Shown: piece after piece, positions 1-64,000 of the stretch
Layout: the number at the start of each line of letters is the position of its first letter
Position numbering within the stretch: position 1 is the first letter of the stretch
Assembly (NCBI GenBank): GCA_016875195.1
Contig: VGRY01000006.1
Span: 27,541-91,540, forward strand
Length of the DNA: 64,000 bases
Reading direction: 5' to 3'
Source of the DNA: Deltaproteobacteria bacterium
GTDB taxonomy: Bacteria > Desulfobacterota > BSN033 > UBA1163
The notes under the pieces: model-generated
The model's input: only the letters and a program-made list of their open reading frames with translations
The model's database searches: none
Told to the model about the DNA's origin: nothing
Translations under genes and position numbers: made by a program

Positions 1-942
1 GTCTGACCGGTTCTTCTGAGCCCAGGAGATATAGACCGGCGCTTCATAACCCGGGACCAACCGCTTATAGGAGTTCACCCATTGATTGGTGACCAGAGTG
101 ATCTCCCGCGCATGCTTCATCAGGCCGGCAATATAATATTTACCTATCGCCGACAGATGGTACTCATCCTTAGGATCGAAAAAGGCATTCTTACTCCCTT
201 TGAAAAGGGACTGATGGGTATGCATCCCGCTTCCATTGATGCCAAAAACGGGTTTGGGCATGAAGCTGGCGTAAACATTATTTTTTAAAGCCACTTCCTT
301 GACTACCAGCCGGTAAATCATCGTGCTGTCAGCCATGGTCAAGGCATCCTTGTACTTGAGATCAATCTCATGCTGGCTGGGGGCTGCCTCATGATGGCAG
401 TATTCAACCTGCACTCCCATCTCTTCCAGGGTTGTCACAGCCTGTTTGCGGAGATCGCTTGCTACATCCATGGGTGTCAGGTCGAAATAGCCTCCTGAGT
501 CGAGAAGCTCCGGTTTGCCCGAAGAGTTTTTAAAAAAGAAGAACTCCAGCTCAGGGCCCACATTGAAGGTGTATCCCATCTTGTGAGCCCTCTCTAAATT
601 CTTTTTTAACACCCAGCGGGGATCACTCTGATAGGGCTTTCCATCCGGTTGGAGGATATCGCAGAACATGACTGCCACGACATGGTCGTTCGCCTTCCAG
701 GGGAAAATTCTGAAGGTGGATGGATCCGGTTTTGCCACCATGTCGCTTTCGTCAATCCTTGCGAAACCGGCCACAGAGGAGCCGTCAAACCCCATCCCGT
801 CTTCAAGAGCTGCCTCCAGCTCACGGATGGTGATGGCAAAGCTTTTCAAAAAACCGAGGATATCGGAGAACCAGAGCCTAACAAACCTGACTTTTTTCTC
901 CTTAGCAATCCGTAAAACGTCTTTTTTACCCAGTTTAGCCAT
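1..942 (-). CDS. glnA: Glutamine synthetase type I, paralog 1 (first 314 codons; C-terminus lies beyond the window start)
   Basis: Own translation of the minus strand from ATG 942-940: MAKLGKKDVLRIAKEKKVRFVRLWFSDILGF..GMGFDGSSVAGF..GPELEFFFF..HHEAAPSQHEIDLKY..NGSGMHTHQSLF..SYKRLVPGYEAP. The frame is open to position 1, so it is absent from the ORF track. It is colinear with the complete GlnA at 53800-55122. Confidence 0.92.
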   Translation of the reverse strand, partial: MAKLGKKDVLRIAKEKKVRFVRLWFSDILGFLKSFAITIRELEAALEDGMGFDGSSVAGFARIDESDMVAKPDPSTFRIFPWKANDHVVAVMFCDILQPDGKPYQSDPRWVLKKNLERAHKMGYTFNVGPELEFFFFKNSSGKPELLDSGGYFDLTPMDVASDLRKQAVTTLEEMGVQVEYCHHEAAPSQHEIDLKYKDALTMADSTMIYRLVVKEVALKNNVYASFMPKPVFGINGSGMHTHQSLFKGSKNAFFDPKDEYHLSAIGKYYIAGLMKHAREITLVTNQWVNSYKRLVPGYEAPVYISWAQKNRSD

Positions 943-1027
943 ACGGTCCCCCTCTGATTAAAAATTATATATAGATCAGGTTTAGCATAATCTCCCTTCT
1001 CCGGTCAACCCCAATGGTTTCTTATAT

Positions 1028-1056
1028 TTGACAACGCTTCACCTTTTTTGTAAATT
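1028..1056 (+). promoter_or_regulatory. sigma70-type promoter TTGACA-N17-TAAATT for the GAF-ANTAR gene
   Basis: TTGACA at 1028-1033, 17-nt spacer, TAAATT at 1051-1056, about 30 nt upstream of the 1088 start. The same TTGAC(A/T)-N17-TAnAnn architecture recurs at 11993, 14033, 27909, 49894 and 63799. Confidence 0.45.
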
Positions 1057-1087
1057 AAATTCAAATGACTGAGAAAGGAGTCCGCCT

Positions 1088-1792
1088 TTGCTCTACAAAA
1101 AGACTTCCTACAAACAGCAGATCAAAGCTCTGACCGAAATCAGTAAAGCCATCTCATCGGATAGGTACTTAGACGATATTTTAAAACTGATCGTAACAGT
1201 CACGGCCAATGTGATGGACTCAAAGATATGTTCTCTCTGGCTTCTCGATGAGGAAGAGAAGGCTCTCAAAATCCGTGCCACACAGACCATGAGCGAGGAA
1301 TATCTTAAGGAAAGGAGCCTGAAATTAGGCGAGGGTGTGGTGGGTTATGTGGCCCAGACCAAAAAACCCCTGGCCATTCTCGATGTCTTGAAGGAGCCAC
1401 GGTATAAGGAAAAAGAGCTGGCCCAGAAGGAGAGCCTGGTATCCATGATCAGCGTTCCGCTGGCCGTAAAAGATAAAGTGATCGGAGTGATCAACTGTTA
1501 TACTTCTTACTCCCATCAATTTACCGAGGCTGAGAAGGAGATGCTCACCGCTGTTGCCAGTCAGGCTGCCATCTGTATTGAGAGCGCAGAGCTGATGGTA
1601 AAAACCAAGGTCATCCAGGAAGAACTGGAGATCCGAAAACTGGTGGAGAGAGCCAAGGGGATTTTAATGAAACGGCATGGGCTGAACGAAGAAGAAGCGT
1701 TCAAACGAATCCGGAAAGCCAGCATGGACAGCCGGAAGACCATGCGCGACATTGCCGAAGCAATCCTCCTCACCGATAAAATGGGAGGATAG
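1088..1792 (+). CDS. One-component GAF-ANTAR RNA-binding antitermination regulator
   Basis: N-terminal GAF domain (residues ~14-170). C-terminal ANTAR signature EELEIRKLVERAKGILMKRHGLNEEEAFKRIRKASMDSRKTMRDIAEAIL. No receiver domain. Confidence 0.88.
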   Translation: MLYKKTSYKQQIKALTEISKAISSDRYLDDILKLIVTVTANVMDSKICSLWLLDEEEKALKIRATQTMSEEYLKERSLKLGEGVVGYVAQTKKPLAILDVLKEPRYKEKELAQKESLVSMISVPLAVKDKVIGVINCYTSYSHQFTEAEKEMLTAVASQAAICIESAELMVKTKVIQEELEIRKLVERAKGILMKRHGLNEEEAFKRIRKASMDSRKTMRDIAEAILLTDKMGG

Positions 1793-1865
1793 TTTCTAGG
1801 TGAATTAATTTGTGAGTATAAGGCAACCCTGCAGTGGCGGAGTGATATGTTATTAGACGGATCAT

Positions 1866-2001
1866 AAATCCGAATCACGAAATCCGAAATTCGAAACAAT
1901 CTCAAATGACCAAATTCCAAATGTTCGGGAAAAAGTTTAAGGCATTTGGATTTTGAAAATTCGGATTTGTTTCGGATTTCGATATTCGAATTTCGATATT
2001 T
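1866..2001. repeat. Long imperfect palindrome built from CGAAAT/ATTTCG-type words (intergenic hairpin element E1)
   Basis: Left arm aaatccgaatcacgaaatccgaaattcgaaac..ccaaattccaaatg. Right arm catttggattttg..gtttcggatttcgatattcgaatttcgatattt. Lies between convergent genes 1088-1792 and 2044-3789. Confidence 0.7.
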
Positions 2002-2043
2002 ACCAATTCTAAAATCCTAATAGCTTTTCCCACAATCCACGAA

Positions 2044-3789
2044 TCAAACCTTACCCATGGCTGTTTCGATCTTTGGTTTTAAGGAGTTAAAATCCACCTT
2101 CTGCTCTTCACAGGCTTTCCGTATCGTGATCGCCCTTCCAAGAGTCTTTCGAAGAAGTGGATTGGTAATCTTCTCAAACCCCGCCTCTTTCAAAACCGGA
2201 ATCACCCCGGGAAACTGCTCGGTCAGGGCATAAACGGTTTCGTTTCCGGTAAAGACCTCGATGGGCTTTTCTTCATAAGCCTCTTCCTTTGTCATCGTCA
2301 CCCATATATTGACTCCAAAGAGGATCAGGGCGAGGACCTCTAAAAAACCGGTGAATCCTACAATATGATGGATGGTCGGATTTTTTGTGACCGAAAGGAT
2401 TTCAAATCCGATCCTGGCCCCATTGCCGATATTCAAAAGCCAGAAGGTCCAATGGGTCAGACGATTACTCCAGATTCGGTTCCCCGTAAAAACAGGAAGC
2501 ATCTTCATCGAATAGCCGATCATGAGCATGCTCACAAAACCAACCGTATAGCCATGATTCGCCGCCCCTCTTAACATGTGCTGGGTATAAGGATCTTTTG
2601 AAAAAAGTTGAAAGAGGGCAACCCCGAAAGAGATTGCCAGCCAGCCGTAACCCACACGGATGAAGCGCTCGTGGCTCCGATCCATCTGAACATCATCCAG
2701 GTCTCCCACCTTCTTTTCGAAAACCCTCAATGAACCGATGAAGAACCAGGTAAAATGGCTGATGATCAGAAGGGTCACAAAATAGATTCCTTGAATTCTG
2801 GTCAGCGCAGAGATGACGTATCCGATTAAGCCGATATTGTAGATGTAAAAGAATTTTCGGATTAACCCTTCTCGAACAGGGGGCGTATCCAGAAAAGAAG
2901 GTAGGGTCTTTGCAGAGATGCCAAAGATGAAATTAAAGGCAAACCCCATGAGAAAGAGATGCACCCAGGCGCTGAAGAGATAAGGAGGAACTGAACCTGC
3001 GATCAAAGGATTGTCTGATGGGAATTGACCCAGATAGAGCTGTAGATTGAGAATGGAGTAAACGATTCCACTGATCAGAAACCAAACAATTCCGACAAGA
3101 AGAAAATTATCCTGAATTCCTTTGGGTTCTCTGCTCTGTTTGAGGGTCTTCAGGCAAACAACCAGAAAGATGGCTGCGGCTCCTGTATCCAGACCCCCTG
3201 CAATCAATGGATAAAGAGGCGTATTCGATTCCTCAACATAATAGAAAAGGGCACGGATGATCAACCCGGCGAGCACCAGGTAATAACTGAGATTTGCCCA
3301 TTTTCTTCCAACCAGAGTCGTTCCTTTCAAACGAGGGAGGATGAAATAAAAGAACCCCATGATATAGAGGCCGACCCATCCTATCAATTGGCTTGAACCG
3401 TGCATCTGAATTGCCCTCTTTGATAGGACATCAAAAGAACCGCCCATTCCAGCTTCAAAGAGTTTGACCGCTCCGTAAAGGCACCCTGTCGTTACTGAGA
3501 CGATCAGCGCAGTTTTAACAAACTTCTGGTAGATCGTATCGCCGATCAAAGAAGGATCAATCTCAATGGCTTCTATCTTTCCCGGCTTTTCAGAGATGGC
3601 TGCTTCAAGTTCCTGGGCAAACTGCTCATATTCAACCCCGTGGGCCTTTGTAAAAAAGGCCATGGGTTCATGGGGTCCGCAGGATTTACCAACGATGAGC
3701 AGGTTATACTTCTGGAAAACCTTTGCCGTCTCCGGATATTGATCCAGAACCTCTTTCACCGTCATGTTTCGATCGATATGCTTTGCCAT
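2044..3789 (-). CDS. Polytopic membrane protein: DUF1858 - NnrS-like multi-TM core - DUF1858
   Basis: N-terminus MTVKEVLDQYPETAKVFQKYNL..CGPHEPM and C-terminus ETVYALTEQFPGVIPVLKEAGF..LGRAITIRKACEE look like DUF1858 (hybrid-cluster-protein-associated) domains. The middle ~400 aa is strongly hydrophobic with ~12 helices, resembling the NnrS family. Confidence 0.65.
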   Translation of the reverse strand: MAKHIDRNMTVKEVLDQYPETAKVFQKYNLLIVGKSCGPHEPMAFFTKAHGVEYEQFAQELEAAISEKPGKIEAIEIDPSLIGDTIYQKFVKTALIVSVTTGCLYGAVKLFEAGMGGSFDVLSKRAIQMHGSSQLIGWVGLYIMGFFYFILPRLKGTTLVGRKWANLSYYLVLAGLIIRALFYYVEESNTPLYPLIAGGLDTGAAAIFLVVCLKTLKQSREPKGIQDNFLLVGIVWFLISGIVYSILNLQLYLGQFPSDNPLIAGSVPPYLFSAWVHLFLMGFAFNFIFGISAKTLPSFLDTPPVREGLIRKFFYIYNIGLIGYVISALTRIQGIYFVTLLIISHFTWFFIGSLRVFEKKVGDLDDVQMDRSHERFIRVGYGWLAISFGVALFQLFSKDPYTQHMLRGAANHGYTVGFVSMLMIGYSMKMLPVFTGNRIWSNRLTHWTFWLLNIGNGARIGFEILSVTKNPTIHHIVGFTGFLEVLALILFGVNIWVTMTKEEAYEEKPIEVFTGNETVYALTEQFPGVIPVLKEAGFEKITNPLLRKTLGRAITIRKACEEQKVDFNSLKPKIETAMGKV

Positions 3790-3821
3790 CTAAACCACCT
3801 CTTTATTTTGTCTTTGATTTA

Positions 3822-3863
3822 ACTATAACGATTCATTAGATAAATTTCATTGACTTGTGTCAA
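3822..3863 (-). promoter_or_regulatory. CRP/FNR-type palindrome TTGAC-N4-GTCAA with TATAGT -10 at class-II spacing
   Basis: TTGACTTGTGTCAA at 3850-3863. On the minus strand TATAGT (3827-3822) starts 22 nt after the box, so the box centre is about -41.5. Lies upstream of the NnrS-like gene start at 3789. Confidence 0.4.
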
Positions 3864-3926
3864 AAAAACTCTTGCATTTAAATCTTTGGATAATTACCTT
3901 TTGATTAAAAAAACGGGGAGGTTCAA

Positions 3927-4376
3927 ATGATCAAAGATGATCGGAATTATCACCAGAGACTACAGGAATTCTGCGACTGTTATATGGAGACAGACCCCAA
4001 AAAGGAATTAGAGAAGGCGAGTAAAGGGGTCTCCGGGGATCCGGGCAGGGATATGGATGAATTAGCCCTTAAGTTTCTTGGACTTGGAATTTTTTATGGG
4101 GTCAGCGAGAAGGCAAAAAAGTTTACTCTCCAGCAATCAAAAGAGGGAAAGGTCATTTTTACGATAGAATCTCGTGGTCAATATCAGCTCTCCCCTCCTG
4201 GCATCCAGGTGGCAGACCGTATCATCTCCATTGCCCGGTCCATCACCCACATTGATGCGGACCGGGGGAGCGAACCTGTCTCTTTGGGTTTAAGGAACGA
4301 TCGAATAGAATTAACTTTCCAATTCGACCGTACTGAAAAAGGAGAAACGTTCTCGGTTCTGTTCCCGGAACTTTAG
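3927..4376 (+). CDS. Hypothetical protein (149 aa)
   Basis: ORF with SD-like ggggagg 8 nt upstream of the ATG. No family recognised. Confidence 0.5.
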   Translation: MIKDDRNYHQRLQEFCDCYMETDPKKELEKASKGVSGDPGRDMDELALKFLGLGIFYGVSEKAKKFTLQQSKEGKVIFTIESRGQYQLSPPGIQVADRIISIARSITHIDADRGSEPVSLGLRNDRIELTFQFDRTEKGETFSVLFPEL

Positions 4377-5044
4377 AGTGGATTGTGTTCACAGAAACAC
4401 CCAAACGTCCCAAACTCGCAACAATTGGGAATCTCATCCAATCTGACACATTTTCCGCAAAACTCCCCAGGGTCTTTAACTCCATGGCAGGGGACAACCA
4501 CTCCGGGGCAAACAAAATCGCACCCACGACAGAGGCGGCAGGTATCCGGCCTTACCTCAAAAGGCATACTCACCTTTCTGTCCATTCCCCTGCCCGCAAA
4601 TCCGAGTGCCCTTCCATCCATCTGCTCATAACACATCCGGATGCAGAGGCCGCAGAGTACGCACCGGTTGTCTTCCATAGGAAATCGGACTTTGAGAAGC
4701 CCCATACGAGCGGCTATATCCTGCGCAATCTTCACATTGGGGGCACTGGCGACCATCAGTTCTGCCAGCATCTTTCGTGCACGGATGATCCTTGGGCTCT
4801 TGGTTTGAATCACCAGGCCATCTCTCACCTCGTATGTGCAAGCCGTATCGACAAACGGTTTGCTGCCATTGTTGGCAATCTCTACCACACAGATCCGACA
4901 TCCTCCATAAGGGGTGAGGTGCTCCATGAAACACATCGTTGGGATATGGATCCCAAATTCGCGTCCGGCCTGAAGGACGGTACTCCCCTTCTCTACCTCT
5001 AACAATCTCCCATCGATGGTGATATGAACGGTCTCTCTTTTCAT
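4373..5044 (-). CDS. Fe-S subunit: NuoG/HndD N-terminal-like 2Fe-2S plus 4Fe-4S clusters, no catalytic domain
   Basis: ITIDGRLLEVEKGSTVLQAGREFGIHIPTMCF..GGCRICVVEI matches the 2Fe-2S fer2_4 type. This is followed by Cys-rich CVLCGLCIRMC and CRLCRGCDFVCP motifs. Confidence 0.8.
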   Translation of the reverse strand: MKRETVHITIDGRLLEVEKGSTVLQAGREFGIHIPTMCFMEHLTPYGGCRICVVEIANNGSKPFVDTACTYEVRDGLVIQTKSPRIIRARKMLAELMVASAPNVKIAQDIAARMGLLKVRFPMEDNRCVLCGLCIRMCYEQMDGRALGFAGRGMDRKVSMPFEVRPDTCRLCRGCDFVCPGVVVPCHGVKDPGEFCGKCVRLDEIPNCCEFGTFGCFCEHNPL

Positions 5045-5122
5045 TTTTCCTCTCCTTTACCGGATGAGTATCAAAAAGGTCATGCTGAATTTATTTCAGC
5101 ATCTCTGCCTAAAATAAGCAGA

Positions 5123-5250
5123 TTATAGTGGACGACTTTTAAAAGTAGTCATTGCGAGGAGCGAAGCGACGTGGCAATCCCATGAGATTGCTTCACTTCG
5201 TTCGCAATGACACATGATGGATGTCAATTTATTTAAGTCGTTCACTATAG
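5123..5250. repeat. Nested imperfect palindrome (element E2) inside the nuoF-like / Fe-S subunit intergenic gap
   Basis: Outer arms tatagtggacgac / gtcgttcactata match 12 of 13 positions. Inner arms are gtcattgcgaggagcgaagcgacgtggcaatc / gattgcttcacttcgttcgcaatgac. Confidence 0.7.
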
Positions 5251-5329
5251 TAATCCTATTTGAGAACTCCTGAGACCCTGAAACAAGTCAATGCGACTCG
5301 AAACTGAGTTCAGGGTGACATAACTGGAT

Positions 5330-7183
5330 TTATTGAATCATCACGGCCTCTGCTTTGCACACATCTTTACAGGAACCGCATTTTGAGCAGAGCTCTGTAA
5401 GGATATGGTGGACCTGCTTCTTCTTTCCTTCAATAGCCTGTGTTGGGCAGATCTTTGCACAGGCGCCACATCCTGTACATTCATCTGAGATGGAGTATTG
5501 GATAAGAGGTGTACATACGCCAGCGGGACATCTCTTCTTATGAATATGAGCCTCAAACTCAGATCTGAAATACCTCAAAGCTGAAAGAACCGGATTGGGA
5601 GCTGTCTTTCCCAGACCACAGAGCGACGTATCGCCAACTACTTCGGCCAAATCTTGAAGAAGCGCCAGGCTCTCTCCATCCCCTTTTCCTTCGGTGATGT
5701 CGTCAAGAATTCCCCCCATCCTTTTTAATCCTTCACGGCAGGGGAGACATTTCCCGCAGGATTCCTCCTGCAGGAAGTGAACAAAATATTTTGCTACATC
5801 GACCATGCAGGTCCCTTCATCCATCACGATCATTCCGCCAGAGCCCATCATAGAACCAGCCTCAGTGAGGCTGTCGAAATCGACCGGCAGGTGAAAGAGA
5901 GAGGCTGGAATGCAGCCACCGGATGGCCCCCCTGTTTGAACGGCTTTAATCTTTTTCCCGTTCTGTTGACCGCCTCCAATGTCGAAGATAATCTTTTTGA
6001 GGGTCATGCCCATGGGTACTTCCACCAAACCTGTATTCTTCACCTTCCCTACCAGGGAGAAGATCTTTGTCCCTTTGCTCTTCTCGGTGCCGATGGAGGA
6101 GAACCACTCGCTTCCCTTTTCGATGATCAAAGGAACATTGGCCCACGTCTCAACATTGTTGAGATTGGTAGGCTTCCCCCAGAGCCCCTGTTTCACCGTA
6201 TGAACCTGCTTGCTCCTGGGCTCTCCAACCCGACCCTCGATCGACGCAATCAATGCCGTTGACTCTCCACAGACAAAGGCTCCGCCTCCCTTGGAAATCT
6301 CCACATCGAAATCGAATCCCGAGTCCAGAATGTTTTTCCCGAGCAAACCAACCTTCCTCGCCTGTTGAACCGCAATCTCTGCATTCTTGTGCGCCAGGGG
6401 ATATTCATGCCTCACATAGATGTACCCCTGGCTGGCGCCGATCGCATAGGCTCCGATCAACATCCCTTCAAGGACGGAATGAGGATTGCCTTCCATCAGG
6501 GCTCTGTCCATAAAAGCTCCGGGGTCTCCCTCGTCGCAGTTGCAGATAACATATTTAGGTGTTCCGGGTGCTTTTTTACAGTCCTCCCATTTTTTCCCGG
6601 TCGGATAACCTGCTCCACCCCTTCCTCTTAAACCAGAGGTCTTGATCTCTTCGATAATCGCAGTGGGTTCCATTTTAAACAGTGCTTTGGCCAACGATTG
6701 ATAACCTCCAACCGATAGATAATCCTCAATATGGGTTGGATCAATCAGATCATTCCGGCTGAGGAGGACTCTCATCTGAGACCGATAAAAAGGAATTTCA
6801 TTGGCAGAAGTAAGTTTCTGTTTGGCGCCCGAATCTTCAAAGAGAAGACGCTCCACCTTTTTACCTTTCTGAATGGTTTTTGAAATGATCTCTGAAACAT
6901 CCTCGGGTTTCACTTTTTGATAGAAAATATCCTGCGGGAGAATGGTCACAAGAGGCCCCCTCTCACAAAAACCCGGGCATCCAGTAACCTTTAAGGCCAC
7001 CTTTTCCTTTAAATTTTTCGTTTTCGTTAATTCTTTCTGGAATGCCTCTTTGACTTGTTGGCAGTCATAGGCCTGACATCCGGTGCCACCGCAAACCGAT
7101 ACGATCATCTCATGGCGCTTCTCTTTTAAGAGGATATCCTCTCTCCACTTCTCCAGGTCCTTAAGTGATTTGACTTTTCTCAT
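5330..7183 (-). CDS. NuoF/HydB/HndC-like flavoprotein (NADH-binding, FMN, multiple Fe-S)
   Basis: N-terminal thioredoxin-like 2Fe-2S ([17 protein letters not shown]). [17 protein letters not shown] and [11 protein letters not shown] are NuoF FMN/NADH motifs. [12 protein letters not shown] is the NuoF 4Fe-4S motif. C-terminal 2x CxxCxxCxxxCP ferredoxin. Confidence 0.92.
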
Positions 7184-7725
7184 GACTTCACCCCGCTCGG
7201 TTTATTATTTATTTTCTCAATAATTTTTTTGGCTTTGATTGAAGTCATCTCCCCATAAAACTTCTGGTCCACCATCATGACCGGGCCAATGGCACATACC
7301 CCGAGGCAGTTCACCACATTCAGAGAAAACTGTTTATCTGGAGTGGTCTGCCCTGGTTCGATACGGAGGAGACTCTTAAGTTCCCTTAAAATCTTTGGGC
7401 CTCCCCGAACATGGCATGCCGTCCCAAGACAGAGGGTAATGGAATGCTTTCCTTGAGGAACAAGGGTGAAGGACTTGTAGAAAGTCGCAACGCCATAGAC
7501 CTCATTGATGTCCATCCGGAGTCTTGACGCAACCACCTTAAGCGCCTCGATCGGGAGATATTTATACCGGTCCTGAACATCATGAAGGATGCTGATGAGG
7601 GCTGTCCTCTTTTCCTGATGCCTGTCTACGATTAAATCCACTGTTTTTAGGTCCATTTCACCTCCAAAATTATGTTTAGTTAACTTTTGTAAGATAAATA
7701 CATTTTCACTTAAATTATTTTGCAA
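7180..7725 (-). CDS. NuoE/HndA-like thioredoxin-fold 2Fe-2S subunit
   Basis: [60 protein letters not shown]. Overlaps the nuoF-like start by 4 nt. Confidence 0.9.
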
Positions 7726-7754
7726 AAAAATTTCATTTTAAGTTTTACTTAAAT

Positions 7755-9062
7755 TCACCATCCTGCCCTGGGAGGGCTCAATACCCATAGGACAATAGCA
7801 TCTCCTTTCCCAGTATTGACCCATCTTATAGGGATTGATGAGCCTATATAAAGGCTATCTCCCTGTCTTAATATCTGTTTTTCATCCTGGAATTCTACCT
7901 CCAGATATCCTTCGATGACGTATATAAATTCATCGCCTTTATGTTTATAAAAATGCCCTTTGATCACTGCTCCCTCTTTAATGGTTAGTAGATAGGGCTC
8001 CATTCTTCGGTTGATCGCATCCGAAACCAATAGCTGAAGTTTGATATCTACACCCTTCAGTCCGGGGAGTTGAATATCCTGCCTTTCTCCGGATTTGATC
8101 ACCATTTTTTGTTGAGGACCGCTTTCACCCTCCACCAGAAAGTAGATGGGTTGGGTATTCAATTTCTCGCTCAATTTGAGAAGGGAATCGAGCGAGGGGC
8201 TGATCAGGTTCTTTTCTAACTGCGAGATAAAACTCGGGGTCAGGCCCACCTGCTCGGCCAGTTCCTTCTGGGTCATCCCTATCTTCTTCCTTAATGTTCT
8301 AACCTTGTCACCCAGGTTGCTGGGCGCTCGCCCCCCTATGGAAGGGAAGATGATATCCTCATCCCATACTTCATAATGTTTCGGAAGAAAGGCGCTCCTT
8401 GAAAACCGACCCTCAATCTTAATCGCCTTCAAAAAGAGGTCTCCATCCTGTTTTTCGAGCCCAATGGCCACCTGAGTGATATGTCTCAGATTGGCTTTAA
8501 AGGCCGGAGAATGAGCTTCTTTCTCCAACACCCAGTAAGCCACGGTTTGAAGGTCATAAAGCCGGGGGCAGGAGTAGGTGAAAAATTTGTAGGTCACATT
8601 CTCATCGCCCCAGATGTCCTGCATTCCAGTGAGACTGTCGAAGATATAACGAACGCCCGCTCCCTTCTCGATTTCTACTCGATCCATGGCAACGCGAAAT
8701 TGCGAAAGATCCTTCGGGTTTTCAACTTTAATAACATTGCCCTTAAACCCTTCCCGTTCTTTCTCATAGAATTGGACAAACAGGGGGTCACTGTTCCCCT
8801 TTCCAGAGGTGAAGCAGTCTAAGATGGTTAAATATTCTAAATGGGGAAGATGGGATAAGCGTTTAGTCAGGGTGGAGGGAGAGGCATTGAAACTGACGTA
8901 AACCAGATTGTAACCGCTCTTTAAATTGTGCTCGATAAACCGTTGGAGGAAGGTTTCGATATAACTCCCTGCCTCCACTTCCCAGAGCACATTATCCCCG
9001 GCCTTGAGGAAACCAAGGATATGATCAACATAATTAATTCCAGTCGAAATTTTTAAGCTCAT
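7755..9062 (-). CDS. Transcription regulator: KaiC/RecA-like pseudo-ATPase domain + XRE HTH + cupin
   Basis: N-terminal domain with GDNVLWEVE in place of a Walker A. HTH MTQKELAEQVGLTPSFISQLEKN. C-terminal cupin (GDEFIYVIEGYLEV). The ORF track starts at TTG 9137, but that TTG is the TTGACA of a TTGACA-N15-TATAAT motif. ATG 9062 (MSLKISTGINYVDHILG) aligns with the paralogous N-terminus of 9316-11964. Confidence 0.7.
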   Translation of the reverse strand: MSLKISTGINYVDHILGFLKAGDNVLWEVEAGSYIETFLQRFIEHNLKSGYNLVYVSFNASPSTLTKRLSHLPHLEYLTILDCFTSGKGNSDPLFVQFYEKEREGFKGNVIKVENPKDLSQFRVAMDRVEIEKGAGVRYIFDSLTGMQDIWGDENVTYKFFTYSCPRLYDLQTVAYWVLEKEAHSPAFKANLRHITQVAIGLEKQDGDLFLKAIKIEGRFSRSAFLPKHYEVWDEDIIFPSIGGRAPSNLGDKVRTLRKKIGMTQKELAEQVGLTPSFISQLEKNLISPSLDSLLKLSEKLNTQPIYFLVEGESGPQQKMVIKSGERQDIQLPGLKGVDIKLQLLVSDAINRRMEPYLLTIKEGAVIKGHFYKHKGDEFIYVIEGYLEVEFQDEKQILRQGDSLYIGSSIPIRWVNTGKGDAIVLWVLSPPRAGW

Positions 9063-9315
9063 TTTTAATATACACTGAAATTTATAGTCAAATAATTCAT
9101 TTAGAATGTTATTATACTCTTTAAACTCAAATGTCAACTAATTTTTAATAATTTATAAAATTCCATGTTTTCTCCCATCCCCAAAGTTCTTTAAGGGGTC
9201 ACTTTCCGTTGCTATCCAATTGTATTTTTGTTAATATTTTTTAAAACTTCCAAATCATTAATAACGAAGTCTAATTCACCATTTAACGATTTTCTTTTGG
9301 AAAGAAGGAATGTGA

Positions 9316-11964
9316 ATGAATAAAGGAACCGGGGGTTTAACCATTCCAAGCGGAATTGAAGCCTTAGACGATGTGTTACAGGGGCTTCGGCTTGGCGATA
9401 ACGTGGTCTGGCAAGTAGAGCGGTTGGAGGATTATAAATACTTTGCTGAACCGTTCACTCAATCTGCCATTGCTTCGCATCGAAAAATCGTCTATCTGCG
9501 ATTTGCCTCCCATCCTCCTATCCTGACGCCCCGTCCTGGACTCGAGATGATCGAGTTGAACCCCACTTTAGGGTTTGATCATTTTACTCGGGAGACACAT
9601 CATCTTATTGAAGCCTATGGTCATGGGGTGATGTACGTTTTTGACAATCTATCTGCCCTGGTTGTAGAGTGGGCTACGGATGAACTTCTTGCCAATTTTT
9701 TTCAAATTACCTGCCCTTTTCTAGCGGAATTAAATACGATCGCCTACTTTGCTTTGACTCGCGGGCAGCACGCACATTACGCCGTAGCCCGAATCCGGGA
9801 TACAACCCAGATCTTGGTCGATGTCTATCCATCACAGGGGCAAATACATATTCACCCCATCAAGGTATGGGACCGTTACTCACCCCAGATGTTTCTTCCC
9901 CATCTTGTCACTGGAAACCGATGGGCTCCCCTCTCTCACAGTCACGAGGCTGCCAAAGTGCTTTCCTCCGCCCACCCCATCTCTTTGCTCGATACGACAC
10001 GGACCATCGCTCCCTGGGAAAGCGTTTACCAAAAACTCTTACACTATTGCAGCACGCCAGCCGGCTTTAACGATACAGACCCGGAACAAAGGGCTTTAAA
10101 GTTAGAATTAAGCCGGATGCTCATCGGTCATCATCCCGTCTTTAGTCAACTGGCAGACCAGTATTTTACTCTTGAAGATCTGTTTGAAATTCGTAACCGT
10201 TTGATCGGGGCTGGACGCATTGGCGGTAAAGCCGCCGGCATGTTACTGGCACGACGCATCCTGCTGTCTTCCAAAGAGCGAGAGGGCAATATTTTTTCAG
10301 ATCGGCTCGATGACCACGATTCCTTCTTTATCGGTTCGGATGTTTTTTTCACCTTTCTGGTAAACAACGATTTGTTCCGCCTTCGTCTGCATCTCACCTG
10401 TAATTCCGAAACCTCCCAGGAAGAATTTCAAGAAATTGAGAACCGCTTTTTAGATGGCCATTTCTCAGAAACGATTCAAGAACAATTTCGAGCCATGCTC
10501 GACTATTATGGCGAAGCCCCGATCATCGTCCGATCGAGCAGCCTGCTGGAGGATAGTTTCGGAAATGCATTTGCCGGCAAATACTCAAGTATTTTCTGCC
10601 CAAACCAGGGTCCCCCTGAAGCCCGCCTCGCTGAATTCATGAAGGCGGTCAAGTTAGTTTATGCCAGCGCCCTCAACCCCGATGCCCTCTGTTATAGAAG
10701 CAAGCGGGGCCTGGGGGAGTATGACGAGCAGATGGCCATTCTGGTCCAGCGCGTCTCTGGCATGCCATATCACCACTATTTTTTCCCCACTCTGGCCGGT
10801 GTTGGTTTATCGCAAAATCTCTATGCCTGGAACGACCGCATTGATCCCCGGCAGGGAATCATTCGATTGGTCTTTGGGTTGGGGACACGCGCCGTGGACC
10901 GGGTTGATTCGGATTACCCTCGAATGATCGCCATCAGTCATCCCAATCTACGTCCGGATGTAGGATCGAAGGTTTCCAAATATTCCCAACACCATATGGA
11001 CCTGATCGACCTAAAAAACAACCGGTTCACGACTTGTTTGTTGACCGATGTCCTATCCGATGGTGACTATCCCAACCTTCATCTGCTTCTCTCGACCATG
11101 CAGGACCATTATCCCTATGATCCCATCTCAAAAAAAATCTCGGGCAGTAAGGACCAATGGGTGCTCACCTTTAACAACTTGATCCGTCAGACCGACCTGG
11201 TGCCACTCCTCAGAAAGATATTGGTCAAATTGGAGGAAGCCTATGGTCAACCGGTGGACATTGAGTTTACTGCCACTGTCAACTCCGCAAGCCAAACCCG
11301 CATCAATCTGGTTCAGTGCCGTCCACTCTATTTCCCCGGTTCACCGGAGGAAGTATCCCTACCGACCTCCCTTGATCGTCAGCGGGTGTTATTTCGCGCC
11401 CACCGAATGATCTGTGGCGGTCTGGTGGACCAAATTCGTTACATTCTCTACATCGATCCGAAGCGCTATACCCACCTGAATTTCGAGGCAAAAAAATCTT
11501 TGGGCCGACTGGTGGGACAGATCAATCGCCATCCATTGATGCATTCTAATAAGATGATCATGATGGGACCAGGACGCTGGGGAACAAGCAATATTGCCCT
11601 GGGAGTCAACGTGAGTTATGCCGACATCGGTAATGCATCCGTATTAGTGGAAGTAGCCTTGGAGGAGGAAGGCCATGTGCCTGAAGTCTCTTATGGCACC
11701 CATTTTTTTCATGACCTGATCGAGGCCCGGATCATTTATCTGCCGGTCTATCCTGCGGATCCGGCAGCAGAGCTCCATAAAAAATTCTTTGAAACCTCGC
11801 CGAATATCCTCCTGGAGTGGTTGCCCGAAGCCAGGGAATATGAATCGATCCTGCGTTTGATCGATGTTCCCAGGGTGACAGAAGGGGCATTCGCTCACGT
11901 AGTGGCCGATCCCCAACGCCAGCAGGCGGTTTGTTTCCTGGATAAACCCTTTCCCCTCATCTGA
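9316..11964 (+). CDS. KaiC-like pseudo-ATPase domain fused to PEP/pyruvate-binding (PPDK_N, ATP-grasp) domain protein
   Basis: N-terminus SGIEALDDVLQGLRLGDNVVWQVE, with no P-loop. Central LIGAGRIGGKAAGMLLARRIL..IVRSSSLLEDSFGNAFAGKY is typical of pyruvate phosphate dikinase N-terminal domains. Confidence 0.8.
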   Translation: MNKGTGGLTIPSGIEALDDVLQGLRLGDNVVWQVERLEDYKYFAEPFTQSAIASHRKIVYLRFASHPPILTPRPGLEMIELNPTLGFDHFTRETHHLIEAYGHGVMYVFDNLSALVVEWATDELLANFFQITCPFLAELNTIAYFALTRGQHAHYAVARIRDTTQILVDVYPSQGQIHIHPIKVWDRYSPQMFLPHLVTGNRWAPLSHSHEAAKVLSSAHPISLLDTTRTIAPWESVYQKLLHYCSTPAGFNDTDPEQRALKLELSRMLIGHHPVFSQLADQYFTLEDLFEIRNRLIGAGRIGGKAAGMLLARRILLSSKEREGNIFSDRLDDHDSFFIGSDVFFTFLVNNDLFRLRLHLTCNSETSQEEFQEIENRFLDGHFSETIQEQFRAMLDYYGEAPIIVRSSSLLEDSFGNAFAGKYSSIFCPNQGPPEARLAEFMKAVKLVYASALNPDALCYRSKRGLGEYDEQMAILVQRVSGMPYHHYFFPTLAGVGLSQNLYAWNDRIDPRQGIIRLVFGLGTRAVDRVDSDYPRMIAISHPNLRPDVGSKVSKYSQHHMDLIDLKNNRFTTCLLTDVLSDGDYPNLHLLLSTMQDHYPYDPISKKISGSKDQWVLTFNNLIRQTDLVPLLRKILVKLEEAYGQPVDIEFTATVNSASQTRINLVQCRPLYFPGSPEEVSLPTSLDRQRVLFRAHRMICGGLVDQIRYILYIDPKRYTHLNFEAKKSLGRLVGQINRHPLMHSNKMIMMGPGRWGTSNIALGVNVSYADIGNASVLVEVALEEEGHVPEVSYGTHFFHDLIEARIIYLPVYPADPAAELHKKFFETSPNILLEWLPEAREYESILRLIDVPRVTEGAFAHVVADPQRQQAVCFLDKPFPLI

Positions 11965-11992
11965 ATAGAACCCTCTTTTTCAGAAAATTTGC

Positions 11993-12021
11993 TTGACAAA
12001 AAATATTCTTTATTGTAAAAA
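11993..12021 (+). promoter_or_regulatory. sigma70-type promoter TTGACA-N17-TAAAAA
   Basis: TTGACA 11993-11998 and TAAAAA 12016-12021. The predicted TSS at ~12028 is 3 nt before hairpin P1. Confidence 0.5.
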
Positions 12022-12030
12022 GGAATTAAT

Positions 12031-12085
12031 CAATACAGTGGTGTATTGAGGACAAAGGGGTCGAAGAAATTCGGCCCCTTTTTTT
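12031..12085 (+). promoter_or_regulatory. ANTAR-type dual-hairpin antiterminator / intrinsic terminator module, copy 1
   Basis: P1 CAATAC-AGTGGT-GTATTG at 12031-12048. P2 GAC-AAAGGG-GTC at 12051-12062. Terminator GGGGTCGAA-gaaa-TTCGGCCCC at 12057-12078 plus T7. The terminator 5' arm overlaps the 3' half of P2. Confidence 0.75.
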
Positions 12086-12138
12086 ATACAAAGGGGTATC
12101 CGCGACAGGGGCGTCCAAGGAATGGGCTCCCTTTTTTT
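12086..12138 (+). promoter_or_regulatory. ANTAR-type antiterminator/terminator module, copy 2
   Basis: P1 ATAC-AAAGGG-GTAT at 12086-12099. P2 GAC-AGGGGC-GTC at 12104-12115. Terminator stem 12109-12131 (8 bp with one C/T mismatch) plus T7 at 12132-12138. Confidence 0.65.
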
Positions 12139-12144
12139 ATTTGA

Positions 12145-12194
12145 TACAATGGAGTACGAAAGACAAAGGTGTCAAAGCAAGTTGGTTCTTTTTT
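12145..12194 (+). promoter_or_regulatory. Degenerate third copy of the module
   Basis: P1 TAC-AATGGA-GTA at 12145-12156. P2 GAC-AAAGGT-GTC at 12162-12173. T-run at 12189-12194, but I could not draw a convincing terminator stem. Confidence 0.4.
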
Positions 12195-12224
12195 ATCCAT
12201 TTACTGAAAAGGAGGAACTATAAA

Positions 12225-13877
12225 ATGAGCTTTGCCAAACCGAATAGAAGTCCAGCGACCTTTACCAAAAATCGAGTCGAGCCAGCCCCGCAATCGGGAA
12301 TCTGCGTGACCTGTCTGGATGGCTGCCCGGGTCCCTGTGAAGTGGGTCGGTCTGCCTTGAGGGGAAGAGAGGTTCTGTACCCTCAGCCCTATTCCAAGAT
12401 AACGGCCGGGTCTGAAAAGGATTACCCGGTTGACTTGTCCCATTTTAATATCCAGGGAACCTGTGTGGGAGCGATTGGGGTGAACGCTGATTCAGATCAT
12501 GCGACCTTTCCTGCCGTCGATGTTTCAACACAGGTGGGAGCGAAGGAAAAGATCAAAATGAAAGTCCCCTACTTTACGGGTGCCCTGGGTTCAACCGACA
12601 TTGCCCGGATCCACTGGGAATCAATGGCCATTGCAGCCGCTATTTCAGGGACACTGGTCGTGGTGGGAGAAAATGTCTGCGGAATGGATCCCAATTCTGA
12701 ACTTAAAAATGGCCGTGTGGTCCATTCTCCAGAGTTGGAGCGGCGCGTCAACATATTCCAACAGTGGTATGATGGATATGGTGGAATTGTTGTCCAGTAC
12801 AATGTAGAAGATGGTCGCCTCGGGGTTCCAGAATATGCTGTTGAAAAATTGGGCGTCCAGATCATCGAGCCAAAATGGGGACAGGGCGCCAAGGATATCG
12901 GCGGCGAGGTCAAACTGCCTTCTCTTGAAAGAGCGCAGCAATTGAAGAGCCGTGGCTATATCGTTTACCCTGACCCTGAAGATCAAGTCATCCAGGAAGC
13001 TTTTAAACAAGGAGATTTTAAAGAATTTGAAAGACACTCAAGATTGGGAATGGTGGATGAAGAAGGCTTTCACAAAGAAGTCGCTCGCCTGAGAAAAATG
13101 GGAGCAAAGTATGTAACCTTGAAGACCGGAGCCTATCGGCCGGCTGATCTGGCACGGGCCGTTAAATACTCTTCCGATGCCCAAATCGACCTTCTCACAG
13201 TCGATGGCGCGGGTGGAGGAACTGGAATGAGTCCCTGGCGGATGATGAACGAGTGGGGAATCCCGACCGTTTACCTCGAAGGCCTTCTTTACCAATACCT
13301 GAAACGATTAGACCAGAGGGGTGCATTCATTCCTGACTGCGCTATGGCAGGAGGACTTGCCCTTGAAGACCATATCTTCAAATCGATCGCCTTGGGCGCA
13401 CCTTATATCAAAGCCATCTGCCTGGGTCGGGCTTCGATGACAGCCGCTATGGTGGGCAATACCATCGGTGAGATGGTTAAAAAGGGAAAGGTCCCCGCTG
13501 ACATTGCCAAATACGGCGCTGATGTCGAACATGTCTTTATCCTGGCTGCTAAGCTGAAGGATAGATTCGGAAAAGATTTTGAACGCATTCCCACGGGAAC
13601 GATCGGAATGCTCACCTATTTTGACCGGTTGAATGCAGGACTTCAACAATTTATGGCTGGAGCTAGAAAATTTGCTCTAAATTATATTTCCAGAAGTGAC
13701 CTCTGCAGTTTAACCCGGGAAGCAGCCTACGTCTCTGGGATTCCTTATGTGATGGATTCGGATAAAGAGGAAGTTGACAATATTTTACGAAAAGGAGACC
13801 ATGTGGAGAAAACCTCCTCGAAAATTCTAAACCTGAACCTCGAGGCCCTCATCAAATCAAAAGCCGTCATGGGTTAA
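12225..13877 (+). CDS. Glutamate synthase-related FMN-binding (GltS central domain family) protein with N-terminal Cys motif
   Basis: Strong SD aaaggagga 9 nt before ATG 12225. CVTCLDGCPGPCEV motif. VPYFTGALGS, QGAKDIGGEVKLP and LLTVDGAGGGTGMSP match GltB FMN-domain motifs. The 12141 TTG start in the ORF track lies inside the leader modules. Confidence 0.85.
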   Translation: MSFAKPNRSPATFTKNRVEPAPQSGICVTCLDGCPGPCEVGRSALRGREVLYPQPYSKITAGSEKDYPVDLSHFNIQGTCVGAIGVNADSDHATFPAVDVSTQVGAKEKIKMKVPYFTGALGSTDIARIHWESMAIAAAISGTLVVVGENVCGMDPNSELKNGRVVHSPELERRVNIFQQWYDGYGGIVVQYNVEDGRLGVPEYAVEKLGVQIIEPKWGQGAKDIGGEVKLPSLERAQQLKSRGYIVYPDPEDQVIQEAFKQGDFKEFERHSRLGMVDEEGFHKEVARLRKMGAKYVTLKTGAYRPADLARAVKYSSDAQIDLLTVDGAGGGTGMSPWRMMNEWGIPTVYLEGLLYQYLKRLDQRGAFIPDCAMAGGLALEDHIFKSIALGAPYIKAICLGRASMTAAMVGNTIGEMVKKGKVPADIAKYGADVEHVFILAAKLKDRFGKDFERIPTGTIGMLTYFDRLNAGLQQFMAGARKFALNYISRSDLCSLTREAAYVSGIPYVMDSDKEEVDNILRKGDHVEKTSSKILNLNLEALIKSKAVMG

Positions 13878-13903
13878 TATTCATCTGTGAGCGAATTGCA
13901 TCA

Positions 13904-13940
13904 GGGGATACTTCCAAGCGAAGTATCCCCTTTTGTTTTT
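13904..13940 (+). terminator. Intrinsic terminator after the GltS-family gene
   Basis: GGGGATACTT-ccaagcg-AAGTATCCCC followed by TTTTGTTTTT. Confidence 0.8.
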
Positions 13941-14032
13941 CTGACTTCCCGCCCCCCTTTCGTGTTAGGAGGGGTCTTTTTCTAAAGCCTCCATAACAAA
14001 TGGGGTCTGTCTTGTCGTTGTTAAAGTTTCTC

Positions 14033-14061
14033 TTGACAAACAATAGGTTTCATATTAAAAG
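14033..14061 (+). promoter_or_regulatory. sigma70-type promoter TTGACA-N17-TAAAAG for gdh
   Basis: TTGACA 14033-14038 and TAAAAG 14056-14061. The predicted TSS coincides with the start of P1 at 14069. Confidence 0.5.
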
Positions 14062-14068
14062 AACATCA

Positions 14069-14120
14069 CAATACAAAGAGGTATTGGAGATCGGGCATCA
14101 AGTTTTTGATGCTTTTTTTT
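14069..14120 (+). promoter_or_regulatory. ANTAR-type antiterminator/terminator module (gdh leader, copy 1)
   Basis: P1 CAATAC-AAAGAG-GTATTG at 14069-14086. P2 GAT-CGGGC-ATC at 14089-14099 has a 5-nt loop. Terminator GCATCAA-gttt-TTGATGC at 14095-14112 plus T8. Confidence 0.7.
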
Positions 14121-14122
14121 AA

Positions 14123-14178
14123 ACGATAAAGCGTCGTATGAATGACAAAGGCGTCAGAGTGAATGGACGCCTTTTTTT
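14123..14178 (+). promoter_or_regulatory. ANTAR-type antiterminator/terminator module (gdh leader, copy 2)
   Basis: P1 ACGA-taaagcg-TCGT at 14123-14137. P2 GAC-AAAGGC-GTC at 14144-14155. Terminator GGCGTC..GGACGCC at 14150-14171 plus T7. Confidence 0.7.
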
Positions 14179-14212
14179 ATCATTAGAATAACATAATAAA
14201 GGAGAACAAGTT

Positions 14213-15460
14213 ATGCCGGAGATGAATCCTTTCATGATTGCTCAGAAGCAACTCGATGTCGCGGCTGAAAGATTAGGCTTGGACCAGGCAACCCATAACC
14301 TTCTTCGCTGGCCCCAGAGAGAACTTCGGGTGACACTTCCTGTGACGATGGATGACGGGAGGGTCCACATTTTTCATGCGTATCGAGTCCAGTACAATAC
14401 GGCCCGGGGACCTGCCAAAGGTGGCCTCCGATGGCATCCGGATGAGACCATAGATACGGTGCGCGCCCTATCAGCCTGGATGACCTGGAAGACAGCAGTG
14501 GTGGATATCCCATTGGGCGGAGGAAAAGGGGGAATCACCTGTAATCCTAAAGGGATGTCTGAAGCTGAGAAACAACGTTTGGCTCGTGCCTATATTCGTG
14601 CAGTTGCACCGATCCTATCCATCTCCAAAGATGTTCCAGCCCCGGATGTCTATACGACACCACAGATCATGGCTTGGATGATGGATGAATATGAAACGAT
14701 CGTGGGACATCATCATCCCGGTGTGATTACAGGAAAACCAATTCCCCTTGGAGGATCTGAAGGTCGGGGAGACGCAACCGCAAGGGGTGGCGTTTATGTC
14801 ACACGGGAAGCAGCCAAAGCCTTAAATATCGATCTCCAGGGGAAAACCATGGCCATTCAGGGGTTTGGGAATGCCGGTCAATATGCCGCTCTCCTCGGAG
14901 CCGAGATTCTCGGGTTAAAACTGGTTGCGGCTTCGGATTCCAAAGGGGGCATCTATAATGCCAAGGGGTTAGACCCTAAAAAAGTGGTGGACCACAAATT
15001 AAGAACGGGTAGCCTGGAGAGATTTGCTGAAGCGGAGAAGATAACCAATGAAGAACTCCTGGAGTTGGACGTCACTGTTCTTTTCCCTTCTGCCCTCGAA
15101 AACGTGATTACGGCGGAGAATGCAAATCGAATCAAGTGTAAGATTTCCTGCGAACTCGCCAATGGGCCCTCAACACCCGAGGCCGACGAAATTCTCCATC
15201 AGAACAATGTCTTTGTCCTTCCCGATTTTCTTGCCAATGCGGGAGGGGTCACTGTATCCTATTTTGAGCAAGTTCAAAATGCCTATAATTTTTACTGGCC
15301 ATTGGAGGAAGTCCACGAAAGGCTCAATGAAAAAATGTCACGGGCATTTCACGGAGTCTACCAGATGTACTTAAAGGAGAAGGTTGATATGAGACAGGCC
15401 GCCTATCTCGTTTCGGTGGCAAGGGTGGCAGAAGCCTGCAAGTTGCGGGGATGGGTTTGA
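14213..15460 (+). CDS. gdhA: Glutamate dehydrogenase (Glu/Leu/Phe/Val dehydrogenase family)
   Basis: [21 protein letters not shown] and the Rossmann motif [12 protein letters not shown] aaaggaga upstream. Confidence 0.93.
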
Positions 15461-15500
15461 TGAACGGGTGAATAAAAATTGTGGAAGAACGCATGCCAAT

Positions 15501-15535
15501 GGGGATACCCAGCAACCGGGTTATCCCCATTTTTT
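15501..15535 (+). terminator. Intrinsic terminator after gdh
   Basis: GGGGATA-cccagcaaccgggt-TATCCCC followed by ATTTTTT. Confidence 0.7.
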
Positions 15536-15617
15536 ATGATGTGACGACTTCCCAAATCTGATATTTTCGTATATGATAGGGCTATAAAATGAGTTCGAAA
15601 CTTATAAAGGAGGTGGC

Positions 15618-17354
15618 ATGCGGATATTGAGAATTGGGCTCTGTCAGATCAATACGACGGTAGGGGATATCGAAGGCAATACCAAAAAGATCCTCGACTA
15701 TATGGCCAGAGGAAAGCGGATGGGCGCAGACCTTCTGGTTTTTCCGGAGATGGCTGTCACAGGATACCCCCCTGAGGATCTCCTCTTCATGCCGAAGTTT
15801 ATTGAGGCTAACCTGAAAGCGATCAAAAAAATTGCCAGAGCCACTTCCTCGATCACAGCCATTGTCGGATTCGTCCATAAAGAGGGGGATATCTTTAACT
15901 CTGCAGCCCTCCTTCACCATGGCAAATTGATCGATGTCTATTCCAAGGTCTATCTTCCCAACTACGGGGTCTTTGATGAGTTACGATATTTCCACCCCGG
16001 CAAAGAAAATTTCATTTTCACTCTTCAAACCATCCCTATCGGCATCAGCATCTGTGAAGACCTATGGTATCCCGGAGATCCGGTCCGCACTCAAGCCCTC
16101 TACGGGGGAGCCGAACTGATGGTCAATATCTCCTCATCGCCTTATCATTCGGGAAAGACGACATCACGTGAAAAACTGATCTCCACCAGGGCCTCTGACA
16201 ATGTGGCCATCGTTGCCTATTGCAATCTGGTGGGAGGCCAGGATGAATTGGTCTTTGATGGCGGAAGTATGGTTTTTGATCAAAAGGGGGAGTTGGTTGT
16301 TCGGGGGAAACAATTTGAAGAGGATTTGGTCCTGGCGGATCTCGATCTGGAAGCGGTCTTTCGGATGAGGCTCCATGACCCCCGAATCAGAAGAGAGAAA
16401 CTGACCGAGGAAGAAAAATGGATAAAAAAAATTGACCTTCCACATCGAGCCCGTTCAGTAGGAAAAAAGCCGCCTATTCCGAAAAGAGATTCAAGGCCAT
16501 TGGATCACCTCGCTGAAATCTATTCTGCCCTGGTGCTTGGAACAGGAGACTATATCAAAAAAAATGGATTCCAGAAGGTCTTAATTGGCCTCAGTGGCGG
16601 AATTGACTCTGCTTTAACTGCGGCCATCGCAGTGGATGCATTGGGAAAGAAATCCGTGGTGGGAGTGGCAATGCCATCCCAGTATTCTTCGAAAGCCTCT
16701 CTGGAAGACGCAAAACTTCTGGCAAAAAACCTCAGCATTCAATTCCTCACCATCCCCATTGAAGAGGTCTTTGAAGCCTATCTTAAAACGCTCGCCTCAG
16801 CGTTTAAAAAACTAAAACCGGATGCAGCCGAAGAGAATATCCAAGCCCGGATTCGTGGAAATATCCTGATGGCCCTCTCCAATAAGTTTGGCTGGCTCGT
16901 CTTGACCACCGGGAATAAGAGCGAGATGAGCGTAGGCTACTGCACCCTTTACGGAGATATGGCCGGAGGGTATGCGGTTTTAAAGGACGTCCCAAAGACT
17001 CTGGTCTATGAATTAACCGAATATAAAAACAGAAAAGAGGGAAAGGCCATCATCCACCAAAATGTTATCGATAAACCTCCTTCCGCAGAATTGAGGCCAA
17101 ATCAGAAGGATGAGGATTCCCTCCCGCCCTACTCTATTCTTGACCCCATTCTTCAAGCTTATGTGGAAGAAGATAAGGGAGTGGATGAGATTACCAAGAT
17201 GGGGTTTAAAGAGAAAATGATCAAAGAAGTGATTCAGATGGTTGACCGGAATGAATATAAAAGGAGACAGAGCTCACCGGGAGTCAAGATCACCCACCGC
17301 GCCCTCGGAAAAGACCGAAGACTTCCCGTCACCAACAAGTATCGAAATTTTTAG
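15618..17354 (+). CDS. nadE: Glutamine-dependent NAD+ synthetase (CN-hydrolase domain + NAD synthase domain)
   Basis: N-terminal nitrilase-like domain (MRILRIGLCQINTTVGD..FPEMAVTGY..ICEDLW). C-terminal GLSGGIDSA PP-loop and the TGNKSE motif. Confidence 0.92.
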   Translation: MRILRIGLCQINTTVGDIEGNTKKILDYMARGKRMGADLLVFPEMAVTGYPPEDLLFMPKFIEANLKAIKKIARATSSITAIVGFVHKEGDIFNSAALLHHGKLIDVYSKVYLPNYGVFDELRYFHPGKENFIFTLQTIPIGISICEDLWYPGDPVRTQALYGGAELMVNISSSPYHSGKTTSREKLISTRASDNVAIVAYCNLVGGQDELVFDGGSMVFDQKGELVVRGKQFEEDLVLADLDLEAVFRMRLHDPRIRREKLTEEEKWIKKIDLPHRARSVGKKPPIPKRDSRPLDHLAEIYSALVLGTGDYIKKNGFQKVLIGLSGGIDSALTAAIAVDALGKKSVVGVAMPSQYSSKASLEDAKLLAKNLSIQFLTIPIEEVFEAYLKTLASAFKKLKPDAAEENIQARIRGNILMALSNKFGWLVLTTGNKSEMSVGYCTLYGDMAGGYAVLKDVPKTLVYELTEYKNRKEGKAIIHQNVIDKPPSAELRPNQKDEDSLPPYSILDPILQAYVEEDKGVDEITKMGFKEKMIKEVIQMVDRNEYKRRQSSPGVKITHRALGKDRRLPVTNKYRNF

Positions 17355-17376
17355 GTTCGTTTTTCCCCGGATAAGT

Positions 17377-17670
17377 CTACTTATTCCGCAGGCATTTTGC
17401 TGAACGCCTGGCTATCTTGGTCCACTGCCGATCTTCATTCAGTTCGGCTTTTGAAAGGGAAAGGTAGTATTCCTCTGTCTGGCGATCAAGTTCTTTTTTG
17501 GCTTGTTCGCGCAGCCACCGGCGCACTGCCTCCTCTACCAATTGACTTCTGGAACTGGCTTCTGGAGAATCGAGCAGCTTATCTATTTGATGAACCAGCT
17601 CATTGCTTAAGGTGACCGTAATCTTAGCTTTCCGAGACCGTAGCGAATGGGTCCGCATATCGTACTCCAT
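17377..17670 (-). CDS. Ribbon-helix-helix (CopG-family) DNA-binding protein
   Basis: KITVTLSNELVHQIDKLL..SRSQLVEEAVRRWL is a typical RHH beta-strand plus helices. No partner toxin gene is adjacent. Confidence 0.6.
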   Translation of the reverse strand: MEYDMRTHSLRSRKAKITVTLSNELVHQIDKLLDSPEASSRSQLVEEAVRRWLREQAKKELDRQTEEYYLSLSKAELNEDRQWTKIARRSAKCLRNK

Positions 17671-17811
17671 TATTTCTTATTTTGAATAACATTGTATACC
17701 ATACCATATTGTTTGCCAATAAGAGATTCAGTTCTAAATTCTTTCAAGTTGCTATTTCCTCTTTAGATAGATATGATTTTTCTAAGAACACACCTTTCAG
17801 AGGGTTCAGCA

Positions 17812-18228
17812 ATGAGAAAAAGAAAGCACCTTGAACAGATAAGAAAAGAGGTTAATAACTCACCATACTACCAGCTTCTGGGAATGGAAGTCATAGAAAT
17901 CAAGAAGGGGGAGTCTAAAGTCCAGATGCCATTTAAACAGGGGCTGACGCATCCCTATGGAATTGCCCATGGAGGAGCGATCGCATCTCTTGCCGATTCG
18001 GGCGTAGCCTTGGCCTTGATCAGCCTGGTAGACCCAAAGGATAGAATCGCCACGATTGAATTCAAAATCAATTTTTTTGCACCTATAAGCAAAGGAATCC
18101 TGGAAGCACATACGAAGATTATCCACAAAGGATCTAAGACAGCCGTAGGAGATGTCGAGGTCAAAAATGAGGAAGGAAAACTGGTAGCAAAATTAATAGC
18201 AACCTATAGCATCAAGAAAGGTGATTAA
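17812..18228 (+). CDS. PaaI-family hotdog-fold thioesterase
   Basis: NPYGIAHGGAIASLADSGVALA and the C-terminal GDVEVKNEEGKLVA pattern. ATG 17812 (MRKRKHLEQ) is preferred over 17773. Confidence 0.75.
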   Translation: MRKRKHLEQIRKEVNNSPYYQLLGMEVIEIKKGESKVQMPFKQGLTHPYGIAHGGAIASLADSGVALALISLVDPKDRIATIEFKINFFAPISKGILEAHTKIIHKGSKTAVGDVEVKNEEGKLVAKLIATYSIKKGD

Positions 18229-18250
18229 ACGCTCCAGACCTCTTCTTACA

Positions 18251-18275
18251 AAAAAAGATGGCAACTGCCATTTTA
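18251..18275. terminator. Bidirectional hairpin terminator between convergent genes
   Basis: AAAAAAG-ATGGC-aact-GCCAT-TTTT. An A-run lies on one side and a T-run on the other. Confidence 0.5.
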
Positions 18276-18284
18276 AGACTTGAG

Positions 18285-18467
18285 TCAGGTCTCTTTTTTT
18301 ATTCCGCAGACACCGGGTGTTAAATCATCTTGTTCCTTTTCGGATAACATCTCAACACCATTGCCTTGGCAATAAGGACATGTCATCTTCTGGGTGGCTT
18401 CACTCGGACGAAGAAAGACTTCAAAAGTCTTATCACATTTTCTGCAGTAAAATGGATAAAGAGGCAT
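18285..18467 (-). CDS. FmdB-family zinc-ribbon putative regulatory protein
   Basis: MPLYPFYCRKCDKTFEV...CPYCQG, a CxxC..CxxC zinc ribbon. Confidence 0.7.
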   Translation of the reverse strand: MPLYPFYCRKCDKTFEVFLRPSEATQKMTCPYCQGNGVEMLSEKEQDDLTPGVCGIKKET

Positions 18468-18468
18468 A

Positions 18469-18873
18469 TTACCCCCCCTTCGTTCCTATAATCACCAATT
18501 CCGCCACCTTAAAGATGCGAGTTCCTTCGTTGATAGCTCCGCCGCTGACTTCTCTCCCTGCTTTACTGACAGAGCCATGCAGGTGAACCTTGATCTCTCC
18601 AGCCTCCTGCTTAATATTTCCTGAAATGCCGTTGATCTCAAAGAGCCCTTCCAGGGTAATTCGCTCGACCTCGGGCGGGATCTGTTTTGTCTTTGGATAG
18701 GCAAGAACAACCTCTTCCAGGGATCCAATGCAGGAGAGGATGTAGGCCTCTTTTAACCTCTCCTGTTTGAAGAATTCCCTCAACGCATGAAAAAGGTCTT
18801 CTCCTGCCCACAAAGTCACCCTGTACCATATTGGTGTTGAAAATTTGTTAACTTCCATAAATGCTCCAATCAA
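18469..18873 (-). CDS. PPC (DUF296) domain protein
   Basis: FEINGISGNI..VHLHGSVS..GGAINEG resembles the PPC/DUF296 fold. Confidence 0.6.
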   Translation of the reverse strand: MIGAFMEVNKFSTPIWYRVTLWAGEDLFHALREFFKQERLKEAYILSCIGSLEEVVLAYPKTKQIPPEVERITLEGLFEINGISGNIKQEAGEIKVHLHGSVSKAGREVSGGAINEGTRIFKVAELVIIGTKGG

Positions 18874-19796
18874 CTTAAACCATATTTCTCTTTCAATTCA
18901 AACCGGCGGATCACATCCTCCAGGGGTTTCAGTTTGTCTCCTTCAATCTTTGGCAATGGCGGGCGCGGGTCACCTGACGGAAGCCCCATCAGTTTCACCA
19001 TGGCTTTAATCGCCACCGGATTGGTCGCTGAATAAGCCGCCTCCATCAGGGGAAGATATTTGAAATAGCATCCCCTGCCCTTCACTACATCTTCCCATGA
19101 CTTCCAGGGTTTTGATAACTCCGCTATCTCCCCCGGAGCCGCATTGCCGGTCACATTGGCTGTCCCATGTCCTCCCATTCCGAGAGTCGGAATGGTCAAC
19201 GCATAATTGGGAGCGTCACAGCAGAGAAGCCTGAGACGACCTCCTGTTCCTTCGAATACAGAGGCTAACTGGGCAACATTAGGAACAGCTTCCTTGTCAG
19301 CCACCAGATTGGGACATTCCTTGAAAAGCTTGACAATGGTGGGAGGATCAATATTGACGATCACCCGGGCAGGATTATTGTAAACAGCCACAGCAATATC
19401 CACAGACTGGCAAACGTCCTTGAAATATCGATAGACCGCAGGTTGCGGAGGAGCGATATAGGGAGGAACGACCAGCATGATCCCATCCGCCCCTTTTCCC
19501 TGAGCATATTTCGACAATTCAATCGTTGCTTCGGTGGAGCCACAAGTAACCCCAAAGAAGACAGGGATCTTATTCTTGCAATAAGGGGCCATTTCGGCAA
19601 TGATCTCTTTTCTCTCCTCCATAGAGAGAGAAGTGGGTTCGCCGGTCGATCCCATCAGGAGAAGCCCACTCGTTCCATTGCGCGCTTGGAAATCGACTAA
19701 TCGTTTAAAACCATCCATATCTACCCTTCCCTTACCATCAAAGGGGGTAATGAGAGCCACCCACGAACCCTCAGGATAAATCAGCTTTTTATCCAT
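18870..19796 (-). CDS. Dihydrodipicolinate synthase/N-acetylneuraminate lyase family (class I aldolase)
   Basis: ALITPF..GSTGEPTSLSMEERKEII..VYNNPARV motif series. Confidence 0.85.
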   Translation of the reverse strand: MDKKLIYPEGSWVALITPFDGKGRVDMDGFKRLVDFQARNGTSGLLLMGSTGEPTSLSMEERKEIIAEMAPYCKNKIPVFFGVTCGSTEATIELSKYAQGKGADGIMLVVPPYIAPPQPAVYRYFKDVCQSVDIAVAVYNNPARVIVNIDPPTIVKLFKECPNLVADKEAVPNVAQLASVFEGTGGRLRLLCCDAPNYALTIPTLGMGGHGTANVTGNAAPGEIAELSKPWKSWEDVVKGRGCYFKYLPLMEAAYSATNPVAIKAMVKLMGLPSGDPRPPLPKIEGDKLKPLEDVIRRFELKEKYGLS

Positions 19797-19851
19797 TTAT
19801 CTATCTCCTCCTTTTTCAATTATCTATACGATAGCCTATTTTTCGAATGTA

Positions 19852-21780
19852 TCAAAGTCCTCCCCTCTTCTTCGCCAAGGTCCACAGGATGAAGAGAACC
19901 GCAAGTAAACCAAACCCAATCAAATCTGTGGTCAATCCTGGCTTGATAAGCAGAAGAGCGGAAACAAAAAGAATTCCGGTTTGAAGCCACGAAGCGCCTT
20001 TTCCCATGAACCAACGCTCCATCGCACCTGCAAGAGCGCTGACCCCAATGATGGCTGTAAGGGTAGCCCAGATGACAGAAAAAAGATCGCCTTTCAAAAG
20101 TAAGGCAGGGCCATAGACAAACATGTAAGGAACGATAAAGGCCACGATCCCTAATCTCACTGCAGTGAACCCAACCTTGACGGGATTTGCCCTGGCAATA
20201 CCCGCAGCCACATAGGCAGCCACTGCGACCGGGGGTGTGATCGCTGAGAGGCAACTGAAGTAGAAGATAAAGAGATGAGCCCCCAATGGGGGCAGGCCCA
20301 GTTTGATCAGGGACGGCGCGACAATCGCCGCGCAGATGATATAAGCCGCCGTGGTAGGAAGTCCCATTCCCAGAATCAGGCTGATACACATCGCGATGAA
20401 AAGGGAAAGGAGGATGCTCACGCCTCCGAGATCGATCATGATCGAGCTGATCTTGAGCCCCACTCCTGTCAGGGCAACAATGCCAATGATGATGCCGGCA
20501 CAGGCACAGACCGCTGCCACCTGGGTCGCTTTGATCGCCCCATCCGCAAGGGTATCCAGAAGTTTCTTCCCACCCATCCGGGTCTCTTTCTTGAAGAAGG
20601 TGATGGCAAACGTGACAACCGTTGCCCAGAAACCAGCCAGCGTTGCCGTTGTCTTCAATCCAACCAGAAAGAAGATCAGCGCAAAAATCGGAAGGATGAA
20701 GAGAAAATCTTTCTTAAGAAGAGGACCGAGCTTCGGAAGTTCGGCCCAGGCAAGCCCCTTCAGTCCGGTCTTGGCCGCTTCCAGATCGATCATGATGTAG
20801 ATAGAGAGAAAGTAGAGGACAGCCGGAATGGCAGCTGCCTTGCAAACATCGAGGTAAGAGATTCCCACCAGCTCTGCCAGAATGAAAGCCCCTGCCCCCA
20901 TGACCGGAGGCATGATCTGCCCTCCAGTGGAGGAAACACATTCCACAGCTGCCGCAAAATGGCCTTTATATCCGATGCTCTTCATCATCGGGATGGTAAA
21001 GGTTCCAGTTCCGATCACATTGGCCACCGCGCTTCCAGAGATGGTCCCGAAGAAAGCGCTGGAGACAGTCTCGGCTTTGGCCGGACCTCCCCGCGTCCCG
21101 CCAAACATGGCTGTCGCAAGGTCGATCAGGAACTTTCCGCCTCCGCACGCTTCGAGAAAAGAACCAAACAGGATGAAGAGGAAGACATAGCGCACCGAGA
21201 TGCCGATGGGAATATTGAAGATCCCCTGCTCACTGAAGAGATGGCTGATCACCCTCTCCAGGTCATATCCCCGGTGTCGTATCATGGAAGGCAGGTAATG
21301 TCCCACAAAAGCATAGACCAGAAAGACCACAGCCACCACAGGCATGGAAAGTCCGATGGTGCGACGCGAAACCTCAAGAACAAGGAGAATCGTAATCGCC
21401 CCAAGGATCAAGTCAGAAATCGTGGGAGCATTATCGATCCGAAAGATGAAATCCTGGTAGAAGACGATAATGTAGATACTGGTGCATGCTCCAAGGAGGC
21501 CGAGGATGAGGTCGTAGAGCGGGAACCGGGTTTTGATCTTCCTCGATGTTGAAGTCAAGGGATAGACGAGAAATATTAAAAAGATGCTGAACCCGAGGTG
21601 GATGGCATAGAGTTTAACAGAGGTGACAATGGTGAGTCCGCTGAGGGCGTAAAGGTGGTAAAGAGTCATGGCCACCGCTAAAATTAGGATGAACCACGCA
21701 TGAAACCCTTTTGTCTTCTTACCACCCTCATCTTCAAGAGGGCTCAGCCCCTCTTCGAATTTCGGATTTTTTTTATCCAT
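19852..21780 (-). CDS. TRAP transporter fused permease (TAXI-type DctQM)
   Basis: 642 aa and highly hydrophobic. Sits directly downstream of a TAXI solute-binding gene with a 1-nt gap. Confidence 0.85.
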   Translation of the reverse strand: MDKKNPKFEEGLSPLEDEGGKKTKGFHAWFILILAVAMTLYHLYALSGLTIVTSVKLYAIHLGFSIFLIFLVYPLTSTSRKIKTRFPLYDLILGLLGACTSIYIIVFYQDFIFRIDNAPTISDLILGAITILLVLEVSRRTIGLSMPVVAVVFLVYAFVGHYLPSMIRHRGYDLERVISHLFSEQGIFNIPIGISVRYVFLFILFGSFLEACGGGKFLIDLATAMFGGTRGGPAKAETVSSAFFGTISGSAVANVIGTGTFTIPMMKSIGYKGHFAAAVECVSSTGGQIMPPVMGAGAFILAELVGISYLDVCKAAAIPAVLYFLSIYIMIDLEAAKTGLKGLAWAELPKLGPLLKKDFLFILPIFALIFFLVGLKTTATLAGFWATVVTFAITFFKKETRMGGKKLLDTLADGAIKATQVAAVCACAGIIIGIVALTGVGLKISSIMIDLGGVSILLSLFIAMCISLILGMGLPTTAAYIICAAIVAPSLIKLGLPPLGAHLFIFYFSCLSAITPPVAVAAYVAAGIARANPVKVGFTAVRLGIVAFIVPYMFVYGPALLLKGDLFSVIWATLTAIIGVSALAGAMERWFMGKGASWLQTGILFVSALLLIKPGLTTDLIGFGLLAVLFILWTLAKKRGGL

Positions 21781-21781
21781 T

Positions 21782-22729
21782 CTATTCTGTGGGAATCAAC
21801 GAAGGAGGAATGGAGACCTTCATCTCCCGCAAATATTTAATCGTCCCCGGATGAAGAGGAATGGGTGTGTTGATTGCATTCTCCACCTTGGTCGCACTGG
21901 AGACCGGGTGAACCGCTACCAGATCCGGATTGCGCTCATACGTGGCCTTTACCAATTTATAAGCAAGATCCTCTGAAAGGCTTTTACTGGCCAGAATCAG
22001 GTTCCAATCGACAACGGTCTCATAGGGTTTGTCTGACAGGGTTTTATAACTCCCCTTGGGGACAACCCCCCTGCGGTAGGCCTGGAAAACGTTAATGATG
22101 GCCTGAATATCTTTCTCTGCCATCGTGAGAAATACGATGTCGTGGGTTGCCTCAATGCTGGTGAGCCCTGGCCATTTCTCAGGCCCGATCACAGCCGAGC
22201 AATGAAGGGTTCCGTCCTGAAGTCCTTCTACTGTGGCTGCATGCGTCAAAATATGGGACTTTGCCGGCTTAATCCCAAGCGTTTCAAAAATCTTGACGGT
22301 GGTATCATGAAGCCCTTTGACATAACCGATATCTTTCCCGTTGACATCGTATAAGGTTTTAAGCCCGCTCTTTTTCAGCGCATAAAAATAGTAATAACCC
22401 GGATAGGCGGGAAACAGTGCCCTCAGGTTTTTCATCTTCTTGTCAGTGTACATATCATAAGTCACCTGGGCAAGGGAAAAACCCACCTGGAGTTTCCCTC
22501 TTTCAATCAGCTGACAATTGGCAGTGGAACCTCCGGTGGACTCTGCTGTCACCTCAATACCAGGAAGCGCTTTGTTCATCACCTTGGCCCAACCTCCACC
22601 CCAGATATAGTAGAGGCCTCCTTCTGTCCCAGTTCCAAAGGAGATAAACTGCTGGGCGTAGGATGAATGGACGACGATCAGAGAGAATAGAGCTGATAAG
22701 AACAGATAAGATAATCCATACCTCTTCAT
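21782..22729 (-). CDS. TAXI-family TRAP solute-binding protein
   Basis: Signal peptide, then FGTGTEGGLYYIWGGGWAKVMN..ESTGGSTAN, characteristic of the TAXI family. Confidence 0.85.
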   Translation of the reverse strand: MKRYGLSYLFLSALFSLIVVHSSYAQQFISFGTGTEGGLYYIWGGGWAKVMNKALPGIEVTAESTGGSTANCQLIERGKLQVGFSLAQVTYDMYTDKKMKNLRALFPAYPGYYYFYALKKSGLKTLYDVNGKDIGYVKGLHDTTVKIFETLGIKPAKSHILTHAATVEGLQDGTLHCSAVIGPEKWPGLTSIEATHDIVFLTMAEKDIQAIINVFQAYRRGVVPKGSYKTLSDKPYETVVDWNLILASKSLSEDLAYKLVKATYERNPDLVAVHPVSSATKVENAINTPIPLHPGTIKYLREMKVSIPPSLIPTE

Positions 22730-22870
22730 TGCATTCCTCCTTTATGTCTTTTATGTGACTCATTTCGAGTGTAGGGGATATTCACTTCCTTGTCAAGAGT
22801 TCCCCCTTTAAAACTTCGTTGTCCTCGTTTCAGGAATATGTTAGGATTTTTTAAAAGATTGAATAAATTA

Positions 22871-22987
22871 CACGAATGATAACGAACTTCACGAATAAGG
22901 GGCACCATAACCCCTCCACACCTCCCGGTCTGGGGAGTTATAAGGGAAGGCTGGGTGGGGTTATTCGCTGACATTCGTGCCATTCGT
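22871..22987. repeat. Imperfect palindrome (E3), CACGAAT/ATTCGTG words flanking a (T)AACCCC/GGGGTTA core
   Basis: Left arm cacgaatgataacgaacttcacgaataa. Right arm ttattcgctgacattcgtgccattcgt. Inner arms ataacccctccacacctccc / gggaaggctgggtggggttat. Confidence 0.7.
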
Positions 22988-23016
22988 TTTTCTTGCGAAA
23001 GTCAGGGGGAACGCCA

Positions 23017-24234
23017 GTGGTGAATGAAGATCTTTCAAAGCTCAGGATCGAAAAGACAAAGGCCATCTCACGACCCCGTAGACGACGAAAAATCATCTTC
23101 TGGGTTCTCCTGATCGTTGCGATCATTCTCGCAGGAATCCTCTATACTCAGGGAATGTTTACCCCTCCGGTTCAGGTCCAGATTGTAACGGTCAGCCAGA
23201 TCTACCCCTCTCAAACATTGATCGTGCTCAATGCAAGCGGATATGTCGTTCCTCAGCGCAAATCCGCTCTTGCCTCAAAGGTGACCGGCCGCCTCATCTG
23301 GCTCGGGGTTGAAGAGGGAAATCGAGTCAAACAAGACCAGATCGTTGCCCGCCTCGAAAGTCAGGATGTCACCGCAGCAAAAGGTCTCGCAGAGGCCAAT
23401 GTTAATGCAGCCCGTCACAATATTGAACTTGCCCGAGCAGAACTCAAGGAAGCAACCCTCAATCTGGAACGGAACAAAGCCCTTCTTGCAAAGGGATATG
23501 TGGCGAAATCGATCTATGACTCTGCCCTTGCCCGATATGAGAAGGCAGTTGCAGCGGTTGAGGCTTCGGAAGCCAGTTTGAAGGCAAGCCTTGCCGCATT
23601 GGAAGCGGCTAACATCAACCTCGAATATACCTTGATCCGGGCTCCATTTGACGCTGTGGTCTTAACTAAAAATGCGGATGTGGGCGATATCGTCACTCCC
23701 ATCGGTGCGGCAGCCAATGCCAAATCAGCGGTCATCACCATTGCGGACATGAATTCCCTCCAGGTGGAAGCTGACGTTTCGGAATCCAACCTCAATAAGA
23801 TTAAGGTCGGTCAACCCTGCGAGATTCAGCTCGATGCCCTGCCTGAAGAACGTTTCCGAGGAGCCATCCATATGATCGTACCCACAGCTGACCGCACCAA
23901 GGCTACAGTGATGGTTAAGATCCGTTTCGCCGAAAGAGACAGCCGCGTGTTACCAGAGATGAGTGCGAAGGTTGCTTTTCTCTCCAGGCCGCCCAAACCC
24001 GAAGAACAGAAACCCCGCGTGGCGATCAACCAGTCCTCCATCGTAAACAGAAAAGGCAGCGAGAAAGTCTTTCTGATCAAAGAAGAAAAAGTGATCGAAA
24101 CATCAGTTAACCTTGGAACGAAGATCGGCGACATGGTGGAGGTTCTCGGCGGTATCAAAGTCGGAGACCAGATCGTCCTTAATCCTCCCGAGCGCTTGAG
24201 GAATGGGCTGAAGATAAAAGTTGCTGAAAAATAA
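23017..24234 (+). CDS. Efflux transporter periplasmic adaptor (HlyD/MacA family)
   Basis: TM anchor, coiled-coil AAKGLAEANVNAARHNIELARAEL, and RAPFDAVV lipoyl-like motifs. GTG 23017 with SD GGGGGA is preferred; the ORF track TTG is at 22993. Confidence 0.8.
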   Translation: MVNEDLSKLRIEKTKAISRPRRRRKIIFWVLLIVAIILAGILYTQGMFTPPVQVQIVTVSQIYPSQTLIVLNASGYVVPQRKSALASKVTGRLIWLGVEEGNRVKQDQIVARLESQDVTAAKGLAEANVNAARHNIELARAELKEATLNLERNKALLAKGYVAKSIYDSALARYEKAVAAVEASEASLKASLAALEAANINLEYTLIRAPFDAVVLTKNADVGDIVTPIGAAANAKSAVITIADMNSLQVEADVSESNLNKIKVGQPCEIQLDALPEERFRGAIHMIVPTADRTKATVMVKIRFAERDSRVLPEMSAKVAFLSRPPKPEEQKPRVAINQSSIVNRKGSEKVFLIKEEKVIETSVNLGTKIGDMVEVLGGIKVGDQIVLNPPERLRNGLKIKVAEK

Positions 24235-24241
24235 AAAAACC

Positions 24242-24317
24242 AGGTTAAGGCTAAGGCTGAGGTTTAGGTATAGAGTAAGTTCCTCATTTTTCTCAACCTT
24301 AACCTTAACCTCAACCT
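24242..24317. repeat. Imperfect palindrome (E4) of GGTTAAGG/CCTTAACC words
   Basis: aggttaaggctaaggctgaggtttagg ... ctcaaccttaaccttaacctcaacct. Confidence 0.7.
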
Positions 24318-24331
24318 GATGATTTGCCCTT

Positions 24332-25027
24332 ATGCCTCCTATCGTTGAAATCATCAATGTGAGCAAGTCCTACCGCAGGGGAAGCCGGATGATCCCCGTG
24401 CTGGTCGATATCAACCTCAACATCGAAGAGGGTGAATTCATGGCCCTGATGGGACCCTCCGGCTCCGGGAAAAGCACGCTCCTCAATCTGATTGCCGCCC
24501 TTGATCAGGCTGATAGCGGAGCCATTCGGGTCGGTGGAATTGACATCACCACCCTCTCCGAAAATGAACTGGCGGAGTGGCGAGCTCTGAATGTCGGATT
24601 CATCTTCCAATTCTACAACCTGATTCCGGTCCTGACAGCCTTTGAAAATGTGGAACTCCCCCTTCTTCTCACCGGACTTTCACGAAAGGAACGAAGCGAG
24701 CATGTGGAGACAGCGCTTCGGGTTGTCAATTTAGAGGCAAGAATGGATCACTATCCATCTCAACTCTCAGGCGGCGAGCAGCAGAGAGTCGCCATTGCTC
24801 GAGCCATTGTGACCGATCCCACCATCCTCGTCGCAGACGAACCCACCGGCGACCTGGATAAAGTGGCCGCCAGAGAGATCCTCGATTTGATGGACCAGCT
24901 TAATCGTCAATCCCGGAAAACGATCATCATGGTGACTCACGACCCAAGGGCTGCTGAAAAAGCACGAGTCATCAGACGGCTGGAAAAAGGGTTTCTCGAC
25001 AATGTTCATTCTCAAGATCCTCATTAG
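24332..25027 (+). CDS. ABC transporter ATP-binding protein (MacB/LolD-type)
   Basis: Walker A GPSGSGKST, signature LSGGEQQR, Walker B ILVADEPTG. Confidence 0.92.
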   Translation: MPPIVEIINVSKSYRRGSRMIPVLVDINLNIEEGEFMALMGPSGSGKSTLLNLIAALDQADSGAIRVGGIDITTLSENELAEWRALNVGFIFQFYNLIPVLTAFENVELPLLLTGLSRKERSEHVETALRVVNLEARMDHYPSQLSGGEQQRVAIARAIVTDPTILVADEPTGDLDKVAAREILDLMDQLNRQSRKTIIMVTHDPRAAEKARVIRRLEKGFLDNVHSQDPH

Positions 25028-26159
25028 AAATGCCTTTCGCCACAAACTCCGGACCCTGTTGACCATCCTCGGCATCACCGTTGCCATTCTGGCCTTCGGC
25101 CTTCTCCGGACCTTCATCAATGCCTGGTACGGAGGGGTTGAAGCCTCTTCTGCCTCGCGCCTTGTCACGCGAAGTTCCATCTCCCTCATCTTCCACCTGC
25201 CCCTCTCCTACAAGGATAAAATCCGTCAGGTGGACGGAGTCAAAACCGTCTCCTGGGGCAACTGGTTTGGGGGAATCTATATCGATGAGAAGAACTTCTT
25301 CGCCAATTTTGGCGTGGATGCAAAGAGCTATCTCGAGCTCTATCCTGAATTCATTCTCACCCCTGAAGAAGAGAAATCCTTTTTCCGGGACCGGAAGGGT
25401 TTTGTGGCCGGCCAAAAACTGGCGAAGCGATTCGGCTGGAAGATCGGCGATACCGTTACGCTCAAGGGAACGATCTACCCGGGCAACTGGGATTTTGTCC
25501 TTCGCGGAATTTACCGCGGAAGAGATCAGACCATCGATGAGACCCAGTTCTTCTTCCACTGGGACTATATCAACGAAACAATGAAAAAGAGGGGCTCTCC
25601 ACGCACCGACATGGTTGGATTTTATATGGTGGGGGTAACACGGCCTGACCGTGCAACCGAAGTCGCCCTGGTCATCGACAACCTCTTTAAGAATTCGATT
25701 GCGGAGACATTGACCGAGACGGAAAAGGCTTTCCAGCTCTCCTTCATCTCCATGTCCCAGACGATCATCATGGCCATCGAACTCGTCTCTTTCGTCGTCA
25801 TCATCATCATCATCGCCGTCGTGGCCAATACGATGTCGATGACCTACCGGGAACGGATCGGCGAGTATGCGATTTTCAAAACACTGGGCTTCCGGGGCTT
25901 GCGCATTGCAGGGATGATCGTTGGAGAATCGATGGTCATCACCCTGATCGGAAGCTTTCTCGGGATCATCCTCACTTTTCCGGTCGCTGTCATCGTCGGA
26001 AAGATGTTGAGCAATTACTTCCCGGTCTTCAATGTGGCTGAGGAAGCGATCTATATGGATCTGGCCGCCTCCTTCGTCATCGGGCTTCTGGCGGCCATCG
26101 TTCCGACCTATCGTGCCATGCGGATTCGTATTGCGGATGGATTGAGGAGGATCGGTTAA
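25002..26159 (+). CDS. ABC transporter permease, FtsX/MacB-type
   Basis: N-terminal TM, periplasmic domain and C-terminal FtsX-like 3-TM bundle. Overlaps the ATPase gene. Confidence 0.85.
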   Translation: MFILKILIRNAFRHKLRTLLTILGITVAILAFGLLRTFINAWYGGVEASSASRLVTRSSISLIFHLPLSYKDKIRQVDGVKTVSWGNWFGGIYIDEKNFFANFGVDAKSYLELYPEFILTPEEEKSFFRDRKGFVAGQKLAKRFGWKIGDTVTLKGTIYPGNWDFVLRGIYRGRDQTIDETQFFFHWDYINETMKKRGSPRTDMVGFYMVGVTRPDRATEVALVIDNLFKNSIAETLTETEKAFQLSFISMSQTIIMAIELVSFVVIIIIIAVVANTMSMTYRERIGEYAIFKTLGFRGLRIAGMIVGESMVITLIGSFLGIILTFPVAVIVGKMLSNYFPVFNVAEEAIYMDLAASFVIGLLAAIVPTYRAMRIRIADGLRRIG

Positions 26160-27326
26160 TTGGGCGTGCCACTCTCTTACAGCTTTCGTAACCTCTGGAC
26201 GCGGAGGCTTACGACAATCCTGACCGCTTCGGGCATGGCCCTCGTCGTCTTCGTCTTTGCGGCCATGCTGATGTTAGCCCAGGGCTTGCAAAAAACTCTG
26301 GTGGAAACCGGCTCGAGTGACAATGTCGTCGTCATTCGAAAGGGTTCGGCAACCGAGGTCCAGAGCGGGATCGATCGTTACCAGACTTCCGTCGTAGAGA
26401 CACAACCAGAAGTGGCCATCGGTGAGGACGGTCAACCCTTTCTTGCTAAAGAATCTGTCATTATCATCAGCCTCCGCAAACGGGGGACGAAACAGGAGAA
26501 CTATATCACGATCCGAGGGATCGGGAAGAGTTCCCTGGCCCTGCGTCCTCAGGTGAGTTTGACGGAGGGACGGCTGCCAAGGTTTGGCTCGTCCGAACTC
26601 ATCACGGGCCGAAGTGTGGCGGAACGTTTTGAAGGAAGCGGCCTGGGCGAGACGCTTCGCTTTGGATTGAGGGACTGGAAAGTGGTGGGGATTTTCGATG
26701 CCGGAAACACGGGATTCAATTCCGAGGTCTGGGTGGATGGGGATCAGCTGATGCAGACCTTCCGGAGGTATGCTTACTCTTCAATCATCTTTAAACTGCG
26801 TGACCCTTCCAGGTTTGAAGAGGTAAAGAAACGGATCGAAAACGACCCGCGCCTGACCCTCGAGGCTAAGCGGGAGAACCGTTACTATGCGGAGCAATCG
26901 GAGATGATGGCCACCTTCCTCCGCATCCTCGGCACTTCGCTGACGATCATCTTCTCCCTGGGTGCCATCATCGGCGCCATGATCACGATGTATGCCGCCG
27001 TCTCAACCCGCACTGCCGAAATCGGCACCCTGCGCGCCCTTGGCTTTAAGAGGTTCAGCATACTCACCGCCTTCTTATTTGAGGCTTTGCTTCTTGGGCT
27101 GATCGGAGGGCTGGCCGGGCTGTTCTTCGCCTCTTTTCTCAGGTTCCTCACGGTCTCGACCATGAACTTTCAGACCTTTTCGGAATTGGCCTTTGACTTC
27201 ACTCTCAATTTCGACATCGTTTGGAAAGCACTGGTCTTTTCTCTGATCATGGGTTTTGTGGGAGGCGTGCTGCCCGCTTTCAGAGCCGCACGAATGAACA
27301 TCGTTGAATCACTCCGATCTACTTAA
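26160..27326 (+). CDS. ABC transporter permease, FtsX/MacB-type (second)
   Basis: Same architecture as 25002-26159. Starts immediately after its stop. Confidence 0.85.
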   Translation: MGVPLSYSFRNLWTRRLTTILTASGMALVVFVFAAMLMLAQGLQKTLVETGSSDNVVVIRKGSATEVQSGIDRYQTSVVETQPEVAIGEDGQPFLAKESVIIISLRKRGTKQENYITIRGIGKSSLALRPQVSLTEGRLPRFGSSELITGRSVAERFEGSGLGETLRFGLRDWKVVGIFDAGNTGFNSEVWVDGDQLMQTFRRYAYSSIIFKLRDPSRFEEVKKRIENDPRLTLEAKRENRYYAEQSEMMATFLRILGTSLTIIFSLGAIIGAMITMYAAVSTRTAEIGTLRALGFKRFSILTAFLFEALLLGLIGGLAGLFFASFLRFLTVSTMNFQTFSELAFDFTLNFDIVWKALVFSLIMGFVGGVLPAFRAARMNIVESLRST

Positions 27327-27372
27327 AGACGGCTTAGAAACAAAGAAAGGGTATCCCCTATTCTGTTGCCAA

Positions 27373-27753
27373 CTACCTCTTTCTTTTCTGCCAGTAATTG
27401 ATGAAAAGGCCCACCAGAACAATTCCGCACACGTCGAGTAAAACATCCGTGATTGAAGCATCTCGATATGGAATAAAGGCCTGATGTATCTCGTCGAGAA
27501 CTCCAACGAGGGTTGCAATCCCGCCCGGCAGCATGAGGGAAATAGGCCTGAAAGAGGACATTTTCGCATTGACCAAATTGGGAAGAAAGGCAACGGTGAG
27601 GAGACCCATTAAAACACCATAGAGAGGGATATGGAGAAGACTATAGGGATTCCATATTTGCTCCATAGATTGCTGTGCAATCAACCTGGGAAGTATAAAG
27701 ATGCAGGAGACATAGATCGCCGATAAAATAAATAAGATTCGCTTTATCATCAC
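27373..27753 (-). CDS. VanZ-family membrane protein
   Basis: Four TM helices. DEIHQAFIPYRDASITDVLLD is the VanZ signature region. Confidence 0.7.
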   Translation of the reverse strand: MMIKRILFILSAIYVSCIFILPRLIAQQSMEQIWNPYSLLHIPLYGVLMGLLTVAFLPNLVNAKMSSFRPISLMLPGGIATLVGVLDEIHQAFIPYRDASITDVLLDVCGIVLVGLFINYWQKRKR

Positions 27754-27908
27754 AAGTTATTGAAATTCAAATCAAACTTAATCGTTTCAGATAATATTGA
27801 AACCTCTTGTGCCCCCTCCTCTTTTTCCCATAATTTACCCGCTACTGTCAACCTATATCTCAAAAATCAGTAACATTTGAGATTTACTCATAATTTTTAT
27901 ATTTTTTC

Positions 27909-27937
27909 TTGACATGGCAAAAATAGTGTGATAAATA
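27909..27937 (+). promoter_or_regulatory. sigma70-type promoter TTGACA-N17-TAAATA
   Basis: TTGACA 27909-27914 and TAAATA 27932-27937, upstream of 27981. Confidence 0.45.
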
Positions 27938-27980
27938 TATTTCATGTAATTTTTTATACACATGTGGTGAAATAATCACA

Positions 27981-28262
27981 ATGGCAGATTTGGTTAAAAC
28001 GCTTTGGGAACTGATTCGCAAGGAGTCTTCTGTCAGGAGGGTGGCAAAGGGGTTGGAAGTTGACCGAGCCAGTCTCTACCGATCCCTGAAGAAAGGAACC
28101 CATCCACGGATTGATACAGTTGTGAAAATCCTTGATCACCTGGGCTATGAATTGCAGGTGGTTAAAACAGATAAAAAAACGAAAAAGATATCAGAGAGCA
28201 AAGAACCACCAACGAAAGAAACGCTTGACAAGGGGAGAGAGGTTCAGCAAGAAGCTTCATAG
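27981..28262 (+). CDS. HTH DNA-binding protein resembling addiction-module antidote (HI1420-like)
   Basis: VAKGLEVDRASLYRSLKKGTHPRIDTVVKILDHLGYELQV resembles the ..ReSLYraLs..gnP...Tv.kvl.aLG..L.. motif of that family. No killer gene is adjacent. Confidence 0.5.
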   Translation: MADLVKTLWELIRKESSVRRVAKGLEVDRASLYRSLKKGTHPRIDTVVKILDHLGYELQVVKTDKKTKKISESKEPPTKETLDKGREVQQEAS

Positions 28263-28289
28263 GTTCATCTCATCTTAGGAGGGAAACGG

Positions 28290-28508
28290 ATGATTACCTA
28301 CAAAGTCTTTCTTAAGAATCGCGACCTTGAAAAAGAAGATCTCATCGGCGTACTGATTGAAAGAAGAAATGATTTGAGGGGAAAAACACAGGTCAAATCC
28401 GGATCGGAATGGGCTGAGTTGTTTTTTGGAAATCTTGTTGAGGATAAACGTGCAATCTTCATTGTCCCCGATGAATTGAAGTCAATGGACCTATCAGAAG
28501 CCCCTTGA
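28290..28508 (+). CDS. Hypothetical small protein (72 aa)
   Basis: ORF with SD aggaggga upstream. No family recognised. Confidence 0.45.
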   Translation: MITYKVFLKNRDLEKEDLIGVLIERRNDLRGKTQVKSGSEWAELFFGNLVEDKRAIFIVPDELKSMDLSEAP

Positions 28509-28562
28509 TTTGGAGTAAACTACAAAACAGTCAAGGCTATTTTGGAGTAGACTACAAAACAG
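28509..28562 (+). repeat. Two direct 22-nt repeats, period 32 nt
   Basis: tttggagtaaactacaaaacag at 28509-28530 and tttggagtagactacaaaacag at 28541-28562, with one mismatch. Confidence 0.8.
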
Positions 28563-28792
28563 CCATTTCTCCAGTCCAAAGGATTTTTAAAAGCCCTTTC
28601 AACTATTTCTCAACGCTTTATTATTTATCCATTCCTATGCACCACCTAATCGTTTCATATTCTTGAATTTTAATTGACAAAAAAGAGTCGAATGTGTAGG
28701 ATTTTTACAAATCACATTATGCAGTTCAATCATTGTTGGGCACACAGGACCTAATTCATTCCCGTGATTCACTGGTGCTGTGAGGGATAGAT

Positions 28793-29566
28793 ATGAACCG
28801 AACACTTATTGCTGAGATAGCATGTATATCTCTATTCCTCGGGATGTCATCGCTCTCAATCATCTGTTACCGATTCGGACGCCGACGACTACAAAAAGAG
28901 TACGCTCCGTCGGAGGTGTCTGGTGTCATTATCAGCGCCGTTTTTGCTCTTTTGGGTCTGTTGATTGCATTCACGTTTTCCGGTGCCTATTCACGTTTCG
29001 ATACGCGGCGCCAGCTGATTGTTCAAGAAGCAAATGCGATTGGAACGGCATATCTCCGATTGGATCTGTTACCGGTTTCTGCCCAGGCCCCTTTACGCGA
29101 AAAATTCCGGGCCTATGCGGTTTCCCGGGCTGCTTTATATGAAAAACTCACGGACGCCTCGGCGGCAAGAAGCGAGCTTGCCAGAGCCAGCGCACTTCAG
29201 AAAGAAATCTGGGCTCACGCAGTAGCCGCGAGCACCGGTCCTCAATATCATTCCGCACGCATATTGCTCCTCCCTGCACTTAACGAGATGATTGACATTG
29301 TAACTACTCGCACGGTCGCCATACAGACACATCCTCCTCTGCTCATTTGGGCCATGCTGTTTACGATCGCCCTTGCTTGTGGCGGATTGACAGGATATCG
29401 AGCAGCTATTTCCGGACAGCCTGGGTATTTCTACCACATCTTATTGGCCTTCATTACTGCCTCCGTCCTCTATGTTACCCTTGATATTGAATACCCACGC
29501 TATGGCTTGGTGCGCCTCGACACAGTCAACCAAGTACTGGTTGAGTTGGCGAATGCACTGAAATGA
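28793..29566 (+). CDS. DUF4239-like membrane protein
   Basis: TM helices at both ends. The central RFDTRRQLIVQEANAIGTAYLRLDLLP resembles DUF4239. Confidence 0.5.
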   Translation: MNRTLIAEIACISLFLGMSSLSIICYRFGRRRLQKEYAPSEVSGVIISAVFALLGLLIAFTFSGAYSRFDTRRQLIVQEANAIGTAYLRLDLLPVSAQAPLREKFRAYAVSRAALYEKLTDASAARSELARASALQKEIWAHAVAASTGPQYHSARILLLPALNEMIDIVTTRTVAIQTHPPLLIWAMLFTIALACGGLTGYRAAISGQPGYFYHILLAFITASVLYVTLDIEYPRYGLVRLDTVNQVLVELANALK

Positions 29567-29645
29567 AAAATGCTGCCCAACGAGTCAATCCACCAGATGG
29601 CTTACAGCCGCCGGTGATCCACCATTCTATTTGAGGAAGCAAAAA

Positions 29646-30746
29646 TCATTCCCTTATTGGGATGGGAACAACATCTTCTGATGAAAATATTAGGGAGACT
29701 TCTGCACCCTCGTGGAAGAGGGCCTTCTTTCTTGGATTAACAACGTTGACCTTTATCTTCTTTTCGTCAGCCACTTCAACTTCATATTGAACCAACGATC
29801 CGAGATAGGCCGATGTTTTAACTTTTCCATCGATTCGATTTCCCTCTGAGGAAACTTCGTTAGGATATGAGATTTGAATTGATTCGGGACGGATATTGAG
29901 AAGGAGACTCGACCCGGGATTAAAGGAAACCTCTTCCTGCCGCCCCACAACGAGCGAAACTCCTTCTTCGGTCTTGAGGTGGATCTGATTTCCCTTTGCC
30001 TCAACCACCTGAGCCTTAAAGAAATTGGATGTCCCCACGAAATCAGCCACCTCCTGGCTCTGCGGGTTTTCATAGATATCCTTGGGAGTGCCCACCTGGA
30101 CCACACTGCCCTTGGACATGACGGCAATCCTTGTGGACAGGGTCAAAGCCTCATCCTGGTCATGGGTGACATAGATGGAGGTGATGCCCAGATCTCTCTG
30201 TATCCGGACCAGTTCAAGCCTCATCTGGATCCGCAATTTTGCATCCAGATTGCTCAGAGGCTCATCGAGCAGCAGGAGTTTGGGCTCGATAACCAGGGTC
30301 CTGGCTAAGGCAACCCGCTGCTGTTGCCCACCCGAAAGTTCGGAAGGCCTTCTCTTTTCCAATCCGCTTAAATTGACCATCCCGAGGGCTTTGAGCGTCT
30401 TTTCCTGAACCGTTGATTTAGGTAGGTCTCGTTCCTTCAATCCGAAAGCCACATTTTCAAAAACAGTGAGATGAGGCCAGAGAGCATAATTTTGAAAAAC
30501 CATGCCGACATCCCTTTTCCAGGGCGGGATATCATTCACCACTTTTTCATCGAAAAGAATCTTTCCTTGATCGGGTATGGCAAACCCTGCAATCATTCGA
30601 AGAACTGTCGTCTTGCCACATCCGCTTGGGCCGAGGAAGGTGAAGAAGTCCCCTCTTCCAATGGTAAGGTTGACATCTTTCACTGCTTCAACCTCACCAA
30701 AGCTTTTTCTTAAAGCAACAAGCCTAACCTCAGTAGCTTTGCTCAT
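29646..30746 (-). CDS. ABC transporter ATP-binding protein (PotA/FbpC-type with C-terminal TOBE-like domain)
   Basis: GPSGCGKTT, LSGGQQQRVALARTL, LLLDEPLSNLD. Confidence 0.9.
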   Translation of the reverse strand: MSKATEVRLVALRKSFGEVEAVKDVNLTIGRGDFFTFLGPSGCGKTTVLRMIAGFAIPDQGKILFDEKVVNDIPPWKRDVGMVFQNYALWPHLTVFENVAFGLKERDLPKSTVQEKTLKALGMVNLSGLEKRRPSELSGGQQQRVALARTLVIEPKLLLLDEPLSNLDAKLRIQMRLELVRIQRDLGITSIYVTHDQDEALTLSTRIAVMSKGSVVQVGTPKDIYENPQSQEVADFVGTSNFFKAQVVEAKGNQIHLKTEEGVSLVVGRQEEVSFNPGSSLLLNIRPESIQISYPNEVSSEGNRIDGKVKTSAYLGSLVQYEVEVADEKKIKVNVVNPRKKALFHEGAEVSLIFSSEDVVPIPIRE

Positions 30747-30757
30747 CTGATATCTCC

Positions 30758-30850
30758 GTCCATCGTCTATCGTTCCTCTAATAACCCCCCTACATCCCCC
30801 CTTAGCTTAAGGGGGGAATAGAGGGGGGTTACTTCGTCCATCGTCCATCT
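30758..30850. repeat. Imperfect palindrome (E5): AACCCCCC../..GGGGGGTT core flanked by TCCATCGTC direct words
   Basis: aataacccccctacatccccccttagc-ttaa-ggggggaatagaggggggttac. Confidence 0.7.
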
Positions 30851-30852
30851 TT

Positions 30853-32550
30853 TTATAACTTAAAGGCGGTGCCACTTCCTCCGGCAAAGACTTTGTTCAC
30901 GATATAGGTACCGATAGCAACAAGCAATATGGCGACTACCCCGAGAGCCGCACCCGGCCCTCTTCCGACCGCACTCTGCATGTAGATGTAAATCCCGTAG
31001 GAAAGCGGGCCATGTTCCATCCGGGGAACGAGCATGATCGTAGAAGATAACTCCACCGAGGAGGTGATGAAAGCCAGCAGACCTCCGGCGACCAGCCCGC
31101 CGATCATCAACGGGAAAGTAATTTTAAAAAAGGTTCGTCGCCTGTTCGCTCCCAGGTTCTGGGCTGACTCCTCCAGGGTGATATGGATTTGCTGCATGGC
31201 AGCATAACAAGACCTCAACGAATAAGGAAGCCTCCTTGCTGCATAGGCGATAACCAAGATGATCCAGAGAGAGGTCAGGGGTTGATGAAGGAAGGGCAGA
31301 TTGGTCCCGTGAAAGACCCTCAGGTAACCTGTCGCCAGAACGACTCCGGGAATGGCCAAGGGCATCATGGCGATCGCATCGAGAATCCCCTTCCCCCATA
31401 TCTTCCCCCGGATCAGGAGAAAGGCGATCACCGAACCGAAAAAGACGGCGATGCCCGCTGCCATCAGGCAATAAAGAAGTGTGTTCTTGACGAAGTGGGG
31501 AGTCCTGTAAAAAATTTCTATATAGTTGCCCAAGGTATAGGATTTTGGGAGGATGGAGAAACTCCAGACTTTGGCAAAGGAAAGGATGAAGATCCCGAGA
31601 TGGGGGATGAGGCTGATGCCCAGGACAAAAATGGAGAAGGTCCAAACCAGACCCAATTTTAAACCCCTTATCTTTTTTGAGATCGGGGTACCCGCTCCTC
31701 CACGCTGAACCATAGCATACTCAGAGCGGCTTAAAAATTTCATAGCGACCCAGAGGGAGATGAAGGAAAGAATGACCATGATCACACAGATCACATATCC
31801 AGCCTTATCCTCTATTCCGATGGTCGTCACTCGAAGGTAAGCCTGCGGCGCAAGCATCTTTGTATAATTCAGAATGAGGGGGGTCGCCAGATCATCGATC
31901 ACCTTGATAAATACAAGAAGGGCCCCAGCGATAAACCCGGGCATCATCAAGGGTAAAGTCACTTTTCTGAAAAGGCGGAAACCGTGTGCACCCATATTTT
32001 GGGCCATCTCTTCCAGCGAAGGATCCACATTGGCCAGGGAGGCAGAGGCATTGAGGAAGATGAAGGGAAAGTAGTGGAGGGTCTGAACGATGATCACTCC
32101 CCTTAATCCATCCATAAAAGGGATGGAAGTGCCAAACCATTCGAGGAGCAGGAGATTGGCGACCCCGCTTCGGCCGAGGGCCAGCTGGAGTGCGACCGCA
32201 CCCACATACGGCGGAAGGACAAGGGGAAGAACCCCAAGGGTCTGAATCAGTGTCTTCCCCTTGAAATCATATTTAATGGTGAAGAAGGCTAAAGGCAGGC
32301 TGATCAGGCTTCCGAAGAAAACAGCCATGAGTCCGGCAATCAGGCTGTTGACGAACGATTCTTTGAAGAGTGCCCTTTCAAAAAAATTGACGAAATGGCT
32401 GAGGGAGAGATGGTCTCCCTCGGTGAAGGCAACATAAAGGACACGAATCAGCGGATAAAAGATGAAGAGGAAAAGGAATGCCAGAAGGATGAGAAAGATG
32501 AGAGACTGGGAAAGATCTATATCTTTAAGTTTATCCTTAATCGTCTTCAA
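30853..32550 (-). CDS. Two-domain ABC permease (FbpB/ThiP-type)
   Basis: 565 aa with duplicated BPD-transporter modules. Confidence 0.85.
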   Translation of the reverse strand: MKTIKDKLKDIDLSQSLIFLILLAFLFLFIFYPLIRVLYVAFTEGDHLSLSHFVNFFERALFKESFVNSLIAGLMAVFFGSLISLPLAFFTIKYDFKGKTLIQTLGVLPLVLPPYVGAVALQLALGRSGVANLLLLEWFGTSIPFMDGLRGVIIVQTLHYFPFIFLNASASLANVDPSLEEMAQNMGAHGFRLFRKVTLPLMMPGFIAGALLVFIKVIDDLATPLILNYTKMLAPQAYLRVTTIGIEDKAGYVICVIMVILSFISLWVAMKFLSRSEYAMVQRGGAGTPISKKIRGLKLGLVWTFSIFVLGISLIPHLGIFILSFAKVWSFSILPKSYTLGNYIEIFYRTPHFVKNTLLYCLMAAGIAVFFGSVIAFLLIRGKIWGKGILDAIAMMPLAIPGVVLATGYLRVFHGTNLPFLHQPLTSLWIILVIAYAARRLPYSLRSCYAAMQQIHITLEESAQNLGANRRRTFFKITFPLMIGGLVAGGLLAFITSSVELSSTIMLVPRMEHGPLSYGIYIYMQSAVGRGPGAALGVVAILLVAIGTYIVNKVFAGGSGTAFKL

Positions 32551-32567
32551 TAATTTTCATCCATCTA

Positions 32568-32735
32568 CGGAAATTCCAAACACCAACATCCAACCAATAA
32601 CCCCACCCAGCCTCCCCTTATAACTCCCCCTTCCCCCTCTTACCTTAAGAGGGGGAAGATGGATGGGGGCGTTAGACTGGGGGGTGTGCCTGCCTGCCGG
32701 TAGGCAGGGAGGGGTTAAAATTGGTTATCGGAATT
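32568..32735. repeat. Composite imperfect palindrome (E6)
   Basis: ccaaccaataacccc ... ggggttaaaattggtt outer arms. Inner hairpins ccccctcttaccttaagaggggg and ctgcctgccggtaggcag. Confidence 0.65.
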
Positions 32736-32737
32736 TT

Positions 32738-34078
32738 TTATATTGCCTCCATTGCCTTAGTGGCAAGTTCCTTGGCTTTTGAATAGTTCGCCTTGGCAGT
32801 GGCATCCCACTGGGTTTCCAGCTTTGCTCTGGTCTCGGTCTTCTCCTTGGGAAGAAAGGCCTTGTTAAATTCCTTGTCTTTGGCCTGAGCCTCGGTCACT
32901 GGCACTTTAGTTGCTAATGACCGGGCCTCGGCAACCATTCCAATCGCCTTTGTTACATCCTTCCCTTTCTTTTTCCCTTCCTCAATAGCCTTCTCCGCTT
33001 TATATATCGCGCCCCATGCCTCTTTCAATTCGTTTAACCTGAAGGTGATGATCTGATCGAAGAGGGGATTGACGATGCTATACCTCAAAGAGGAGAGTTC
33101 AGAGTTGAAATCAAGACCACCCAGTTTCATCTTAAAAGGATTCGGATATCCTCCAGGGGCTTTCACATAGAGTTCGGGGATGACAGGAAGCCTTCCGATC
33201 TCCGGTTTAAAAAGAAGCATCTGCCCTTCTTCACTGAGAAGATAATTGACAAACCTTTTCGCATTCTCAGGGTTCGGCCCTCCCTTTACAATACCTACGT
33301 TGGCTGGAACAATCGGAGTCAGAGAGGGATAGGCGAAATCAACCGGGAAACCGCTCGCTATGGCTGAGAGTCCGAAAAAGTCGATGACAATCCCAATTCC
33401 ATATTGTCCGTTGTTGACGCCTTCCGGCACACCGAAACTTCTCTCTGTTACGACAGCCATGTTACCGCCCATATTGAGCAGAAGTGCCCAGCCTTTATCC
33501 CAACCATAAGCCTGAAGGATGGATTCGACCGTGAGATGGGTGGTACCACTTCTCGAAGGCGCTGAAATCGAAAGGTGACCGAAGTAGCTGGGGTCAACCA
33601 GATCAGTCCATTCTTTCGGAGGTTTCACTTTGTGGGTCTGAAGATAGGGTTTATTCCACATCATCCCGTAACCGGAAAGCGCAAACCCGAAGAAGAACCC
33701 GTCAGGGTCATGGACTGGAAAAGCCCCGACCTTGGGGGGAATCCTTGATGCGATCTCTTTGGTAAGGTCATATTTGGCCAATAGCTTATCTGTCTTTAAA
33801 ACCTGGAAGGCATCCACGGCGCTGGCCCACATGAGGTCCGTATCTGGTTTTGCTGCTGTCTCACGGATATAGGTTACCCCCTGTGTGGTCGGTTTCTGCT
33901 GAATGACGACCTTAACCCCGGGATATTTCACTTCGAACGCTTTTTTATAAGCCTCAAAAAGCTCCTTTGGAAAGGAGGTAACAATGACCACCTCCTTGGT
34001 CTGGGCCCCCGCCATGGAAGAAATGAAAACGAATATAACCAGAGATACGACGATAAGTAGAGATTTCTTCATAGCCAT
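32738..34078 (-). CDS. ABC transporter periplasmic substrate-binding protein (family 1; iron(III)/polyamine/thiamine type) with Lys/Ala-rich C-terminal extension
   Basis: Signal peptide plus SBP fold motifs. First gene of an SBP-permease-ATPase operon. Confidence 0.8.
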   Translation of the reverse strand: MAMKKSLLIVVSLVIFVFISSMAGAQTKEVVIVTSFPKELFEAYKKAFEVKYPGVKVVIQQKPTTQGVTYIRETAAKPDTDLMWASAVDAFQVLKTDKLLAKYDLTKEIASRIPPKVGAFPVHDPDGFFFGFALSGYGMMWNKPYLQTHKVKPPKEWTDLVDPSYFGHLSISAPSRSGTTHLTVESILQAYGWDKGWALLLNMGGNMAVVTERSFGVPEGVNNGQYGIGIVIDFFGLSAIASGFPVDFAYPSLTPIVPANVGIVKGGPNPENAKRFVNYLLSEEGQMLLFKPEIGRLPVIPELYVKAPGGYPNPFKMKLGGLDFNSELSSLRYSIVNPLFDQIITFRLNELKEAWGAIYKAEKAIEEGKKKGKDVTKAIGMVAEARSLATKVPVTEAQAKDKEFNKAFLPKEKTETRAKLETQWDATAKANYSKAKELATKAMEAI

Positions 34079-34098
34079 CCCTCCTCCATATTTAAATT

Positions 34099-34449
34099 CT
34101 ATTTCGATAAATCCGAAAGATATTCCTTGATCAGCATCCCGTTTCTATGCTGAACCTTCTGCATCTCACCCAAGGCTACGTTCTCGAAGGGTTGTTTCCT
34201 TCCTTTGTTTCTCAGGCGGGCGATCTCCTCATCGAGGTAGCGGATGGTGTTGGCAATAGCCTCTGCCATGGAAAAGACCGATTCCTGGGCCCTTTCAAAG
34301 GTTTCTTTATCCAGATAGGCCCGGTTTAAAAGGTGGAACCGTTCAAAGAATTTCTGGAGTTTTTCTGTCTCCTCTTTCTTTTCCTTCTTTTTCTTGTCTA
34401 TCCCCTTTGCGATCTCTAAAAATTTTTCCAACTCCATAAAAACCCCCAA
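34099..34449 (-). CDS. Hypothetical coiled-coil protein
   Basis: Lys/Glu-rich ORF. A TTGACA-N17-TAAATT promoter lies on the minus strand about 34470-34510. Confidence 0.45.
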   Translation of the reverse strand: MGVFMELEKFLEIAKGIDKKKKEKKEETEKLQKFFERFHLLNRAYLDKETFERAQESVFSMAEAIANTIRYLDEEIARLRNKGRKQPFENVALGEMQKVQHRNGMLIKEYLSDLSK

Positions 34450-34682
34450 GCGTTTCTCAAGTTTGATTTAAATACAAATTTATGAAAATAGACCCAATTT
34501 GTCAACTAAAAGTGGAAAATCATTGCTTGTAAAGGATGGGCTTATGATTTGTACTTAAAAATGCGGTATTCTTAACGAAAGGAATGGAAACAAGTCTTGC
34601 ATTAACACATTATAAAAACCTTTTTTTTGCCCGAAACCTAGTCAACTCCCTCGTCCAAAGTATTTTATCTCAGCATACGGTT

Positions 34683-35327
34683 CTATAAACACTTCTCTCT
34701 CAATTCAAGAAAAGAATAGCGCCACGATTCTGAAAGGGACTCTACAGCAAGCACCTTTTCAATCGCCTCCAAATTCCTCCTCTCATGATGGTAAATGCGG
34801 TTTGCGAAGGAAATCGTGACGCCCTGGGAGTCTTTCTTCTTCTCTATAAGGGCGTCCCCCTTCTTCACTGATCCCTCCTTTAGGACCCTGAAATAAAATC
34901 CTGTGTATCCCGTTTTGACCATAAGTTTGATCATATCGTCCCTGCCGTAGCGTGCCAGAAGTGTTTTACAGGGTTGACGTGGCTGGCTCACCTGTAGAAG
35001 CGCCGTCCCTACTTGGAAAATATCACCAATACAGATATTATCCTCGTGGAGATTCGAAATGGAGAGGTTTTCTCCGAATGGAGCAGCAGGCAGGGATATA
35101 CCAAGAACCTGTTCCCAGTAAGGATAATGATCAATGCTGTAAACACAAACAGCCTTGTCAGGGCCTCCGTGACTCTTTGTATCGGCAACGCCATTGCCTT
35201 CAAAACCGAGAAACCCGAGCGAGACAGGACCAGATACGGGTTGTTTGCACATCCCTGTCTGAACTTCCTTCCCGTGAAAAATCTCCTTTTTCGGAAGACC
35301 GACGTTAAGCGATTCGACGATCATCAT
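34683..35327 (-). CDS. MOSC domain protein (YiiM-like)
   Basis: HGGPDKAVCVYS..GENLSI..IGDIFQVGTALLQVSQPRQPC. Confidence 0.85.
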   Translation of the reverse strand: MMIVESLNVGLPKKEIFHGKEVQTGMCKQPVSGPVSLGFLGFEGNGVADTKSHGGPDKAVCVYSIDHYPYWEQVLGISLPAAPFGENLSISNLHEDNICIGDIFQVGTALLQVSQPRQPCKTLLARYGRDDMIKLMVKTGYTGFYFRVLKEGSVKKGDALIEKKKDSQGVTISFANRIYHHERRNLEAIEKVLAVESLSESWRYSFLELREKCL

Positions 35328-35423
35328 AGGCCACTGCCCTTGAGACTATGTTGAAATGAAAATAGACCTCTTCCTTACCTTCGCCCCCTCTTCCCTCAAG
35401 GTTTTCGAGTGGCACTGACTTCC

Positions 35424-35606
35424 CTACTCCTCACGAATTACCGATTTAACTTTTTTTACAACCTCATCGGTAATCTCTGTAAGATGATGTACTGTTCTTG
35501 CGTGTTGGGCGACTTTTGCTAGCAACTCTTCCTCTGTATGGGCCCGCACGATCCCATCGCAGTCAAACCCAACTTCCCGACAACGCACAATTTTTTCTTT
35601 TGCCAT
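35424..35606 (-). CDS. DUF1059 small metal-binding protein
   Basis: MAKEKIVRCREVGFDCDGIVRAHTEEELLAKVAQHARTVH. SD aaggaggta precedes ATG 35606. The longer track ORF to 35741 is rejected. Confidence 0.75.
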   Translation of the reverse strand: MAKEKIVRCREVGFDCDGIVRAHTEEELLAKVAQHARTVHHLTEITDEVVKKVKSVIREE

Positions 35607-35619
35607 AATATCTACCTCC

Positions 35620-35793
35620 TTATTGTGTATAAGATTCGGCTCTCTTAACCCCCTGTTCCTCTTCCTTTCTAATAAACCCGAATCCTCCGCATGTCGGGCA
35701 GCATTGGCGATCTGGATGTTGAATAAACCCATTCCCGACACAGGACGGACAAACCACCATGCCGTATTCTTCTGAATTAAAATTCTTCTTCAT
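35620..35793 (-). CDS. Small zinc-finger (CxxCxGxG, DnaJ-type) protein
   Basis: MKKNFNSEEYGMVVCPSCVGNGFIQ..CCPTCGGFGFI. Confidence 0.55.
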   Translation of the reverse strand: MKKNFNSEEYGMVVCPSCVGNGFIQHPDRQCCPTCGGFGFIRKEEEQGVKRAESYTQ

Positions 35794-36014
35794 CAGATTC
35801 CCTCGCTCTGTGGTTGATCGATTCCTAAGGCTTGCTCCTGTATAGCTGTTGATTGTTGCGCCCTGACCCCCATTTTTGATTGTTCGGCGCGACAACGAAG
35901 ACCTTCTTCAACGACGGCAGTGGCAGCTTTGTCCGTATAGCGACACTCACCAGGATGCTCCGACAGATACTTGATGACCCCTTCAATGGATTGTTGAATA
36001 TGATTCTCAGACAC
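35793..36014 (-). CDS. Hypothetical 73-aa protein; N-terminal ~35 aa resemble OsmC/Ohr N-termini, possibly a truncated remnant
   Basis: EHPGECRYTDKAATAVVEEGLRCRAE, then an unrelated Gln-rich tail. Confidence 0.3.
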   Translation of the reverse strand: MSENHIQQSIEGVIKYLSEHPGECRYTDKAATAVVEEGLRCRAEQSKMGVRAQQSTAIQEQALGIDQPQSEGI

Positions 36015-36096
36015 GATTACCTCCTTGAGTGAATATCCATACTTTCCGATATCGCGTCAACCGACCATACACATTTGCCCTTTGCAATTGACCGAA

Positions 36097-36690
36097 TCAA
36101 TAAGCATCATGACTCTGTCCACCGCGTACGCACCAAACTAATGCCGAGCATTCAGGGCCTTTACAGGCTGTGCCGATATTTAATGAAACATCATTCCTGA
36201 ATTTTACATACCACGCTTTCCCTGGCTCAACTGATGACGTTGTGGAGGACCAATAATATGATGTGTCATTCACATAGACAAAGGGATGGACGCCTGGTAG
36301 AGCCAAACTTGGTGTGGTTGGATCCACGAGGCTTAGCAGTTGCTCCGCTGTTGGAAGGTGCCATCCTCTTCGGCCTCCCTTGCTAAGAGTTAAACACTGA
36401 GTTATACCCGACTCCCAACTCTTAGGAACTACACCGAGCACTTTTTCCCACACCAGCCCGGTCTCCTTGTCCAACACTGCTTCACCGTCAAGGACCAGCA
36501 CAAACCGCTCCGAAGCCGGGAGTTTATGACTCCAGGAGGGCGGAATCTGGTCCAGCGTTTTCATGGTTGGGGCAGGCGGCCCCGGAGGATTAAGATCCCC
36601 GGCATTCAGCATTCCCGGCAGGAACAGCATGACAGCCAGAACCGCAATATGTCTTCCCAATAAAATCGACCTCCTCTTCTTACTCATCAT
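36097..36690 (-). CDS. Secreted DUF1566 (Lcl C-terminal-like) domain protein, paralog A
   Basis: Signal peptide MMSKKRRSILLG... Motifs DKETGLVWEK, GGRRGWHLPTAEQLLSL, YWSSTT, VWCVRGG. Confidence 0.8.
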   Translation of the reverse strand: MMSKKRRSILLGRHIAVLAVMLFLPGMLNAGDLNPPGPPAPTMKTLDQIPPSWSHKLPASERFVLVLDGEAVLDKETGLVWEKVLGVVPKSWESGITQCLTLSKGGRRGWHLPTAEQLLSLVDPTTPSLALPGVHPFVYVNDTSYYWSSTTSSVEPGKAWYVKFRNDVSLNIGTACKGPECSALVWCVRGGQSHDAY

Positions 36691-36841
36691 CCTTTCCTCC
36701 TTCGTTGTGATTTGTCCATAATCTTGGTCTGGACCTAACCTCAGGGCTTTTTATTAATCCGTCTAACATTGTATAGACACGGAGGATAAGAAGCCGGGGA
36801 CCCTTCGCCCCCTTTTTTATGCTACTCCTCCGATGTACCGA

Positions 36842-38794
36842 CTATTTTTTTGAAGTATGGATAACGATGGAGCCTCCGCCGATCTCGGTCAGGTCGGCAT
36901 CGCTGTCACTGCCGAGAGCATTGTCATAGATCACCGTCTCATTGCCGGCGCTGTCTTCAGACCAGATCTTGATCCGGAACCTGTCGATGTTGAACGCATC
37001 TGCCTTACTAATATCAGCGTCAACCGCCGTGATCATGAATTTATACGGCCCCTGACCATTGATCGTTCCGGTCCCTTTATACTGCGCCTTGGCTCCCGCC
37101 ACCACCAGCCACTCATACATGTTGGAATGGAAATTCAGATCAGCCACCTTAAACTGAAACTCCGTGACTCCGGTGGGAACGGTTGCTCCCTTCTTGTACT
37201 TGGAGACAAAGCCAAAGGTAGCCTTTCCGGTGAGTGTCGGATTGATTGCATAGGCCCCTACTGGCGAGACAATCCATCCGCCGCCGGTGACAAAACCACC
37301 CTCTGGATCATAAACTGGCAGTAACAGACAGTCATCCGATGCTGTGATATTTTCAAACACGTCCCTACCCCTCACACATATTTCATAAACACCCGGGACG
37401 CCGAAACCTATGATGTTTGCGGTTACATTTTCAACTGGGCTGTTAAAAACTCCGTCCTGTGCAGCCATCGGTGTATAACTTCCTCCGTCAATACGGTATT
37501 CGGCGCTTTTGATCGGAGAGTTTCCGGTTTGTGAATCATCCAGGGTTGCTGTAACGGTTACAGGTGTGTTAATGGCTGCCGGGTTGGGGTTGCTTTGTAA
37601 GGAAGTGACGACAGGTCCCATCGCATCTGTAAAGGTTGCTATAACCGTGCAGTTGGTGGTTATGGCATTGGTGGTATAGGTATTGCCTGAAATCGAGCCA
37701 CCGCAGGTGCCTCCTACGGATGCCACATAGCCTGGATCAGGGGTAACCGTAAAGATGATGGTATTCCCATGATTGACGGTCTGGGGGGTATTGGGACTGA
37801 TACTGCCGTTGGGCCCGGTTGAAGGTGTTACGGTATAGGTGTTGATCGCAAAGTTGGCCGTTACGCTGATATTGGTCGTCACATTCAAATCCTGGCGCGG
37901 GTTGGCCGTTGATCCGTCACTCCAGTTCACGAAGTGATAGCCGATATGAGGCACTGCTGTAACGGCTGAGCCATTTGCGCCGTGATTTACTGTCTGAGGG
38001 CTTGTTCCGGAGATAGAGCCGTTAGCTCCTGCCGTATAGCTAAGGGTATAAGTCAATATGGATGTGACAGGAGAGATGGTTGTATTGGAGGTCAAACTGG
38101 TTATGGTGCATTGGATTGCTGTTGCAACATTACAACCAGAACCCCATAATATGACTGTCCCTGCCGGGAGCCCTGCGGTTAAGGTCACCTGAGTCCCGGT
38201 ATTGATCGGACCGGAGGTACACACCCCGCCCTGGGCACCGCCATCCCAGGTGCAGTTGATGTTGCCCGTATCGCTTGTAATCGTAACTATACCAGTAGTC
38301 GCACCGGAGGGGGCAACCATCAGGGTTATGCCTTCTTTCCAGGAGGTCTTTGCCGCACCAGAAAACGGTCCGCAATTGATCCATCCGATATTTTCTCCCC
38401 AGGCTTTGCCGCTGAACGCCCCTGTGACCGGGTTTATGATAACCCCGGCCCCTGCGGGATCGAATCTGATCCATCCCACATTCTCTCCCCAGGCATATCC
38501 GGAGAGATTGCCAATGCCGTCATTCAAGACCCCTCCGTTTGACGGGCTGAAGTTGATCCAGCCGACGTTTTCACCCCAGGCCATACCGCTCACCACTGTA
38601 TCAGTCACGGTAATGCCCGGGCCCTGGGACGGCTGAAGATTGATCCAGCCGATGTTCTCGCCATAACAGTATTGCGAGCCGTCATTGTCGGGATCTATGT
38701 TTCCGCCAGATGCCAGAGAGGAAAAGGCAAAAAACACCATGGCAATCATGATAAAACCTGCTCGTCTATATCCCATATATCCACCGCCTTTCAT
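36842..38794 (-). CDS. Large secreted repeat protein: 4x WGEN(V/I)GWI(N/R)F repeats + InlB-B-repeat-like modules + conserved beta-rich C-terminal domain
   Basis: Signal peptide. Repeats at residues 44-141. YTLSYTAGANGSISG..GYHFVNWSDGS is Listeria-Bacteroides-type. C-terminus VYDPEGGFVTGGGWI..GKATFGFVSKYKKG..FRIKIW..GGSIVIH. Confidence 0.8.
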   Translation of the reverse strand: MKGGGYMGYRRAGFIMIAMVFFAFSSLASGGNIDPDNDGSQYCYGENIGWINLQPSQGPGITVTDTVVSGMAWGENVGWINFSPSNGGVLNDGIGNLSGYAWGENVGWIRFDPAGAGVIINPVTGAFSGKAWGENIGWINCGPFSGAAKTSWKEGITLMVAPSGATTGIVTITSDTGNINCTWDGGAQGGVCTSGPINTGTQVTLTAGLPAGTVILWGSGCNVATAIQCTITSLTSNTTISPVTSILTYTLSYTAGANGSISGTSPQTVNHGANGSAVTAVPHIGYHFVNWSDGSTANPRQDLNVTTNISVTANFAINTYTVTPSTGPNGSISPNTPQTVNHGNTIIFTVTPDPGYVASVGGTCGGSISGNTYTTNAITTNCTVIATFTDAMGPVVTSLQSNPNPAAINTPVTVTATLDDSQTGNSPIKSAEYRIDGGSYTPMAAQDGVFNSPVENVTANIIGFGVPGVYEICVRGRDVFENITASDDCLLLPVYDPEGGFVTGGGWIVSPVGAYAINPTLTGKATFGFVSKYKKGATVPTGVTEFQFKVADLNFHSNMYEWLVVAGAKAQYKGTGTINGQGPYKFMITAVDADISKADAFNIDRFRIKIWSEDSAGNETVIYDNALGSDSDADLTEIGGGSIVIHTSKK

Positions 38795-38845
38795 GAATAT
38801 TCATGTTTGTTAATTGGCCTCTGCTATTCCAGCCGAATGATCAAA

Positions 38846-39421
38846 TCAATCAGCATAATCATTAGTCTGTCCACCGCGCACGCATAGAACGTGGAATGAC
38901 CAACCAATTGTCGAATAGTTTAAAATATTGCCATCGTATAAACTTACAGTCCATTTAATGTCTGGACTATAGATGGCAGTGGAAGTCCAATATCGGTCAA
39001 ATACCATAGAAAAGGGGTGATCGTTAGGAAGAGCCGGATTATTATTTAGTGGTTCTATAAGGCTCGCTAATTGTTGAACTGTTGGGAGGTGCCACCCTTT
39101 CCGGCCCCCCTTATTAAGAATAATGCAACGGATATTAGCCTCATTCCAAGTCATAGTTGATGTTATCGGATACCTCTCCCACACGAGCCCAGTTTCTTTG
39201 TCCAGTACTGCAGTACCAGCAAAAGTTTCCACAAAACGTCCCTGATTGATCTTCTGGCTCCAAGTCGGCGGGATTTGATCCAGCGTCTTCATGGTTGGGG
39301 CAGGCGCCCCCGGCGGGGGATTAAGATCTCCGGCGTTCAGCATCACCGGCAGAAACAGAGTGACAGTCAGAACCGCAATAAGTTTTCCTGCTAAAATCGA
39401 TCTTCTCTTCTTACTCATCAT
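38846..39421 (-). CDS. Secreted DUF1566 domain protein, paralog B
   Basis: MMSKKRRSILAGKLIAV.. starts at ATG 39421 with SD aaaggaggaaagg. DKETGLVWER, GGRKGWHLPTVQQLASL, YWTSTA, VLCVRGG. Confidence 0.8.
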   Translation of the reverse strand: MMSKKRRSILAGKLIAVLTVTLFLPVMLNAGDLNPPPGAPAPTMKTLDQIPPTWSQKINQGRFVETFAGTAVLDKETGLVWERYPITSTMTWNEANIRCIILNKGGRKGWHLPTVQQLASLIEPLNNNPALPNDHPFSMVFDRYWTSTAIYSPDIKWTVSLYDGNILNYSTIGWSFHVLCVRGGQTNDYAD

Positions 39422-39572
39422 CCTTTCCTCCTTTGTGATTTGCTCGCAGCCCAATGTTTTACTTAGCTTGGTTACGGCTTAATGGTTTTTTATTAGTCAA
39501 TTCGGAATCTCGTTTGTGTTTTTTCAACTTACCTCATCCTTTGTTTTAAGATCCATTTCCCTCTTGGTTTTT

Positions 39573-39899
39573 TTACAAAGTTAATAAGTCTTCGGCCAGG
39601 TAAGCTGCTTCAACCTTCGATAGATTCTTATAGAATCTTATCTCATGGGGCTTCTTGAGAAGGATCATCGCCCCGAGCAACACCTTAAACACATCTGATT
39701 GGAGGTGTTTGGAAATAGCCTCGACGGTTTCCCACTCTTCTAAAAGAAAGAACTCATTTTCATCTTCGACACTCTGGTAAAAGTCACAGCAACGGCAGCC
39801 CGTCTCTTTTCTGATTGAACCCATCAGGGAGGTAATCGATTGTAAGAGCTCCAGCCGTTTCTCCGGAATCACATTCATCCGAATCGTAAGTGACGTCAT
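39573..39899 (-). CDS. Antibiotic-biosynthesis-monooxygenase (ABM) fold protein
   Basis: MTSLTIRMNVIPEKRLELLQ..FYQSVEDENEFFLLEEWETVEAISKHLQSDVF. The 5' extension in the ORF track contains the sigma54 promoter. Confidence 0.7.
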   Translation of the reverse strand: MTSLTIRMNVIPEKRLELLQSITSLMGSIRKETGCRCCDFYQSVEDENEFFLLEEWETVEAISKHLQSDVFKVLLGAMILLKKPHEIRFYKNLSKVEAAYLAEDLLTL

Positions 39900-39910
39900 A
39901 GACGGCCTTA

Positions 39911-39926
39911 AGCAAAAGAGTTGCCA
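39911..39926 (-). promoter_or_regulatory. sigma54 promoter TGGCAA-N5-TTGCT
   Basis: Minus strand tggcaactcttttgct with canonical GG-N10-GC spacing. TTGCT is followed by 11 nt, then ATG 39899. Confidence 0.7.
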
Positions 39927-40085
39927 AGAATAGGGAGAATATAAAAGTTTCGAATAATGGCTTAAAATACAAAAGGGTAGAGATGAAGGGGAAAGTGGAT
40001 GAAGGGCGTAAGATTGTGGCCTGGCTCTCAATATTTGGTGAAGTCTCAACATATTGAGATTTGTGTTGCGAGAAAGGAGGATCGT

Positions 40086-42266
40086 TTACTCTGGAAGCTT
40101 CACTTCAGGACGGCATATTCTGAGTTTCTGCATCCTTGCTCTCAGGGTGCTTGGGTGGAGGTCCAGAATTTCCGCGGCTCCCTTTAGCCCATTGATGCGC
40201 CACCGGGTTTCAGAAAGAGTCTTAAGAATCTGGTCTCGTTCCGTCTCCGCAAGGGTCCTCAGCGTGGATGGTAATAGGGGAGAGGTATTTTCCAGTTTAT
40301 CCGATAGCTTTAATAGCGGCCCGGAGGACAGGATCACAGCCCGCTCGATGACATTCTCAAGTTCCCGGATGTTTCCGGGCCACGAGTAATCCTGGAGTGC
40401 CTTCATCGTTTCCTTCTGAATTGATGTGATCTGTTTGCCCAGTCCTTTGGAAAGTCTCTCGATGAAGGTCTGAACCAGCAGCGGGATGTCCTCTTTCCGC
40501 TGCCTGAGCGGGGGCACCGTAATGGGAAAGGTGTTGAGCCGATAGTACAGGTCTTGTCGAAAACGACCCTTTCGAACCTCTTCTTCAAGGTTTCGATTGG
40601 TCGTTGCTATAATTCGCACGTCCACTCTGACCGTATGGGAGGAACCCAGACGTTCAAACGCATTGTGCTGGATCACCCGGAGCAACTTGGCCTGGACTTC
40701 CAGTGGTAATTCTCCTATCTCGTCGAGGCAAAGGGTCGAACCATTGGCCACCTCGAACCGCCCCACCTGCCGGGTATCAGCTCCGGTAAATGCCCCCTTC
40801 TCCCGGCCGAACAGCTCGCTTTCAATTAAATTGGCCGGCAGGGCTGCGCAGTTTACGGTGACCAGCGGCCGGTCCTTACGAGGGCTCATCTGATGGATGG
40901 CGGAAGCGATCAACTCCTTTCCCGTACCGGTCTCGCCGAGGATGAGGACCGTCGTGTTCGTCGGAGCGACCTGCTCCGCCCGATGAAGGACGTATTTGAA
41001 GGCATTGCTTTGACCGATGATATGGCCGAACTGGTATTTCAACTTAACTTCTTGCCGGAAGTAAAGATTCTCAGTCTCCAGTTGGTCTTTTAATGTCTTG
41101 ATCTCAGAAAGAGCATTGCGCAGGGATTCCTCCACGCTCTTATGTTCGGTGATGTCGTGGAGAATCTCCATCTTCATAACATCCCCGCGTTCGTTGAGGA
41201 TCGGCGTGCTAAAAGCATCATAGGTCTTGCCGGTTTGTGGCGAATCCCATTCCCACTGGACAGACTTTCCGGCAAATACCTCTTGAATCTTGCACCAGGT
41301 ACAGGGTGTCGGGAGATCATGAAAATAGGCATGGCACTTGCGTCCATTGACCGGGCCATGTTCCTTTTCGATGACGGGGTTAATGTACTGTATGTCACGA
41401 TTTTGATTGGTGATATAGACGCCGTCATTCAGGGATTCCAGGATGCCCTTCAGTTTATTACGTTCCAGTTGCAGGATCTTTTCGGTCTGCCTGCTTCGCT
41501 CGATCTCCTTCTTCAGTTGCTCGTTGGCTCTCTGGAGTTCGACAGTGCGCTCATGGCCCCGCTGCTCCAGGTATTCGAGCAAAGATTCCCGTTCCTCTTC
41601 CATCCTCTTGTTGGTGAGGATGATCGCCATGATTTTACCGAATCCGGAAGCCATGTGTGCGTCGTCTTCGGTGAATCCCCCTGGTTTGTTTGCAAAGCCA
41701 AGCAAACCTATCCCCTCCCCATTGACAATCATTGGAGCAAACAGAACATTAAAAAGCGGCAAAGGTCCTTCCGGCATCAATCTCATACGACCGCCATTCG
41801 AGAAATCATTCTGAAAAACGGCCCGCCTCGTATGGAACACCGTGTCACACAACACCCGAATAGGCATGGCAAGGTTGCAATCGACCGGGTAAGGCAATCC
41901 CTCCGAGTCCAGAAAAAAGACTCCATTTTCTGTGCCCTTCTTATTCAAAAGAGCAACGTATCCTATTTTGGCTCCAAGCAGGTTCTTGCAAGAATCGAAT
42001 AGGGTTTGGGTTGCCTCTTTAAAATCGTTTTGCACCAAGACAGCCTTCGCCCTGCTCATCAACCCCGATATCTCCTCTTGAGACCTCTGAGATTGTCCAA
42101 GAGTCTTAGTAAGAGTTTGCTCTGCTCTGATACGCTGGGCAGCTCTCCCGAGCTGAATGGCATACGCTTTTATCACGTGTGGCTGCCTCTCTAGAAAGGG
42201 ACTCTCATTGTCTATTGCCTTTTCGCCCATATCATCAACCTCAATCGACTTACAATGATTCAGCAA
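40086..42266 (-). CDS. sigma54-dependent transcriptional activator (GAF + PAS + AAA+ + Fis HTH)
   Basis: GETGTGKE Walker A, GAFTGA sigma54-contact loop, C-terminal [22 protein letters not shown]. Confidence 0.9.
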
Positions 42267-42271
42267 GGATG

Positions 42272-43054
42272 CTACTTGCGTCCATGAAAAGAGATCCCTT
42301 GAGTACCAAAATCGAGTGCACTCGATGGGTCAGGCACTCCCACAAACAGATCAGGGTACTTGTGGACAATCTTGACTTCTGAAAAACCAGCAGACTTCAC
42401 GGCGCTGATCAGCTCTGCTTCCAGCAGAGCGCCCGCAATTCAGCCCGTCCATAACGAGATGTCCTCCATCGCATCAGCAGGCACAGGGCGCTCGACGAGA
42501 ATATCGCCTATTTGCAATCGACCGCCTGGCTTGAGGATGCGAAACCACTCGCGAAGCATCGCGATTTTATCAACGGCAAGGTTTAGGACGCCGTTGCTGA
42601 TCACCACGTCTGCAAAGTGGTCTGGCAGGGGCAGAGATTCGATCAATCCCTCTCGGAACTCGACATTGGTCGCACCCATCGCCTTCGCGCCGGCGCGTGC
42701 TTTCTTCAGCATCTCTGGAGTCATGTCAAACCCGATGACCCGACCGGAGGGGCCAACCAAACGAGAGGCGATGAGGGAATCGAAGCCTGCACCGGAGCCA
42801 GCATCCACGACCGTCTCGCCCGGATGGATGGGACCGACAGAGAAGGGGTTGCCTGTACCGGCGAAAGAAGCAATGTTACTTTCAGGGAGGCCGGCAAACA
42901 GGCTCTCATCATACCCCAATATCTTCGCGGCACGGCGTCCAGTATGGAAATGGTAACCCTTGTCAGGGGTGAGGGCGACATGAGTGTATTCTTTGCTGAT
43001 CTCCTGTCGTAGCTCATGAAGTGAAATTCTGGGAAGGGCTTGCTGTGTGGTCAT
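42272..43054 (-). CDS. ArsM-like SAM-dependent methyltransferase with in-frame TGA (candidate selenocysteine) at 42442-42440
   Basis: [14 protein letters not shown] motif. The ORF track stops at ..ISLWTG-TGA, but the same frame continues [29 protein letters not shown].. for 55 sense codons to TAG 42274-42272. This continues the ArsM-like WxGC(I/V)xGAL..AGF pattern. Confidence 0.6.
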
Positions 43055-43078
43055 TGATTTCCTCCTTTCTTTAAGTTG

Positions 43079-43533
43079 TTATTGGGACCTTAGGCTGGCG
43101 TATTGATTGTTTTCTTCAAGCCGTGCGAGGCGCTCGATAATGGCGTTGTTGAGCAACTCAAACCACTCGACCCATTGAGGTTGACCATATTCAATCCGCA
43201 GTCCGATCCAAATCGATTCAACCTTTTTCCAGGAAGTGATGATTGGACCAGAGAGAAGGTCGTCAAGAAGATCGAGAGGGGCGAGTCGGCGCTTATAGAG
43301 GAGGCCCATGTTCTCGAAGAATACGCTTACGACCATGAGAGAGATGTGGTCATCTTCGGTAGCCGCCATCTTGAAGTCCTCATAGGCGTCATATTTCCAT
43401 GTGGTGACATGACGGTATCAATCTGGCGGAGGCGGTTCTGGTTGCGTAGCTGAAGAAGAGCGATGACGACGCCGACAATAATAGCGAGTGGAGCGGCGAT
43501 GGTAAGAGCCTTTTGAATAACCTCGAATGACAC
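43079..43533 (-). pseudogene. Membrane-anchored hypothetical protein split by an apparent frameshift near 43410
   Basis: ORF 43327-43533 (TM helix, LQLRNQNRLRQID) and ORF 43079-43369 overlap in different frames. The second frame is already open from 43416 (YRHVTTWKYDAYEDFKMAATEDD..). Confidence 0.45.
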
Positions 43534-43880
43534 GTTTCACCTCGCCATAGAAGGATTAAGAAACTCAAAGCACCCATGAAAGGTGCGTTAAGAATTAATA
43601 TGATTCTTAGTTTTTGACCATGTAGCCCCCCTAATTTAAAAATGGTCCCTCACAAAAAATACTTCCTTTCTATCATGAAAGCATATCCATGTGAGATTTT
43701 CTTTGACTTAAGTCAAAAAAAAACCGCAGGCTCGTCTGTTTGATTTTCAACAGACTGCCTAAACTTCAACAAAGAATTCCTTAAGACATGATTGCAACGT
43801 AACAACATTCCAGGATCTCTTTTCCGGTAACTATCCAATATTTTTTGTTAAATCAGCTTTTACCCTTTCCCATCAAGGTC

Positions 43881-43896
43881 TGGCACAAGGATTGCT
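43881..43896 (+). promoter_or_regulatory. sigma54 promoter TGGCAC-N5-TTGCT
   Basis: tggcacaaggattgct is a perfect consensus. 11 nt (ctctatactgc, no SD) lie between it and ATG 43908. Confidence 0.75.
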
Positions 43897-43907
43897 CTCT
43901 ATACTGC

Positions 43908-44594
43908 ATGAATGTTTTAATCATCAAACATGCGGAGATTGAAGGACCTGGATTGATTGGAGACCTTCTTGTGCAGGGGAAAATCCCCTATCAGATGATC
44001 GAACTCTATCTCAACACTCCCCTTCCCAAGCCTGAGGGTTTTTCACATATCGTCATCCTGGGAGGGCCGATGAATGTCTATGAGGAAGACCAATATCCTT
44101 TCCTTAGAAACGAAGACATTTTTATTAAAGAAGCGATTCAAAGGGGGAGAGCTATCCTGGGAATATGTCTGGGAGCCCAGTTGATCGCCAAAGCCTTGGG
44201 TGCAAAAGTTTTTAAAGCCCCTGTGAAAGAGATCGGATGGTATGAGGTCTCGTTGACCAGGGTAGGTTCTCAGGACCCTCTCTTCTCCAATCTTCCCAAA
44301 AAATTTCCTGTGTTCCAGTGGCATGAGGATACTTTTGAAATTCCAAGAGGAGGTCAATTGATCGCTACATCCAGCCCCGTGTCTCACCAAGCCTTCCGGT
44401 ATGGAGAGGCTGCTTACGGCCTTCAGTTTCATCTCGAAGTGACCAAAGAGATGATCCGTGACTGGTTGGAAGCTGATGAGGATGGGGATAAAAAACCCCA
44501 GATTTTAATTCAAACAGAGAGGAAGATCGAAAGCTATAAGCAAAGGGGAATGAACTTTTTTAGAACTTTTTTTGAGGCTCATGGACCCATTTAA
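43908..44594 (+). CDS. Class I glutamine amidotransferase (stand-alone GATase1, GuaA-N-like)
   Basis: MNVLIIKHAEIEGPG..ILGICLGAQL (nucleophile Cys)..FQWHED..LQFHLE. Confidence 0.85.
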   Translation: MNVLIIKHAEIEGPGLIGDLLVQGKIPYQMIELYLNTPLPKPEGFSHIVILGGPMNVYEEDQYPFLRNEDIFIKEAIQRGRAILGICLGAQLIAKALGAKVFKAPVKEIGWYEVSLTRVGSQDPLFSNLPKKFPVFQWHEDTFEIPRGGQLIATSSPVSHQAFRYGEAAYGLQFHLEVTKEMIRDWLEADEDGDKKPQILIQTERKIESYKQRGMNFFRTFFEAHGPI

Positions 44595-44625
44595 GACTTG
44601 AAACAGATTCTGCAGGAGGGATGCA

Positions 44626-48879
<4,254 letters not shown>

Positions 48880-48898
48880 GAGGTGCGCATCTAGTACA

Positions 48899-49087
48899 TT
48901 AGGCCACTTTTTTCTTCTTAAAAACCACAAGAGGTTTTGGCTGGCGACAAACAATTTGTTCCGAAAAGGGTTTCTGCATTTTTTTCAGGTGTTGGTAAAA
49001 TAATTCAGGATCTCGCTTAGCCTCGTTCTCAATCTGTTTTCGTATTCGACGCACTTCCTTTACGATTGGATCAGTCTTCATCTTCAA
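48899..49087 (-). CDS. Small basic hypothetical protein, overlaps the upstream PIN-like gene by 17 nt
   Basis: 62-aa ORF; no family recognised. Confidence 0.4.
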   Translation of the reverse strand: MKMKTDPIVKEVRRIRKQIENEAKRDPELFYQHLKKMQKPFSEQIVCRQPKPLVVFKKKKVA

Positions 49088-49574
49088 CCTCCATAAGTTC
49101 CTCGGGAGTACATACGATGGGTGTGCTAATCCCTTGAACTGTATTTATAGTCTGGACAACCGTCCGAACCCGAGGGTTGAGGATATGACCAAAATTCCAC
49201 GTTACTAAGAAGTCCATGCCGTGAAAAGCTGCCAGGGCAAAGTGATAGGTATCCCCTCTGGCTTTTTCAGGGATCTGTATAGCTCCAAAATAGGTGTCAG
49301 CCAATCGCCGCACCCCATTCGTAATTTCCAGTATCGGGAACTTAGCTATCTTCTCGATGCGCAATCTCGCCGCAGCTTCATCCCCTCGTGATATTTCTTC
49401 GATCACAAGAGATGAAATGAATGGTTCAAATAGTGGTAACCAATTCTCCCACCATTCTGTTGTTACCTGTTGGTGTGCAGCCACAAGCAGATCTCGACTC
49501 GGCCTTGAGGTTAAATAGCTTAACACAGTTGTCTCAATATAAACAGTTTGCTTGGGTATATTCTTCCTTTTCAT
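49071..49574 (-). CDS. PIN-like nuclease domain protein (VapC-like)
   Basis: VYIETTVLSYL..DTYHFALAAFHGMDFLVTWNFGHI resembles the PIN acidic-residue pattern. Confidence 0.45.
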   Translation of the reverse strand: MKRKNIPKQTVYIETTVLSYLTSRPSRDLLVAAHQQVTTEWWENWLPLFEPFISSLVIEEISRGDEAAARLRIEKIAKFPILEITNGVRRLADTYFGAIQIPEKARGDTYHFALAAFHGMDFLVTWNFGHILNPRVRTVVQTINTVQGISTPIVCTPEELMEVEDED

Positions 49575-49893
49575 TTGCTTATTGGCTTTATGCTTCTGTC
49601 AGTTGTACCCATCAACGCATTGTAATATACACCATTTAAAAAATATTTTGAAGTAAATATTTCAGAAAGAAATTTACAGATCCGAATTTCCATTAGATAG
49701 TAGAAATTTATAAGCAGATTACCCTCTCAACGGCTGAGTCAGGTTTCTTCTTTAGGTTCGTAGACGTCCAACGTTAAATCATTAGGGTTATTTTTTTAGA
49801 TAATCAATACCAAAATGGAATTTCCAAAAGATTCCCTGTTTATAACAAATGGATTTATCCAATCCTCCGAAATTCTTTTCCGAAATTCTTTTC

Positions 49894-49922
49894 TTGACTT
49901 AAATAGGAATCTATATTAGAAA
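49894..49922 (+). promoter_or_regulatory. sigma70-type promoter TTGACT-N17-TAGAAA
   Basis: TTGACT 49894-49899 and TAGAAA 49917-49922. The predicted TSS at ~49929 abuts P1. Preceded by a perfect 13-nt tandem duplication at 49867-49892. Confidence 0.5.
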
Positions 49923-49929
49923 TATTAAA

Positions 49930-49983
49930 AATACGAAGCTGTATTGGGGACGAGGGCGTCAAGGTTTATTGACGCCTTTTTTT
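49930..49983 (+). promoter_or_regulatory. ANTAR-type antiterminator/terminator module (kinase operon leader)
   Basis: P1 AATAC-GAAGCT-GTATT at 49930-49945. P2 GAC-GAGGGC-GTC at 49949-49960. Terminator GGCGTCAA-ggttta-TTGACGCC at 49955-49976 plus T7. Confidence 0.75.
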
Positions 49984-50201
49984 ATCCGCCTACGCAGAAG
50001 ACCACCCCGCTCAGCGGGATGGATGAATGCGCATAATTGCCAAAGTAAGTTATGGGTTTATAAATTACTGCTTCGGCGGATTTCGCTGAAGGCGGATAAC
50101 CCTCCGAAGCCTTGGCGTAGGAGGGTATCTTTATGGAGATACTACGAGCTTTGCCCGTGGGGCTCCATCGGTAGCCACTGGCCCAGCGGGTCAACAGTAG
50201 A

Positions 50202-51929
50202 ATGGGATCAATTGGATTGAATAAAAAAAATTCAATTCCCGATGCGAAAGAGATCAATGCTTTGCTTGAGATCAGTAAAGCCATCGCTTCGGGTCTCTAT
50301 CTCGAGGATGTCCTTCGTCTGATCGTGACGGTGACCGCTAATGTGATGGACTCGAAGATCTGTTCTCTCTGGATCCTCGATGAAAGAGATCAGAGGTTGA
50401 AATTAAAAGCCACCCAGTCCATCAGCGAAGAATACCTCAGGGAGAGAAGCCTGGCTCTTGGAGAGGGAGTGGTCGGTCATGTCGCCCTTCATAATAAACC
50501 CATGGCCATTGCCAATGTCCTTCAAGACCCTCTCTATAAGGAGAAAGAGTTAGCAAAGAGGGAAGGATTGGTCTCCATGCTCAGCGTGCCAATGTGCATC
50601 AAGGAGAAGGTGATCGGGGTGATCAACTGTTATTCGTCCTCCCCTCGAACCTTTTCGAAGTCGGAAGAGGAGATGCTCTCAACCGTGGCCAATCAGGCTG
50701 CCATCTGCATCGAAAACTCCGGCCTCATGGAAACCCTCGATATCGATGAAATCCTGAGGCTGGTGCTGGAAGGGGTGATCAAGAACATCGGATTTGATCG
50801 GGCACGACTCTATCTGATCAACGAAAAGAGAAATGTCCTTGAATGCAAGATGGCTGTGGGAGTGGATGTGGAGAAGATCAAAGGGATTGAACTCCCTCTT
50901 ACCCTCGAAAGCAGTGTGGTATCGAGGTCTGTGATTGAAAAGAAACCCTATTTCATTCCCGATGCCAGGAATGACCAAAGGGTCAACCCTGTTTTAAAAG
51001 AGAAATTCAATCTTCACTCCCTCGTGGTCATTCCTCTCTTCACAAAAGAAAAAGTTCTCGGGGTGATTGCCGCAGACCATATCGAACCCGGAAGAAGGCT
51101 GACACAGGAAACGCTCGATTCGGTGATGACTTTTGCTCAACAGGCAGGATTGGCCATTCAAAATGCCTCCATGTATCAGGAGCTCAAGAATTTCAGCCAG
51201 CAGATGGAGGAGAAGATTGAAAAGACAACTGCGGACCTCAGAAAAACAGAGGCTCAGTTGATTCGGTCTGAAAAACTGGCAGCCCTGGGTCAACTGGCCG
51301 CAGGCATTGCCCATGAAATCCGAAATCCTCTGACCAGCATCAACATCCTCATTCATTCGATGAGGGAGAAATTGCCCTCTGAACATTCACAGCAGGAAGA
51401 CCTGAAAGTGATCGAAGAGGAAATCTATCGCATGGATGAGATCGTCAGCCAGTTTCTTCGATTCGCAAAACCCGCTTCTCCATTCCTTGAAAAAACAGAT
51501 CCCCTCTCTATTTTTGAGGAGATCCTTCAATTGCTCAGGCCTCAGATAGAAAGGCAACGCATCATGGTTGAAAAGGAGTTCCAAGCCCTTCCTATGATCC
51601 TGATCGACCGTGAGCAGATGAAACAGGCCATGCTCAATCTTCTGCTCAATGCCATCCAGGCCATGCCGAAAGGAGGTCATCTGATCCTTTCAGGTCGGAA
51701 TTCCGAAGATGGCCAATGGGTTTGTCTATCCGTCCAGGACTCCGGAATAGGAATCTCTTCAGAAGACATGGATAAACTGTTCGACCCCTTCTTCTCCACA
51801 AAAGAGGGGGGAATGGGCCTTGGCCTCTCCATCACCCATCGCATCATTGACCAGCATCATGGAAAGATTGAGGTGAATAGCATCCCTGAAAAGGGAACGC
51901 TTTTTACAGTTTGGTTACCTATTTCATGA
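50202..51929 (+). CDS. Sensor histidine kinase: GAF-GAF-HisKA-HATPase_c
   Basis: First GAF is 106/157 identical to the GAF of the ANTAR protein (hand alignment). H-box AHEIRNPLTSI. N/G boxes LLLNAIQAM and DSGIGI..GGMGLGL. Confidence 0.9.
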   Translation: MGSIGLNKKNSIPDAKEINALLEISKAIASGLYLEDVLRLIVTVTANVMDSKICSLWILDERDQRLKLKATQSISEEYLRERSLALGEGVVGHVALHNKPMAIANVLQDPLYKEKELAKREGLVSMLSVPMCIKEKVIGVINCYSSSPRTFSKSEEEMLSTVANQAAICIENSGLMETLDIDEILRLVLEGVIKNIGFDRARLYLINEKRNVLECKMAVGVDVEKIKGIELPLTLESSVVSRSVIEKKPYFIPDARNDQRVNPVLKEKFNLHSLVVIPLFTKEKVLGVIAADHIEPGRRLTQETLDSVMTFAQQAGLAIQNASMYQELKNFSQQMEEKIEKTTADLRKTEAQLIRSEKLAALGQLAAGIAHEIRNPLTSINILIHSMREKLPSEHSQQEDLKVIEEEIYRMDEIVSQFLRFAKPASPFLEKTDPLSIFEEILQLLRPQIERQRIMVEKEFQALPMILIDREQMKQAMLNLLLNAIQAMPKGGHLILSGRNSEDGQWVCLSVQDSGIGISSEDMDKLFDPFFSTKEGGMGLGLSITHRIIDQHHGKIEVNSIPEKGTLFTVWLPIS

Positions 51930-51974
51930 TGACCGATGAACCATCATCTGTTCATCGTATTGAAAGGGGCAAAC

Positions 51975-53414
51975 ATGCAGACGATCCTCATTGTTGACGA
52001 TGATAAATCGATCCGCTACTCTCTGAAAAGGATGCTGGAAGATCATTTTTCCATCCTCACTGCCCAGAATGGAGAAGAAGCCCTATCGCGCATGAAAGAA
52101 TCTTCCCCTGATCTGATCATCATGGATATCAAGATGCCTGGCCGGAACGGAATCGATGTGTTGAAGGAGATGAAGTTCCTTGACCCGAAGTCCCTCATCA
52201 TTCTGATGACCGCCTATGGCACTACAGAGACGGCGATCGAGGCGATGAAATTTGGGGCTTTCGATTACATCCTCAAACCTTTCCCGATTCCACAGATGAA
52301 AGAGTTGGTGCAAAAGGCGATCGCATTGCGGAAACTGATGAAGGAAGAAGTCTCCTATGCATCCGAACCGGATCAACAAAAAGAGGAAGAACAGATCATC
52401 GGTTCCGCTCCCAAGATGCAGGAGATCTATAAGGTGATCGGACAGGTGGCTCCCAGCGATGTCACTGTCCTCCTCAGAGGCGAGAGTGGAACGGGAAAGG
52501 AATTAGTGGCACGTGCAATCTATCACTACAGCCTCCGTTCGAGCTACCCGTTTCTTCCGGTCAATTGTGCTGCCATCCCGGATACCCTTCTCGAAAGTGA
52601 ACTCTTCGGCCATGAAAAAGGAGCTTTTACCGGTGCCATCTCCAGGCGCATCGGAAAACTGGAACAATGTCAGGGAGGGACCATTTTTCTGGATGAAATC
52701 GGTGACATGTCTCTCTCCACTCAGGCCAAACTCCTCAGAATCCTTCAGGAAAAGACTTTTGAAAGGCTTGGGGGAAGGGAAACGCTCAGGGTGGATATTC
52801 GATTTATCGTGGCAACGAATAAAGATCTTGAAGAGGCGATGGTCAGGGGGGAATTTCGTGAAGACCTCTATTACCGGCTCAATGTGGTCTCTATCAAGAT
52901 TCCTCCTTTAAGGGAAAGAAAAGAGGATATCCCGAACCTCACCTCTTACTTCTTAAAAAAATTCAATCGTGATTTAAAGCGGAAGGTCGCCGGGATCACT
53001 CCATCGGCAATGGGAAAAATCACCTCCTACGGATGGCCAGGAAATGTGAGACAATTGGAAAATGTTCTGAAAAGAGCCGTGCTCCTCTGCCAGGGAGAAT
53101 GGATTCTTGATGATCAACTCCTTCTTGATGTAGAAGAGAGACGAGAGGCTGCAGAGGTTCTGAAAGGAAAGACATTCGAGGGCCTACTCGATTCCCTCTT
53201 TATGGAACTCACGGAAACCTCCCCGGACCGGGAAGGTCTGGATATGGTTTCAGCCATTGAGAAAGGGTTGATCCTTCGTGCCCTTCAAAAGACGAACGGA
53301 AACCAGGTTCAGGCAGCTTCGCTTCTCGGAATCAATCGGGGCACGCTCCGGAGCAAAATGGAGCGGTATCACATTAGAAAAGAGGTGCTGGTTTCCGAAG
53401 AGGATAATGAATAA
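51975..53414 (+). CDS. NtrC-family sigma54-dependent response regulator (REC-AAA+-Fis HTH)
   Basis: MQTILIVDDD..DLIIMDIKMPG, GESGTGKE, GAFTGA, and C-terminal AASLLGINRGTLRSKM. ATG 51975 with SD aagggg is preferred over 51936. Confidence 0.9.
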   Translation: MQTILIVDDDKSIRYSLKRMLEDHFSILTAQNGEEALSRMKESSPDLIIMDIKMPGRNGIDVLKEMKFLDPKSLIILMTAYGTTETAIEAMKFGAFDYILKPFPIPQMKELVQKAIALRKLMKEEVSYASEPDQQKEEEQIIGSAPKMQEIYKVIGQVAPSDVTVLLRGESGTGKELVARAIYHYSLRSSYPFLPVNCAAIPDTLLESELFGHEKGAFTGAISRRIGKLEQCQGGTIFLDEIGDMSLSTQAKLLRILQEKTFERLGGRETLRVDIRFIVATNKDLEEAMVRGEFREDLYYRLNVVSIKIPPLRERKEDIPNLTSYFLKKFNRDLKRKVAGITPSAMGKITSYGWPGNVRQLENVLKRAVLLCQGEWILDDQLLLDVEERREAAEVLKGKTFEGLLDSLFMELTETSPDREGLDMVSAIEKGLILRALQKTNGNQVQAASLLGINRGTLRSKMERYHIRKEVLVSEEDNE

Positions 53415-53589
53415 ATTTCTCTGTTTCAAAAACAGATGATCACCTTTTTTAACCAACCTGATTAATTTTCATCATTTCCACCTAACCCTCTATCTTTGTC
53501 CAGGAGTTTCATCTCTTTCTTACTAAAATAATCCTATGTGATTACAAAAGGTTACAACATATTAACTTGCCTGCGTAGATTACGAACAA

Positions 53590-53605
53590 TGGCATATTAT
53601 TTGCT
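53590..53605 (+). promoter_or_regulatory. sigma54 promoter TGGCAT-N5-TTGCT upstream of glnA
   Basis: tggcatattatttgct with canonical spacing. The predicted TSS at ~53616 is 4 nt before P1. Confidence 0.75.
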
Positions 53606-53619
53606 ATTAATATTTCGTT

Positions 53620-53684
53620 AATACGATGGGGTATTAGAATGACAAGGGCGTCTTTCTTAAAACGGAGAGACGCCTTTTTATTTT
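53620..53684 (+). promoter_or_regulatory. ANTAR-type antiterminator/terminator module (glnA leader)
   Basis: P1 AATAC-GATGGG-GTATT at 53620-53635. P2 GAC-AAGGGC-GTC at 53641-53652. Terminator GGCGTCTTTC-ttaaaacg-GAGAGACGCC at 53647-53674 plus TTTTTATTTT. Confidence 0.75.
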
Positions 53685-53690
53685 AATAAA

Positions 53691-53780
53691 GCACGAATAC
53701 CACGAATGAATAACGAATTACGCGAATCAAAACATAGAAGGTTTTATTCGGTAAATTCGTTATTATTCGCCTAATTCGTA
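53691..53780. repeat. Imperfect palindrome (E8) of CACGAAT/ATTCGTG-type words inside the glnA 5' UTR
   Basis: gcacgaataccacgaatgaataacgaattacgcgaatc ... attcggtaaattcgttattattcgcctaattcgta. Confidence 0.7.
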
Positions 53781-53799
53781 ACTACACAAGGAGGAGAAG

Positions 53800-55122
53800 A
53801 TGGACAAAGCAACTGTATTGAAGATGGCGAAGGAGAATGATGTCAAATTTATCCGACTCTGGTTTACGGACATTCTGGGATTTCTGAAGGGGTTTTCGAT
53901 CACCATCCATGAACTCGAAGGGGCCCTTGAGGAAGGCATGGGGTTTGATGGTTCCTCGATCCAGGGATATGCTCGAATCGACGAAAGCGATATGATCGCT
54001 AAGCCTGACCCAAAGACCTTCCAGATCATCCCGTGGCGACCCAAAGAGAATGCAGTAGCCCGGATGTTTGCCGATGTCTATGAACCTGATGGAACCCCCT
54101 ACAAAGGCGACCCCAGATTCGTCTTAAAAAAGACTCTTAAGAAGGCGCATGACCTTGGATATACCTTATATGTCGGGCCTGAACTGGAATATTTCTACTT
54201 TAAAAGCAGTGATGGGGCGCCACAGATTCTTGATAAAGGAGGATATTTTGACCTCACCCCTCTGGATGTGGCAACCGAACTCCGGCGTGAAACCATTCTC
54301 ACACTTGAAGCCATGGGTATCAGGGTGGAATACAGCCATCACGAGGTAGCCCCGAGCCAGCATGAGATCGATCTCCGTTATGCCGAGGCTCTGAGCATGG
54401 CAGACAATGCCATGACCTATCGCCTCGTGGTGAAGGAGGTTGCATTGAGACACGGTGTCTACGCCACATTCATGCCCAAACCCATTTTTAAACAGAACGG
54501 AAGCGGGATGCACACCCATCAGTCCCTTTTCAAGGGTGACACGAATGTCTTCTTCGATCCGAAGGATGAATTCCATCTTTCAAAGATTGCCAAGTCTTAT
54601 ATGGCCGGAATTTTAAAACATTCAAAGGAAATCACCTCCATCACCTCCCAGTGGATCAACTCTTACAAAAGACTTGTCCCAGGATACGAAGCGCCGGTCT
54701 ATATCGCCTGGGCCCGGAGAAACCGTTCGGCACTGGTCCGGGTTCCCATGTATAAACCTGGAAAAGAGAAAGCCACACGGATGGAACTCCGCTCCCCCGA
54801 TCCGGCATGCAATCCCTATCTGGCCTTTGCTGTCATGTTGGCTGCAGGCCTGAAGGGAATCGAGAAGGGTTATGAACTTCCGTCTCCTGTTGAGGAGGAC
54901 ATTTTTGAGATGTCTGAAGAGGCACGGAAAAGACACGGAATCGAATCGCTTCCGGGAAGTCTATATGAAGCCATCCAGCTCACCGAACAGAGTGAACTGG
55001 TAAGAGAAACCCTTGGAGACCACATCTTCCATAAATTCATTGAAAACAAGAAGATCGAATGGGATCAGTACCGGACCCACATCTCCCAGTTCGAATTGGA
55101 GAAGTATCTGCCTATTCTTTAA
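53800..55122 (+). CDS. glnA: Glutamine synthetase type I, paralog 2 (complete, 440 aa)
   Basis: GMGFDGSSIQGY, GPELEYFYF, HHEVAPSQHEIDLRY, NGSGMHTHQSLF, RVPMYKPGKEKATRMELRSPD. SD aaggagga upstream. Confidence 0.95.
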   Translation: MDKATVLKMAKENDVKFIRLWFTDILGFLKGFSITIHELEGALEEGMGFDGSSIQGYARIDESDMIAKPDPKTFQIIPWRPKENAVARMFADVYEPDGTPYKGDPRFVLKKTLKKAHDLGYTLYVGPELEYFYFKSSDGAPQILDKGGYFDLTPLDVATELRRETILTLEAMGIRVEYSHHEVAPSQHEIDLRYAEALSMADNAMTYRLVVKEVALRHGVYATFMPKPIFKQNGSGMHTHQSLFKGDTNVFFDPKDEFHLSKIAKSYMAGILKHSKEITSITSQWINSYKRLVPGYEAPVYIAWARRNRSALVRVPMYKPGKEKATRMELRSPDPACNPYLAFAVMLAAGLKGIEKGYELPSPVEEDIFEMSEEARKRHGIESLPGSLYEAIQLTEQSELVRETLGDHIFHKFIENKKIEWDQYRTHISQFELEKYLPIL

Positions 55123-55130
55123 AAAAGTTT

Positions 55131-55338
55131 AACGGTTAGGGTAACGAGGCCTCTGCCTACCGGCCCCGGGCCCGACCGAGGGTGGGGCAGGCAGGCGCTT
55201 CGGTTAATTTTAAATTGACGTTTGTCGTTGTCGAAGCTCGTATCGATGCTCGACTGTCGAAACTGGAGGTTCGAATCCATTTTTGCCGGGTTTCGAGCAT
55301 CGAGCTTCCAGCTTCGATACCAGCGTCGTCACCGTTAA
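55131..55338. repeat. Two adjacent imperfect palindromes (E9)
   Basis: gcctctgcctacc..ggtggggcaggcaggc, then gtcgaagctcgtatcgatgctcga .. tcgagcatcgagcttccagcttcgatacc. Confidence 0.6.
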
Positions 55339-55429
55339 ACGATATTCTCTTGAACCTTAATTGATACGGATTTTGTCACCGTAACCCTTAGAGTACTTCC
55401 GAAAACGAATCAAGGTGAGGTGAACGAAA

Positions 55430-58400
55430 GTGAGCCAGAAGAGAGAAAAGTTAGCCTGGAGAAAGTATATTGAAGATTTTTTACAGCAAAGCCCGGACTT
55501 GAAGGCCATTTCCGACCCAGAGAAACTCGAATACTACCGGAATGACCTCAATGTGGACCTCCCGCCTTTGATCCGGGGCCTGATGCTCAAAAGCCTTCCC
55601 GACCTTATTCTCCAGCCTGCAACTGAAGAACACCTCCTCAATATCTTTGCATTTGCAAGCAAACATAAAATCCCTTTAACCGCCAGGGGCGCGGGAACAT
55701 GGGGTTACGGTGGAGCTGTCCCAACCCGCGGAGGAATTGTTATCGACCTTAGCTCGATGGATACGATTGAGGTTGATCCAGGAACCCTCCAAGTGACAGT
55801 TGGACCGGGAGCTCGTTTTGCCGATATCCACGCAGAACTTGAAAGACACGGCCTCACCTTACTTACCATGACATCCGGCAAGGGCGGAACCCTTGCAGGC
55901 TGGATGGCTACGGGTGGAATGGGATTCGGAACCTATTATCACGGACCAGTAAAGAATCAGATCATTTCCCTGCGGGTCATTACCCCTGATGGAAATGTTC
56001 TGAATCTAAAAGGGGATGATCCTGAGATCAACCATTTCCTCTCAACAGAAGGGCAGATGGGAATCATCGTAAAGGCCATATTGAAGTCTGGGCAAAAACC
56101 AGCCCATTGGTTTCCATTTGTCGTCCCTTTCGAAAAGGCATCTAACGCATATGCATTTGTCAGTAAACTTGACCGCCATCCATTTATCAAACCCCATGAC
56201 CTCATCGTCTATCATGCAGGATTGGCGCGCGTCCTCCAGTCAAAGTCAAATGGAAGATTGACTGTTGGAGATAAACATCTCGTTCTCATTGCCTTCGCTG
56301 ACCAGGAGCAGTCTCAATTGTTTAGACTCTACCTGGATGAGAGTGGAATTCAAATAGCAGATGAGGAATCAGCCTCTTTTCTCTGGGAGGAACGATTCCT
56401 TCCGATATCCATCAAGCACCTCGGCCCTTCTCTCTTAGCGACAGAGGTGATCCTGCCGCTTGATCAAGTGGGAGCCTATGAAGAAAAGATAAGTGAGTGG
56501 GGGAAGCGGTTGGGCTTAACTTTCTATTCCTCTTCCCATCTCATCAATCGAGATCAGGTCCTCTTTCTTGCCATGATCACCTCTGATCACAGGAAGGCCA
56601 TCTTCTACATCGACCTCATGCTCGTTCCGATGATGGTCAGGCTGGCCATTCAGTTTTACAGCGGAAAGCCCTACGGTCTGGGAATATGGAACACGCCTTT
56701 TCTCCGTGACCTCTTTTCAAAAGAAGAAGTGACAAAACTGGTTCAATATAAGAAGAAGGTAGACCCTCATGGAATCCTCAATCCGGGAAAGTTTTTTACT
56801 GTATCTGGAAAACTGGGTCCTCTTCAGAAGATGATCTTTCATTCGGATATCTTCAACCTCGAACTCACCGCGATGAACTGGCTTCTCTTCAAGCTCTTCT
56901 CCATCATTCCTGAGAAGACCCTTAGGCAGCAACTGCCAGCTTCACCCCTGGGGCTTGAAGGGGTTTCAAATGAGGTCAACTCCTGCGCCCAGTGCGGAAA
57001 TTGTGTCTCCCGATGTCCAGTTTATCGGGCAACAAGAGATGAAACCTTCTCAGCGAGAGGCAAACTTCTGACGATCAAGAGGGCAATGGAGACGAAGAAG
57101 ATCGAGCTGTCAAAGGTCTTACCTCTCTACTTCTGTCTCCACTGCGGCCGTTGTGATGAAGAGTGCCAGGTCAACATCAAACATCGCCCACTTTACAGCA
57201 ACCTCGAAGCCCATTTCTCCAGTACCATCGACTTCCCGATCCAGGAGGTGACCCGCTTCATCCAGGAAGTTGAAAATAGTCCGGAGTTCTACCGGTTCCT
57301 CGACGTGATCAGAACGGGGTTCGACCAGAAAGTTCGTGAACAGCGGCAGACGTTCCCCAGGTACCATGTGGCGATTGACGACGAACACTGTATCCATTGT
57401 GGGACCTGCGTCGATGCCTGCATCTACGGTGTTCGAAAACGTGACGAGAAAGATCCACGTTGCGTGGTGATTGCCGATGAAGCGCTCTGCCGGGGCTGCG
57501 GTTCCTGTCTTGAGCGTTGCCCACAGGTCGCCAAAGGAATCCCGGCAACCACTGTGGAACTCCACCCGGATTACCTGAGCATGCACGACCCGTACTGGAC
57601 GAGTGAAGCCATCACCCGTATCGACCTCGAAGCCACCACCGGAAAGATCCCTGTTTCCGGGACTGGACAGGGAGATCCCCATCGCGGTTACGGCAATGAC
57701 GGGATTCGCTTCGGCCACTTTCATATTGTCGGCCCTGCTCAGAACCTCCTCTATGAAAGTTCTGAGGATGCCATCTCGATCCTGATTGGACAAAGGCCAA
57801 AATACCTGACCTTTGACGGGGAAACTCTCAAAACCCCGCCTCCACGGTTGATCCATTTAAAGACACCCCTGATCCTCGATATCATGCCCATGGATGGAGG
57901 AGAAGATCTGTTGGAGCCCATGTTCGAGGCAGTCCAGCAAACAGGAACCCGACTGACGCTCCGCCTCGAAGAGTTGGAACGTTATGAGTCGCGGATTGCC
58001 GATCGGATGAAGAATCTAATATTGAGATTAACTTCTGAAGACTTGAAAAGCCTTCTCAATGGAAAGGCATGGCCGGAGGTGTTGAAAAACAATCCTCCTG
58101 ATCTGGTCGAAATCGAGCTGGAGGGAGAAGCCTTAAAAAAGGCAGAGAAAATTTCAGCGCTCCTCCCGAATTCGGTTCTCTGTGCTGTCATTAAAATTGA
58201 AAAGGGATTTGTTGATGCAGAGCTTCGGCCCACCTCTGCCCTGAAGAAAAAACTGGAGTCCCTCTTCGAATCGCCTTTTGATGCTATCTGCCTCACTTCT
58301 GATTATGATTCAGAAAAAGGGTACTACCCCACTACCGATGCTGTTCCTGCTGTTCACCGTTTTCTCGTAGAAAAGAAAATTCGCCATCGCTTTTCTATCC

Positions 58401-61400
58401 TGGCAGCTGGTGGAATCCGTTCTGCAGCCGATTCTCAGAAAACGATCCAGCGCGGTGCAAATGGGATCAAGATCGATTGGCCGGTCCTTCTGGCTGCCAA
58501 TCCTCAAGCACGACAGAAATTTTCACAGGGAGAGCGCCTCCATCTTCTCCATGATTCCTCCTCCCTAACCAAACGGATCACCCACCTTATTCGGGTCTGG
58601 AATGTCCAGATCATTGAAGTCTTGGGCGCTTCAGGGTTTAAGGATATTAAAAAGACGGTTGGAGAGGAAAACCGTCTCCTCATCTTCGATGACCTCGAAG
58701 AAAGGGTCTATGACATTTTCAAAAACAAAGATTGCATTGAAAGAAACCGTGTGACTAATCTGGCACGTCTCCAGAGGGAAGGCAAAGGTGATGGCTGGAA
58801 ATACAGTCAATTGAAGAATTTGATCAAACCTACTCAATCCCCTCACCGGTTCTATAGCTGCAGCCTGAAGTCTTCCTGTTACCAGATTTTCGACCGCGAT
58901 TATGTCTGGCCAGCCTCTCTGATTGCTTCGGTGGGCCATATGGCAAGTGGAAATCCAGAAACGCTTCAACTTGGCCACACAGAGGAGCGCGGGAATTTAG
59001 GGGATGGTTTTGATTTCATACAGGTCCTCTTTCAACGCAACCCCGATACCCTTTCGGAAGATCTCATTGACCATGTCTCCACCAGTCTTCAGATCAATCC
59101 TGAATTGAGGCTAAAAGCCCCCTTTATTGGAGCAGGAATGTCAGTGGGTTCAATCGGACCTGGAACCTGGCGCGCCCGGGTCCTGGCCACTCGTGCCCTT
59201 GGGACACAGATGGACACGGGTGAAGGAGGATATCCCACTTTCTATATCCTCGATGAAAAGTGGAACTCTATTGATTTGACCGACGCACAGGTTCTCCTGC
59301 TTGGCCAGATCATGGAGCCCCGGAAATTGATTCCCATGGCTGAGTTGATCAGAAAGGTCCAGGAAGAATTGGCAGAATCTCCTGAAATTGAAAAAATTCT
59401 ACAGGTTCTCCAGAAATATCCGGCCTCCAGGACTGTTCAGTTTGTCCCAATCGTCTTGCACGAAGACGAACCTTATGTCTCCACCCAGCTCAAGACAGGT
59501 CTCTTTGGGGTAACCAAGGAGACGATTCGGAAGGCACGTCGTGTGGTAATCGCGTACAGCCAGGGAGCAAAACAGGGTGTGGGCGGTCATCTATTAGGCC
59601 GAAAAGTGTTTGGTCTGGTCTCAAGGCTCCGCGGCGTGGCAGAAGGGGTCAGCCTCATCTCCCCCTTCCCCTTCCATAATTGCTACTCCATTGAAGATGT
59701 GAAGGCCTTCATCGATGCAGTACGCATGATCAACCCGCAGGCCTCGATCTGCATCAAGGTCTCCCCATCGCCTGATATCGAGTTTATCGTCTCCGGGCTC
59801 GCCCGGATTGCCAAGGACAACAGGATGGCCATTGAGGTCTGGCTCGATGGGCCTCGCGGAGGGACAGGTGCAGCCCCAGACATCATCAAGGGTCAGATGG
59901 GAATGCACATCGAATATGCCATCCCCATCTGTCATGAGAAATTGATTAGTGATGGACTGAGAGATAACGTCGTTTTCCTGGGAAGCGGTGGATTTCGCAC
60001 CTGGGGAGATATGGTGAAAGGCATAGCCATGGGGTTGGATGGCATTGTCCTCGGTACCTCTGATCTGGTTGCTATTGGCTGTGTTCGTGACCGCAATTGC
60101 GAGTCAGGATGTCGAAGTGGAATCTCAACGATTGAACCCAAAATGCAATTGCTAAGAGATGTCGGGATCAACACCCAGCAGTTGATCAATTTCCGTGCCA
60201 TCTTACAGGCTCAGGTTGCAAGGGCTGTCGCGGGCCTTGGATTGGAAGACATCCGTGAACTTCGGGGCCGATATGATCTGATTCAATGGCCTGTGCTCGA
60301 AGAAAGGGTCCAGGAGCGTCGTCGCCGTCGTTCTGAGATCTCAATCAAGGAACCGTCACGAATCTATCCCTCTGATTCATTCCCTCATTATACATTGAGC
60401 GAATCAGCACCTCCTCCTTCGGATTGTGGTGTGGCAGCGATCGTCTCCAACCATTTCATCCCGAGCCATGTGATGGACCTGATGCTCGACCGGATGGCAA
60501 ACCGTGGAATGGACGGTGTGGGCATATGGAAAGGAGGATGTTACCCGGCTCATATCGACCACTATGCCTTCCATGTCCTGATTAAAGGGACTCTCCAGCC
60601 TCAGGTTGAAGAAAAATTCTCGTTAGCCCATCCGAACCTGAATTCTGAAGAGGTCCGGCAAATGGCCCGGAGAAAAATTCTCTCTAACCGACGTCTCCTC
60701 ATGCGAGAGATTCTGGAGAAATATTTCTATGGTCTTCAACTCGATTCATTCGATGGGGATCTGGAGAAATGGAGAATTCCGTATAAACGCGATGAAAACG
60801 GAAGGGAGAGAGATTTTCTATATTATGGAGAAAGAGATCCCGGAGATGTTTTCCGGTTCTTTGTCCGCGTCCTGCCGCCCGAACTCTTTCGCTTCATTGA
60901 AGATGAGTTACTCAATGATCCCATTTGGCCCCCACGACAGGTCCGTTACCAACATCTGACCGTTCAAAATTATAGGGAGAATAAGGAATTTCTGCGGGAA
61001 GCTGAGGACGAATATATCTATCGACTCTCACGTAAGATCACTCGTGAGAATTATGTAGAAGCTCACCAGAAGAAGGCATCTGTACTCTCCTGTGGTAAAA
61101 ACTCCGGCTGCTGGAAGACGGATGGTCAACATATCCCATGGGAAACTCCGGATGCTCCGGTCAATGTGATTCATAGACGGCTGGCCACGGGATCTGTGGT
61201 GGATCAGATGAACTCCCATCCTTTTGCCGAACTGCACACAGCATTGACGCATAATGGAGAGACGACGAATTATCGCACCATGTTGAATCGGGTTTCCCAA
61301 ACGAACTTAACACCGCTGGCTCAAACCGACACCGCAGTAGCTTCCCTGAAGCTCCATCTGCTCAGTCAGTATCTCCACTATCCCTTTGATGCCCTGGTAG

Positions 61401-63025
61401 AATCCTTCTCTCCCACCACAGGTTGGAGCTTGACCCAATTCTCCTCTGAGGTCAGAGAGCGTTTTGAGCGCGTGCAGGAGGTTGAGCTGGAAAGCGCTCC
61501 AGATGGCCCCTACCAATACCTCTGTGGCCGGATTGACCCTTATCAACGGGTGATTGAACGGCTCGATGTCATCGATCCTTCCCTGCTCAGGCCTAATGTG
61601 GCCATGCTTTATGATGACGGAGAAAACTTCGCGTCCATCATCTGTTCCGAGAAACAGGGCTGTGATGCAGGAATGCAGGAACTTCACCGGTTGGGATTGA
61701 CCAAAAGTACGGTTGCTCCAGTCACTTTAACCGTTAACCCCGGGATGGTAAGTAGAGTATTTTACGATGAGAACGGGAAGATTTCAGGCTATGAGGTCCT
61801 CGATAAATTTGGAAAGAAACTGGACATCCCTCATGGAGCTTTCCCCTCTTCAGAACCTATCTTCTCTATAGGAGATTCTGAAAAAATAGATTCAGGATCC
61901 AATCCTTCAGCTTTCATCCGTGAACGACTGCCTCAATGGGGGTTTGGTGAGTTTAAAAAGGAACTGGATAAAATTTCAGAAAATTTCCCTTCCCAGCAGG
62001 TCATTGAGGAACTTGCCCGGATCCACGATCATCTGCCAGGCTGGGATACCGGAAATAAGGATAGGGGAGCTTTAATTCATATCGTGCGGGACCAGATCGA
62101 TTCATGTCTCGACCGTGGGAAAGAAAAAGACGGAATGTCCCGCGTCACCATATCCAATGCTAAAACATTGAATCCGCCCAAAGATCCTGCTCAGGTGCTG
62201 GTAGTGGACGCCAAAGGATTTCAGCCCGAAGGCATTGAACCGTTCCGGGTTCTCAATCCTTTCCTCAACCATGCCCACCGAATGGGATGGCGTAAGTTTA
62301 TTGTCTATCGAGTAGAGGGGCAGCGGGGTATCGGTATGGGCATAGGTTCCGGTGATACCTCAGATACGACGATAGATGTCTTTGGAAGCCCTGGCGAGTA
62401 TTGCGGGGCCTTTAATATGGGGGCTTTGGTCCGTGTCCATGGACACGCACAGAATTTTACCGGCATGGTCATGCATTCCGGCACACTCGAAATCCACGGA
62501 GATGTGGGCAAGGTGATAGGATACTCTGCAAAAGGCGGCACGTTTAACATCTTAGGAAATGTCGTTGATCGAGGCTGGGTCTGTGCGGTCAGTGACCCGC
62601 GAGGTCCAGGATTGCAGGTCAATGTCGTAGGGACGGCCTATGAACATCTCTGTCAGGCGTTGATGGGGGGATCGGTCATCATGCTGGGACTCTTTCGGAG
62701 CAATGACGGAATTCTTCATAGGATGGATTCCCCATATCATGGAGCCAAGATCCTTGCCGGTGCATCTGCCGGGGAGATCATCTTCTACGATCCCGCGAAA
62801 AGATTGGAAGAGGCTCAATACGGAAGTGGTAGAGTAAATCCCATTGACCAGAAAAAATGGGAGGAAATTATGAACCGCCTGATGAACCTTGAAAAGATTT
62901 TTGGTCTCGGGATTCTCAGAGAGAACAACCATCTCACAGTCTGTATTGACAAGCAGCGACAGGATATGACTCCTGATGATTTTATATGGATTGCCCCAAA
63001 GGGGGAACTGGCAGGCTATCATTAA
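55430..63025 (+). CDS. Giant fusion protein: FAD-linked oxidase (GlcD-like) + GlcF-like and ferredoxin-type Fe-S + divergent TIM barrel + GltS FMN domain + class II (Ntn) glutamine amidotransferase + GXGXG domain
   Basis: GTG start with SD aaggtgagg. Residues ~60-470: FAD_binding_4/oxidase-C (ARGAGTWGYGG..VDPHGILNPGKFF). ~518-590: CAQCGNCVSRCP..CLHCGRCDEEC. ~650-700: CIHCGTCVDAC..CRGCGSCLERCP. ~1180-1640: GAGMSVGSIGPG..DTGEGGYP..SQGAKQGVGGHLLGRKV..SPFPFHNCYSIEDV..DGPRGGTGAAP..GC..C..GC. From Cys1666: CGVAAIV..HNGETTNYR. ~2255-2480: GSPGEYCGAFN..GHAQNFTGMVMHSGTLEIHGDVG. Confidence 0.85.
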   Translation: MSQKREKLAWRKYIEDFLQQSPDLKAISDPEKLEYYRNDLNVDLPPLIRGLMLKSLPDLILQPATEEHLLNIFAFASKHKIPLTARGAGTWGYGGAVPTRGGIVIDLSSMDTIEVDPGTLQVTVGPGARFADIHAELERHGLTLLTMTSGKGGTLAGWMATGGMGFGTYYHGPVKNQIISLRVITPDGNVLNLKGDDPEINHFLSTEGQMGIIVKAILKSGQKPAHWFPFVVPFEKASNAYAFVSKLDRHPFIKPHDLIVYHAGLARVLQSKSNGRLTVGDKHLVLIAFADQEQSQLFRLYLDESGIQIADEESASFLWEERFLPISIKHLGPSLLATEVILPLDQVGAYEEKISEWGKRLGLTFYSSSHLINRDQVLFLAMITSDHRKAIFYIDLMLVPMMVRLAIQFYSGKPYGLGIWNTPFLRDLFSKEEVTKLVQYKKKVDPHGILNPGKFFTVSGKLGPLQKMIFHSDIFNLELTAMNWLLFKLFSIIPEKTLRQQLPASPLGLEGVSNEVNSCAQCGNCVSRCPVYRATRDETFSARGKLLTIKRAMETKKIELSKVLPLYFCLHCGRCDEECQVNIKHRPLYSNLEAHFSSTIDFPIQEVTRFIQEVENSPEFYRFLDVIRTGFDQKVREQRQTFPRYHVAIDDEHCIHCGTCVDACIYGVRKRDEKDPRCVVIADEALCRGCGSCLERCPQVAKGIPATTVELHPDYLSMHDPYWTSEAITRIDLEATTGKIPVSGTGQGDPHRGYGNDGIRFGHFHIVGPAQNLLYESSEDAISILIGQRPKYLTFDGETLKTPPPRLIHLKTPLILDIMPMDGGEDLLEPMFEAVQQTGTRLTLRLEELERYESRIADRMKNLILRLTSEDLKSLLNGKAWPEVLKNNPPDLVEIELEGEALKKAEKISALLPNSVLCAVIKIEKGFVDAELRPTSALKKKLESLFESPFDAICLTSDYDSEKGYYPTTDAVPAVHRFLVEKKIRHRFSILAAGGIRSAADSQKTIQRGANGIKIDWPVLLAANPQARQKFSQGERLHLLHDSSSLTKRITHLIRVWNVQIIEVLGASGFKDIKKTVGEENRLLIFDDLEERVYDIFKNKDCIERNRVTNLARLQREGKGDGWKYSQLKNLIKPTQSPHRFYSCSLKSSCYQIFDRDYVWPASLIASVGHMASGNPETLQLGHTEERGNLGDGFDFIQVLFQRNPDTLSEDLIDHVSTSLQINPELRLKAPFIGAGMSVGSIGPGTWRARVLATRALGTQMDTGEGGYPTFYILDEKWNSIDLTDAQVLLLGQIMEPRKLIPMAELIRKVQEELAESPEIEKILQVLQKYPASRTVQFVPIVLHEDEPYVSTQLKTGLFGVTKETIRKARRVVIAYSQGAKQGVGGHLLGRKVFGLVSRLRGVAEGVSLISPFPFHNCYSIEDVKAFIDAVRMINPQASICIKVSPSPDIEFIVSGLARIAKDNRMAIEVWLDGPRGGTGAAPDIIKGQMGMHIEYAIPICHEKLISDGLRDNVVFLGSGGFRTWGDMVKGIAMGLDGIVLGTSDLVAIGCVRDRNCESGCRSGISTIEPKMQLLRDVGINTQQLINFRAILQAQVARAVAGLGLEDIRELRGRYDLIQWPVLEERVQERRRRRSEISIKEPSRIYPSDSFPHYTLSESAPPPSDCGVAAIVSNHFIPSHVMDLMLDRMANRGMDGVGIWKGGCYPAHIDHYAFHVLIKGTLQPQVEEKFSLAHPNLNSEEVRQMARRKILSNRRLLMREILEKYFYGLQLDSFDGDLEKWRIPYKRDENGRERDFLYYGERDPGDVFRFFVRVLPPELFRFIEDELLNDPIWPPRQVRYQHLTVQNYRENKEFLREAEDEYIYRLSRKITRENYVEAHQKKASVLSCGKNSGCWKTDGQHIPWETPDAPVNVIHRRLATGSVVDQMNSHPFAELHTALTHNGETTNYRTMLNRVSQTNLTPLAQTDTAVASLKLHLLSQYLHYPFDALVESFSPTTGWSLTQFSSEVRERFERVQEVELESAPDGPYQYLCGRIDPYQRVIERLDVIDPSLLRPNVAMLYDDGENFASIICSEKQGCDAGMQELHRLGLTKSTVAPVTLTVNPGMVSRVFYDENGKISGYEVLDKFGKKLDIPHGAFPSSEPIFSIGDSEKIDSGSNPSAFIRERLPQWGFGEFKKELDKISENFPSQQVIEELARIHDHLPGWDTGNKDRGALIHIVRDQIDSCLDRGKEKDGMSRVTISNAKTLNPPKDPAQVLVVDAKGFQPEGIEPFRVLNPFLNHAHRMGWRKFIVYRVEGQRGIGMGIGSGDTSDTTIDVFGSPGEYCGAFNMGALVRVHGHAQNFTGMVMHSGTLEIHGDVGKVIGYSAKGGTFNILGNVVDRGWVCAVSDPRGPGLQVNVVGTAYEHLCQALMGGSVIMLGLFRSNDGILHRMDSPYHGAKILAGASAGEIIFYDPAKRLEEAQYGSGRVNPIDQKKWEEIMNRLMNLEKIFGLGILRENNHLTVCIDKQRQDMTPDDFIWIAPKGELAGYH

Positions 63026-63028
63026 AAA

Positions 63029-63340
63029 CATTGCAAAGTTAGCAATTAGCAATGAGCAGTTAGCATTAAAAGACTTAAAATCACTGCTAATTTTGAAATG
63101 TTAGTTTTGCAATTTGCATTGATTTTTTAAAAGGATTGGGCGGGGGGCGAATCTGGCATCGGCGGACACATCCCCGGGGAAAAGGCGTAGGGGCAATTCA
63201 TGAATTGCCCCTACCTCATGACGAGAATGCTTCCCAAGGGCATGGATGCCCTCTCCCCTGCCCCTTTTTAGTCTGATAGTCCAATGGTCACTTAGTCATA
63301 TAGTCCTGACTATTTGACTAACGACTACCTGACTAAAAAC
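63029..63340. repeat. Cluster of imperfect and perfect palindromes (E10)
   Basis: TTAGCA/TGCTAA-word palindrome at 63029-63121. Perfect 28-nt palindrome gtaggggcaattcatgaattgcccctac at 63187-63214. gggcatggatgccc at 63238-63251. TAGTCA/TGACTA-word palindrome at 63270-63340. Confidence 0.7.
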
Positions 63341-63408
63341 CATAAATTCCTCTTGAAATCTCTTAAAAGAATTGGTAGGATGAGAGAAAAAAGAGGAGGT
63401 GAGCGGTT

Positions 63409-63696
63409 ATGGCAGTCAGGATCGTTATCGACCGAAAAGTGAAGAAGGGGAAAGAAGTGGAGTTTGCAAAAATGCTCAGAGAGTTGAGAACAAAGGTGGT
63501 TCCTGCCAAAGGGTACATCTCTGGCGAGACGCTCCGGGCATTGAATGACCACTCCAACTATATCGTCATTACCACGTGGCAGAATGTGGATGATTGGAAA
63601 GAGTGGGAGAAAAATCCGGATCGGAAAAAGGTTCAGGCAAAGATGGAAAAACTGATGGCCAGACCGACCAAGGCCAAGATTTACGTCTATGCCTGA
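63409..63696 (+). CDS. ABM-fold (antibiotic biosynthesis monooxygenase-like) protein
   Basis: MAVRIVIDRKVKKGKEVEF..YIVITTWQNVDDWKEWEKN. SD agaggagg upstream. Confidence 0.7.
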   Translation: MAVRIVIDRKVKKGKEVEFAKMLRELRTKVVPAKGYISGETLRALNDHSNYIVITTWQNVDDWKEWEKNPDRKKVQAKMEKLMARPTKAKIYVYA

Positions 63697-63798
63697 TGAG
63701 AACCCTGATGACAGCGATTATGAAATGATTACACCGATTAAAAGGAATAAAAAATCTATGTAATCATCTTTTAGAATCTCTGTAATCTTTTTTGAGCC

Positions 63799-63827
63799 TT
63801 GACAATTGAAAGCCGGAATGTTAATTG
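63799..63827 (+). promoter_or_regulatory. sigma70-type promoter TTGACA-N17-TAATTG
   Basis: TTGACA 63799-63804 and TAATTG 63822-63827. Confidence 0.4.
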
Positions 63828-63880
63828 AATAAAAAATTTTTAGAAAGTGTTATGGCCAAACGGGTAAACGCTAAATCAAA

Positions 63881-63921
63881 GACCCTCGATCCCTCTCAAC
63901 AGGGATCGGGGGTCTTTTTTT
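63881..63921 (+). terminator. Strong intrinsic terminator about 50 nt downstream of the predicted TSS
   Basis: GACCCTCGATCCC-tctcaaca-GGGATCGGGGGTC, 13 bp with one G-U pair, plus T7. Confidence 0.75.
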
Positions 63922-63949
63922 ATGCGCTGTTATCCTTTTCCAGCCCATC

Positions 63950-64000
63950 TTAACCCCTCCCTGCCTCCCCTTAATTTAAGGGGAGGTGAGGTGGGGTTAA
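63950..64000. repeat. Imperfect palindrome (E11) of AACCCC/GGGGTT words at the window end
   Basis: ttaacccctccctgcctcccctta-attt-aaggggaggtgaggtggggttaa. Confidence 0.6.

Follow-up and report, generated by a model that had tools for sequence, protein, structure and literature searches.

Control of nitrogen genes by ANTAR proteins has been established or predicted elsewhere (PMC2995071, PMC3369931). In Geobacter sulfurreducens, nitrogen-gene leaders are freed from termination by the ANTAR protein of the GnfK/GnfR system, which operates next to an NtrC-type sigma54 system. GnfR, a response regulator that is phosphorylated and has a partner kinase, acts on nif genes (PMC2995071). NasR of Klebsiella oxytoca is a one-component protein whose sensor, a NIT domain binding nitrate or nitrite, is fused to ANTAR by a helical linker; it recognizes a two-hairpin hexaloop RNA overlapping a terminator and serves a nitrogen-related regulon of one operon (PMC7496416, PMC12591593). 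EutV/EutW of Enterococcus faecalis is activated by receiver phosphorylation and controls ethanolamine utilisation (PMC3369931, PMC8934654). In Firmicutes, receiver-ANTAR genes lie beside glnA (Amet_3385, Daud_2028), and predicted nitrogen ANTAR regulons display multiple, often tandem sites before GS, GOGAT, amt and P-II genes, with 13 ANTAR RNA sites in that of Desulfotomaculum acetoxidans (Table S2 of PMC3369931). GAF-ANTAR is among the common ANTAR architectures (PMC7496416, PMC12591593). Actinobacterial proteins share this two-domain architecture, none of them characterised; in mycobacteria, ANTAR RNAs target translation and serve lipid and redox genes (10.1101/660928). No characterised GAF-ANTAR member was found in the literature surveyed.

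The locus analysed here lies in a stretch of 64,000 nucleotides, referred to as the window. As in Geobacter, an ANTAR protein would relieve leader terminators next to a sigma54 system, but this protein carries a GAF domain and no receiver, and the targets are ammonium-assimilation genes. It shares with NasR the one-component fusion, through a helix in the model, a nitrogen-related regulon and the predicted type of RNA target, while GAF replaces NIT and at least four transcription units are involved, some with tandem modules. The ANTAR fold and RNA-contact residues of EutV are conserved, and so are the rules of its RNA: hexaloops with A1 and G4, a short linker, and the second hairpin (P2) inside the terminator. 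Adjacency to glnA and tandem sites recall the Firmicute systems, whose regulators are however annotated as response regulators. In contrast to mycobacteria, the RNAs overlap terminators before nitrogen genes. The proposed GAF-ANTAR nitrogen switch would be an uncharacterised variant of a known antitermination mechanism.

The regulator gene and its neighbours

The regulator gene and its upstream region comprised the following features:

1-942, minus strand: glnA paralogue 1 (glnA1), divergent neighbour truncated by the window start (Pfam Gln-synt_N and Gln-synt_C)
1028-1056, plus strand: sigma70-like promoter TTGACA-17-TAAATT of the GAF-ANTAR gene (consensus scan, 10 of 12 matches)
1088-1792, plus strand: GAF-ANTAR gene, 234 amino acids (Pfam)

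The regulator gene starts with a TTG located 6 nt 3' of AAAGGAG, and is flanked by glnA and an NnrS-like gene. The divergent arrangement with glnA1 given in a preliminary description of this DNA held, as glnA1 starts at 942 on the minus strand and reads out past the window start. Its statement that the regulator's own leader is free of modules was borne out as well, since the covariance-model scan detected none in 943-1087; the glnA1 leader was also devoid of one.

The GAF-ANTAR family was found in at least 541 species genomes and occurred in Thermodesulfobacteriota, Anaerolineales, Omnitrophota, Planctomycetia and Nitrospirota. Eighty related loci, with labels from five phyla, were kept for comparison. 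Nitrogen-assimilation genes made up most neighbours of the regulator gene in these loci, glnA adjoining it in 27 of the 56 informative ones, and the commonest gene after the regulator was an orthologue of the GltS-like gene described below.

A GAF sensor in place of the phospho-receiver

Pfam assigned residues 28-165 of the protein to GAF (E 1e-21) and residues 177-227 to ANTAR (PF03861; E 1e-22, 80 bits against a cut-off of 27.3). The ANTAR match spanned positions 4-54 of the 54 in the profile and exceeded the curated threshold. No Response_reg match was obtained by Pfam, and only GAF models matched the sensor, neither NIT nor LOV/PAS being recovered. The protein, earlier described as having GAF instead of a receiver and as the only ANTAR protein of the window, is a predicted RNA-binding antiterminator with a GAF, a small-molecule type of sensor, replacing the phospho-receiver, and a six-frame HMM scan of the 64 kb returned a single ANTAR domain (nt 1613-1774). 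Sensor GAF and ANTAR lie within one 234-aa chain and no kinase gene adjoins, a one-component layout.

PDB matches of the ANTAR part were Rv1626, EutV, NasR and AmiR. EutV residues K143, Y164, R168, M172, N173 and R175 aligned with K184, F205, R209, M213, D214 and R216. Among the RNA-contacting positions, K184, R209, M213 and R216 were identical to EutV, while R188, F205 and D214 were conservative substitutions; F205 and D214 are as in Rv1626, D214 also as in NasR, and T218 occupies the position of EutV R177, again as in Rv1626. The RNA-contact positions were invariant in close homologues. The AlphaFold monomer model (mean pLDDT 83) displayed a continuous helix (147-197) connecting GAF with ANTAR, and a fold search with this model found no full-length GAF-ANTAR structure in the PDB.

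More than 6900 homologues were retrieved, while exact matches of the window protein came from only two contigs of about 0.9 kb each. The representative-protein search was dominated by giant multi-GAF proteins with summed scores, and its few useful relatives were NadE-like-GAF-ANTAR fusions and GAF-GAF-ANTAR proteins.

Seven RNA modules in nitrogen-gene leaders

A covariance model trained on six module copies recovered these at 39-44 bits and a seventh copy outside the training set (14122-14157) at E 0.004, the next best match in the window being at E 0.87. Exactly seven dual-hairpin/terminator modules were thus found, all on the coding strand and in leaders: three before the GltS-like gene, two before gdh, one before the GAF-kinase/NtrC operon and one before glnA paralogue 2 (glnA2), the total and the target genes being those initially reported.

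12029-12088 (model match 12029-12064), plus strand: module A, P1 TCAATAC-AGTGGT-GTATTGA; P2 GAC-AAAGGG-GTC, 12051-12062; terminator 12054-12081, then T-run
12082-12140 (model match 12082-12117), plus strand: module B, P1 ATAC-AAAGGG-GTAT; P2 GAC-AGGGGC-GTC, 12104-12115; terminator ~12108-12131, then T-run
12140-12195 (model match 12140-12175), plus strand: module C, P1 TAC-AATGGA-GTA; P2 GAC-AAAGGT-GTC, 12162-12173; weak terminator, then T-run
14067-14122 (model match 14067-14101), plus strand: module D, P1 CAATAC-AAAGAG-GTATTG; P2 GAT-CGGGC-ATC, 5-nt loop; terminator 14093-14114, then T-run
14122-14178 (model match 14122-14157), plus strand: module E, degenerate P1; P2 GAC-AAAGGC-GTC, 14144-14155; terminator GGCGTC...GACGCC, 14150-14171, then T-run
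49927-49986 (model match 49927-49962), plus strand: module F, P1 AATAC-GAAGCT-GTATT; P2 GAC-GAGGGC-GTC, 49949-49960; terminator 49952-49979, then T-run
53617-53682 (model match 53617-53654), plus strand: module G, P1 AATAC-GATGGG-GTATT; P2 GAC-AAGGGC-GTC, 53641-53652; terminator 53644-53677, then T-run

The P1 pattern ATACNNNGNNGTAT occurred five times in the window against 0.09 expected, always on the plus strand and in leaders. Every hexaloop had G as its fourth base and a purine as its first. The dual-hexaloop rule (Ramesh 2012) held for both hairpins in A, B, C, F and G, the exceptions being D, with its 5-nt P2 loop, and E, with its degenerate P1. A GGC-AANGGC-GCC hairpin comparable to P2 (GAC-AAAGGC-GTC) is contained in the GnfR site CAGGCAANGGCGCC of Geobacter (PMC2995071).

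The 5' arm of the terminator started within the P2 loop in all modules except C. Terminators were called for five of the seven modules. Minimum-free-energy folds consisted of P1 and the terminator in A, D and F, and of the terminator without P1 in E and G, while the expected terminator did not form in C. Rfam returned nothing at the gathering threshold for the whole window, and its permissive mode gave only chance-level, terminator-like matches in the GltS-like leader; these RNAs are not covered by any curated Rfam family.

Genes behind the modules

The genes behind the modules, with the other nitrogen features discussed below, were:

12226-13877, plus strand: GltS-like gene, glutamate synthase FMN domain only (Pfam Glu_synthase), first after modules A-C
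14213-15460, plus strand: gdh (Pfam), 3' of modules D and E
15618-17354, plus strand: glutamine-dependent NAD synthetase (Pfam), 3' of modules D and E
46029-46367: P-II
46357-48879: glnD
50202-51929, plus strand: GAF-GAF histidine kinase (Pfam), behind module F
51936-53414, plus strand: NtrC-type sigma54 activator (Pfam), behind module F
53590-53605, plus strand: putative sigma54-type promoter TGGCAT-N5-TTGCT, read from the sequence and assigned by consensus, just 5' of module G
53800-55122, plus strand: glnA2 (Pfam), 3' of module G

The start of the GltS-like gene was placed at ATG 12226, with ribosome-binding site AAGGAGG, rather than at the previously listed TTG 12141, a position shared with module C. 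The gdh and NAD synthetase genes are probably co-transcribed. In the window, a module of its own was lacking for glnA1, the GATase-amt-glnK-glnD operon and a giant GltS gene, although read-through from glnA2 may reach the last. Because several nitrogen genes lack a module, control would be shared with sigma54/NtrC.

Proposed mechanism

We consider it probable (about 0.7) that a one-component GAF-ANTAR antiterminator, whose GAF tracks nitrogen status, frees the module-bearing leaders from termination. Within this reading, domain make-up, RNA architecture and the conservation of linkage and contact residues are observed, whereas we infer RNA binding, ligand identity and the direction of the response. 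In the regulator, a long helix would connect the N-terminal GAF sensor to the RNA-binding ANTAR domain at the C-terminus. By default, a leader would fold into P1 and an intrinsic terminator, so that transcription would end before the gene. The active protein, probably dimeric, would first take hold of the P1 hexaloop in the nascent RNA and next of that of P2. Loop positions 4-6 and the GTC arm, which make up the 3' half of P2, double as the terminator's 5' arm, so that a bound P2 would block termination and allow read-through into the GltS-like gene, gdh (probably with NAD synthetase), glnA2 and the GAF-kinase/NtrC operon. Serial arrays of two or three modules should sharpen the response. Protein activity would be set through the GAF by nitrogen status, most likely by directly bound glutamine and/or 2-oxoglutarate, with P-II as the alternative, and the protein is guessed to be active under nitrogen scarcity.

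The GAF signal and its possible sharing with the kinase

The regulator GAF and the first GAF of the kinase (GAF1) were 65% identical (111 of 171 residues, E 1e-76, BLASTP). In nine closer related loci the best-hit identities reached 55-71%, or 62-71% where the alignment was confined to GAF. Since kinase GAF1 is a near-copy of the regulator GAF, one signal may feed both outputs, and a shared signal would then act on antitermination and on the sigma54 arm alike, with a module also gating the kinase/NtrC operon. A second sigma54 activator (40086-42266) was ruled out as a carrier of the sensor, as it does not share this GAF.

Best NCBIfam matches of the sensor were PtsP (E 1e-21) and NifA (E 7e-17), but the alignments covered only the GAF region, which left the scores well short of the full-length cut-offs; best PDB matches were PtsP GAFs, and in sequence and structure the GAFs of these two proteins matched best. 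Both EI-Ntr (PtsP) and NifA act in nitrogen signalling, although identity to their GAFs is only about 25-30% and their outputs differ (PEP-phosphotransferase and sigma54 ATPase, respectively). This resemblance is consistent with glutamine, 2-oxoglutarate or P-II as the candidate ligand.

The same output could be reached if the GAF were a docking surface for P-II (GlnB/GlnK), as has been suggested for certain NifA proteins, with GlnD setting the state of P-II. P-II acts on the GAF of NifA in Azospirillum and Rhodospirillum, P-II and glnD are encoded in the window, and the very high conservation of the regulator GAF (61-94% identity across phylum labels) would fit a protein-protein interface. 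Nevertheless, this arrangement appears unlikely: direct glutamine binding is known for the GAFs of EI-Ntr, the closest characterised ones (PMC4848567), and the related loci displayed no conserved P-II/regulator neighbourhood beyond general nitrogen clustering.

A sensor of a non-nitrogen signal (cAMP, cGMP, c-di-GMP or redox), linked to nitrogen through the target genes only, is less probable still. The fold search of the model recovered generic GAFs with very different ligands and did not discriminate among these; its hits included cAMP- and cGMP-binding GAFs and the GAF of an HD-GYP protein, and NasT has been reported to bind c-di-GMP (PMC10783516). The best sequence matches nevertheless remain EI-Ntr and NifA, the same GAF is found on a kinase partnering an NtrC-type activator beside glnA2, and the neighbours of the regulator gene are mostly nitrogen-assimilation genes.

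Linkage of regulator and modules across genomes

The preliminary description had proposed to check whether gene and RNA motif co-occur, and they did so in both search directions. Among the 73 loci informative for the module search, about 30 had a module within 500 nt 3' of the regulator stop codon, against about 0.6 expected, including loci of Anaerolineales, Omnitrophota and Planctomycetia. The first covariance model was dropped for other phyla, being too specific to the stem sequences of the window, and a structure-only pattern scan with shuffled controls was used together with direct reading of intergenic DNA; a stricter pattern scan missed some true sites (L035, L036, L042). More than half of the related loci showed no module beside the regulator gene, of which some may be detection failures and others may have their targets elsewhere in the genome.

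Stems varied between phyla yet remained paired (GAC/GTC, GGC/GCC, AGC/GCT, AAC/GTT). Across 27 modules, 90.7% of the cells were paired, the three inner pairs of each stem by construction because hairpins were selected by a rule demanding three paired positions; none of 500 shuffles reached the covariation score, and seven of the eight stem pairs were altered on both sides. Conversely, the motif alone retrieved 80 metagenome loci in which all 19 ANTAR ORFs belonged to the GAF-ANTAR family and no other ANTAR type was present, receiver absence being deduced from full-length family matches. The genes 3' of the motif there were glnA (17), gdh (12) and the GltS-like gene (9).

As gene and modules are linked across phylum labels and in both directions, the predicted regulation of the seven modules by the GAF-ANTAR protein is well supported by comparative genomics. 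The modules could instead be real ANTAR targets served by a protein encoded outside the window, such as a receiver-ANTAR like GnfR/NitR, leaving the GAF-ANTAR protein redundant or with other targets. Characterised and predicted nitrogen ANTAR systems do use receiver-ANTAR proteins (PMC2995071; Table S2 of PMC3369931), several ANTAR genes per genome are frequent (10.1101/660928), and the view is limited to 64 kb of the genome. Such a protein is nonetheless improbable, given the exclusive presence of the GAF-ANTAR family near the motif in independent metagenome loci and the modules directly following its gene under several phylum labels. Leaders working without protein, as riboswitch-like or simple constitutive attenuators, are very improbable: the missing Rfam family and the imperfect modules C and E would suit them, but the modules follow the pattern of ANTAR targets (dual hexaloops with G at position 4, P2/terminator overlap), are too small for a ligand pocket and tightly co-occur with an ANTAR gene.

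Proposed position of the regulator in nitrogen control

The GAF-ANTAR protein as nitrogen-responsive antiterminator, our preferred reading, would stand above the sigma54 arm, considering the module before the kinase/NtrC operon and its own sigma70-like, module-free promoter. These points favour the label of candidate master regulator given earlier, which is nevertheless overstated: glnA1, amt-glnK-glnD and the giant GltS gene lack modules of their own, and a single ANTAR domain in 64 kb is uninformative on the remainder of the genome. Whereas gnfK/gnfR are turned on by the sigma54 system in Geobacter (PMC2995071), the order looks reversed here, as the kinase/NtrC operon sits behind a module.

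More tentatively, and with doubt prevailing, several anaerobic groups could rely on a single, highly conserved GAF as their main intracellular sensor of nitrogen: Syntrophales-like Thermodesulfobacteriota and, in varied form, Anaerolineales, Omnitrophota and Planctomycetia. An ANTAR fusion of this GAF would gate elongation of GS, GltS and GDH genes and a histidine kinase fusion would drive an NtrC-type sigma54 activator, with the RNA-binding form on top, given that one of its switches precedes the kinase/NtrC operon. If true, ammonium assimilation would be under one-component, RNA-level master control in place of the NtrB/P-II sensing of proteobacteria.

The system would provide a first assignable role for the GAF-ANTAR architecture and help to explain the control of ammonium assimilation in many uncultured anaerobes. 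A first functional study should be straightforward, as the RNA target is identifiable, the regulon is defined (GS, GltS-like, GDH, NtrBC-like) and a ligand class is a candidate. One sensor domain apparently wired to RNA-level and sigma54-level outputs would represent a clean natural case of modular signal distribution, and the serial two- and three-module leaders a useful system for how serial attenuators shape a response. The presence of the same switch on gdh and glnA2 would be unusual if both were oppositely regulated, as they are in Geobacter.

Gene content and the regulator

Nitrogen-assimilation genes were abundant in the window:

<1–942, minus strand, glnA1 (running past the window start)
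1088–1792, plus strand, GAF-ANTAR regulator
12226–13877, GltS-like gene (FMN domain only)
14213–15460, gdh
15618–17354, glutamine-dependent NAD synthetase
43845–48879, GATase, amt, glnK (46029–46367) and glnD
50202–51929, GAF-GAF histidine kinase
51936–53414, NtrC-type activator
53800–55122, glnA2
55430–63025, GltS fusion (2531 aa)

The start of the GltS-like gene was placed at ATG 12226, preceded by AAGGAGG; the listed ORF (12141–13877) overlaps RNA module C, and its start inside that module was rejected.

The regulator ORF encoded 234 residues from a TTG start, 6 nt behind AAAGGAG. Pfam placed a GAF domain at residues 28–165 (E 1e-21) and an ANTAR domain at residues 177–227 (E 1e-22, 80 bits versus a cut-off of 27.3), with no match to a receiver domain, in line with the preliminary description of a GAF in place of a receiver. 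An ANTAR HMM built from this protein, Rv1626, EutV, NasR and AmiR and run on all six frames matched only at nt 1613–1774, so that the gene stood as the sole ANTAR gene of the window. As previously described, it was divergent from glnA1 (start at 942, minus strand), and its own leader was free of RNA modules: the 145-nt spacer held a sigma70-like promoter (TTGACA-17-TAAATT, 1028–1056, consensus scan) and no module according to the covariance model. By its sequence, the locus is one with an ANTAR domain and dual-hexaloop RNA; it falls outside the response-regulator-ANTAR class because the regulator lacks a receiver.

When aligned to EutV, for which the structure of the RNA complex is solved (PMC8934654), the regulator was identical at K184, R209, M213 (the "hydrophobic plug") and R216, and carried conservative substitutions at R188, F205 and D214 (F205 and D214 shared with Rv1626, D214 also with NasR). 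The position of EutV R177 was T218, as in Rv1626. EutV-contact positions were invariant across 32 close homologues. The AlphaFold monomer (mean pLDDT 83) displayed a GAF fold, whose last helix continued unbroken into the first ANTAR helix (147–197), a modelled layout as would be expected for a signalling helix or coiled coil.

RNA modules in the window

The modules, leader RNAs with two hairpins and a terminator, followed the pattern (C)AATAC-RNNGNN-GTATT(G) for P1, a linker of 2–5 nt, and GAC-RNNGGN-GTC for P2, then a G+C-rich stem with its 5' arm starting within the P2 loop, and a T-run. P1 and P2 patterns occurred five and six times in the window (0.09 and 1.5 expected), all on the plus strand and all in leaders. 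A covariance model from six copies, searched with filters off, scored these at 39–44 bits and recovered a seventh, untrained copy (14122–14157, E 0.004), the next match being at E 0.87. This confirmed the seven modules claimed earlier and their placement, upstream of the GltS-like gene (three, A–C), gdh (two, D and E), the kinase/NtrC operon (one, F) and glnA2 (one, G). No Rfam family matched the module leaders.

In modules A, D and F, P2 was absent from the minimum-free-energy fold, which consisted of P1 and the terminator; E and G folded the terminator without P1, and C lacked the expected terminator in its fold. A consensus scan called terminators in A, B, D, F and G. Termination is thus the default state. 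Three modules were imperfect (D with a 5-nt P2 loop, E with a degenerate P1, C with a weak terminator).

Linkage of regulator and module in other genomes

More than 6900 homologues of the regulator were obtained at E 1e-10 or better, the named ones labelled only "GAF and ANTAR domain-containing protein" or alike, and relatives occurred in at least 541 species (one genome scanned per species). The best 80 loci (61–94% identity), all from metagenome-assembled genomes, were labelled Thermodesulfobacteriota/Syntrophaceae, Anaerolineales, Omnitrophota, Planctomycetia and Nitrospirota. Most neighbours of the regulator in related loci were nitrogen genes: glnA was the immediate neighbour in 27 of 56 informative loci, and GltS-like, gdh, GAF-kinase/NtrC, NAD synthetase and amt-P-II genes were found downstream.

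In 14 close relatives, the window-derived covariance model placed a module no more than 400 nt past the stop codon. A structure-only scan added eight loci from other phyla (158 matches versus about 38 in shuffles; 46 versus about 8 in a stricter version), and direct reading of intergenic DNA eight more. A module thus lay beside the regulator in about 30 of the 73 loci with at least 300 nt downstream, versus about 0.6 expected; in the majority of related loci, none was seen next to it. P2 stems varied by group yet stayed complementary (GAC/GTC, GGC/GCC, AGC/GCT, AAC/GTT), and G4 of the loop was kept, as was the closing C-G pair. Across 27 modules, 90.7% of cells were paired and seven of eight pairs varied on both sides, the free observations being the type of pairing and both outer pairs of P1 because the selection rule demanded three inner pairs per stem; shuffles and slid registers all fell far below these values.

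The reverse search used the motif alone (ATAC-N3-G-N2-GTAT-N1-8-GAC-N3-GGCGTC) and returned 80 metagenomic loci (471 kb in total). The first gene 3' of the motif was glnA in 17, gdh in 12 and GltS-like in 9, the rest being scattered small or doubtful ORFs. All 19 ANTAR ORFs in these loci matched the GAF-ANTAR family over their full length, so they probably lack a receiver as well; 17 were 73–89% and two 45–47% identical to the window protein. That a different ANTAR regulator serves the modules is most strongly countered by this result, which samples motif-proximal DNA: no other kind of ANTAR protein was found among the 19. Gene and RNA motif, the co-occurrence of which had been proposed as a check, were linked both ways.

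Several related loci departed from the window arrangement. In relatives such as L007 and L016, a GltS-like gene with a module lay directly 3' of the regulator; in the window, a block of about 10 kb (2044–11964) separates the two. Its minus-strand part (2044–9137), between the regulator and its nearest targets, encoded an NnrS/COX1-like membrane protein with DUF1858, a 2Fe-2S protein, NuoF-like and NuoE-like proteins and an HTH-cupin regulator. Proteins P0212, P0228 and P0262 (about 470 aa) carried an extra N-terminal NAD synthetase (NadE)-like domain of about 240 aa on a GAF-ANTAR part 56–59% identical to the window protein; in the window, glutamine-dependent NAD synthetase is encoded downstream of module-controlled gdh. 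Immediately 3' of the regulator and ahead of glnA, L030 and L033 had a short ORF bearing receiver-like motifs (PDLIILD...), which may encode a partner protein in that subgroup. In L056, a Planctomycetia locus, a module (2254–2303) lay upstream of the GAF-ANTAR gene itself, which suggests autoregulation in that locus; the window regulator lacks one. In one subgroup of modules (L037, L041 and L082), the P1 stem was longer, its second pair was a conserved C-T mismatch (CC-loop-GT), and the linker was extended to about 9–15 nt.

Sensor domain

The regulator GAF was nearest to the N-terminal GAFs of EI-Ntr/PtsP (NCBIfam E 1e-21; PDB 3trc, 3ci6) and NifA (E 7e-17). The NifA GAF binds 2-oxoglutarate. 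Glutamine is bound by the EI-Ntr GAF (PMC4848567). A fold search with the model returned generic GAFs and found no full-length GAF-ANTAR structure.

Residues 2–170 shared 65% identity and 85% similarity (E 1e-76) with the first GAF of the histidine kinase paired with the NtrC-type activator. Best-hit identity between the two was 55–71% in nine closer loci (62–71% for GAF-only alignments), and the likeness was not kept in three more distant loci (26–28%). The simplest reading of this likeness would be two output devices reading one signal. The sigma54 activator at 40086–42266 was rejected as sharing this sensor, its GAF being unrelated.

Proposed mechanism and hierarchy

By analogy with EutV and NasR, the regulator is best explained as a one-component antiterminator (PMC3369931, PMC8934654, PMC7496416). 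The state of the GAF would control binding by the ANTAR domains to the emerging leader, first at P1 and then at P2; holding P2 would block the terminator, nucleotides being common to both. Activity at low glutamine or high 2-oxoglutarate, after EI-Ntr, would be a guess at the direction of the response.

The antiterminator appears to sit above the sigma54 arm, because its promoter is sigma70-like and module-free and kinase/NtrC lie behind module F. The apparent order is the reverse of that in Geobacter, where GnfL/GnfM turn on gnfK/gnfR (PMC2995071). The earlier term "master regulator" is too strong, since glnA1, amt-glnK-glnD and the giant GltS each lack their own module.

Two near-consensus sigma54-type promoters were read from the sequence:

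43881–43896, TGGCAC-N5-TTGCT, before GATase-amt-glnK-glnD
53590–53605, TGGCAT-N5-TTGCT, directly before module G and glnA2

The listed GATase start (43845) precedes the first promoter, so the true start must lie further downstream; no module was found before this operon. At glnA2, promoter plus module would make a two-key gate. In L062, L069 and L072, the glnA after the regulator was preceded by TGGCAT-N5-TTGCT (about 150–230 nt past the regulator stop codon) and no module; the glnA linkage thus persists without antitermination of glnA.

Relation to known systems

GnfR, NasR, AmiR and NasT are established cases of nitrogen genes under ANTAR control, and such control was widely predicted in 2012, with tandem sites ahead of genes for GS and GOGAT among the predictions (PMC3369931). 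Firmicutes carry ANTAR genes beside glnA with regulators annotated as response regulators (PMC3369931), unlike the window regulator with its GAF sensor and no receiver. In the literature covered, the sensors of characterised ANTAR regulators are receiver, pseudo-receiver, NIT or LOV/PAS domains (PMC3369931, PMC7496416, PMC12591593). GAF-ANTAR is a common architecture of which none was characterised as of Ramesh 2012 (PMC3369931), and later only NasR and PAL were named among characterised one-component ANTAR proteins (PMC7496416, PMC12591593).

Other features of the window

The giant GltS, an unusually large GltS-type fusion immediately 3' of glnA2 and without a preceding module, combined FAD_binding_4, 4Fe-4S clusters, glutamate synthase FMN, glutamine amidotransferase and GXGXG domains. 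Long imperfect inverted repeats (arms 23–53 nt, 71–88% complementary, with short CGAA/TTCG-type words) were all intergenic: 3' of the regulator gene (1866–1995), in the module G/glnA2 gap (53709–53779) and in the glnA2/giant GltS gap (55219–55341).

Follow-up and report, generated by a model that had tools for sequence, protein, structure and literature searches.

Why does the leader of a GltS-like gene repeat one small RNA unit three times, and which regulator would read these units? The gene lies in a 64-kb window, by which we mean the whole stretch of DNA analysed here; all coordinates refer to it. The initial annotation described the repeated units as stacked targets of ANTAR antiterminators, each made of two hexaloop hairpins (P1 and P2) and a terminator. 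Below we consider the anatomy of this leader, the other module-bearing leaders of the window, and 160 related loci that were used for comparative counts. The coordinates of the features are collected in Table 1.

Anatomy of the leader

Table 1. Features of the window considered in this study (SD, Shine-Dalgarno; R2, covariance model described in the text).
Feature	Position	Strand	Description
Candidate regulator, one-component GAF-ANTAR protein	1088-1792	+	234 aa; Pfam ANTAR PF03861 80 bits, GAF 78 bits
Sigma-70-type promoter	11993-12021	+	-35 TTGACA 11993-11998, 17-nt spacer, -10 TAAAAA 12016-12021
Module 1	12030-12085	+	P1, P2, terminator T1, U7
Module 1, P1	12030-12049	+	UCAAUAC-AGUGGU-GUAUUGA, 7 bp, loop AGUGGU
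Module 1, P2	12051-12062	+	GAC-AAAGGG-GUC; P1-P2 linker 1 nt
Module 1, terminator T1	stem 12054-12081, U7 12079-12085	+	-18.6 kcal/mol (terminator scan)
Module 2	12086-12138	+	P1, P2, terminator T2, U7
Module 2, P1	12086-12099	+	AUAC-AAAGGG-GUAU, 4 bp, loop AAAGGG
Module 2, P2	12104-12115	+	GAC-AGGGGC-GUC; linker CCGC, 4 nt
Module 2, terminator T2	12107-12133, U7 12132-12138	+	-12.9 kcal/mol
Module 3	12145-12194	+	P1, P2, degenerate stem, U6
Module 3, P1	12145-12156	+	UAC-AAUGGA-GUA, 3 bp, loop AAUGGA
Module 3, P2	12162-12173	+	GAC-AAAGGU-GUC; linker CGAAA, 5 nt
Module 3, degenerate stem	12165-12192, U6 12189-12194	+	best stem -2.0 kcal/mol
Predicted SD-covering hairpin	12183-12222	+	UGGUUCUUUUUU pairs with AAAAGGAGGAACUA; -10.5 kcal/mol
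Regulated gene (GltS-like)	12225-13877	+	550 aa; partial glutamate-synthase FMN domain PF01645, Pfam E = 1.4e-14
gdh leader, two stacked modules	14068-14178	+	R2 E = 1.1e-6 and 8.9e-4; neither site a seed
Single module with terminator	49928-49982	+	R2 E = 1.1e-8; fold -19.4 kcal/mol
glnA leader: sigma-54-type promoter, single module, terminator	53590-53685	+	R2 E = 1.3e-6; fold

Inspection of the sequence located three consecutive P1+P2 units on the + strand within 12030-12194, as the initial annotation had claimed. Position 1 is A and position 4 is G in all six hexaloops, so that the proposed rule of a purine at position 1 and G at position 4 holds, with A at position 1 throughout. The loop-to-loop spacing is constant (17 nt in each of the three units), and in all modules P1 is closed by ..AC/GU.. 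and P2 by GAC/GUC. The linkers between the two hairpins had been given as 2-4 nt; their actual lengths are 1, 4 and 5 nt. Folding of the whole leader yielded z = -3.9 relative to shuffles.

T1 and T2 each take over the 3' half of P2, and P2 alone is worth -0.6 to -0.7 kcal/mol. The reuse of this half by the terminator arm, proposed for every module, was thus recovered in modules 1 and 2 and fails in module 3, where the fold of the best stem gives no usable terminator and no hairpin abutting the U-run. The loss of the terminator from the third copy had been recognized correctly.

The promoter sequence TTGACA-N17-TAAAAA is as described earlier, and transcription is predicted to start at about 12028, 2 nt 5' of P1. 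The call is based on conservation of the -35 box and not on the consensus promoter scan, which reported no promoter for the leader because the -10 box lacks the usual final T. The -35 hexamer is identical in five orthologous leaders (L001-L004 and L006) and lies at the same distance from P1 in each. In L001 the gene upstream of the leader is on the opposite strand, so that transcription of that leader requires a separate promoter. The -10 hexamer TAAAAA is weak, which is counted against the explanation preferred below.

Module-bearing leaders in the window and in related loci

A search of Rfam at gathering thresholds gave no matches anywhere in the window. With E-values up to 10 allowed, the leader produced only weak, terminator-driven matches of the sRNA type (the best one at 26 bits, against a threshold of 56). 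Since Rfam apparently offers no usable model of ANTAR targets, we built covariance models of our own (R1 and R2). R2 comprises 13 sequences, none of them from the window. It found exactly seven sites in the 64-kb window, all on the + strand and all in leaders of nitrogen genes, with the next match at E = 0.4; the seven copies counted in the initial annotation were therefore reproduced exactly. Modules 1, 2 and 3 of the leader scored 42.1 bits (E = 1.4e-9), 31.7 bits (E = 9.4e-7) and 35.1 bits (E = 1.1e-7), respectively, and module 1 scored 45.8 bits with R1. Matches of R1 fall on the gene strand in 45 of 45 cases when the window is taken together with 80 GltS-like loci, and in 88 of 89 cases in 80 GAF-ANTAR loci. 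A strict regular expression applied to 1.16 Mb (the window and the related loci) matched 78 modules, every one of them on the gene strand, with no match (0) on the opposite one.

The product of the regulated gene has a Cys-rich motif at the N-terminus and is matched by no NCBIfam model; its orthologues with 82-92% identity share the same leader. Of the two modules before gdh, the first has a pentaloop variant of P2 and a terminator at 14095-14112 followed by U8, and the second reads UGAC-AAAGGC-GUCA and ends in a terminator with U7 at 14172-14178; this layout recurs in L001 and L004. The single module at 49928-49982 lies upstream of an operon at 50202-53414, the genes of which were assigned by Pfam to a GAF histidine kinase and an NtrC-like protein. 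The sigma-54-type promoter of glnA, TGGCATATTATTTGCT, occupies 53590-53605, and the module starts 12 nt downstream of it. The sigma-54 promoter pattern gave 3 matches, with 0.1 expected. An association of sigma-70 promoters with stacked modules and of sigma-54 promoters with single ones was considered and found unsupported, as the window holds only four such leaders and a single module is paired with a sigma-70-like promoter in the kinase operon. Regulation of gdh usually runs opposite to that of GS/GOGAT-type genes. Both kinds bear modules in the window, and we count this observation against the preferred explanation.

A terminator overlapping P2 is present in 73 of the 78 canonical modules of the window and related loci (median -14.5 kcal/mol), module 3 of the leader being one of only five without a qualifying one. 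Among 24 related canonical modules, the 17-nt spacing is kept in 18, G4 in all, and A1 in 18-19, the remainder having G at position 1. Compensatory covariation in P1 and P2 of homologous leaders, which the initial annotation had made a test of its reading, was found in the outer pairs of P1 (score 0.165 vs 0.092 for shuffled alignments; 0 of 500 shuffles reached 0.165). Both-sided changes occur in 6 of 11 stem pairs, and 83.5% of alignment cells pair, compared with 23-54% when the partners are slid. The inner pairs UAC/GUA and GAC/GUC give no covariation signal because they are invariant (alignments A1-A3). In divergent lineages, wholly different P1 stems surround the same loops.

The number of modules varies among relatives. 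Metagenomic GltS-like leaders include 20 doublets vs 6 singlets, doublets also occur in the leaders of L001-L004 and L006, and the only triplet among the window and the 160 related loci is that of the window. Judging by these sequences, the doublet is the conserved, usual state of the GltS-like leader. Stacking had been presented as lying outside the known arrangement; it is not unprecedented, given the doublets of relatives and the paired sites already listed in Table S2 of a 2012 study (PMC3369931).

Pairwise identities suggest where the third module came from. Module 1 is 86% identical to the promoter-proximal module of L004, whereas module 3 has 82% identity to the distal module of L001 (L001b), whose terminator is intact; P2 and the terminator of module 2 are closest to the proximal module of L001 (77% identity). 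Module 3 thus looks like an orthologue of the old promoter-distal module rather than a young duplicate, and the added copy seems to be the middle one. The former assignment is probable but not settled: a MAFFT alignment of whole leaders places module 2 of the window, not module 3, opposite the distal module of the relatives, and the pairwise module identities point otherwise. From the third copy the initial annotation had suggested ongoing duplication and decay. The decay is confirmed; the notion of a young duplicate disagrees with the resemblance to L001b. With the middle copy extra and the distal copy decayed, the leader would have two working decision points, like its relatives. Partial decay of a similar kind is seen in the leaders L005, L007 and L013.

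Proposed mechanism and alternative readings

Every sequence-level feature by which the ANTAR target is defined (PMC3369931) is present in the leader, and the window contains a gene for an ANTAR protein, as the earlier assignment to the ANTAR substrate architecture supposed. We estimate a probability of about 0.8 that the leader is a serial transcription attenuator, with ANTAR-target modules as its units and the GAF-ANTAR protein of gene 1088-1792 as its regulator. The evidence obtained directly concerns the anatomy and energies of the leader, its conservation, the strand bias, the coupling to terminators, and synteny. That the protein binds and antiterminates, and likewise what signal it senses and what form the response takes, we infer from the ANTAR family as follows.

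Transcription would start at about 12028 from the sigma-70-type promoter, and the nascent RNA of module 1 would form P1 and a transient 3-bp P2. When the GAF-ANTAR protein is absent, the far more stable T1 would capture the 3' half of P2, and the polymerase would stop at about 12085. The active protein, probably as a dimer, would grip both hexaloops (at A1 and G4, 17 nt apart) and hold P2 shut, so that T1 could not nucleate and the polymerase would read through. Module 2 would repeat the same decision, with a stop at about 12138. In module 3 the predicted binding site is intact and the terminator is lost, hence it would make no decision; most likely it is what remains of the promoter-distal module of the ancestor. 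With two serial decisions, read-through would approximate the product of two probabilities, which would cut the leak from a constitutive promoter and steepen the response. Such multiplicative behaviour is a reasonable inference by analogy with tandem riboswitches (PMC9481103). Nitrogen status is the probable signal, and the GAF domain its probable sensor.

Module 3 might instead be a working site without a terminator, for example a decoy or landing pad by which the regulator is concentrated locally, or a translational switch acting via the hairpin at 12183-12222. We regard this as unlikely. Its binding determinants are intact (A1 and G4 in both loops, 17-nt spacing, 35-44 bits), and mycobacterial ANTAR RNAs acting on translation are known (bioRxiv 10.1101/660928). 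Moreover, the -10.5 kcal/mol hairpin is formed by the remnant 3' arm and U-run of module 3 (UGGUUCUUUUUU) and a segment covering the Shine-Dalgarno sequence GGAGG at 12211-12215 (AAAAGGAGGAACUA). In the fold prediction, however, the unpaired probability of the Shine-Dalgarno sequence does not exceed 0.02, either with P1 and P2 of module 3 constrained to stay closed or without this constraint; a translational switch is therefore not apparent. The hairpin is absent from the conserved features of relatives and is therefore probably incidental. As the main reading, the switch was rejected on these two grounds. The partial decay of L005, L007 and L013 suggests neutral turnover instead.

The modules might also be genuine ANTAR sites read by another ANTAR regulator encoded outside the window, possibly a response regulator such as Geobacter GnfR, with the GAF-ANTAR protein serving other targets. 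The 1088-1792 gene lies 10 kb from the GltS-like leader, with unrelated genes between. REC-ANTAR proteins govern nitrogen genes in Geobacter (PMC2995071), and their genes adjoin glnA in Desulfotomaculum (PMC3369931). In relatives, however, 47 of 57 module clusters follow the GAF-ANTAR orthologue on the same strand at a distance of less than 450 nt, and the leaders directly downstream of that gene precede a GltS-like gene or gdh; this synteny makes the GAF-ANTAR protein the likely regulator. Its ANTAR domain matches Rv1626, the EutV-type structure 6wsh, NasR and AmiR. The best matches of its GAF domain are those of PtsP (EI-Ntr) and NifA, which are nitrogen-sensing, and a Pfam scan of 30 larger ORFs of the window revealed no second ANTAR domain. 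Taken together, these observations make control by a different regulator improbable.

An explanation without any regulator treats the hairpins and U-runs as plain constitutive terminators or insulators, for instance of the upstream gene 9316-11964, and the hexaloop hairpins as chance. There is no terminator between the stop codon of that gene (11964) and T1, hence T1 may also end the upstream transcript. But a conserved promoter separates that gene from the modules, E-values reach 1e-9 with a model from other organisms, the strand count is 78:0, the loop positions and spacing are conserved, and the modules of the window are confined to leaders of nitrogen genes. This explanation is close to refuted. 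Still less probable is a metabolite-sensing riboswitch, e.g. for glutamine, acting with no protein: nitrogen assimilation genes do lie downstream and tandem layouts are common among riboswitches, but no Rfam family reached its threshold anywhere in the window, the best sub-threshold matches of the leader had less than half the gathering score and were terminator-driven, and the unit of two 3-7 bp hairpins is too small for a ligand pocket and fits the ANTAR consensus point by point.

Wider circuit and comparison with known systems

The GAF domains of the ANTAR protein and of the histidine kinase are 65% identical, an ANTAR attenuator precedes the kinase/NtrC operon, and both a sigma-54 promoter and an attenuator precede glnA. 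These facts allow a tentative and, in our opinion, rather doubtful extension, namely an undescribed nitrogen circuit of Syntrophia-like Thermodesulfobacteriota in which one type of GAF sensor drives two outputs, with a feed-forward AND gate and gain control by module number. The outputs may be the ANTAR antiterminator and the histidine kinase feeding an NtrC-like sigma-54 activator. If so, the attenuator of the kinase/NtrC operon together with the dual control of glnA would constitute a coherent feed-forward AND gate, and the number of modules (1 to 3, with fast turnover among species) would provide evolvable control of gain and leak for genes with constitutive promoters.

Irrespective of this circuit, the analysis adds a well-supported ANTAR regulon for a poorly studied, mostly uncultured syntrophic lineage of Thermodesulfobacteriota and singles out one particular GAF-ANTAR protein, of the one-component type and highly conserved, as the candidate regulator. 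The leaders of close relatives with one, two and three modules form a natural series bearing on stacking and the sharpness of the response. Current understanding is not overturned, as the RNA motif, the mechanism and the link to nitrogen genes are already established and tandem attenuators are well known for riboswitches. As a further case of a familiar kind of nitrogen gene control, the leader is well supported but fairly ordinary, and its novelty is modest.

The ANTAR-target RNA was defined by Ramesh et al. in 2012 by paired hexaloop hairpins, A1 and G4, AC...GU closing pairs, and the overlap of P2 with the terminator; its link to nitrogen and glutamate-synthase genes dates from the same study (PMC3369931). 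The leader shares with EutV/eutP, NasR/nasF and AmiR/amiE the dual hexaloop hairpins, A1 and G4, the AC...GU closing, and the 3' half of P2 serving as a terminator arm (PMC3369931). Likewise, an ANTAR gene is nearby, and the nitrogen link includes leaders of glutamate synthase and glutamine synthetase. Unlike these three systems, the leaders here carry 2-3 modules, and the regulator is a one-component GAF-ANTAR protein instead of a REC-, NIT- or AmiR_N-ANTAR protein. The geometry differs as well. In the eut leaders of E. faecalis the linkers are 5-12 nt, the loop-to-loop distance in eutP is 24 nt, and induction was abolished by a linker shortened to 3 nt (in eutP) or one of 14 nt (PMC3369931). 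Here the linkers are 1, 4 and 5 nt and the spacing is 17 nt; given the 1-nt linker of module 1 and the shorter spacing, the geometry must differ from that of eutP, and the published tolerance is that of EutV, not of the GAF-ANTAR protein.

Stacking has a precedent in Desulfotomaculum, whose nitrogen regulons were described as "13 attenuation systems in six transcriptional units" (PMC3369931). Table S2 of that paper lists several ANTAR matches that precede the same nitrogen genes at distances of 50-200 nt from each other, e.g. 34402-34448 and 34596-34642 in D. acetoxidans and 813893-813941 and 813992-814050 in D. carboxydivorans. By these coordinates, the pairs have the same stacked layout as the leader in the window, and their spacing suggests a terminator between the members of each pair. 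Desulfotomaculum belongs to Firmicutes and has REC-ANTAR regulators, and the stacking listed in 2012 was neither analysed nor tested. In a search of the literature we found no characterised member of the one-component GAF-ANTAR class and no explicit description of stacked ANTAR sites or of GAF-ANTAR nitrogen regulators.

The closest counterpart of the wider circuit is the GnfK/GnfR cascade of Geobacter sulfurreducens, in which an ANTAR antiterminator acts on terminators in nitrogen-gene leaders (Ueki and Lovley 2010, PMC2995071). Both are deltaproteobacterial nitrogen regulons that join an NtrBC-like sigma-54 system and an ANTAR antiterminator. GnfR is a phosphorylated response regulator under the sigma-54 system, whereas the ANTAR protein considered here carries its own GAF sensor; since the histidine kinase/NtrC operon lies behind an ANTAR attenuator here, the hierarchy appears to be reversed relative to Geobacter.

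A serial layout is also known for other leader RNAs. A triple T-box in the leader of B. subtilis thrZ would be a further case, but a literature search gave no confirmation of it and no argument here depends on it. Tandem riboswitches, termed "pseudo-cooperative", include tandem TPP and triple c-di-GMP-I elements (PMC9481103, PMC4759541), and their serial read-through decisions lower the leak and steepen the response (PMC9481103). As in these, units of sensor and terminator stand in series before one ORF, two of them complete here and one without a terminator, and would answer to one shared input. The sensor of a tandem riboswitch is a metabolite-binding aptamer, whereas that of the GltS-like leader is predicted to be a protein-RNA complex.

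Structure of the GltS-like leader

The region 11993–12224, read in the initial annotation as three stacked ANTAR-type antiterminator/terminator modules, had been described correctly from the sequence apart from the linker lengths. A promoter is followed by three consecutive modules, each comprising two hexaloop hairpins, P1 and P2 (see the table), and then by the GltS-like ORF, which starts at ATG 12225 and encodes a partial glutamate-synthase FMN domain. The linkers between P1 and P2 in modules 1, 2 and 3 are 1, 4 and 5 nt long, respectively, rather than 2–4 nt. The G at loop position 4 is present in all six loops as claimed, and position 1, thought to be any purine, is A in all six.

Coordinates of the features in the window
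Feature	Position	Strand	Basis or description
Promoter	TTGACA 11993–11998, 17-nt spacer, TAAAAA 12016–12021	+	sequence
Module 1	P1 UCAAUAC-AGUGGU-GUAUUGA 12030–12049; P2 GAC-AAAGGG-GUC 12051–12062	+	sequence
Module 2	P1 AUAC-AAAGGG-GUAU 12086–12099; linker CCGC; P2 GAC-AGGGGC-GUC 12104–12115	+	sequence
Module 3	P1 UAC-AAUGGA-GUA 12145–12156; linker CGAAA; P2 GAC-AAAGGU-GUC 12162–12173	+	sequence
T1 (terminator of module 1)	12054–12081, U7 at 12079–12085	+	terminator scan, folding
T2 (terminator of module 2)	12107–12133, U7 at 12132–12138	+	terminator scan, folding
Hairpin near the GltS-like start	12183–12222		−10.5 kcal/mol
gdh leader	14033–14178
gdh leader, two sites	14068–14157	coding	R1, R2
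Site ahead of GAF-histidine-kinase/NtrC-like operon	49928–49962	coding	R1, R2
Site ahead of glnA	53618–53654	coding	R1, R2
Sigma-54-type matches	53590–53605; 43881–43896; 32900–32915		TGGCAYN5TTGCW
Intergenic hairpin	53693–53779		−28.6 kcal/mol, z = −5.3
Intergenic hairpin	45946–46017		−32.5 kcal/mol, z = −5.1
Intergenic hairpin	55216–55331		−51.8 kcal/mol, z = −4.4
220 nt from ANTAR terminator to GAF-kinase gene start	49983–50205		strong fold, −86 kcal/mol, z = −3.2
GAF-ANTAR gene	1088–1792	+	234 aa
glnA paralogue	1–942	−	cut by window edge
Histidine kinase gene	50202–51929
glnA	53800–55122
Large ORF downstream of glnA	55430–63025		2531 aa

The folding energy of isolated P2 hairpins is only −0.6 to −0.7 kcal/mol, compared to −18.6 kcal/mol for T1 and −12.9 kcal/mol for T2, and hence the predicted default fold is termination at T1 and T2. 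The best stem 3’ of module 3 has −2.0 kcal/mol and does not provide a usable terminator, in agreement with the earlier claim that the third copy lacks one. The three stacked modules effectively amount to two predicted working attenuators and one terminator-less putative binding site. The hairpin predicted near the GltS-like start contains the remnant of the third terminator and a U-run paired with the Shine-Dalgarno region; in folding it is indifferent to the P2 state, and it is not conserved in relatives.

Modules in the window and in related leaders

Two covariance models of the P1–P2 unit were built, R1 from 18 seeds, five of them from the window, and R2 from 13 seeds from other organisms only. 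With filters off, both yield identical seven sites, reproducing the seven copies counted in the initial annotation: three in the GltS-like leader, two in the gdh leader, and one each ahead of the kinase operon and glnA. All seven are on the coding strand, and no further match in the window has E below 0.4; Rfam families have no matches anywhere in the 64 kb. A strict regular expression for the module matched 78 times on the gene strand and never on the opposite strand of 1.16 Mb (the window and 160 related loci). A qualifying hairpin using the 3’ half of P2 and abutting a U-run (median −14.5 kcal/mol) follows 73 of these 78 canonical modules; the two clear exceptions are module 3 and the second module of the related locus L007.

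A TTGACA promoter and a stack of two modules are present in the gdh leader as well. P2 of its first module is a pentaloop variant, GAU-CGGGC-AUC instead of GAC-hexaloop-GUC, which is kept in L001 (UGGGC) and L004 (GGGGC); L003 has a single canonical module there. Three long imperfect intergenic hairpins in the nitrogen gene cluster are formed by repeated short words (ACGAAU/AUUCG; GAGUUCGGA/UCCGAACUC; UCGA-rich).

The GltS-like protein query produced 80 loci from species-representative genomes, the closest (82–92% identity) being MAGs labelled Thermodesulfobacteriota, Syntrophorhabdus or Syntrophaceae. In leaders of close relatives, TTGACA is located at the same distance from P1 and is followed by one or two modules, with clean doublets in L001, L002, L003, L004 and L006. 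L005 has lost P1 of the second module (1512–1530), L007, the terminator of the second module (1306–1340), and L013, that of the first (2867–2951); such differing partial decay indicates that the number of modules changes rapidly within the clade. In more distant Syntrophaceae-type leaders, the P1 hexaloop is of the same kind but sits on an unrelated stem.

All 45 R1 matches in these loci and the window are on the gene strand. In the model-derived alignment, 83.5% of cells are paired, compared to 77.5% in shuffles and 23–54% with partners slid by 1–3 columns, and the covariation score of 0.165 (0.092 in shuffles) was reached by none of 500 shuffles. Compensatory changes are located in the outer P1 pairs, and the inner UAC/GUA and GAC/GUC pairs are invariant, as would be expected if a protein reads the loops and closing pairs. 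Regardless of the P1 length, 18 of 24 canonical modules have a loop-to-loop spacing of 17 nt.

Module 1 shares 86% identity with the L004 proximal module. For module 3, identity with the L001 distal module is 82%, and the two have the flanking UUUGAUACA and the terminator-loop sequence AAAGCAA-UUUG in common. The nearest to module 2 is the proximal module of L001 (77%). The likeliest history would be the gain of an extra proximal-type module and decay of the ancestral distal terminator, leaving two working decision points, as in relatives. We infer this from pairwise identities, with which the whole-leader MAFFT alignment conflicts as to which module is the insertion. No triplets were found in the metagenomic set (20 doublets, 6 singlets) or among other orthologous leaders of the genome set.

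Candidate regulator and a possible nitrogen circuit

The GAF-ANTAR gene lies 10 kb from the GltS-like leader. The ANTAR domain of its product matches solved proteins Rv1626, EutV-type response regulator (6wsh), NasR and AmiR. The best matches of its GAF domain are the N-terminal GAF of PtsP (EI-Ntr) and the GAF of NifA, both nitrogen-regulatory proteins. The NifA GAF binds 2-oxoglutarate, and the GAF domain of E. coli EI-Ntr mediates the response to glutamine and 2-oxoglutarate. The glnA paralogue, divergent from the GAF-ANTAR gene, is 68% identical to glnA, and its leader yielded no ANTAR module; most metagenomic relatives show the same pairing of glnA with GAF-ANTAR.

A metagenome scan with GAF-ANTAR as the query yielded 80 loci (82–94% identity), where R1 found 89 modules, 88 of them on the GAF-ANTAR strand. 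Of the 57 module clusters, 47 follow the GAF-ANTAR stop codon at a distance of less than 450 nt and belong to the leader of the gene that comes next (GltS-like in 19 cases, gdh in 20, lost at the contig end in 8). These loci are commonly arranged as glnA (minus strand) / GAF-ANTAR, modules, GltS-like gene or gdh, GAF-kinase, NtrC-like gene, nadE. GAF-ANTAR is likely the protein reading these modules, the main evidence being this synteny.

Its GAF domain and the first GAF of the histidine kinase, which pairs with an NtrC-like sigma-54 activator, share 65% identity (E = 1e-76). The two proteins probably sense the same signal, and a single type of sensor seems to feed two distinct outputs, the ANTAR protein and the kinase. 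The kinase/NtrC operon is always behind an ANTAR attenuator: it has its own module in the window and apparently shares a transcript with the GltS-like gene in relatives. The sigma-54-type pattern has three perfect matches in the window, with 0.1 expected. One precedes the glnA module by 12 nt, suggesting that glnA is under double control; another lies ahead of the GATase/amt/PII/glnD cluster, where ANTAR modules are absent. In the large ORF downstream of glnA, FAD_binding_4, several 4Fe-4S, Glu_synthase, GATase_6 and GXGXG domains are fused; the product is a glutamate-synthase-like protein of unusual size, and its domains are ordered differently from those of a typical GltB.

Comparison with known systems

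The wider circuit as a whole, as we infer it, is similar to the Geobacter GnfLM/GnfKR cascade (PMC2995071), with an apparently reversed hierarchy. ANTAR substrates are defined as two small hairpins with hexaloops, where A1 and G4 in both loops, the closing pairs and the P2–terminator overlap were all shown to be essential (Ramesh et al. 2012, PMC3369931). The leader has every sequence-level feature of this definition except the linker length, which was set for EutV; in this clade the modules have a specific spacing of their own, 17 nt. The ANTAR interpretation proposed initially is supported. Such sites precede nitrogen genes (glutamate synthase, glutamine synthetase, amt/PII, nif) in many bacteria, and D. 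acetoxidans has “13 attenuation systems affecting six transcriptional units” (PMC3369931). Since Table S2 of that study lists matches 50–200 nt apart ahead of the same genes in D. acetoxidans and D. carboxydivorans, stacked ANTAR sites are already on record, though undiscussed. Our literature search found no paper analysing them and no characterised GAF-ANTAR nitrogen regulator. What is under-described in the present system is that doublets are conserved, that a triplet occasionally occurs and that the regulator is a one-component GAF-ANTAR protein. Serial sensor–terminator units are well studied in riboswitches, where they make the response steeper (“pseudo-cooperative”) and also occur naturally as triplets (PMC9481103, PMC4759541). 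The leader system offers a convenient natural series in which to study what stacking does.

Follow-up and report, generated by a model that had tools for sequence, protein, structure and literature searches.

Antitermination of nitrogen genes by ANTAR proteins is known from EutV, NasR, AmiR and GnfR, so the class of mechanism considered here is not new. An ANTAR target consists of two hexaloop stem-loops that follow an A1/G4 loop rule, the second of which, P2, competes with a terminator (Ramesh et al. 2012, PMC3369931). In Enterococcus faecalis, EutV-dependent induction relies on loop positions 1 and 4 and on the closing pairs, and is abolished by loop and closing-pair mutations (PMC3369931). 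ANTAR motifs cluster ahead of nitrogen-metabolism genes, including those for glutamine synthetase and glutamate synthase (PMC3369931).

We analyzed a glutamate dehydrogenase gene (gdh) within a 64-kb stretch of DNA, hereafter the window. The gene product carries the Pfam domains ELFV_dehydrog and ELFV_dehydrog_N, with GdhA as its top NCBIfam match, and the 340-nt gap between the stop codon of the preceding GltS-like gene (13877) and the gdh ATG (14213) holds a promoter, two modules and two terminators. A first-pass annotation had described this leader as two stacked copies of a riboregulatory module; when we refolded the hairpins and terminators, the elements lay where it had placed them or within a few bases. 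The module itself, which that annotation did not name, is an ANTAR-type dual-hairpin target, and we consider it highly probable that this leader attenuates transcription in the ANTAR manner, through two successive termination checkpoints. Its elements are as follows.

14033-14061, plus strand: sigma-70-like promoter, with a -35 box TTGACA at 14033-14038 and an AT-rich, poor -10 box at about 14053-14061.
14069-14086, plus strand: P1 of module 1, CAAUAC-AAAGAG-GUAUUG, a canonical hexaloop with A1 and G4 (-3.6 kcal/mol).
14089-14099, plus strand: P2' of module 1, a 3-bp hairpin GAU-CGGGC-AUC with a deviant 5-nt loop.
14094-14120, plus strand: terminator 1, stem 14094-14101/14106-14113 followed by 8 U (-9.2 kcal/mol), also called by the terminator scan.
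14123-14137, plus strand: P1' of module 2, ACGA-UAAAGCG-UCGU, with a 7-nt loop.
14144-14155, plus strand: P2 of module 2, GAC-AAAGGC-GUC, a canonical hexaloop.
14147-14178, plus strand: terminator 2, stem AAAGGCGUC/GACGCCUUU (14147-14155/14166-14174) with a 10-nt loop and a U-run at 14172-14178 (-12.1 kcal/mol).
14198-15460, plus strand: ribosome-binding site AAAGGAG (14198-14204) and glutamate dehydrogenase gene, ATG at 14213, 415 aa.

In both gdh units the small hairpin contributes its loop and 3' arm as the 5' half of the terminator. The overlap between P2 and terminator that had been proposed for each module is indeed there, with bases 14094-14099 shared in the first and 14147-14155 in the second. 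Terminator 2 was missed by the terminator scan only because its loop is 10 nt long. The leader as a whole folds well beyond shuffled sequences (z = -4.3, 0/200), and stepwise folding of the growing transcript gave P1' plus P2 of module 2 as the minimum-energy structure until the 3' arm of the terminator emerges. We rejected the idea that these terminators serve the gene upstream, as the GltS-like gene has a strong terminator of its own at 13903-13931, 5' of the gdh promoter. The earlier placement of P1 at the transcription start is plausible in one respect, in that the -35 box TTGACA stands at a conserved, fixed distance from P1; 9 orthologous gdh leaders keep both box and spacing. The poor -10 box, however, leaves the inferred position of the start uncertain, and a promoter scan of the window makes no call at 14033-14061.

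To place the two gdh units in a family, we used a covariance model (R1) trained on 69 metagenome modules, with zero window sequences among them, and ran it on the 64 kb with filters off; being derived from the lineage, the model tests membership of the lineage's motif and not of ANTAR targets in general. It returned exactly seven matches, every one in a leader on the plus strand, the next match having E > 1. The matches, with the features they belong to, are the following.

12030-12196, plus strand: leader of the GltS-like gene with three stacked modules, matched at 12030 (42 bits), 12083 (25.2 bits) and 12141 (25.5 bits).
12225-13877, plus strand: GltS-like gene, downstream of the three stacked modules and followed by its own terminator at 13903-13931.
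14068-14100, plus strand: gdh module 1, 27.7 bits, E 2e-5, with the score coming almost entirely from P1.
14127-14156, plus strand: gdh module 2, 17.1 bits, E 0.013, matched mainly through P2 and poorly in the P1' half.
49928-49985, plus strand: leader of an operon for a GAF-histidine kinase and a sigma-54 response regulator, with one module and a terminator, 39.2 bits.
53591-53690, plus strand: glnA leader, with a sigma-54 -24/-12 promoter TGGCAT-N5-TTGCT followed by one module (53618, 45.3 bits) and a terminator.

Because this independent model matches all of them, both gdh units belong to the same family as the module at 12031, as had been claimed; the P1 stem CAATAC/GTATTG of module 1 is indeed identical to that at 12031-12048. 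In every window module, P2 shares bases with the terminator; the three terminators of the GltS-like leader fold at -18.7, -12.9 and -2.1 kcal/mol. The window has 5 copies of GACARRGGNGTC, against 0.1 expected, each of them in a leader. Judged by their hairpins, their loop rule and the competition of P2 with a terminator, all features read from sequence, the window modules are of the ANTAR dual-hairpin type.

The motif extends well beyond this window. We scanned metagenomes with the 18-base pattern AATAC-NNNGNN-GTATT-N1-8-GAC-NNNGNN-GTC, which fixes the AATAC/GTATT and GAC/GTC stems, leaves deviant modules outside its reach and is expected to produce some chance matches. It gave 125 matches, 85 of which are followed by a U-run. 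The genes 3' of the motif are orthologues of the GltS-like gene (33 leaders), gdh (20), glnA (11) and nadE (2), with further copies ahead of a glmM-like gene and small membrane proteins, so the motif precedes the same three genes, GltS-like, gdh and glnA, as in the window. At loop positions that the pattern left unconstrained, position 1 is a purine in 71 and position 2 an A in 67 of 72 distinct modules. The outer P1 pair, which was also free, covaries (CG 35, UA 13, AU 5, UG 3), and its score was reached in 0/500 shuffles. Since the pattern had fixed the core stems, structural support comes mainly from this outer pair; in secondary modules, most UAC/GUA and GAC/GUC stems keep their sequence, and compensatory changes are few. 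The P1-P2 linker is 2 nt in module 1 and typically 2-3 nt across the lineage, and GAC-AAAGGC-GUC, which the first-pass annotation gave as the second P2 and which is found at 14144-14155, is the most frequent P2 of the whole family.

Among relatives of gdh in the genome collection, the motif is present only in the closest genome, L001. The gdh upstream regions that we read in more distant ones (L002-L013, L017, L019 and L027) are unrelated and lack it. The motif upstream of gdh is therefore specific to the lineage and not a general property of gdh. An exact look-up of the gdh protein recovered five contigs, from three JGI lake metagenomes and two sequencing runs, with identical leaders.

The gdh leader of the window departs from the usual design. 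In 17 of the 20 metagenome gdh leaders there is a single canonical module, about 37 nt past TTGACA and about 53 nt ahead of the ATG. The two-module form is common to the window and one relative, L193, which is 92-94% identical, and alignment with single-module orthologues indicates that the window lineage has gained a 52-nt extra unit. Its first P2 had been flagged as deviant and possibly a weaker binder on account of its 5-nt loop. We found hexaloops in the P2 of 97 of 100 distinct modules, and module 1 of the window and of L193 has the sole genuine non-hexaloop P2s, so the 5-nt loop is confined to the window lineage. In L193 the hairpin is GAT-CGGGC-GTC, with the same loop, a stem kept through a U-A to U.G change and the same overlap with a terminator. 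Alone, P2' of module 1 has a folding energy of 0.0 kcal/mol and is unstable by itself; a second possible register, G-AUCGGG-C, has a hexaloop with a single closing pair.

Module 2 deviates in its other half. No P1 had been given for it previously, and the best candidate, at 14123-14137, is not a hexaloop hairpin. In L193 the corresponding P1 is a canonical hexaloop hairpin, AUAC-AGCGUC-GUAU. Two substitutions in the window abolish its C-G closing pair and favor another 4-bp hairpin with the 7-nt loop UAAAGCG, to which ViennaRNA adds a U.G closing pair that leaves a 5-nt loop. With its second P1 damaged in this way, the leader does contain two stacked modules, as annotated, but not two equal copies. 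The loops AAAGAG (P1 of module 1) and AAAGGC (P2 of module 2) comply with the A1/G4 rule. CGGGC lacks the purine at position 1, except in the AUCGGG register with its single closing G-C pair, and the P1' loop of module 2 contains AAAGCG behind one extra U. Each gdh module is thus half canonical by sequence, and its membership of the family rests on homology to canonical orthologous leaders.

A candidate for the protein that reads these modules is encoded near the start of the window.

1088-1792, plus strand: GAF-ANTAR one-component protein, candidate cognate antiterminator, 234 aa (Pfam ANTAR 1.1e-22, GAF 1.3e-21).

The ANTAR domain (PF03861) is C-terminal and scores 80 bits against a cut-off of 27.3, and its sequence matches in the PDB are Rv1626, an EutV-type regulator (6wsh), NasR and AmiR. 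The domain in front of it is GAF and not REC, so the protein is not a two-component regulator of the GnfK/GnfR type, although its mode of action would resemble that of GnfR. The GAF part is nearest to PtsP/EI-Ntr (PDB 3trc, 7.5e-16; NCBIfam PRK11061, 1e-21) and NifA (7e-17). The GAF domains of PtsP and NifA are established nitrogen-status sensors, and NifA senses 2-oxoglutarate. The EI-Ntr GAF domain has been reported to bind glutamine (PMC4848567). We found no characterized GAF-ANTAR protein in PMC3369931, in PMC7496416 or by a literature search.

In the window this gene is about 12 kb away from gdh and not adjacent to it. Local tblastn, however, placed GAF-ANTAR orthologues with 80-88% identity directly 5' of a motif-bearing leader in about 25 fetched loci. 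The gene that comes next is gdh in L001, L098, L106, L133, L153 and L192, and the GltS-like gene in L102, L167, L179 and L081. A tblastn search across the 64-kb window found no second ANTAR domain. From this linkage, the GAF-ANTAR protein at 1088-1792 is likely to be the regulator that reads the gdh modules. The suggestion that gdh and the GltS-like gene share a nitrogen-status input gains support from the same linkage and from the resemblance of the GAF domain to those of PtsP (EI-Ntr) and NifA. The window also encodes, at 50202, a histidine kinase whose GAF domain is 65% identical to that of the GAF-ANTAR protein; its operon includes an NtrC-like sigma-54 activator and is itself preceded by the module at 49928.

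We propose that transcription of gdh starts at or just ahead of P1 (14069). By default, the nascent leader would fold the terminator at 14094-14120 and then that at 14147-14178, yielding short transcripts. An active antiterminator dimer, most likely GAF-ANTAR, would grip P1 and P2 through loops with the consensus R-A-N-G-N-N. Since the terminator takes its 5' half from the loop and 3' arm of P2, a P2 held by the protein would prevent the terminator from forming, and polymerase would read through into gdh. P2 hairpins alone are marginal (0 to -0.7 kcal/mol) compared with the terminators (-9 to -20 kcal/mol), and so readthrough must depend on protein. A single dimer bridging P1 at 14069 and P2 at 14144 does not fit the layout, as the two are 57 nt apart with the first terminator between them. 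Two checkpoints in series would cut the basal level and steepen the dependence on the regulator. As both gdh modules are weakened, readthrough into gdh would need more active regulator than readthrough into the GltS-like gene or glnA, or else would be low. The PtsP/NifA-like GAF domain probably senses glutamine and/or 2-oxoglutarate, and this signal would act as a common input to the glutamate/glutamine node through the GltS-like gene with its three modules, glnA, the GAF-kinase/NtrC-like operon and gdh. In this scheme, we infer that the protein binds, which ligand it senses, in which direction it regulates and how strong the modules are relative to one another.

The main competitor of two serial checkpoints keeps the ANTAR system and gives it a single regulated checkpoint. 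Terminator 1 would then only lower basal gdh expression, as a leaky constitutive attenuator or a decaying relic, and the regulator would act on module 2 alone or, in this strain, on neither module. Several features of module 1 point this way: the loop length of its P2 is unique among the 100 modules, the hairpin has no stability of its own, the covariance score comes nearly all from P1, and its terminator is weaker than that of module 2 (-9.2 kcal/mol, 3 G-C pairs). A further point in its favor is that P1' of module 2 differs from its L193 counterpart by the two substitutions that remove the C-G closing pair. Because changes to the loop and closing pair cost EutV its induction (PMC3369931), one or both gdh checkpoints may be unresponsive. 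Against this account, the pairing of the deviant P2 is kept in L193 through the U-A to U.G change, still overlapping a terminator, and in both the window and L193 a perfect P1 stands directly ahead of it, which a plain terminator would not need; the alternative register, moreover, restores a loop, AUCGGG, with A1 and G4. We regard a single regulated checkpoint as a possible but rather unlikely account of the leader.

It is much less probable that the hairpins are read by a factor other than an ANTAR protein, such as a riboswitch ligand, a CAT/PRD, PyrR, TRAP or HutP antiterminator, or a leader peptide, even though the separation of the GAF-ANTAR gene from gdh in the window would suit such a reader. 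The best Rfam 15 matches of the leaders have E 2-9, far under gathering scores, and nothing in the whole 64-kb window reaches a gathering threshold. Rfam contains no ANTAR-target family; a module of about 33 nt with two hairpins of 3-6 bp is also too small for known aptamers. The R-A-N-G-N-N loops in two hairpins fit the ANTAR rule (PMC3369931), and it is an ANTAR gene that is linked to the motif in the roughly 25 loci. The sole mini-ORF in the gdh leader (ATG 14138, 17 codons) lacks a Shine-Dalgarno sequence and shows no conservation in L193, and leader-peptide attenuation was rejected on these grounds. It is barely credible that chance produced the terminators and hairpins or that they are dispersed repeats that regulate nothing. 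A relaxed scan for hairpin pairs (3-bp stems, loop G4, U-run) did return 33 matches in the window against about 12 (4-21) in shuffles; so many chance matches make loose hairpin-pair definitions unspecific, and the scan missed both gdh modules because of their odd loops. The covariance matches, in contrast, are confined to the leaders of nitrogen-related transcription units, on the coding strand, and dozens of orthologous metagenome leaders keep the same module layout at constant distances from promoter and start codon. We therefore continue with the ANTAR-type attenuator with two checkpoints.

The combination of a sigma-54 promoter and a module ahead of glnA suggests induction under nitrogen limitation. 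More broadly, we put forward, tentatively and with rather more doubt than confidence, a one-component switch in which GAF-ANTAR, reading glutamine and/or 2-oxoglutarate, would antiterminate glutamine synthetase, the GltS-like protein and GDH (in relatives also nadE and a glmM-like gene) and would also gate the paralogous GAF-kinase/NtrC-type operon, with each gene's output depending on how many modules its leader carries (1 to 3) and how good they are, and with the gdh half-sites deliberately weakened. If this is true, one sensor domain would feed two output layers, given the 65% identity of the two GAF domains.

As read from sequence, what appears to be new is gdh as a target, the candidate GAF-ANTAR regulator, the 2-3 nt linker, the near-invariant stems AC-RANGNN-GU and the two stacked, half-canonical modules. 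The lineage offers a testable pair, in that it combines a GAF-ANTAR candidate with a defined RNA site (AC-RANGNN-GU twice) and a plausible ligand class. Leaders with 1, 2 and 3 modules, some of them degenerate, also form a natural series that illustrates how thresholds may be adjusted by stacking. It would be unusual for gdh to answer to the positive signal that also drives glnA and a GOGAT-like gene; in Geobacter and enterobacteria, control of gdh runs opposite to that of nitrogen-limitation genes. The arrangement bears on the balance between GDH and GS-GOGAT among anaerobes of this lake lineage. Co-induction of GDH, nadE and glmM has no obvious fit with induction by nitrogen limitation.

Among described systems, EutV with the eutP, eutG, eutS and eutA leaders of E. 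faecalis (PMC3369931; structure PMC8934654) likewise uses two hexaloop stem-loops. The likeness extends to the conserved loop positions 1 (purine) and 4 (G), to a P2 that is exclusive with an intrinsic terminator and to a regulon signal present in several leaders of a single genome. EutV is, however, a phosphorylated REC-ANTAR protein, whereas the candidate here is a one-component GAF-ANTAR protein, and its working linker range is 5-12 nt (PMC3369931), compared with 2-3 nt in the window lineage. The 2-nt linker of gdh module 1 falls short of that range and counts against the ANTAR reading, although such short linkers are usual throughout the lineage. Unlike EutV targets, the modules of the window lineage also conserve loop position 2 (A) and have near-invariant UAC/GUA and GAC/GUC stems, and in the gdh leader one hairpin per module breaks the hexaloop rule. 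The predicted regulons of Desulfotomaculum acetoxidans, D. reducens, Pelobacter carbinolicus and Carboxydothermus (Ramesh et al. 2012, Fig. 9 and Table S2) likewise have motifs before genes for glutamine synthetase and glutamate synthase or glutamate synthase-like proteins. Stacking of modules has a precedent in D. acetoxidans, with 13 elements in 6 transcription units (PMC3369931). Glutamate dehydrogenase is absent among the targets in the accessible part of the supplementary tables of that study, and no regulator was assigned there to these predicted regulons (PMC3369931).

GnfK/GnfR of Geobacter sulfurreducens is alike in that its ANTAR regulator targets leader terminators of nitrogen-fixation genes (Ueki and Lovley 2010, PMC2995071). 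GnfR is layered on the sigma-54/enhancer-binding-protein two-component system GnfL/GnfM, a layering that has a parallel in the glnA leader here, and its conserved element CAGGCAANGGCGCC resembles the P2/terminator junction GAC-AAAGGC-GUC (PMC2995071). GnfR is nevertheless a REC-ANTAR response regulator, unlike the GAF-ANTAR protein of the window. Geobacter gdhA is controlled by GnfM at the level of initiation and repressed during nitrogen fixation, with no antitermination (PMC2995071), whereas gdh here would share its antitermination signal with glnA. NasR, which acts on the nasF leader of Klebsiella oxytoca, is a one-component sensor-ANTAR protein like that of the window (PMC12591593; PMC7496416). 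NasR also combines an NtrC/sigma-54 promoter with leader antitermination, as at glnA (53591-53690), but it has a nitrate-binding NIT sensor, a single module and a target in nitrate assimilation. The serial arrangement in the gdh leader recalls tandem riboswitches and attenuators. These place complete sensor-terminator units in series and are expected to give a sharper response or a lower basal level. Tandem riboswitches are ligand-binding RNAs, whereas the gdh leader would depend on a protein sensor and consists of two unequal, partly degenerate units.

The window forms a dense island of nitrogen regulation, in which the genes and leaders considered here are, by window position:

15618-17354, nadE (glutamine-dependent NAD synthetase), 3' of gdh
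44626-45933, amtB
46357-48879, GlnD-like uridylyltransferase gene
49928-49985 (within 49860-50201), ANTAR-type module and terminator, leader of the GAF-histidine kinase operon
50202-53414, operon of the GAF-histidine kinase and an NtrC-like sigma-54 regulator
53591-53690, glnA leader: sigma-54 -24/-12 element (TGGCAT-N5-TTGCT) plus a single canonical module with a strong terminator
55430-63025, 2531-aa ORF 3' of glnA

Because a module and terminator lie ahead of the GAF-histidine kinase operon, this two-component system would be gated by an antiterminator. A TTGACT promoter sits immediately 5' of this module, and about 215 nt of 5' UTR follow its terminator. The first GAF domain of the kinase (50217-50729) shares 65% identity with the GAF domain in the GAF-ANTAR protein (1088-1792), the candidate antiterminator, and the same pairing of a GAF-ANTAR protein with a GAF-histidine kinase was found again in related loci, L001, L090, L133 and L179 among them. 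A single sensor domain appears to have been duplicated and to serve two different outputs, an ANTAR protein and a histidine kinase.

No module was found ahead of the 2531-aa ORF, and amtB and the GlnD-like gene (44626-48879) are likewise without one. The ORF fuses FAD_binding_4, 4Fe-4S, glutamate synthase FMN, GATase and GXGXG domains in an unusual order, and resembles a rearranged glutamate-synthase-like protein of giant size. The window's nadE has no module of its own; in two metagenome relatives (L105, L146) nadE lies 3' of the same motif. Elsewhere the motif precedes a glmM-like gene, its N-terminus resembling phosphoglucosamine mutase (L092, L162, L139, L197), or a family of small membrane proteins of about 100-126 aa (L083, L099, L113, L129, L159, L172).

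When the full gdh leader is folded without protein, its minimum-energy structure pairs AUGAC (14142-14146) with GUCGU (14133-14137), sequestering both the 3' arm of P1', the degenerate P1 of the second module, and the 5' arm of P2. This helix could be a default anti-antiterminator, or else a chance pairing. Ahead of the GltS-like gene, the terminator of the third module (12165-12196) is very weak (-2.1 kcal/mol), and its counterpart in the relative L147 is a clean GGCGTC/GACGCC stem; the weak terminator is a further sign of module decay in the window strain. Some second modules are made up of P2 and terminator alone, with no recognizable P1 (L098 3202-3222, L186 1869-1889 and L177 644-667; for example, ...tttttttgtatcaatGACAAAGGCGTC...).

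The glnA terminator reaches -20 kcal/mol. With both a sigma-54 element and a module in its leader, glnA is predicted to be under double control, resembling nasF, where NtrC and NasR act.

Follow-up and report, generated by a model that had tools for sequence, protein, structure and literature searches.

A probable selenocysteine codon at a conserved cysteine position of an ArsM-like methyltransferase gene

We analyzed a gene on the reverse strand of a stretch of DNA of 64,000 nucleotides (the window), whose apparent open reading frame (ORF) ends at an in-frame TGA. The best explanation is a single 260-codon gene of the ArsM/AS3MT methyltransferase superfamily in which codon 205, UGA, is very probably decoded as selenocysteine (Sec). 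The original prediction had proposed the gene as a candidate selenoprotein, and every test that we ran supported this proposal. The gene belongs to an already described selenoprotein family, which has been in the literature since 2007/2008, and is not a new kind of selenoprotein. The remaining interest lies in a clade of proteins with one Sec and no cysteine that fail the criteria for ArsM, and in the widespread truncated annotation of their genes.

The features of the gene are as follows, in order of transcription.

43061-43066, reverse strand: Shine-Dalgarno sequence AGGAGG, 6 nt upstream of the ATG, read from the sequence
43054, reverse strand: ATG start; the ORF 43054-42440 stops at TGA 42442-42440 and its product ends in ..DISLWTG
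42272-43054, reverse strand: full coding sequence of an ArsM-like SAM-dependent methyltransferase, putative selenoprotein; 260 residues (about 28 kDa), Sec as residue 205, TAG stop
42854-42856, reverse strand: codon of Thr67, in the column of CmArsM C72 (GCGNP changed to GTGNP, from alignments)
42785-42811, reverse strand: SAM-binding motif VVDAGSGAG, residues 82-90; aligns to vLDLGcGtG of CmArsM and is near-invariant among homologues
42590-42592, reverse strand: codon of Gly155, in the column of CmArsM C174 (SNCV changed to SNGV, from alignments)
42440-42442, reverse strand: in-frame UGA, candidate Sec codon, residue 205, in U-I-A-G; column of CmArsM C224 and human AS3MT C206
42412-42430, reverse strand: putative SECIS hairpin within the coding sequence; stem 42430-42423 with 42419-42412, apical loop GGA 42422-42420
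42275-42439, reverse strand: tail of 55 codons 3′ of the Sec codon; predicted last helix and two last beta-strands of the methyltransferase fold
42272-42274, reverse strand: true stop TAG, 42 nt before the next gene

The sequence agreed with the original prediction in all coordinates of the ORF end and of the 55 open codons that follow it, up to the TAG. This TGA is the only one in the gene, and there is no second Sec codon before the TAG that follows residue 260. The next gene, a sigma-54 activator, starts at position 42230 of the window according to the gene call on an identical JGI contig (L052). Within the tail there is also an ORF of 42 codons with a GTG start (42400-42272).

In Pfam searches, the read-through product matched Methyltransf_31, Methyltransf_25 and Methyltransf_11; it is a class I SAM-dependent methyltransferase. 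Its four best NCBIfam matches were all ArsM-type models, and each was under its cutoff. The top match was NF041537 (arsenite methyltransferase/AhpD domain selenoprotein; 241 bits against a cutoff of 510, residues 13-231), followed by NF008823 (arsenite methyltransferase; 229.1 against 263), NF047649 (methyltransferase/UXPK-star double selenoprotein; 219 against 460) and NF041536 (ArsM/DUF2284; 210 against 575). The best sequence matches in the PDB were CmArsM, CrArsM and human AS3MT, with E-values down to 3.5e-26. In the alignments with CmArsM and CrArsM, the UGA falls in the column of the Cys of geC(L/I)(G/A)GAL (C224 in CmArsM), the position at which a conserved Cys had been predicted. The homology extends about 30 residues beyond the UGA, to CmArsM residue 234; therefore, the tail is ArsM sequence.

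Three cysteines bind As(III) in these enzymes (C72, C174 and C224 in CmArsM; C61, C156 and C206 in human AS3MT). In the window protein, Thr67 and Gly155 replace the first two, and the third column holds the Sec codon. The alignments, including those with Cys-type homologues, confirmed the reading of FAGTGNP and of ISNGV for ISNCV as replacements of the other two ArsM cysteines (T codon 42856-42854, G codon 42592-42590). The window protein has no Cys residue at all.

An AlphaFold (AF2) model was made of a full-length relative, P0032 (from locus L001), which is 67% identical to the window protein and has TGG (Trp) at the Sec codon. This model had a pLDDT of 62 and a pTM of 0.68 and was poor around the Sec loop (residues 185-209). 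Its tail was modeled as a helix (212-221) and two strands (226-234 and 251-258). Foldseek searches with the model returned CrArsM (5evj), CmArsM (4fr0) and human AS3MT (8xt7) first. Judging from the tail strands of this model, a product of 204 residues would lack the end of the fold. The Trp codon of this relative suggests that the Sec position tolerates replacement, or has lost Sec, at least once.

The window protein shares with canonical ArsM and AS3MT (4fr0, 5evj, 8xt7) the class I SAM core, the GxGxG motif and the C-terminal (W/Y)xG-C/U-(I/V)(A/G)GA. It differs from them in lacking the Cys of GCGNP and of SNCV, in having Sec for Cys and in having no ars operon context. Being 260 amino acids long, against chains of 377-387 for the algal and human enzymes, it also has no counterpart of their C-terminal domain.

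For the column survey, we searched 1.84 billion cluster representatives exhaustively and kept the best 150. Their motifs at the columns of C72, C174 and C224 were distributed as follows.

GCGNP / SNCV / GC (canonical): 71 among the best 150
FAGxGNP / SNGV / truncated (x/x, ending at the Sec column): about 30 among the best 150
FAGxGNP / SNGV / Cys (x/x with Cys): 24 among the best 150
GCGNP / SNCV / truncated (canonical, truncated at the Sec column): 0 among the best 150

Here x/x denotes proteins with FAGxGNP and SNGV at the first two columns. Sec use was confined to the x/x clade among these best 150; as the query itself is x/x, canonical Sec forms may rank below them. Every Sec-type member surveyed had residues other than Cys in both the C72 and the C174 column. 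This clade keeps one of the three arsenic-binding positions, very often as Sec. The canonical C/C/C proteins (eight scanned of the 71) scored 302-398 bits with NF008823 and all passed its cutoff, whereas the x/x members scanned scored 175-229 bits and all failed. By this curated criterion, the window protein is a sister of ArsM and not a member.

Two readings of the function of the window protein were about equally probable in our assessment. In one, it is an ordinary arsenite methyltransferase, an ArsM ortholog with Sec in place of one Cys. This is possible, at somewhat less than an even chance. Among structures and curated families, its nearest matches are ArsM or AS3MT without exception, and Sec forms are filed in the literature under "arsenite methyltransferase". 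The NF008823 scores and the loss of both Cys columns in every Sec-type member argue against it. Methylation of iAs(III) normally needs three Cys and that of MAs(III) two (PMC3877260); with one selenolate and no resolving Cys, the canonical mechanism of arsenite methylation cannot apply unchanged. However, a single Cys suffices for As(III) methylation by TtArsM of Thermus thermophilus HB27 (PMC8649762), so that a lone Sec does not preclude arsenic as a substrate. TtArsM resembles the window protein in being ArsM-like with one cysteine-type residue. It differs in the column of its retained residue, C77, which is the N-terminal one (C72) and not that of C224, in having no Sec and in coming from a distant lineage.

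The original prediction had argued, tentatively, from the lone Sec to a different substrate. Its premise held, as Sec would be the only residue of thiol or selenol type in a protein with no Cys, but the TtArsM case showed that a lone Sec is not in itself an argument against arsenite.

In the other reading, the x/x clade is a distinct group of one-selenol/one-thiol methyltransferases and not an arsenite enzyme, and partner proteins would hand a chalcogen or soft-metal substrate to its single Sec or Cys. We advance this tentatively. The substrate may be the sulfur or selenium of a persulfide or perselenide, or Hg or As delivered by a carrier. This reading takes its basis from the confinement of Sec to x/x proteins among the best 150 and from the domains to which members of the clade are fused, AhpD among them. 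The other fusion partners were TusA (P0155 and P0190), a DsbA-like thioredoxin (P0249), MerC (P0150, and weakly P0259), MerTP with HMA (P0173, below cutoff) and DUF2652 (P0129, P0131 and P0147). These partners, which are a further point against an ordinary ArsM, hint at sulfur or selenium carriers or at the handling of soft metals.

The gene neighborhood is also at variance with an ordinary ArsM. No ars genes (arsR, arsC, acr3/arsB) were found beside the gene in the window or at the related loci examined, 24 of which entered the neighbor clustering. There was no conserved gene neighborhood across the related loci. OsmC-like proteins, another class I methyltransferase and an alpha/beta hydrolase recurred weakly, at five loci each. 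The neighbors in the window are nitrogen-metabolism and regulatory genes.

For Sec decoding itself, the first comparative evidence is the conservation of the codon. Among contigs from one genome per species, the TGA was kept in 26 species-level genomes from about eight phyla. On the Chloroflexota side, these were Anaerolineales, Caldilineales, Ardenticatenaceae, Dehalococcoidia and Chloroflexia. Relatives at 86% identity were metagenome-assembled genomes (MAGs) of Anaerolineales; JADZEK01 (Anaerolineales SJ819), CAZQQJ01 (Anaerolinea sp.) and the closed 3.6-Mb Chloroflexia chromosome OY969567.1 are among the relatives. The Desulfobacterota included Syntrophobacteraceae, Desulfobacteraceae and the isolate Desulfatitalea alkaliphila M08but. 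Further genomes with the TGA came from Adiutricales, Dormibacteraeota, Gemmatimonadota, Planctomycetota and Myxococcota (Polyangiaceae). After the TGA, these genomes had (I/V)(A/G)GAL, and their tails, 55-61 codons long, ended in ..RARKP before a true stop of TAG, TAA or TGA (comparison of the tails in about 23-24 of the 26 loci).

More distant homologues had TGC or TGT at this codon. Cys was found in the Sec column in the ArsM proteins of the PDB, at 10 genome loci and in 98 of the 150 representatives, while TGA or a truncation was found there at 26 loci and in about 30 representatives. In a collection of 5.8 billion proteins, 119 of the nearest 120 clusters ended at ..LWTG, at the same codon, and 107 of the 120 had no Cys.

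The tail showed the substitution pattern of coding sequence, with 4495 substitutions at third codon positions against 2901 and 2692 at the other two. Conservation peaked in the codons right after the TGA (IAGAL), which lie upstream of any start codon. The 55 codons behind the UGA, for which the original prediction had asked whether a formal alignment would reveal homology, are thus both homologous to ArsM and conserved.

The second body of comparative evidence comes from the RNA. The mRNA just 3′ of the UGA can form a hairpin with arms GCUCUGCU and AGCAGAGC and the loop GGA (8 bp and a 3-nt loop), whose stem starts 9 nt and whose loop starts 17 nt downstream of the UGA. The hairpin alone had a folding energy of -11.7 kcal/mol. 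The 61-nt stretch around it was not more stable than its dinucleotide shuffles (z = -0.62). Single-sequence folding is no evidence for this hairpin, and the comparative data carry the case.

In all 28 aligned sequences, the stem was found at +13 to +31 from the U of the UGA, with the loop variants GGA, GGU, GUA and GUG, and the distance of 9 nt from the UGA to the stem was fixed across all lineages. The fraction of paired cells was 92.4%, compared with 28-50% in controls in which the 3′ arm was slid by 1-3 columns. Compensatory changes, with both sides altered, were seen at five of the eight stem pairs. For example, two Caldilineales sequences had GCUCUAU/AUAGAGC, where an Ala-to-Ile replacement was matched by changed Leu codons. 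None of 500 shuffles reached the observed covariation score. When synonymous codons were resampled with the peptides kept the same, the observed number of pairs had P ~0.01 in 24 of the 28 sequences, which shows that the pairing was selected at the RNA level and was not implied by the protein. The ten Cys-encoding homologues had just 2-5 of the 8 pairs in the hairpin register.

When a covariance model built from 26 other genomes, with the window left out, was run on the 64 kb, its one match lay at 42442-42403 and scored 59.8 bits (E = 9e-18); the runner-up had E = 0.27. The bSECIS model asks for a loop of 3-9 nt, a G in the first two loop positions, a spacing of 16-37 nt and a minimum free energy of -7.5 kcal/mol or lower. 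The hairpin agreed with it in its GGA loop, 17-nt spacing and energy (-11.7 kcal/mol), so that the SECIS-like element predicted at 42430-42412 satisfied these constraints in addition to covarying.

Like the bSECIS elements of the Escherichia coli fdhF/fdnG type, the hairpin is a stem-loop in the ORF just past the UGA, with an apical loop of 3-5 nt that starts with GG, and the published ranges contain all its values (17 nt, an upper stem of 8 bp, -11.7 kcal/mol). It differs from the fdhF element in having no sequence similarity to it and no conserved bulged U. A lower stem (the GGC/GCC extension) was predicted in many sequences in registers that differed between clades; the upper hairpin alone is established, and we do not claim the lower stem. 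An Rfam scan of 42200-42600 on both strands, with E-values up to 10, gave no match, a result that is uninformative unless Rfam holds a bacterial SECIS model.

Could the UGA be a genuine stop? The 204-residue product would then work as it is, and the conserved sequence behind it would be either a small ORF of its own or an element with a regulatory or terminator role. The 42-codon ORF in the tail is in keeping with this, and a hairpin might conceivably have a part in attenuation or mRNA stability. Even real Sec codons terminate often: at E. coli Sec sites, recoding in vivo was only 30-40%, with termination by RF2 competing (PMC4513850). Nevertheless, we regard a genuine stop as very unlikely. 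The conservation is strongest right after the TGA, before any start codon, and in the Cys homologues the ORF runs on uninterrupted. The tail can be aligned with the ArsM core and provides the last two strands in the model of the relative, by which 204 amino acids would make an incomplete Rossmann fold. There is no U-run 3′ of the hairpin, and its spacing of 9 nt from the UGA is fixed in all lineages.

The UGA might also be read through with an amino acid other than Sec, either because the code is reassigned (to Trp or Gly) or because a suppressor or near-cognate tRNA inserts Trp or Cys. The one relative with TGG at this codon would fit this explanation, as would the fact that Sec machinery was not seen in the window. 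SelA, SelB and SelD were not found in the 64 kb, either among the Pfam-annotated gene calls of the identical contig or in a Pfam scan of the remaining ORFs of at least 150 amino acids. ARAGORN found no tRNA-Sec in the window, which has no tRNA gene at all, or at 28 related loci. At three of these loci (L003, L055 and L056), it reported an 85-nt "tRNA-Gln(ctg)", which is probably a false positive, as it lies inside a coding sequence of 578 amino acids on the opposite strand.

Still, TGA ends many genes of the window that have complete Pfam domains, and this ordinary termination excludes a reassigned code. No other convincing gene with an in-frame TGA was found in the 64 kb, where only the methyltransferase is a real gene with coding parts of substantial length on both sides of such a codon. 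In homologues the position holds Cys, as is typical of Sec/Cys pairs, and not Trp or Gly, and the adjoining hairpin fits the SECIS model. Read-through by such a route is highly improbable. The TGG relative and the lack of Sec genes in the 64 kb and in the flanks of related loci weigh against Sec decoding as well. From the UGA in the Cys column and the covarying hairpin, we infer insertion of Sec and, with it, Sec machinery in the source genome. Selenoprotein-rich genomes are found among the Chloroflexota, and Dehalococcoidia have 46-49 selenoproteins (BSepDB).

A truncated gene or pseudogene, arisen by a recent nonsense mutation of a Cys codon (TGC or TGT to TGA), would need one base change, would be matched by the 204-amino-acid product of the gene callers and could have 55 open codons past the stop, which is not very rare by chance, yet it is in practice already refuted by the comparative data: the same TGA shared by 26 species of about eight phyla and by all but one of the 120 nearest clusters, the tail conserved in length, sequence and codon-position pattern, the covarying hairpin beside the TGA, and the exact 204-amino-acid part present on 11 independent contigs.

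With decoding of codon 205 as Sec as the preferred explanation, translation of the gene may be pictured as follows. SelB with GTP and Sec-tRNA(Sec) would bind the 8-bp GGA-loop hairpin as the ribosome reaches the UGA, and Sec would be inserted at codon 205 in competition with termination by RF2. The ribosome would then go on through the 55 codons and complete the Rossmann-like fold. Sec would thereby be placed at an As(III)-binding Cys position of ArsM/AS3MT, near the methyl group of SAM. As the sole residue of thiol or selenol type, it would act alone as ligand or nucleophile towards the substrate that accepts the methyl group. This substrate is most likely a chalcogen or a soft metalloid.

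Selenoproteins of this type have been reported several times. Fomenko et al. (2007, Science), as cited in PMC13188914, detected them by looking for Sec/Cys pairs. In the GOS metagenomes, Zhang and Gladyshev (2008) counted 8 Sec and 245 Cys sequences for PRK11873 (PMC2398784), and Peng et al. (2016) reported ArsM-type selenoproteins in 39 organisms (PMC5029168). A review lists the family under NF008823 with the motif UxxG (PMC13188914); its published representative is WP_011987699.1. The window protein is like this family in superfamily, in the Sec column U-x-x-G (here U-I-A-G), in its one Sec and in the SECIS just downstream within the coding sequence. It is unlike the family in lying under the NF008823 cutoff.

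Three NCBIfam "exception" models cover multi-Sec ArsM fusions (Haft and Tolstoy 2025, as cited in PMC13188914). The proteins of NF041537 (UU), NF041536 (UU) and NF047649 have the same UxxG Sec, but with 2-3 Sec each they have two domains or an extended tail. The window protein, in contrast, has no AhpD or DUF2284 domain, no U-x-P-K end and one TGA.

These results leave the general picture of Sec decoding unchanged. They do indicate that the gene is systematically mis-called, as in 119 of the 120 nearest clusters. Entries of NCBI and JGI under the name "methyltransferase domain-containing protein" break off at the Sec codon and lose the last two strands of the fold. A corrected annotation would add a selenoprotein to many genomes of Chloroflexota, Desulfobacterota and other groups. 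The x/x clade offers a test case for the role of a lone selenolate in an ArsM-type active site. It is also a test case for environmental counts of "arsM", which may include enzymes with another substrate.

At positions 1337-1339 of L001, a related locus on a contig from Logan ERR12040029, the Sec codon was TGG (Trp), not TGA. The protein of this locus, P0032, showed 67% identity to the window protein. The hairpin was retained despite the TGG, as GGUCUGCC-GGA-GGCAGACC with two compensatory changes. Either Sec was naturally replaced by Trp in this relative, or the TGG is an error of sequencing or assembly.

In L026, a locus of the Planctomycetota MAG FR_29, two paralogues of the methyltransferase were found in tandem in one shared reading frame (~4140-5750), both with TGA at the Sec column (..PALWAS-TGA-VAGALP..). 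The tandem pair may encode one protein with two domains and two Sec residues, or it may consist of two neighbouring Sec genes. A 509-codon open frame in L034, from a Polyangiaceae MAG (5001-6503), continues past the TGA and takes in a second ArsM-like methyltransferase domain, in which the Sec/Cys column is occupied by Gly.

Several database representatives of the FAGxGNP/SNGV clade, to which the window protein belongs, carried fused domains:

Domain fusions among FAGxGNP/SNGV clade representatives
MerC: P0150 and P0259 (weak in P0259)
MerTP and HMA: P0173 (below cutoff)
TusA: P0155 and P0190
DsbA-like thioredoxin: P0249
DUF2652: P0129, P0131 and P0147

The sequences of the three DUF2652 fusions end at the Sec column. 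The fused domains may point to the substrate or to a protein partner.

Around the methyltransferase gene in the window, a dense set of nitrogen-regulation genes was observed:

Gene neighbourhood in the window
14213-17354: GDH and NAD synthase
40086-42266, minus strand: GAF/PAS sigma-54 activator, directly downstream of the methyltransferase gene
within 43079-43533, minus strand: small ORF of 68 aa with a hydrophobic helix at its N-terminus
within 43079-43533, minus strand: small ORF of 96 aa without a Pfam match
43845-55122: nitrogen-regulation genes, namely GATase, Amt ammonium transporter, P-II, GlnD uridylyltransferase, GAF-HisKA kinase with NtrC-type regulator, and glutamine synthetase

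The two small ORFs overlap, lie directly upstream of the methyltransferase gene and were conserved in same-species contigs only. They may be a single frameshifted or mis-called gene.

In the Anaerolinea contigs, ARAGORN reported an 85-nt 'tRNA-Gln(ctg)' in L003 (4504-4588), L055 (9504-9588) and L056 (6021-6105), ~400 nt upstream of the methyltransferase gene and on the opposite strand of a CDS of 578-650 aa. This call is not a tRNA-Sec and is probably a false positive.

Elsewhere in the window, at 2044-7725 on the minus strand, NuoE-like, NuoF-like and 2Fe-2S (Fer2_4, 223 aa) genes are followed by a gene whose product, a membrane protein of 581 aa, carries NnrS/COX1-like and DUF1858 domains; no in-frame TGA candidate was found in this set. 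A giant ORF of 2531 aa (55430-63025, plus strand) contains FAD_binding_4, several 4Fe-4S, Glu_synthase core, GXGXG and GATase_6 domains and appears to encode a glutamate-synthase-like fusion protein of an unusual kind.
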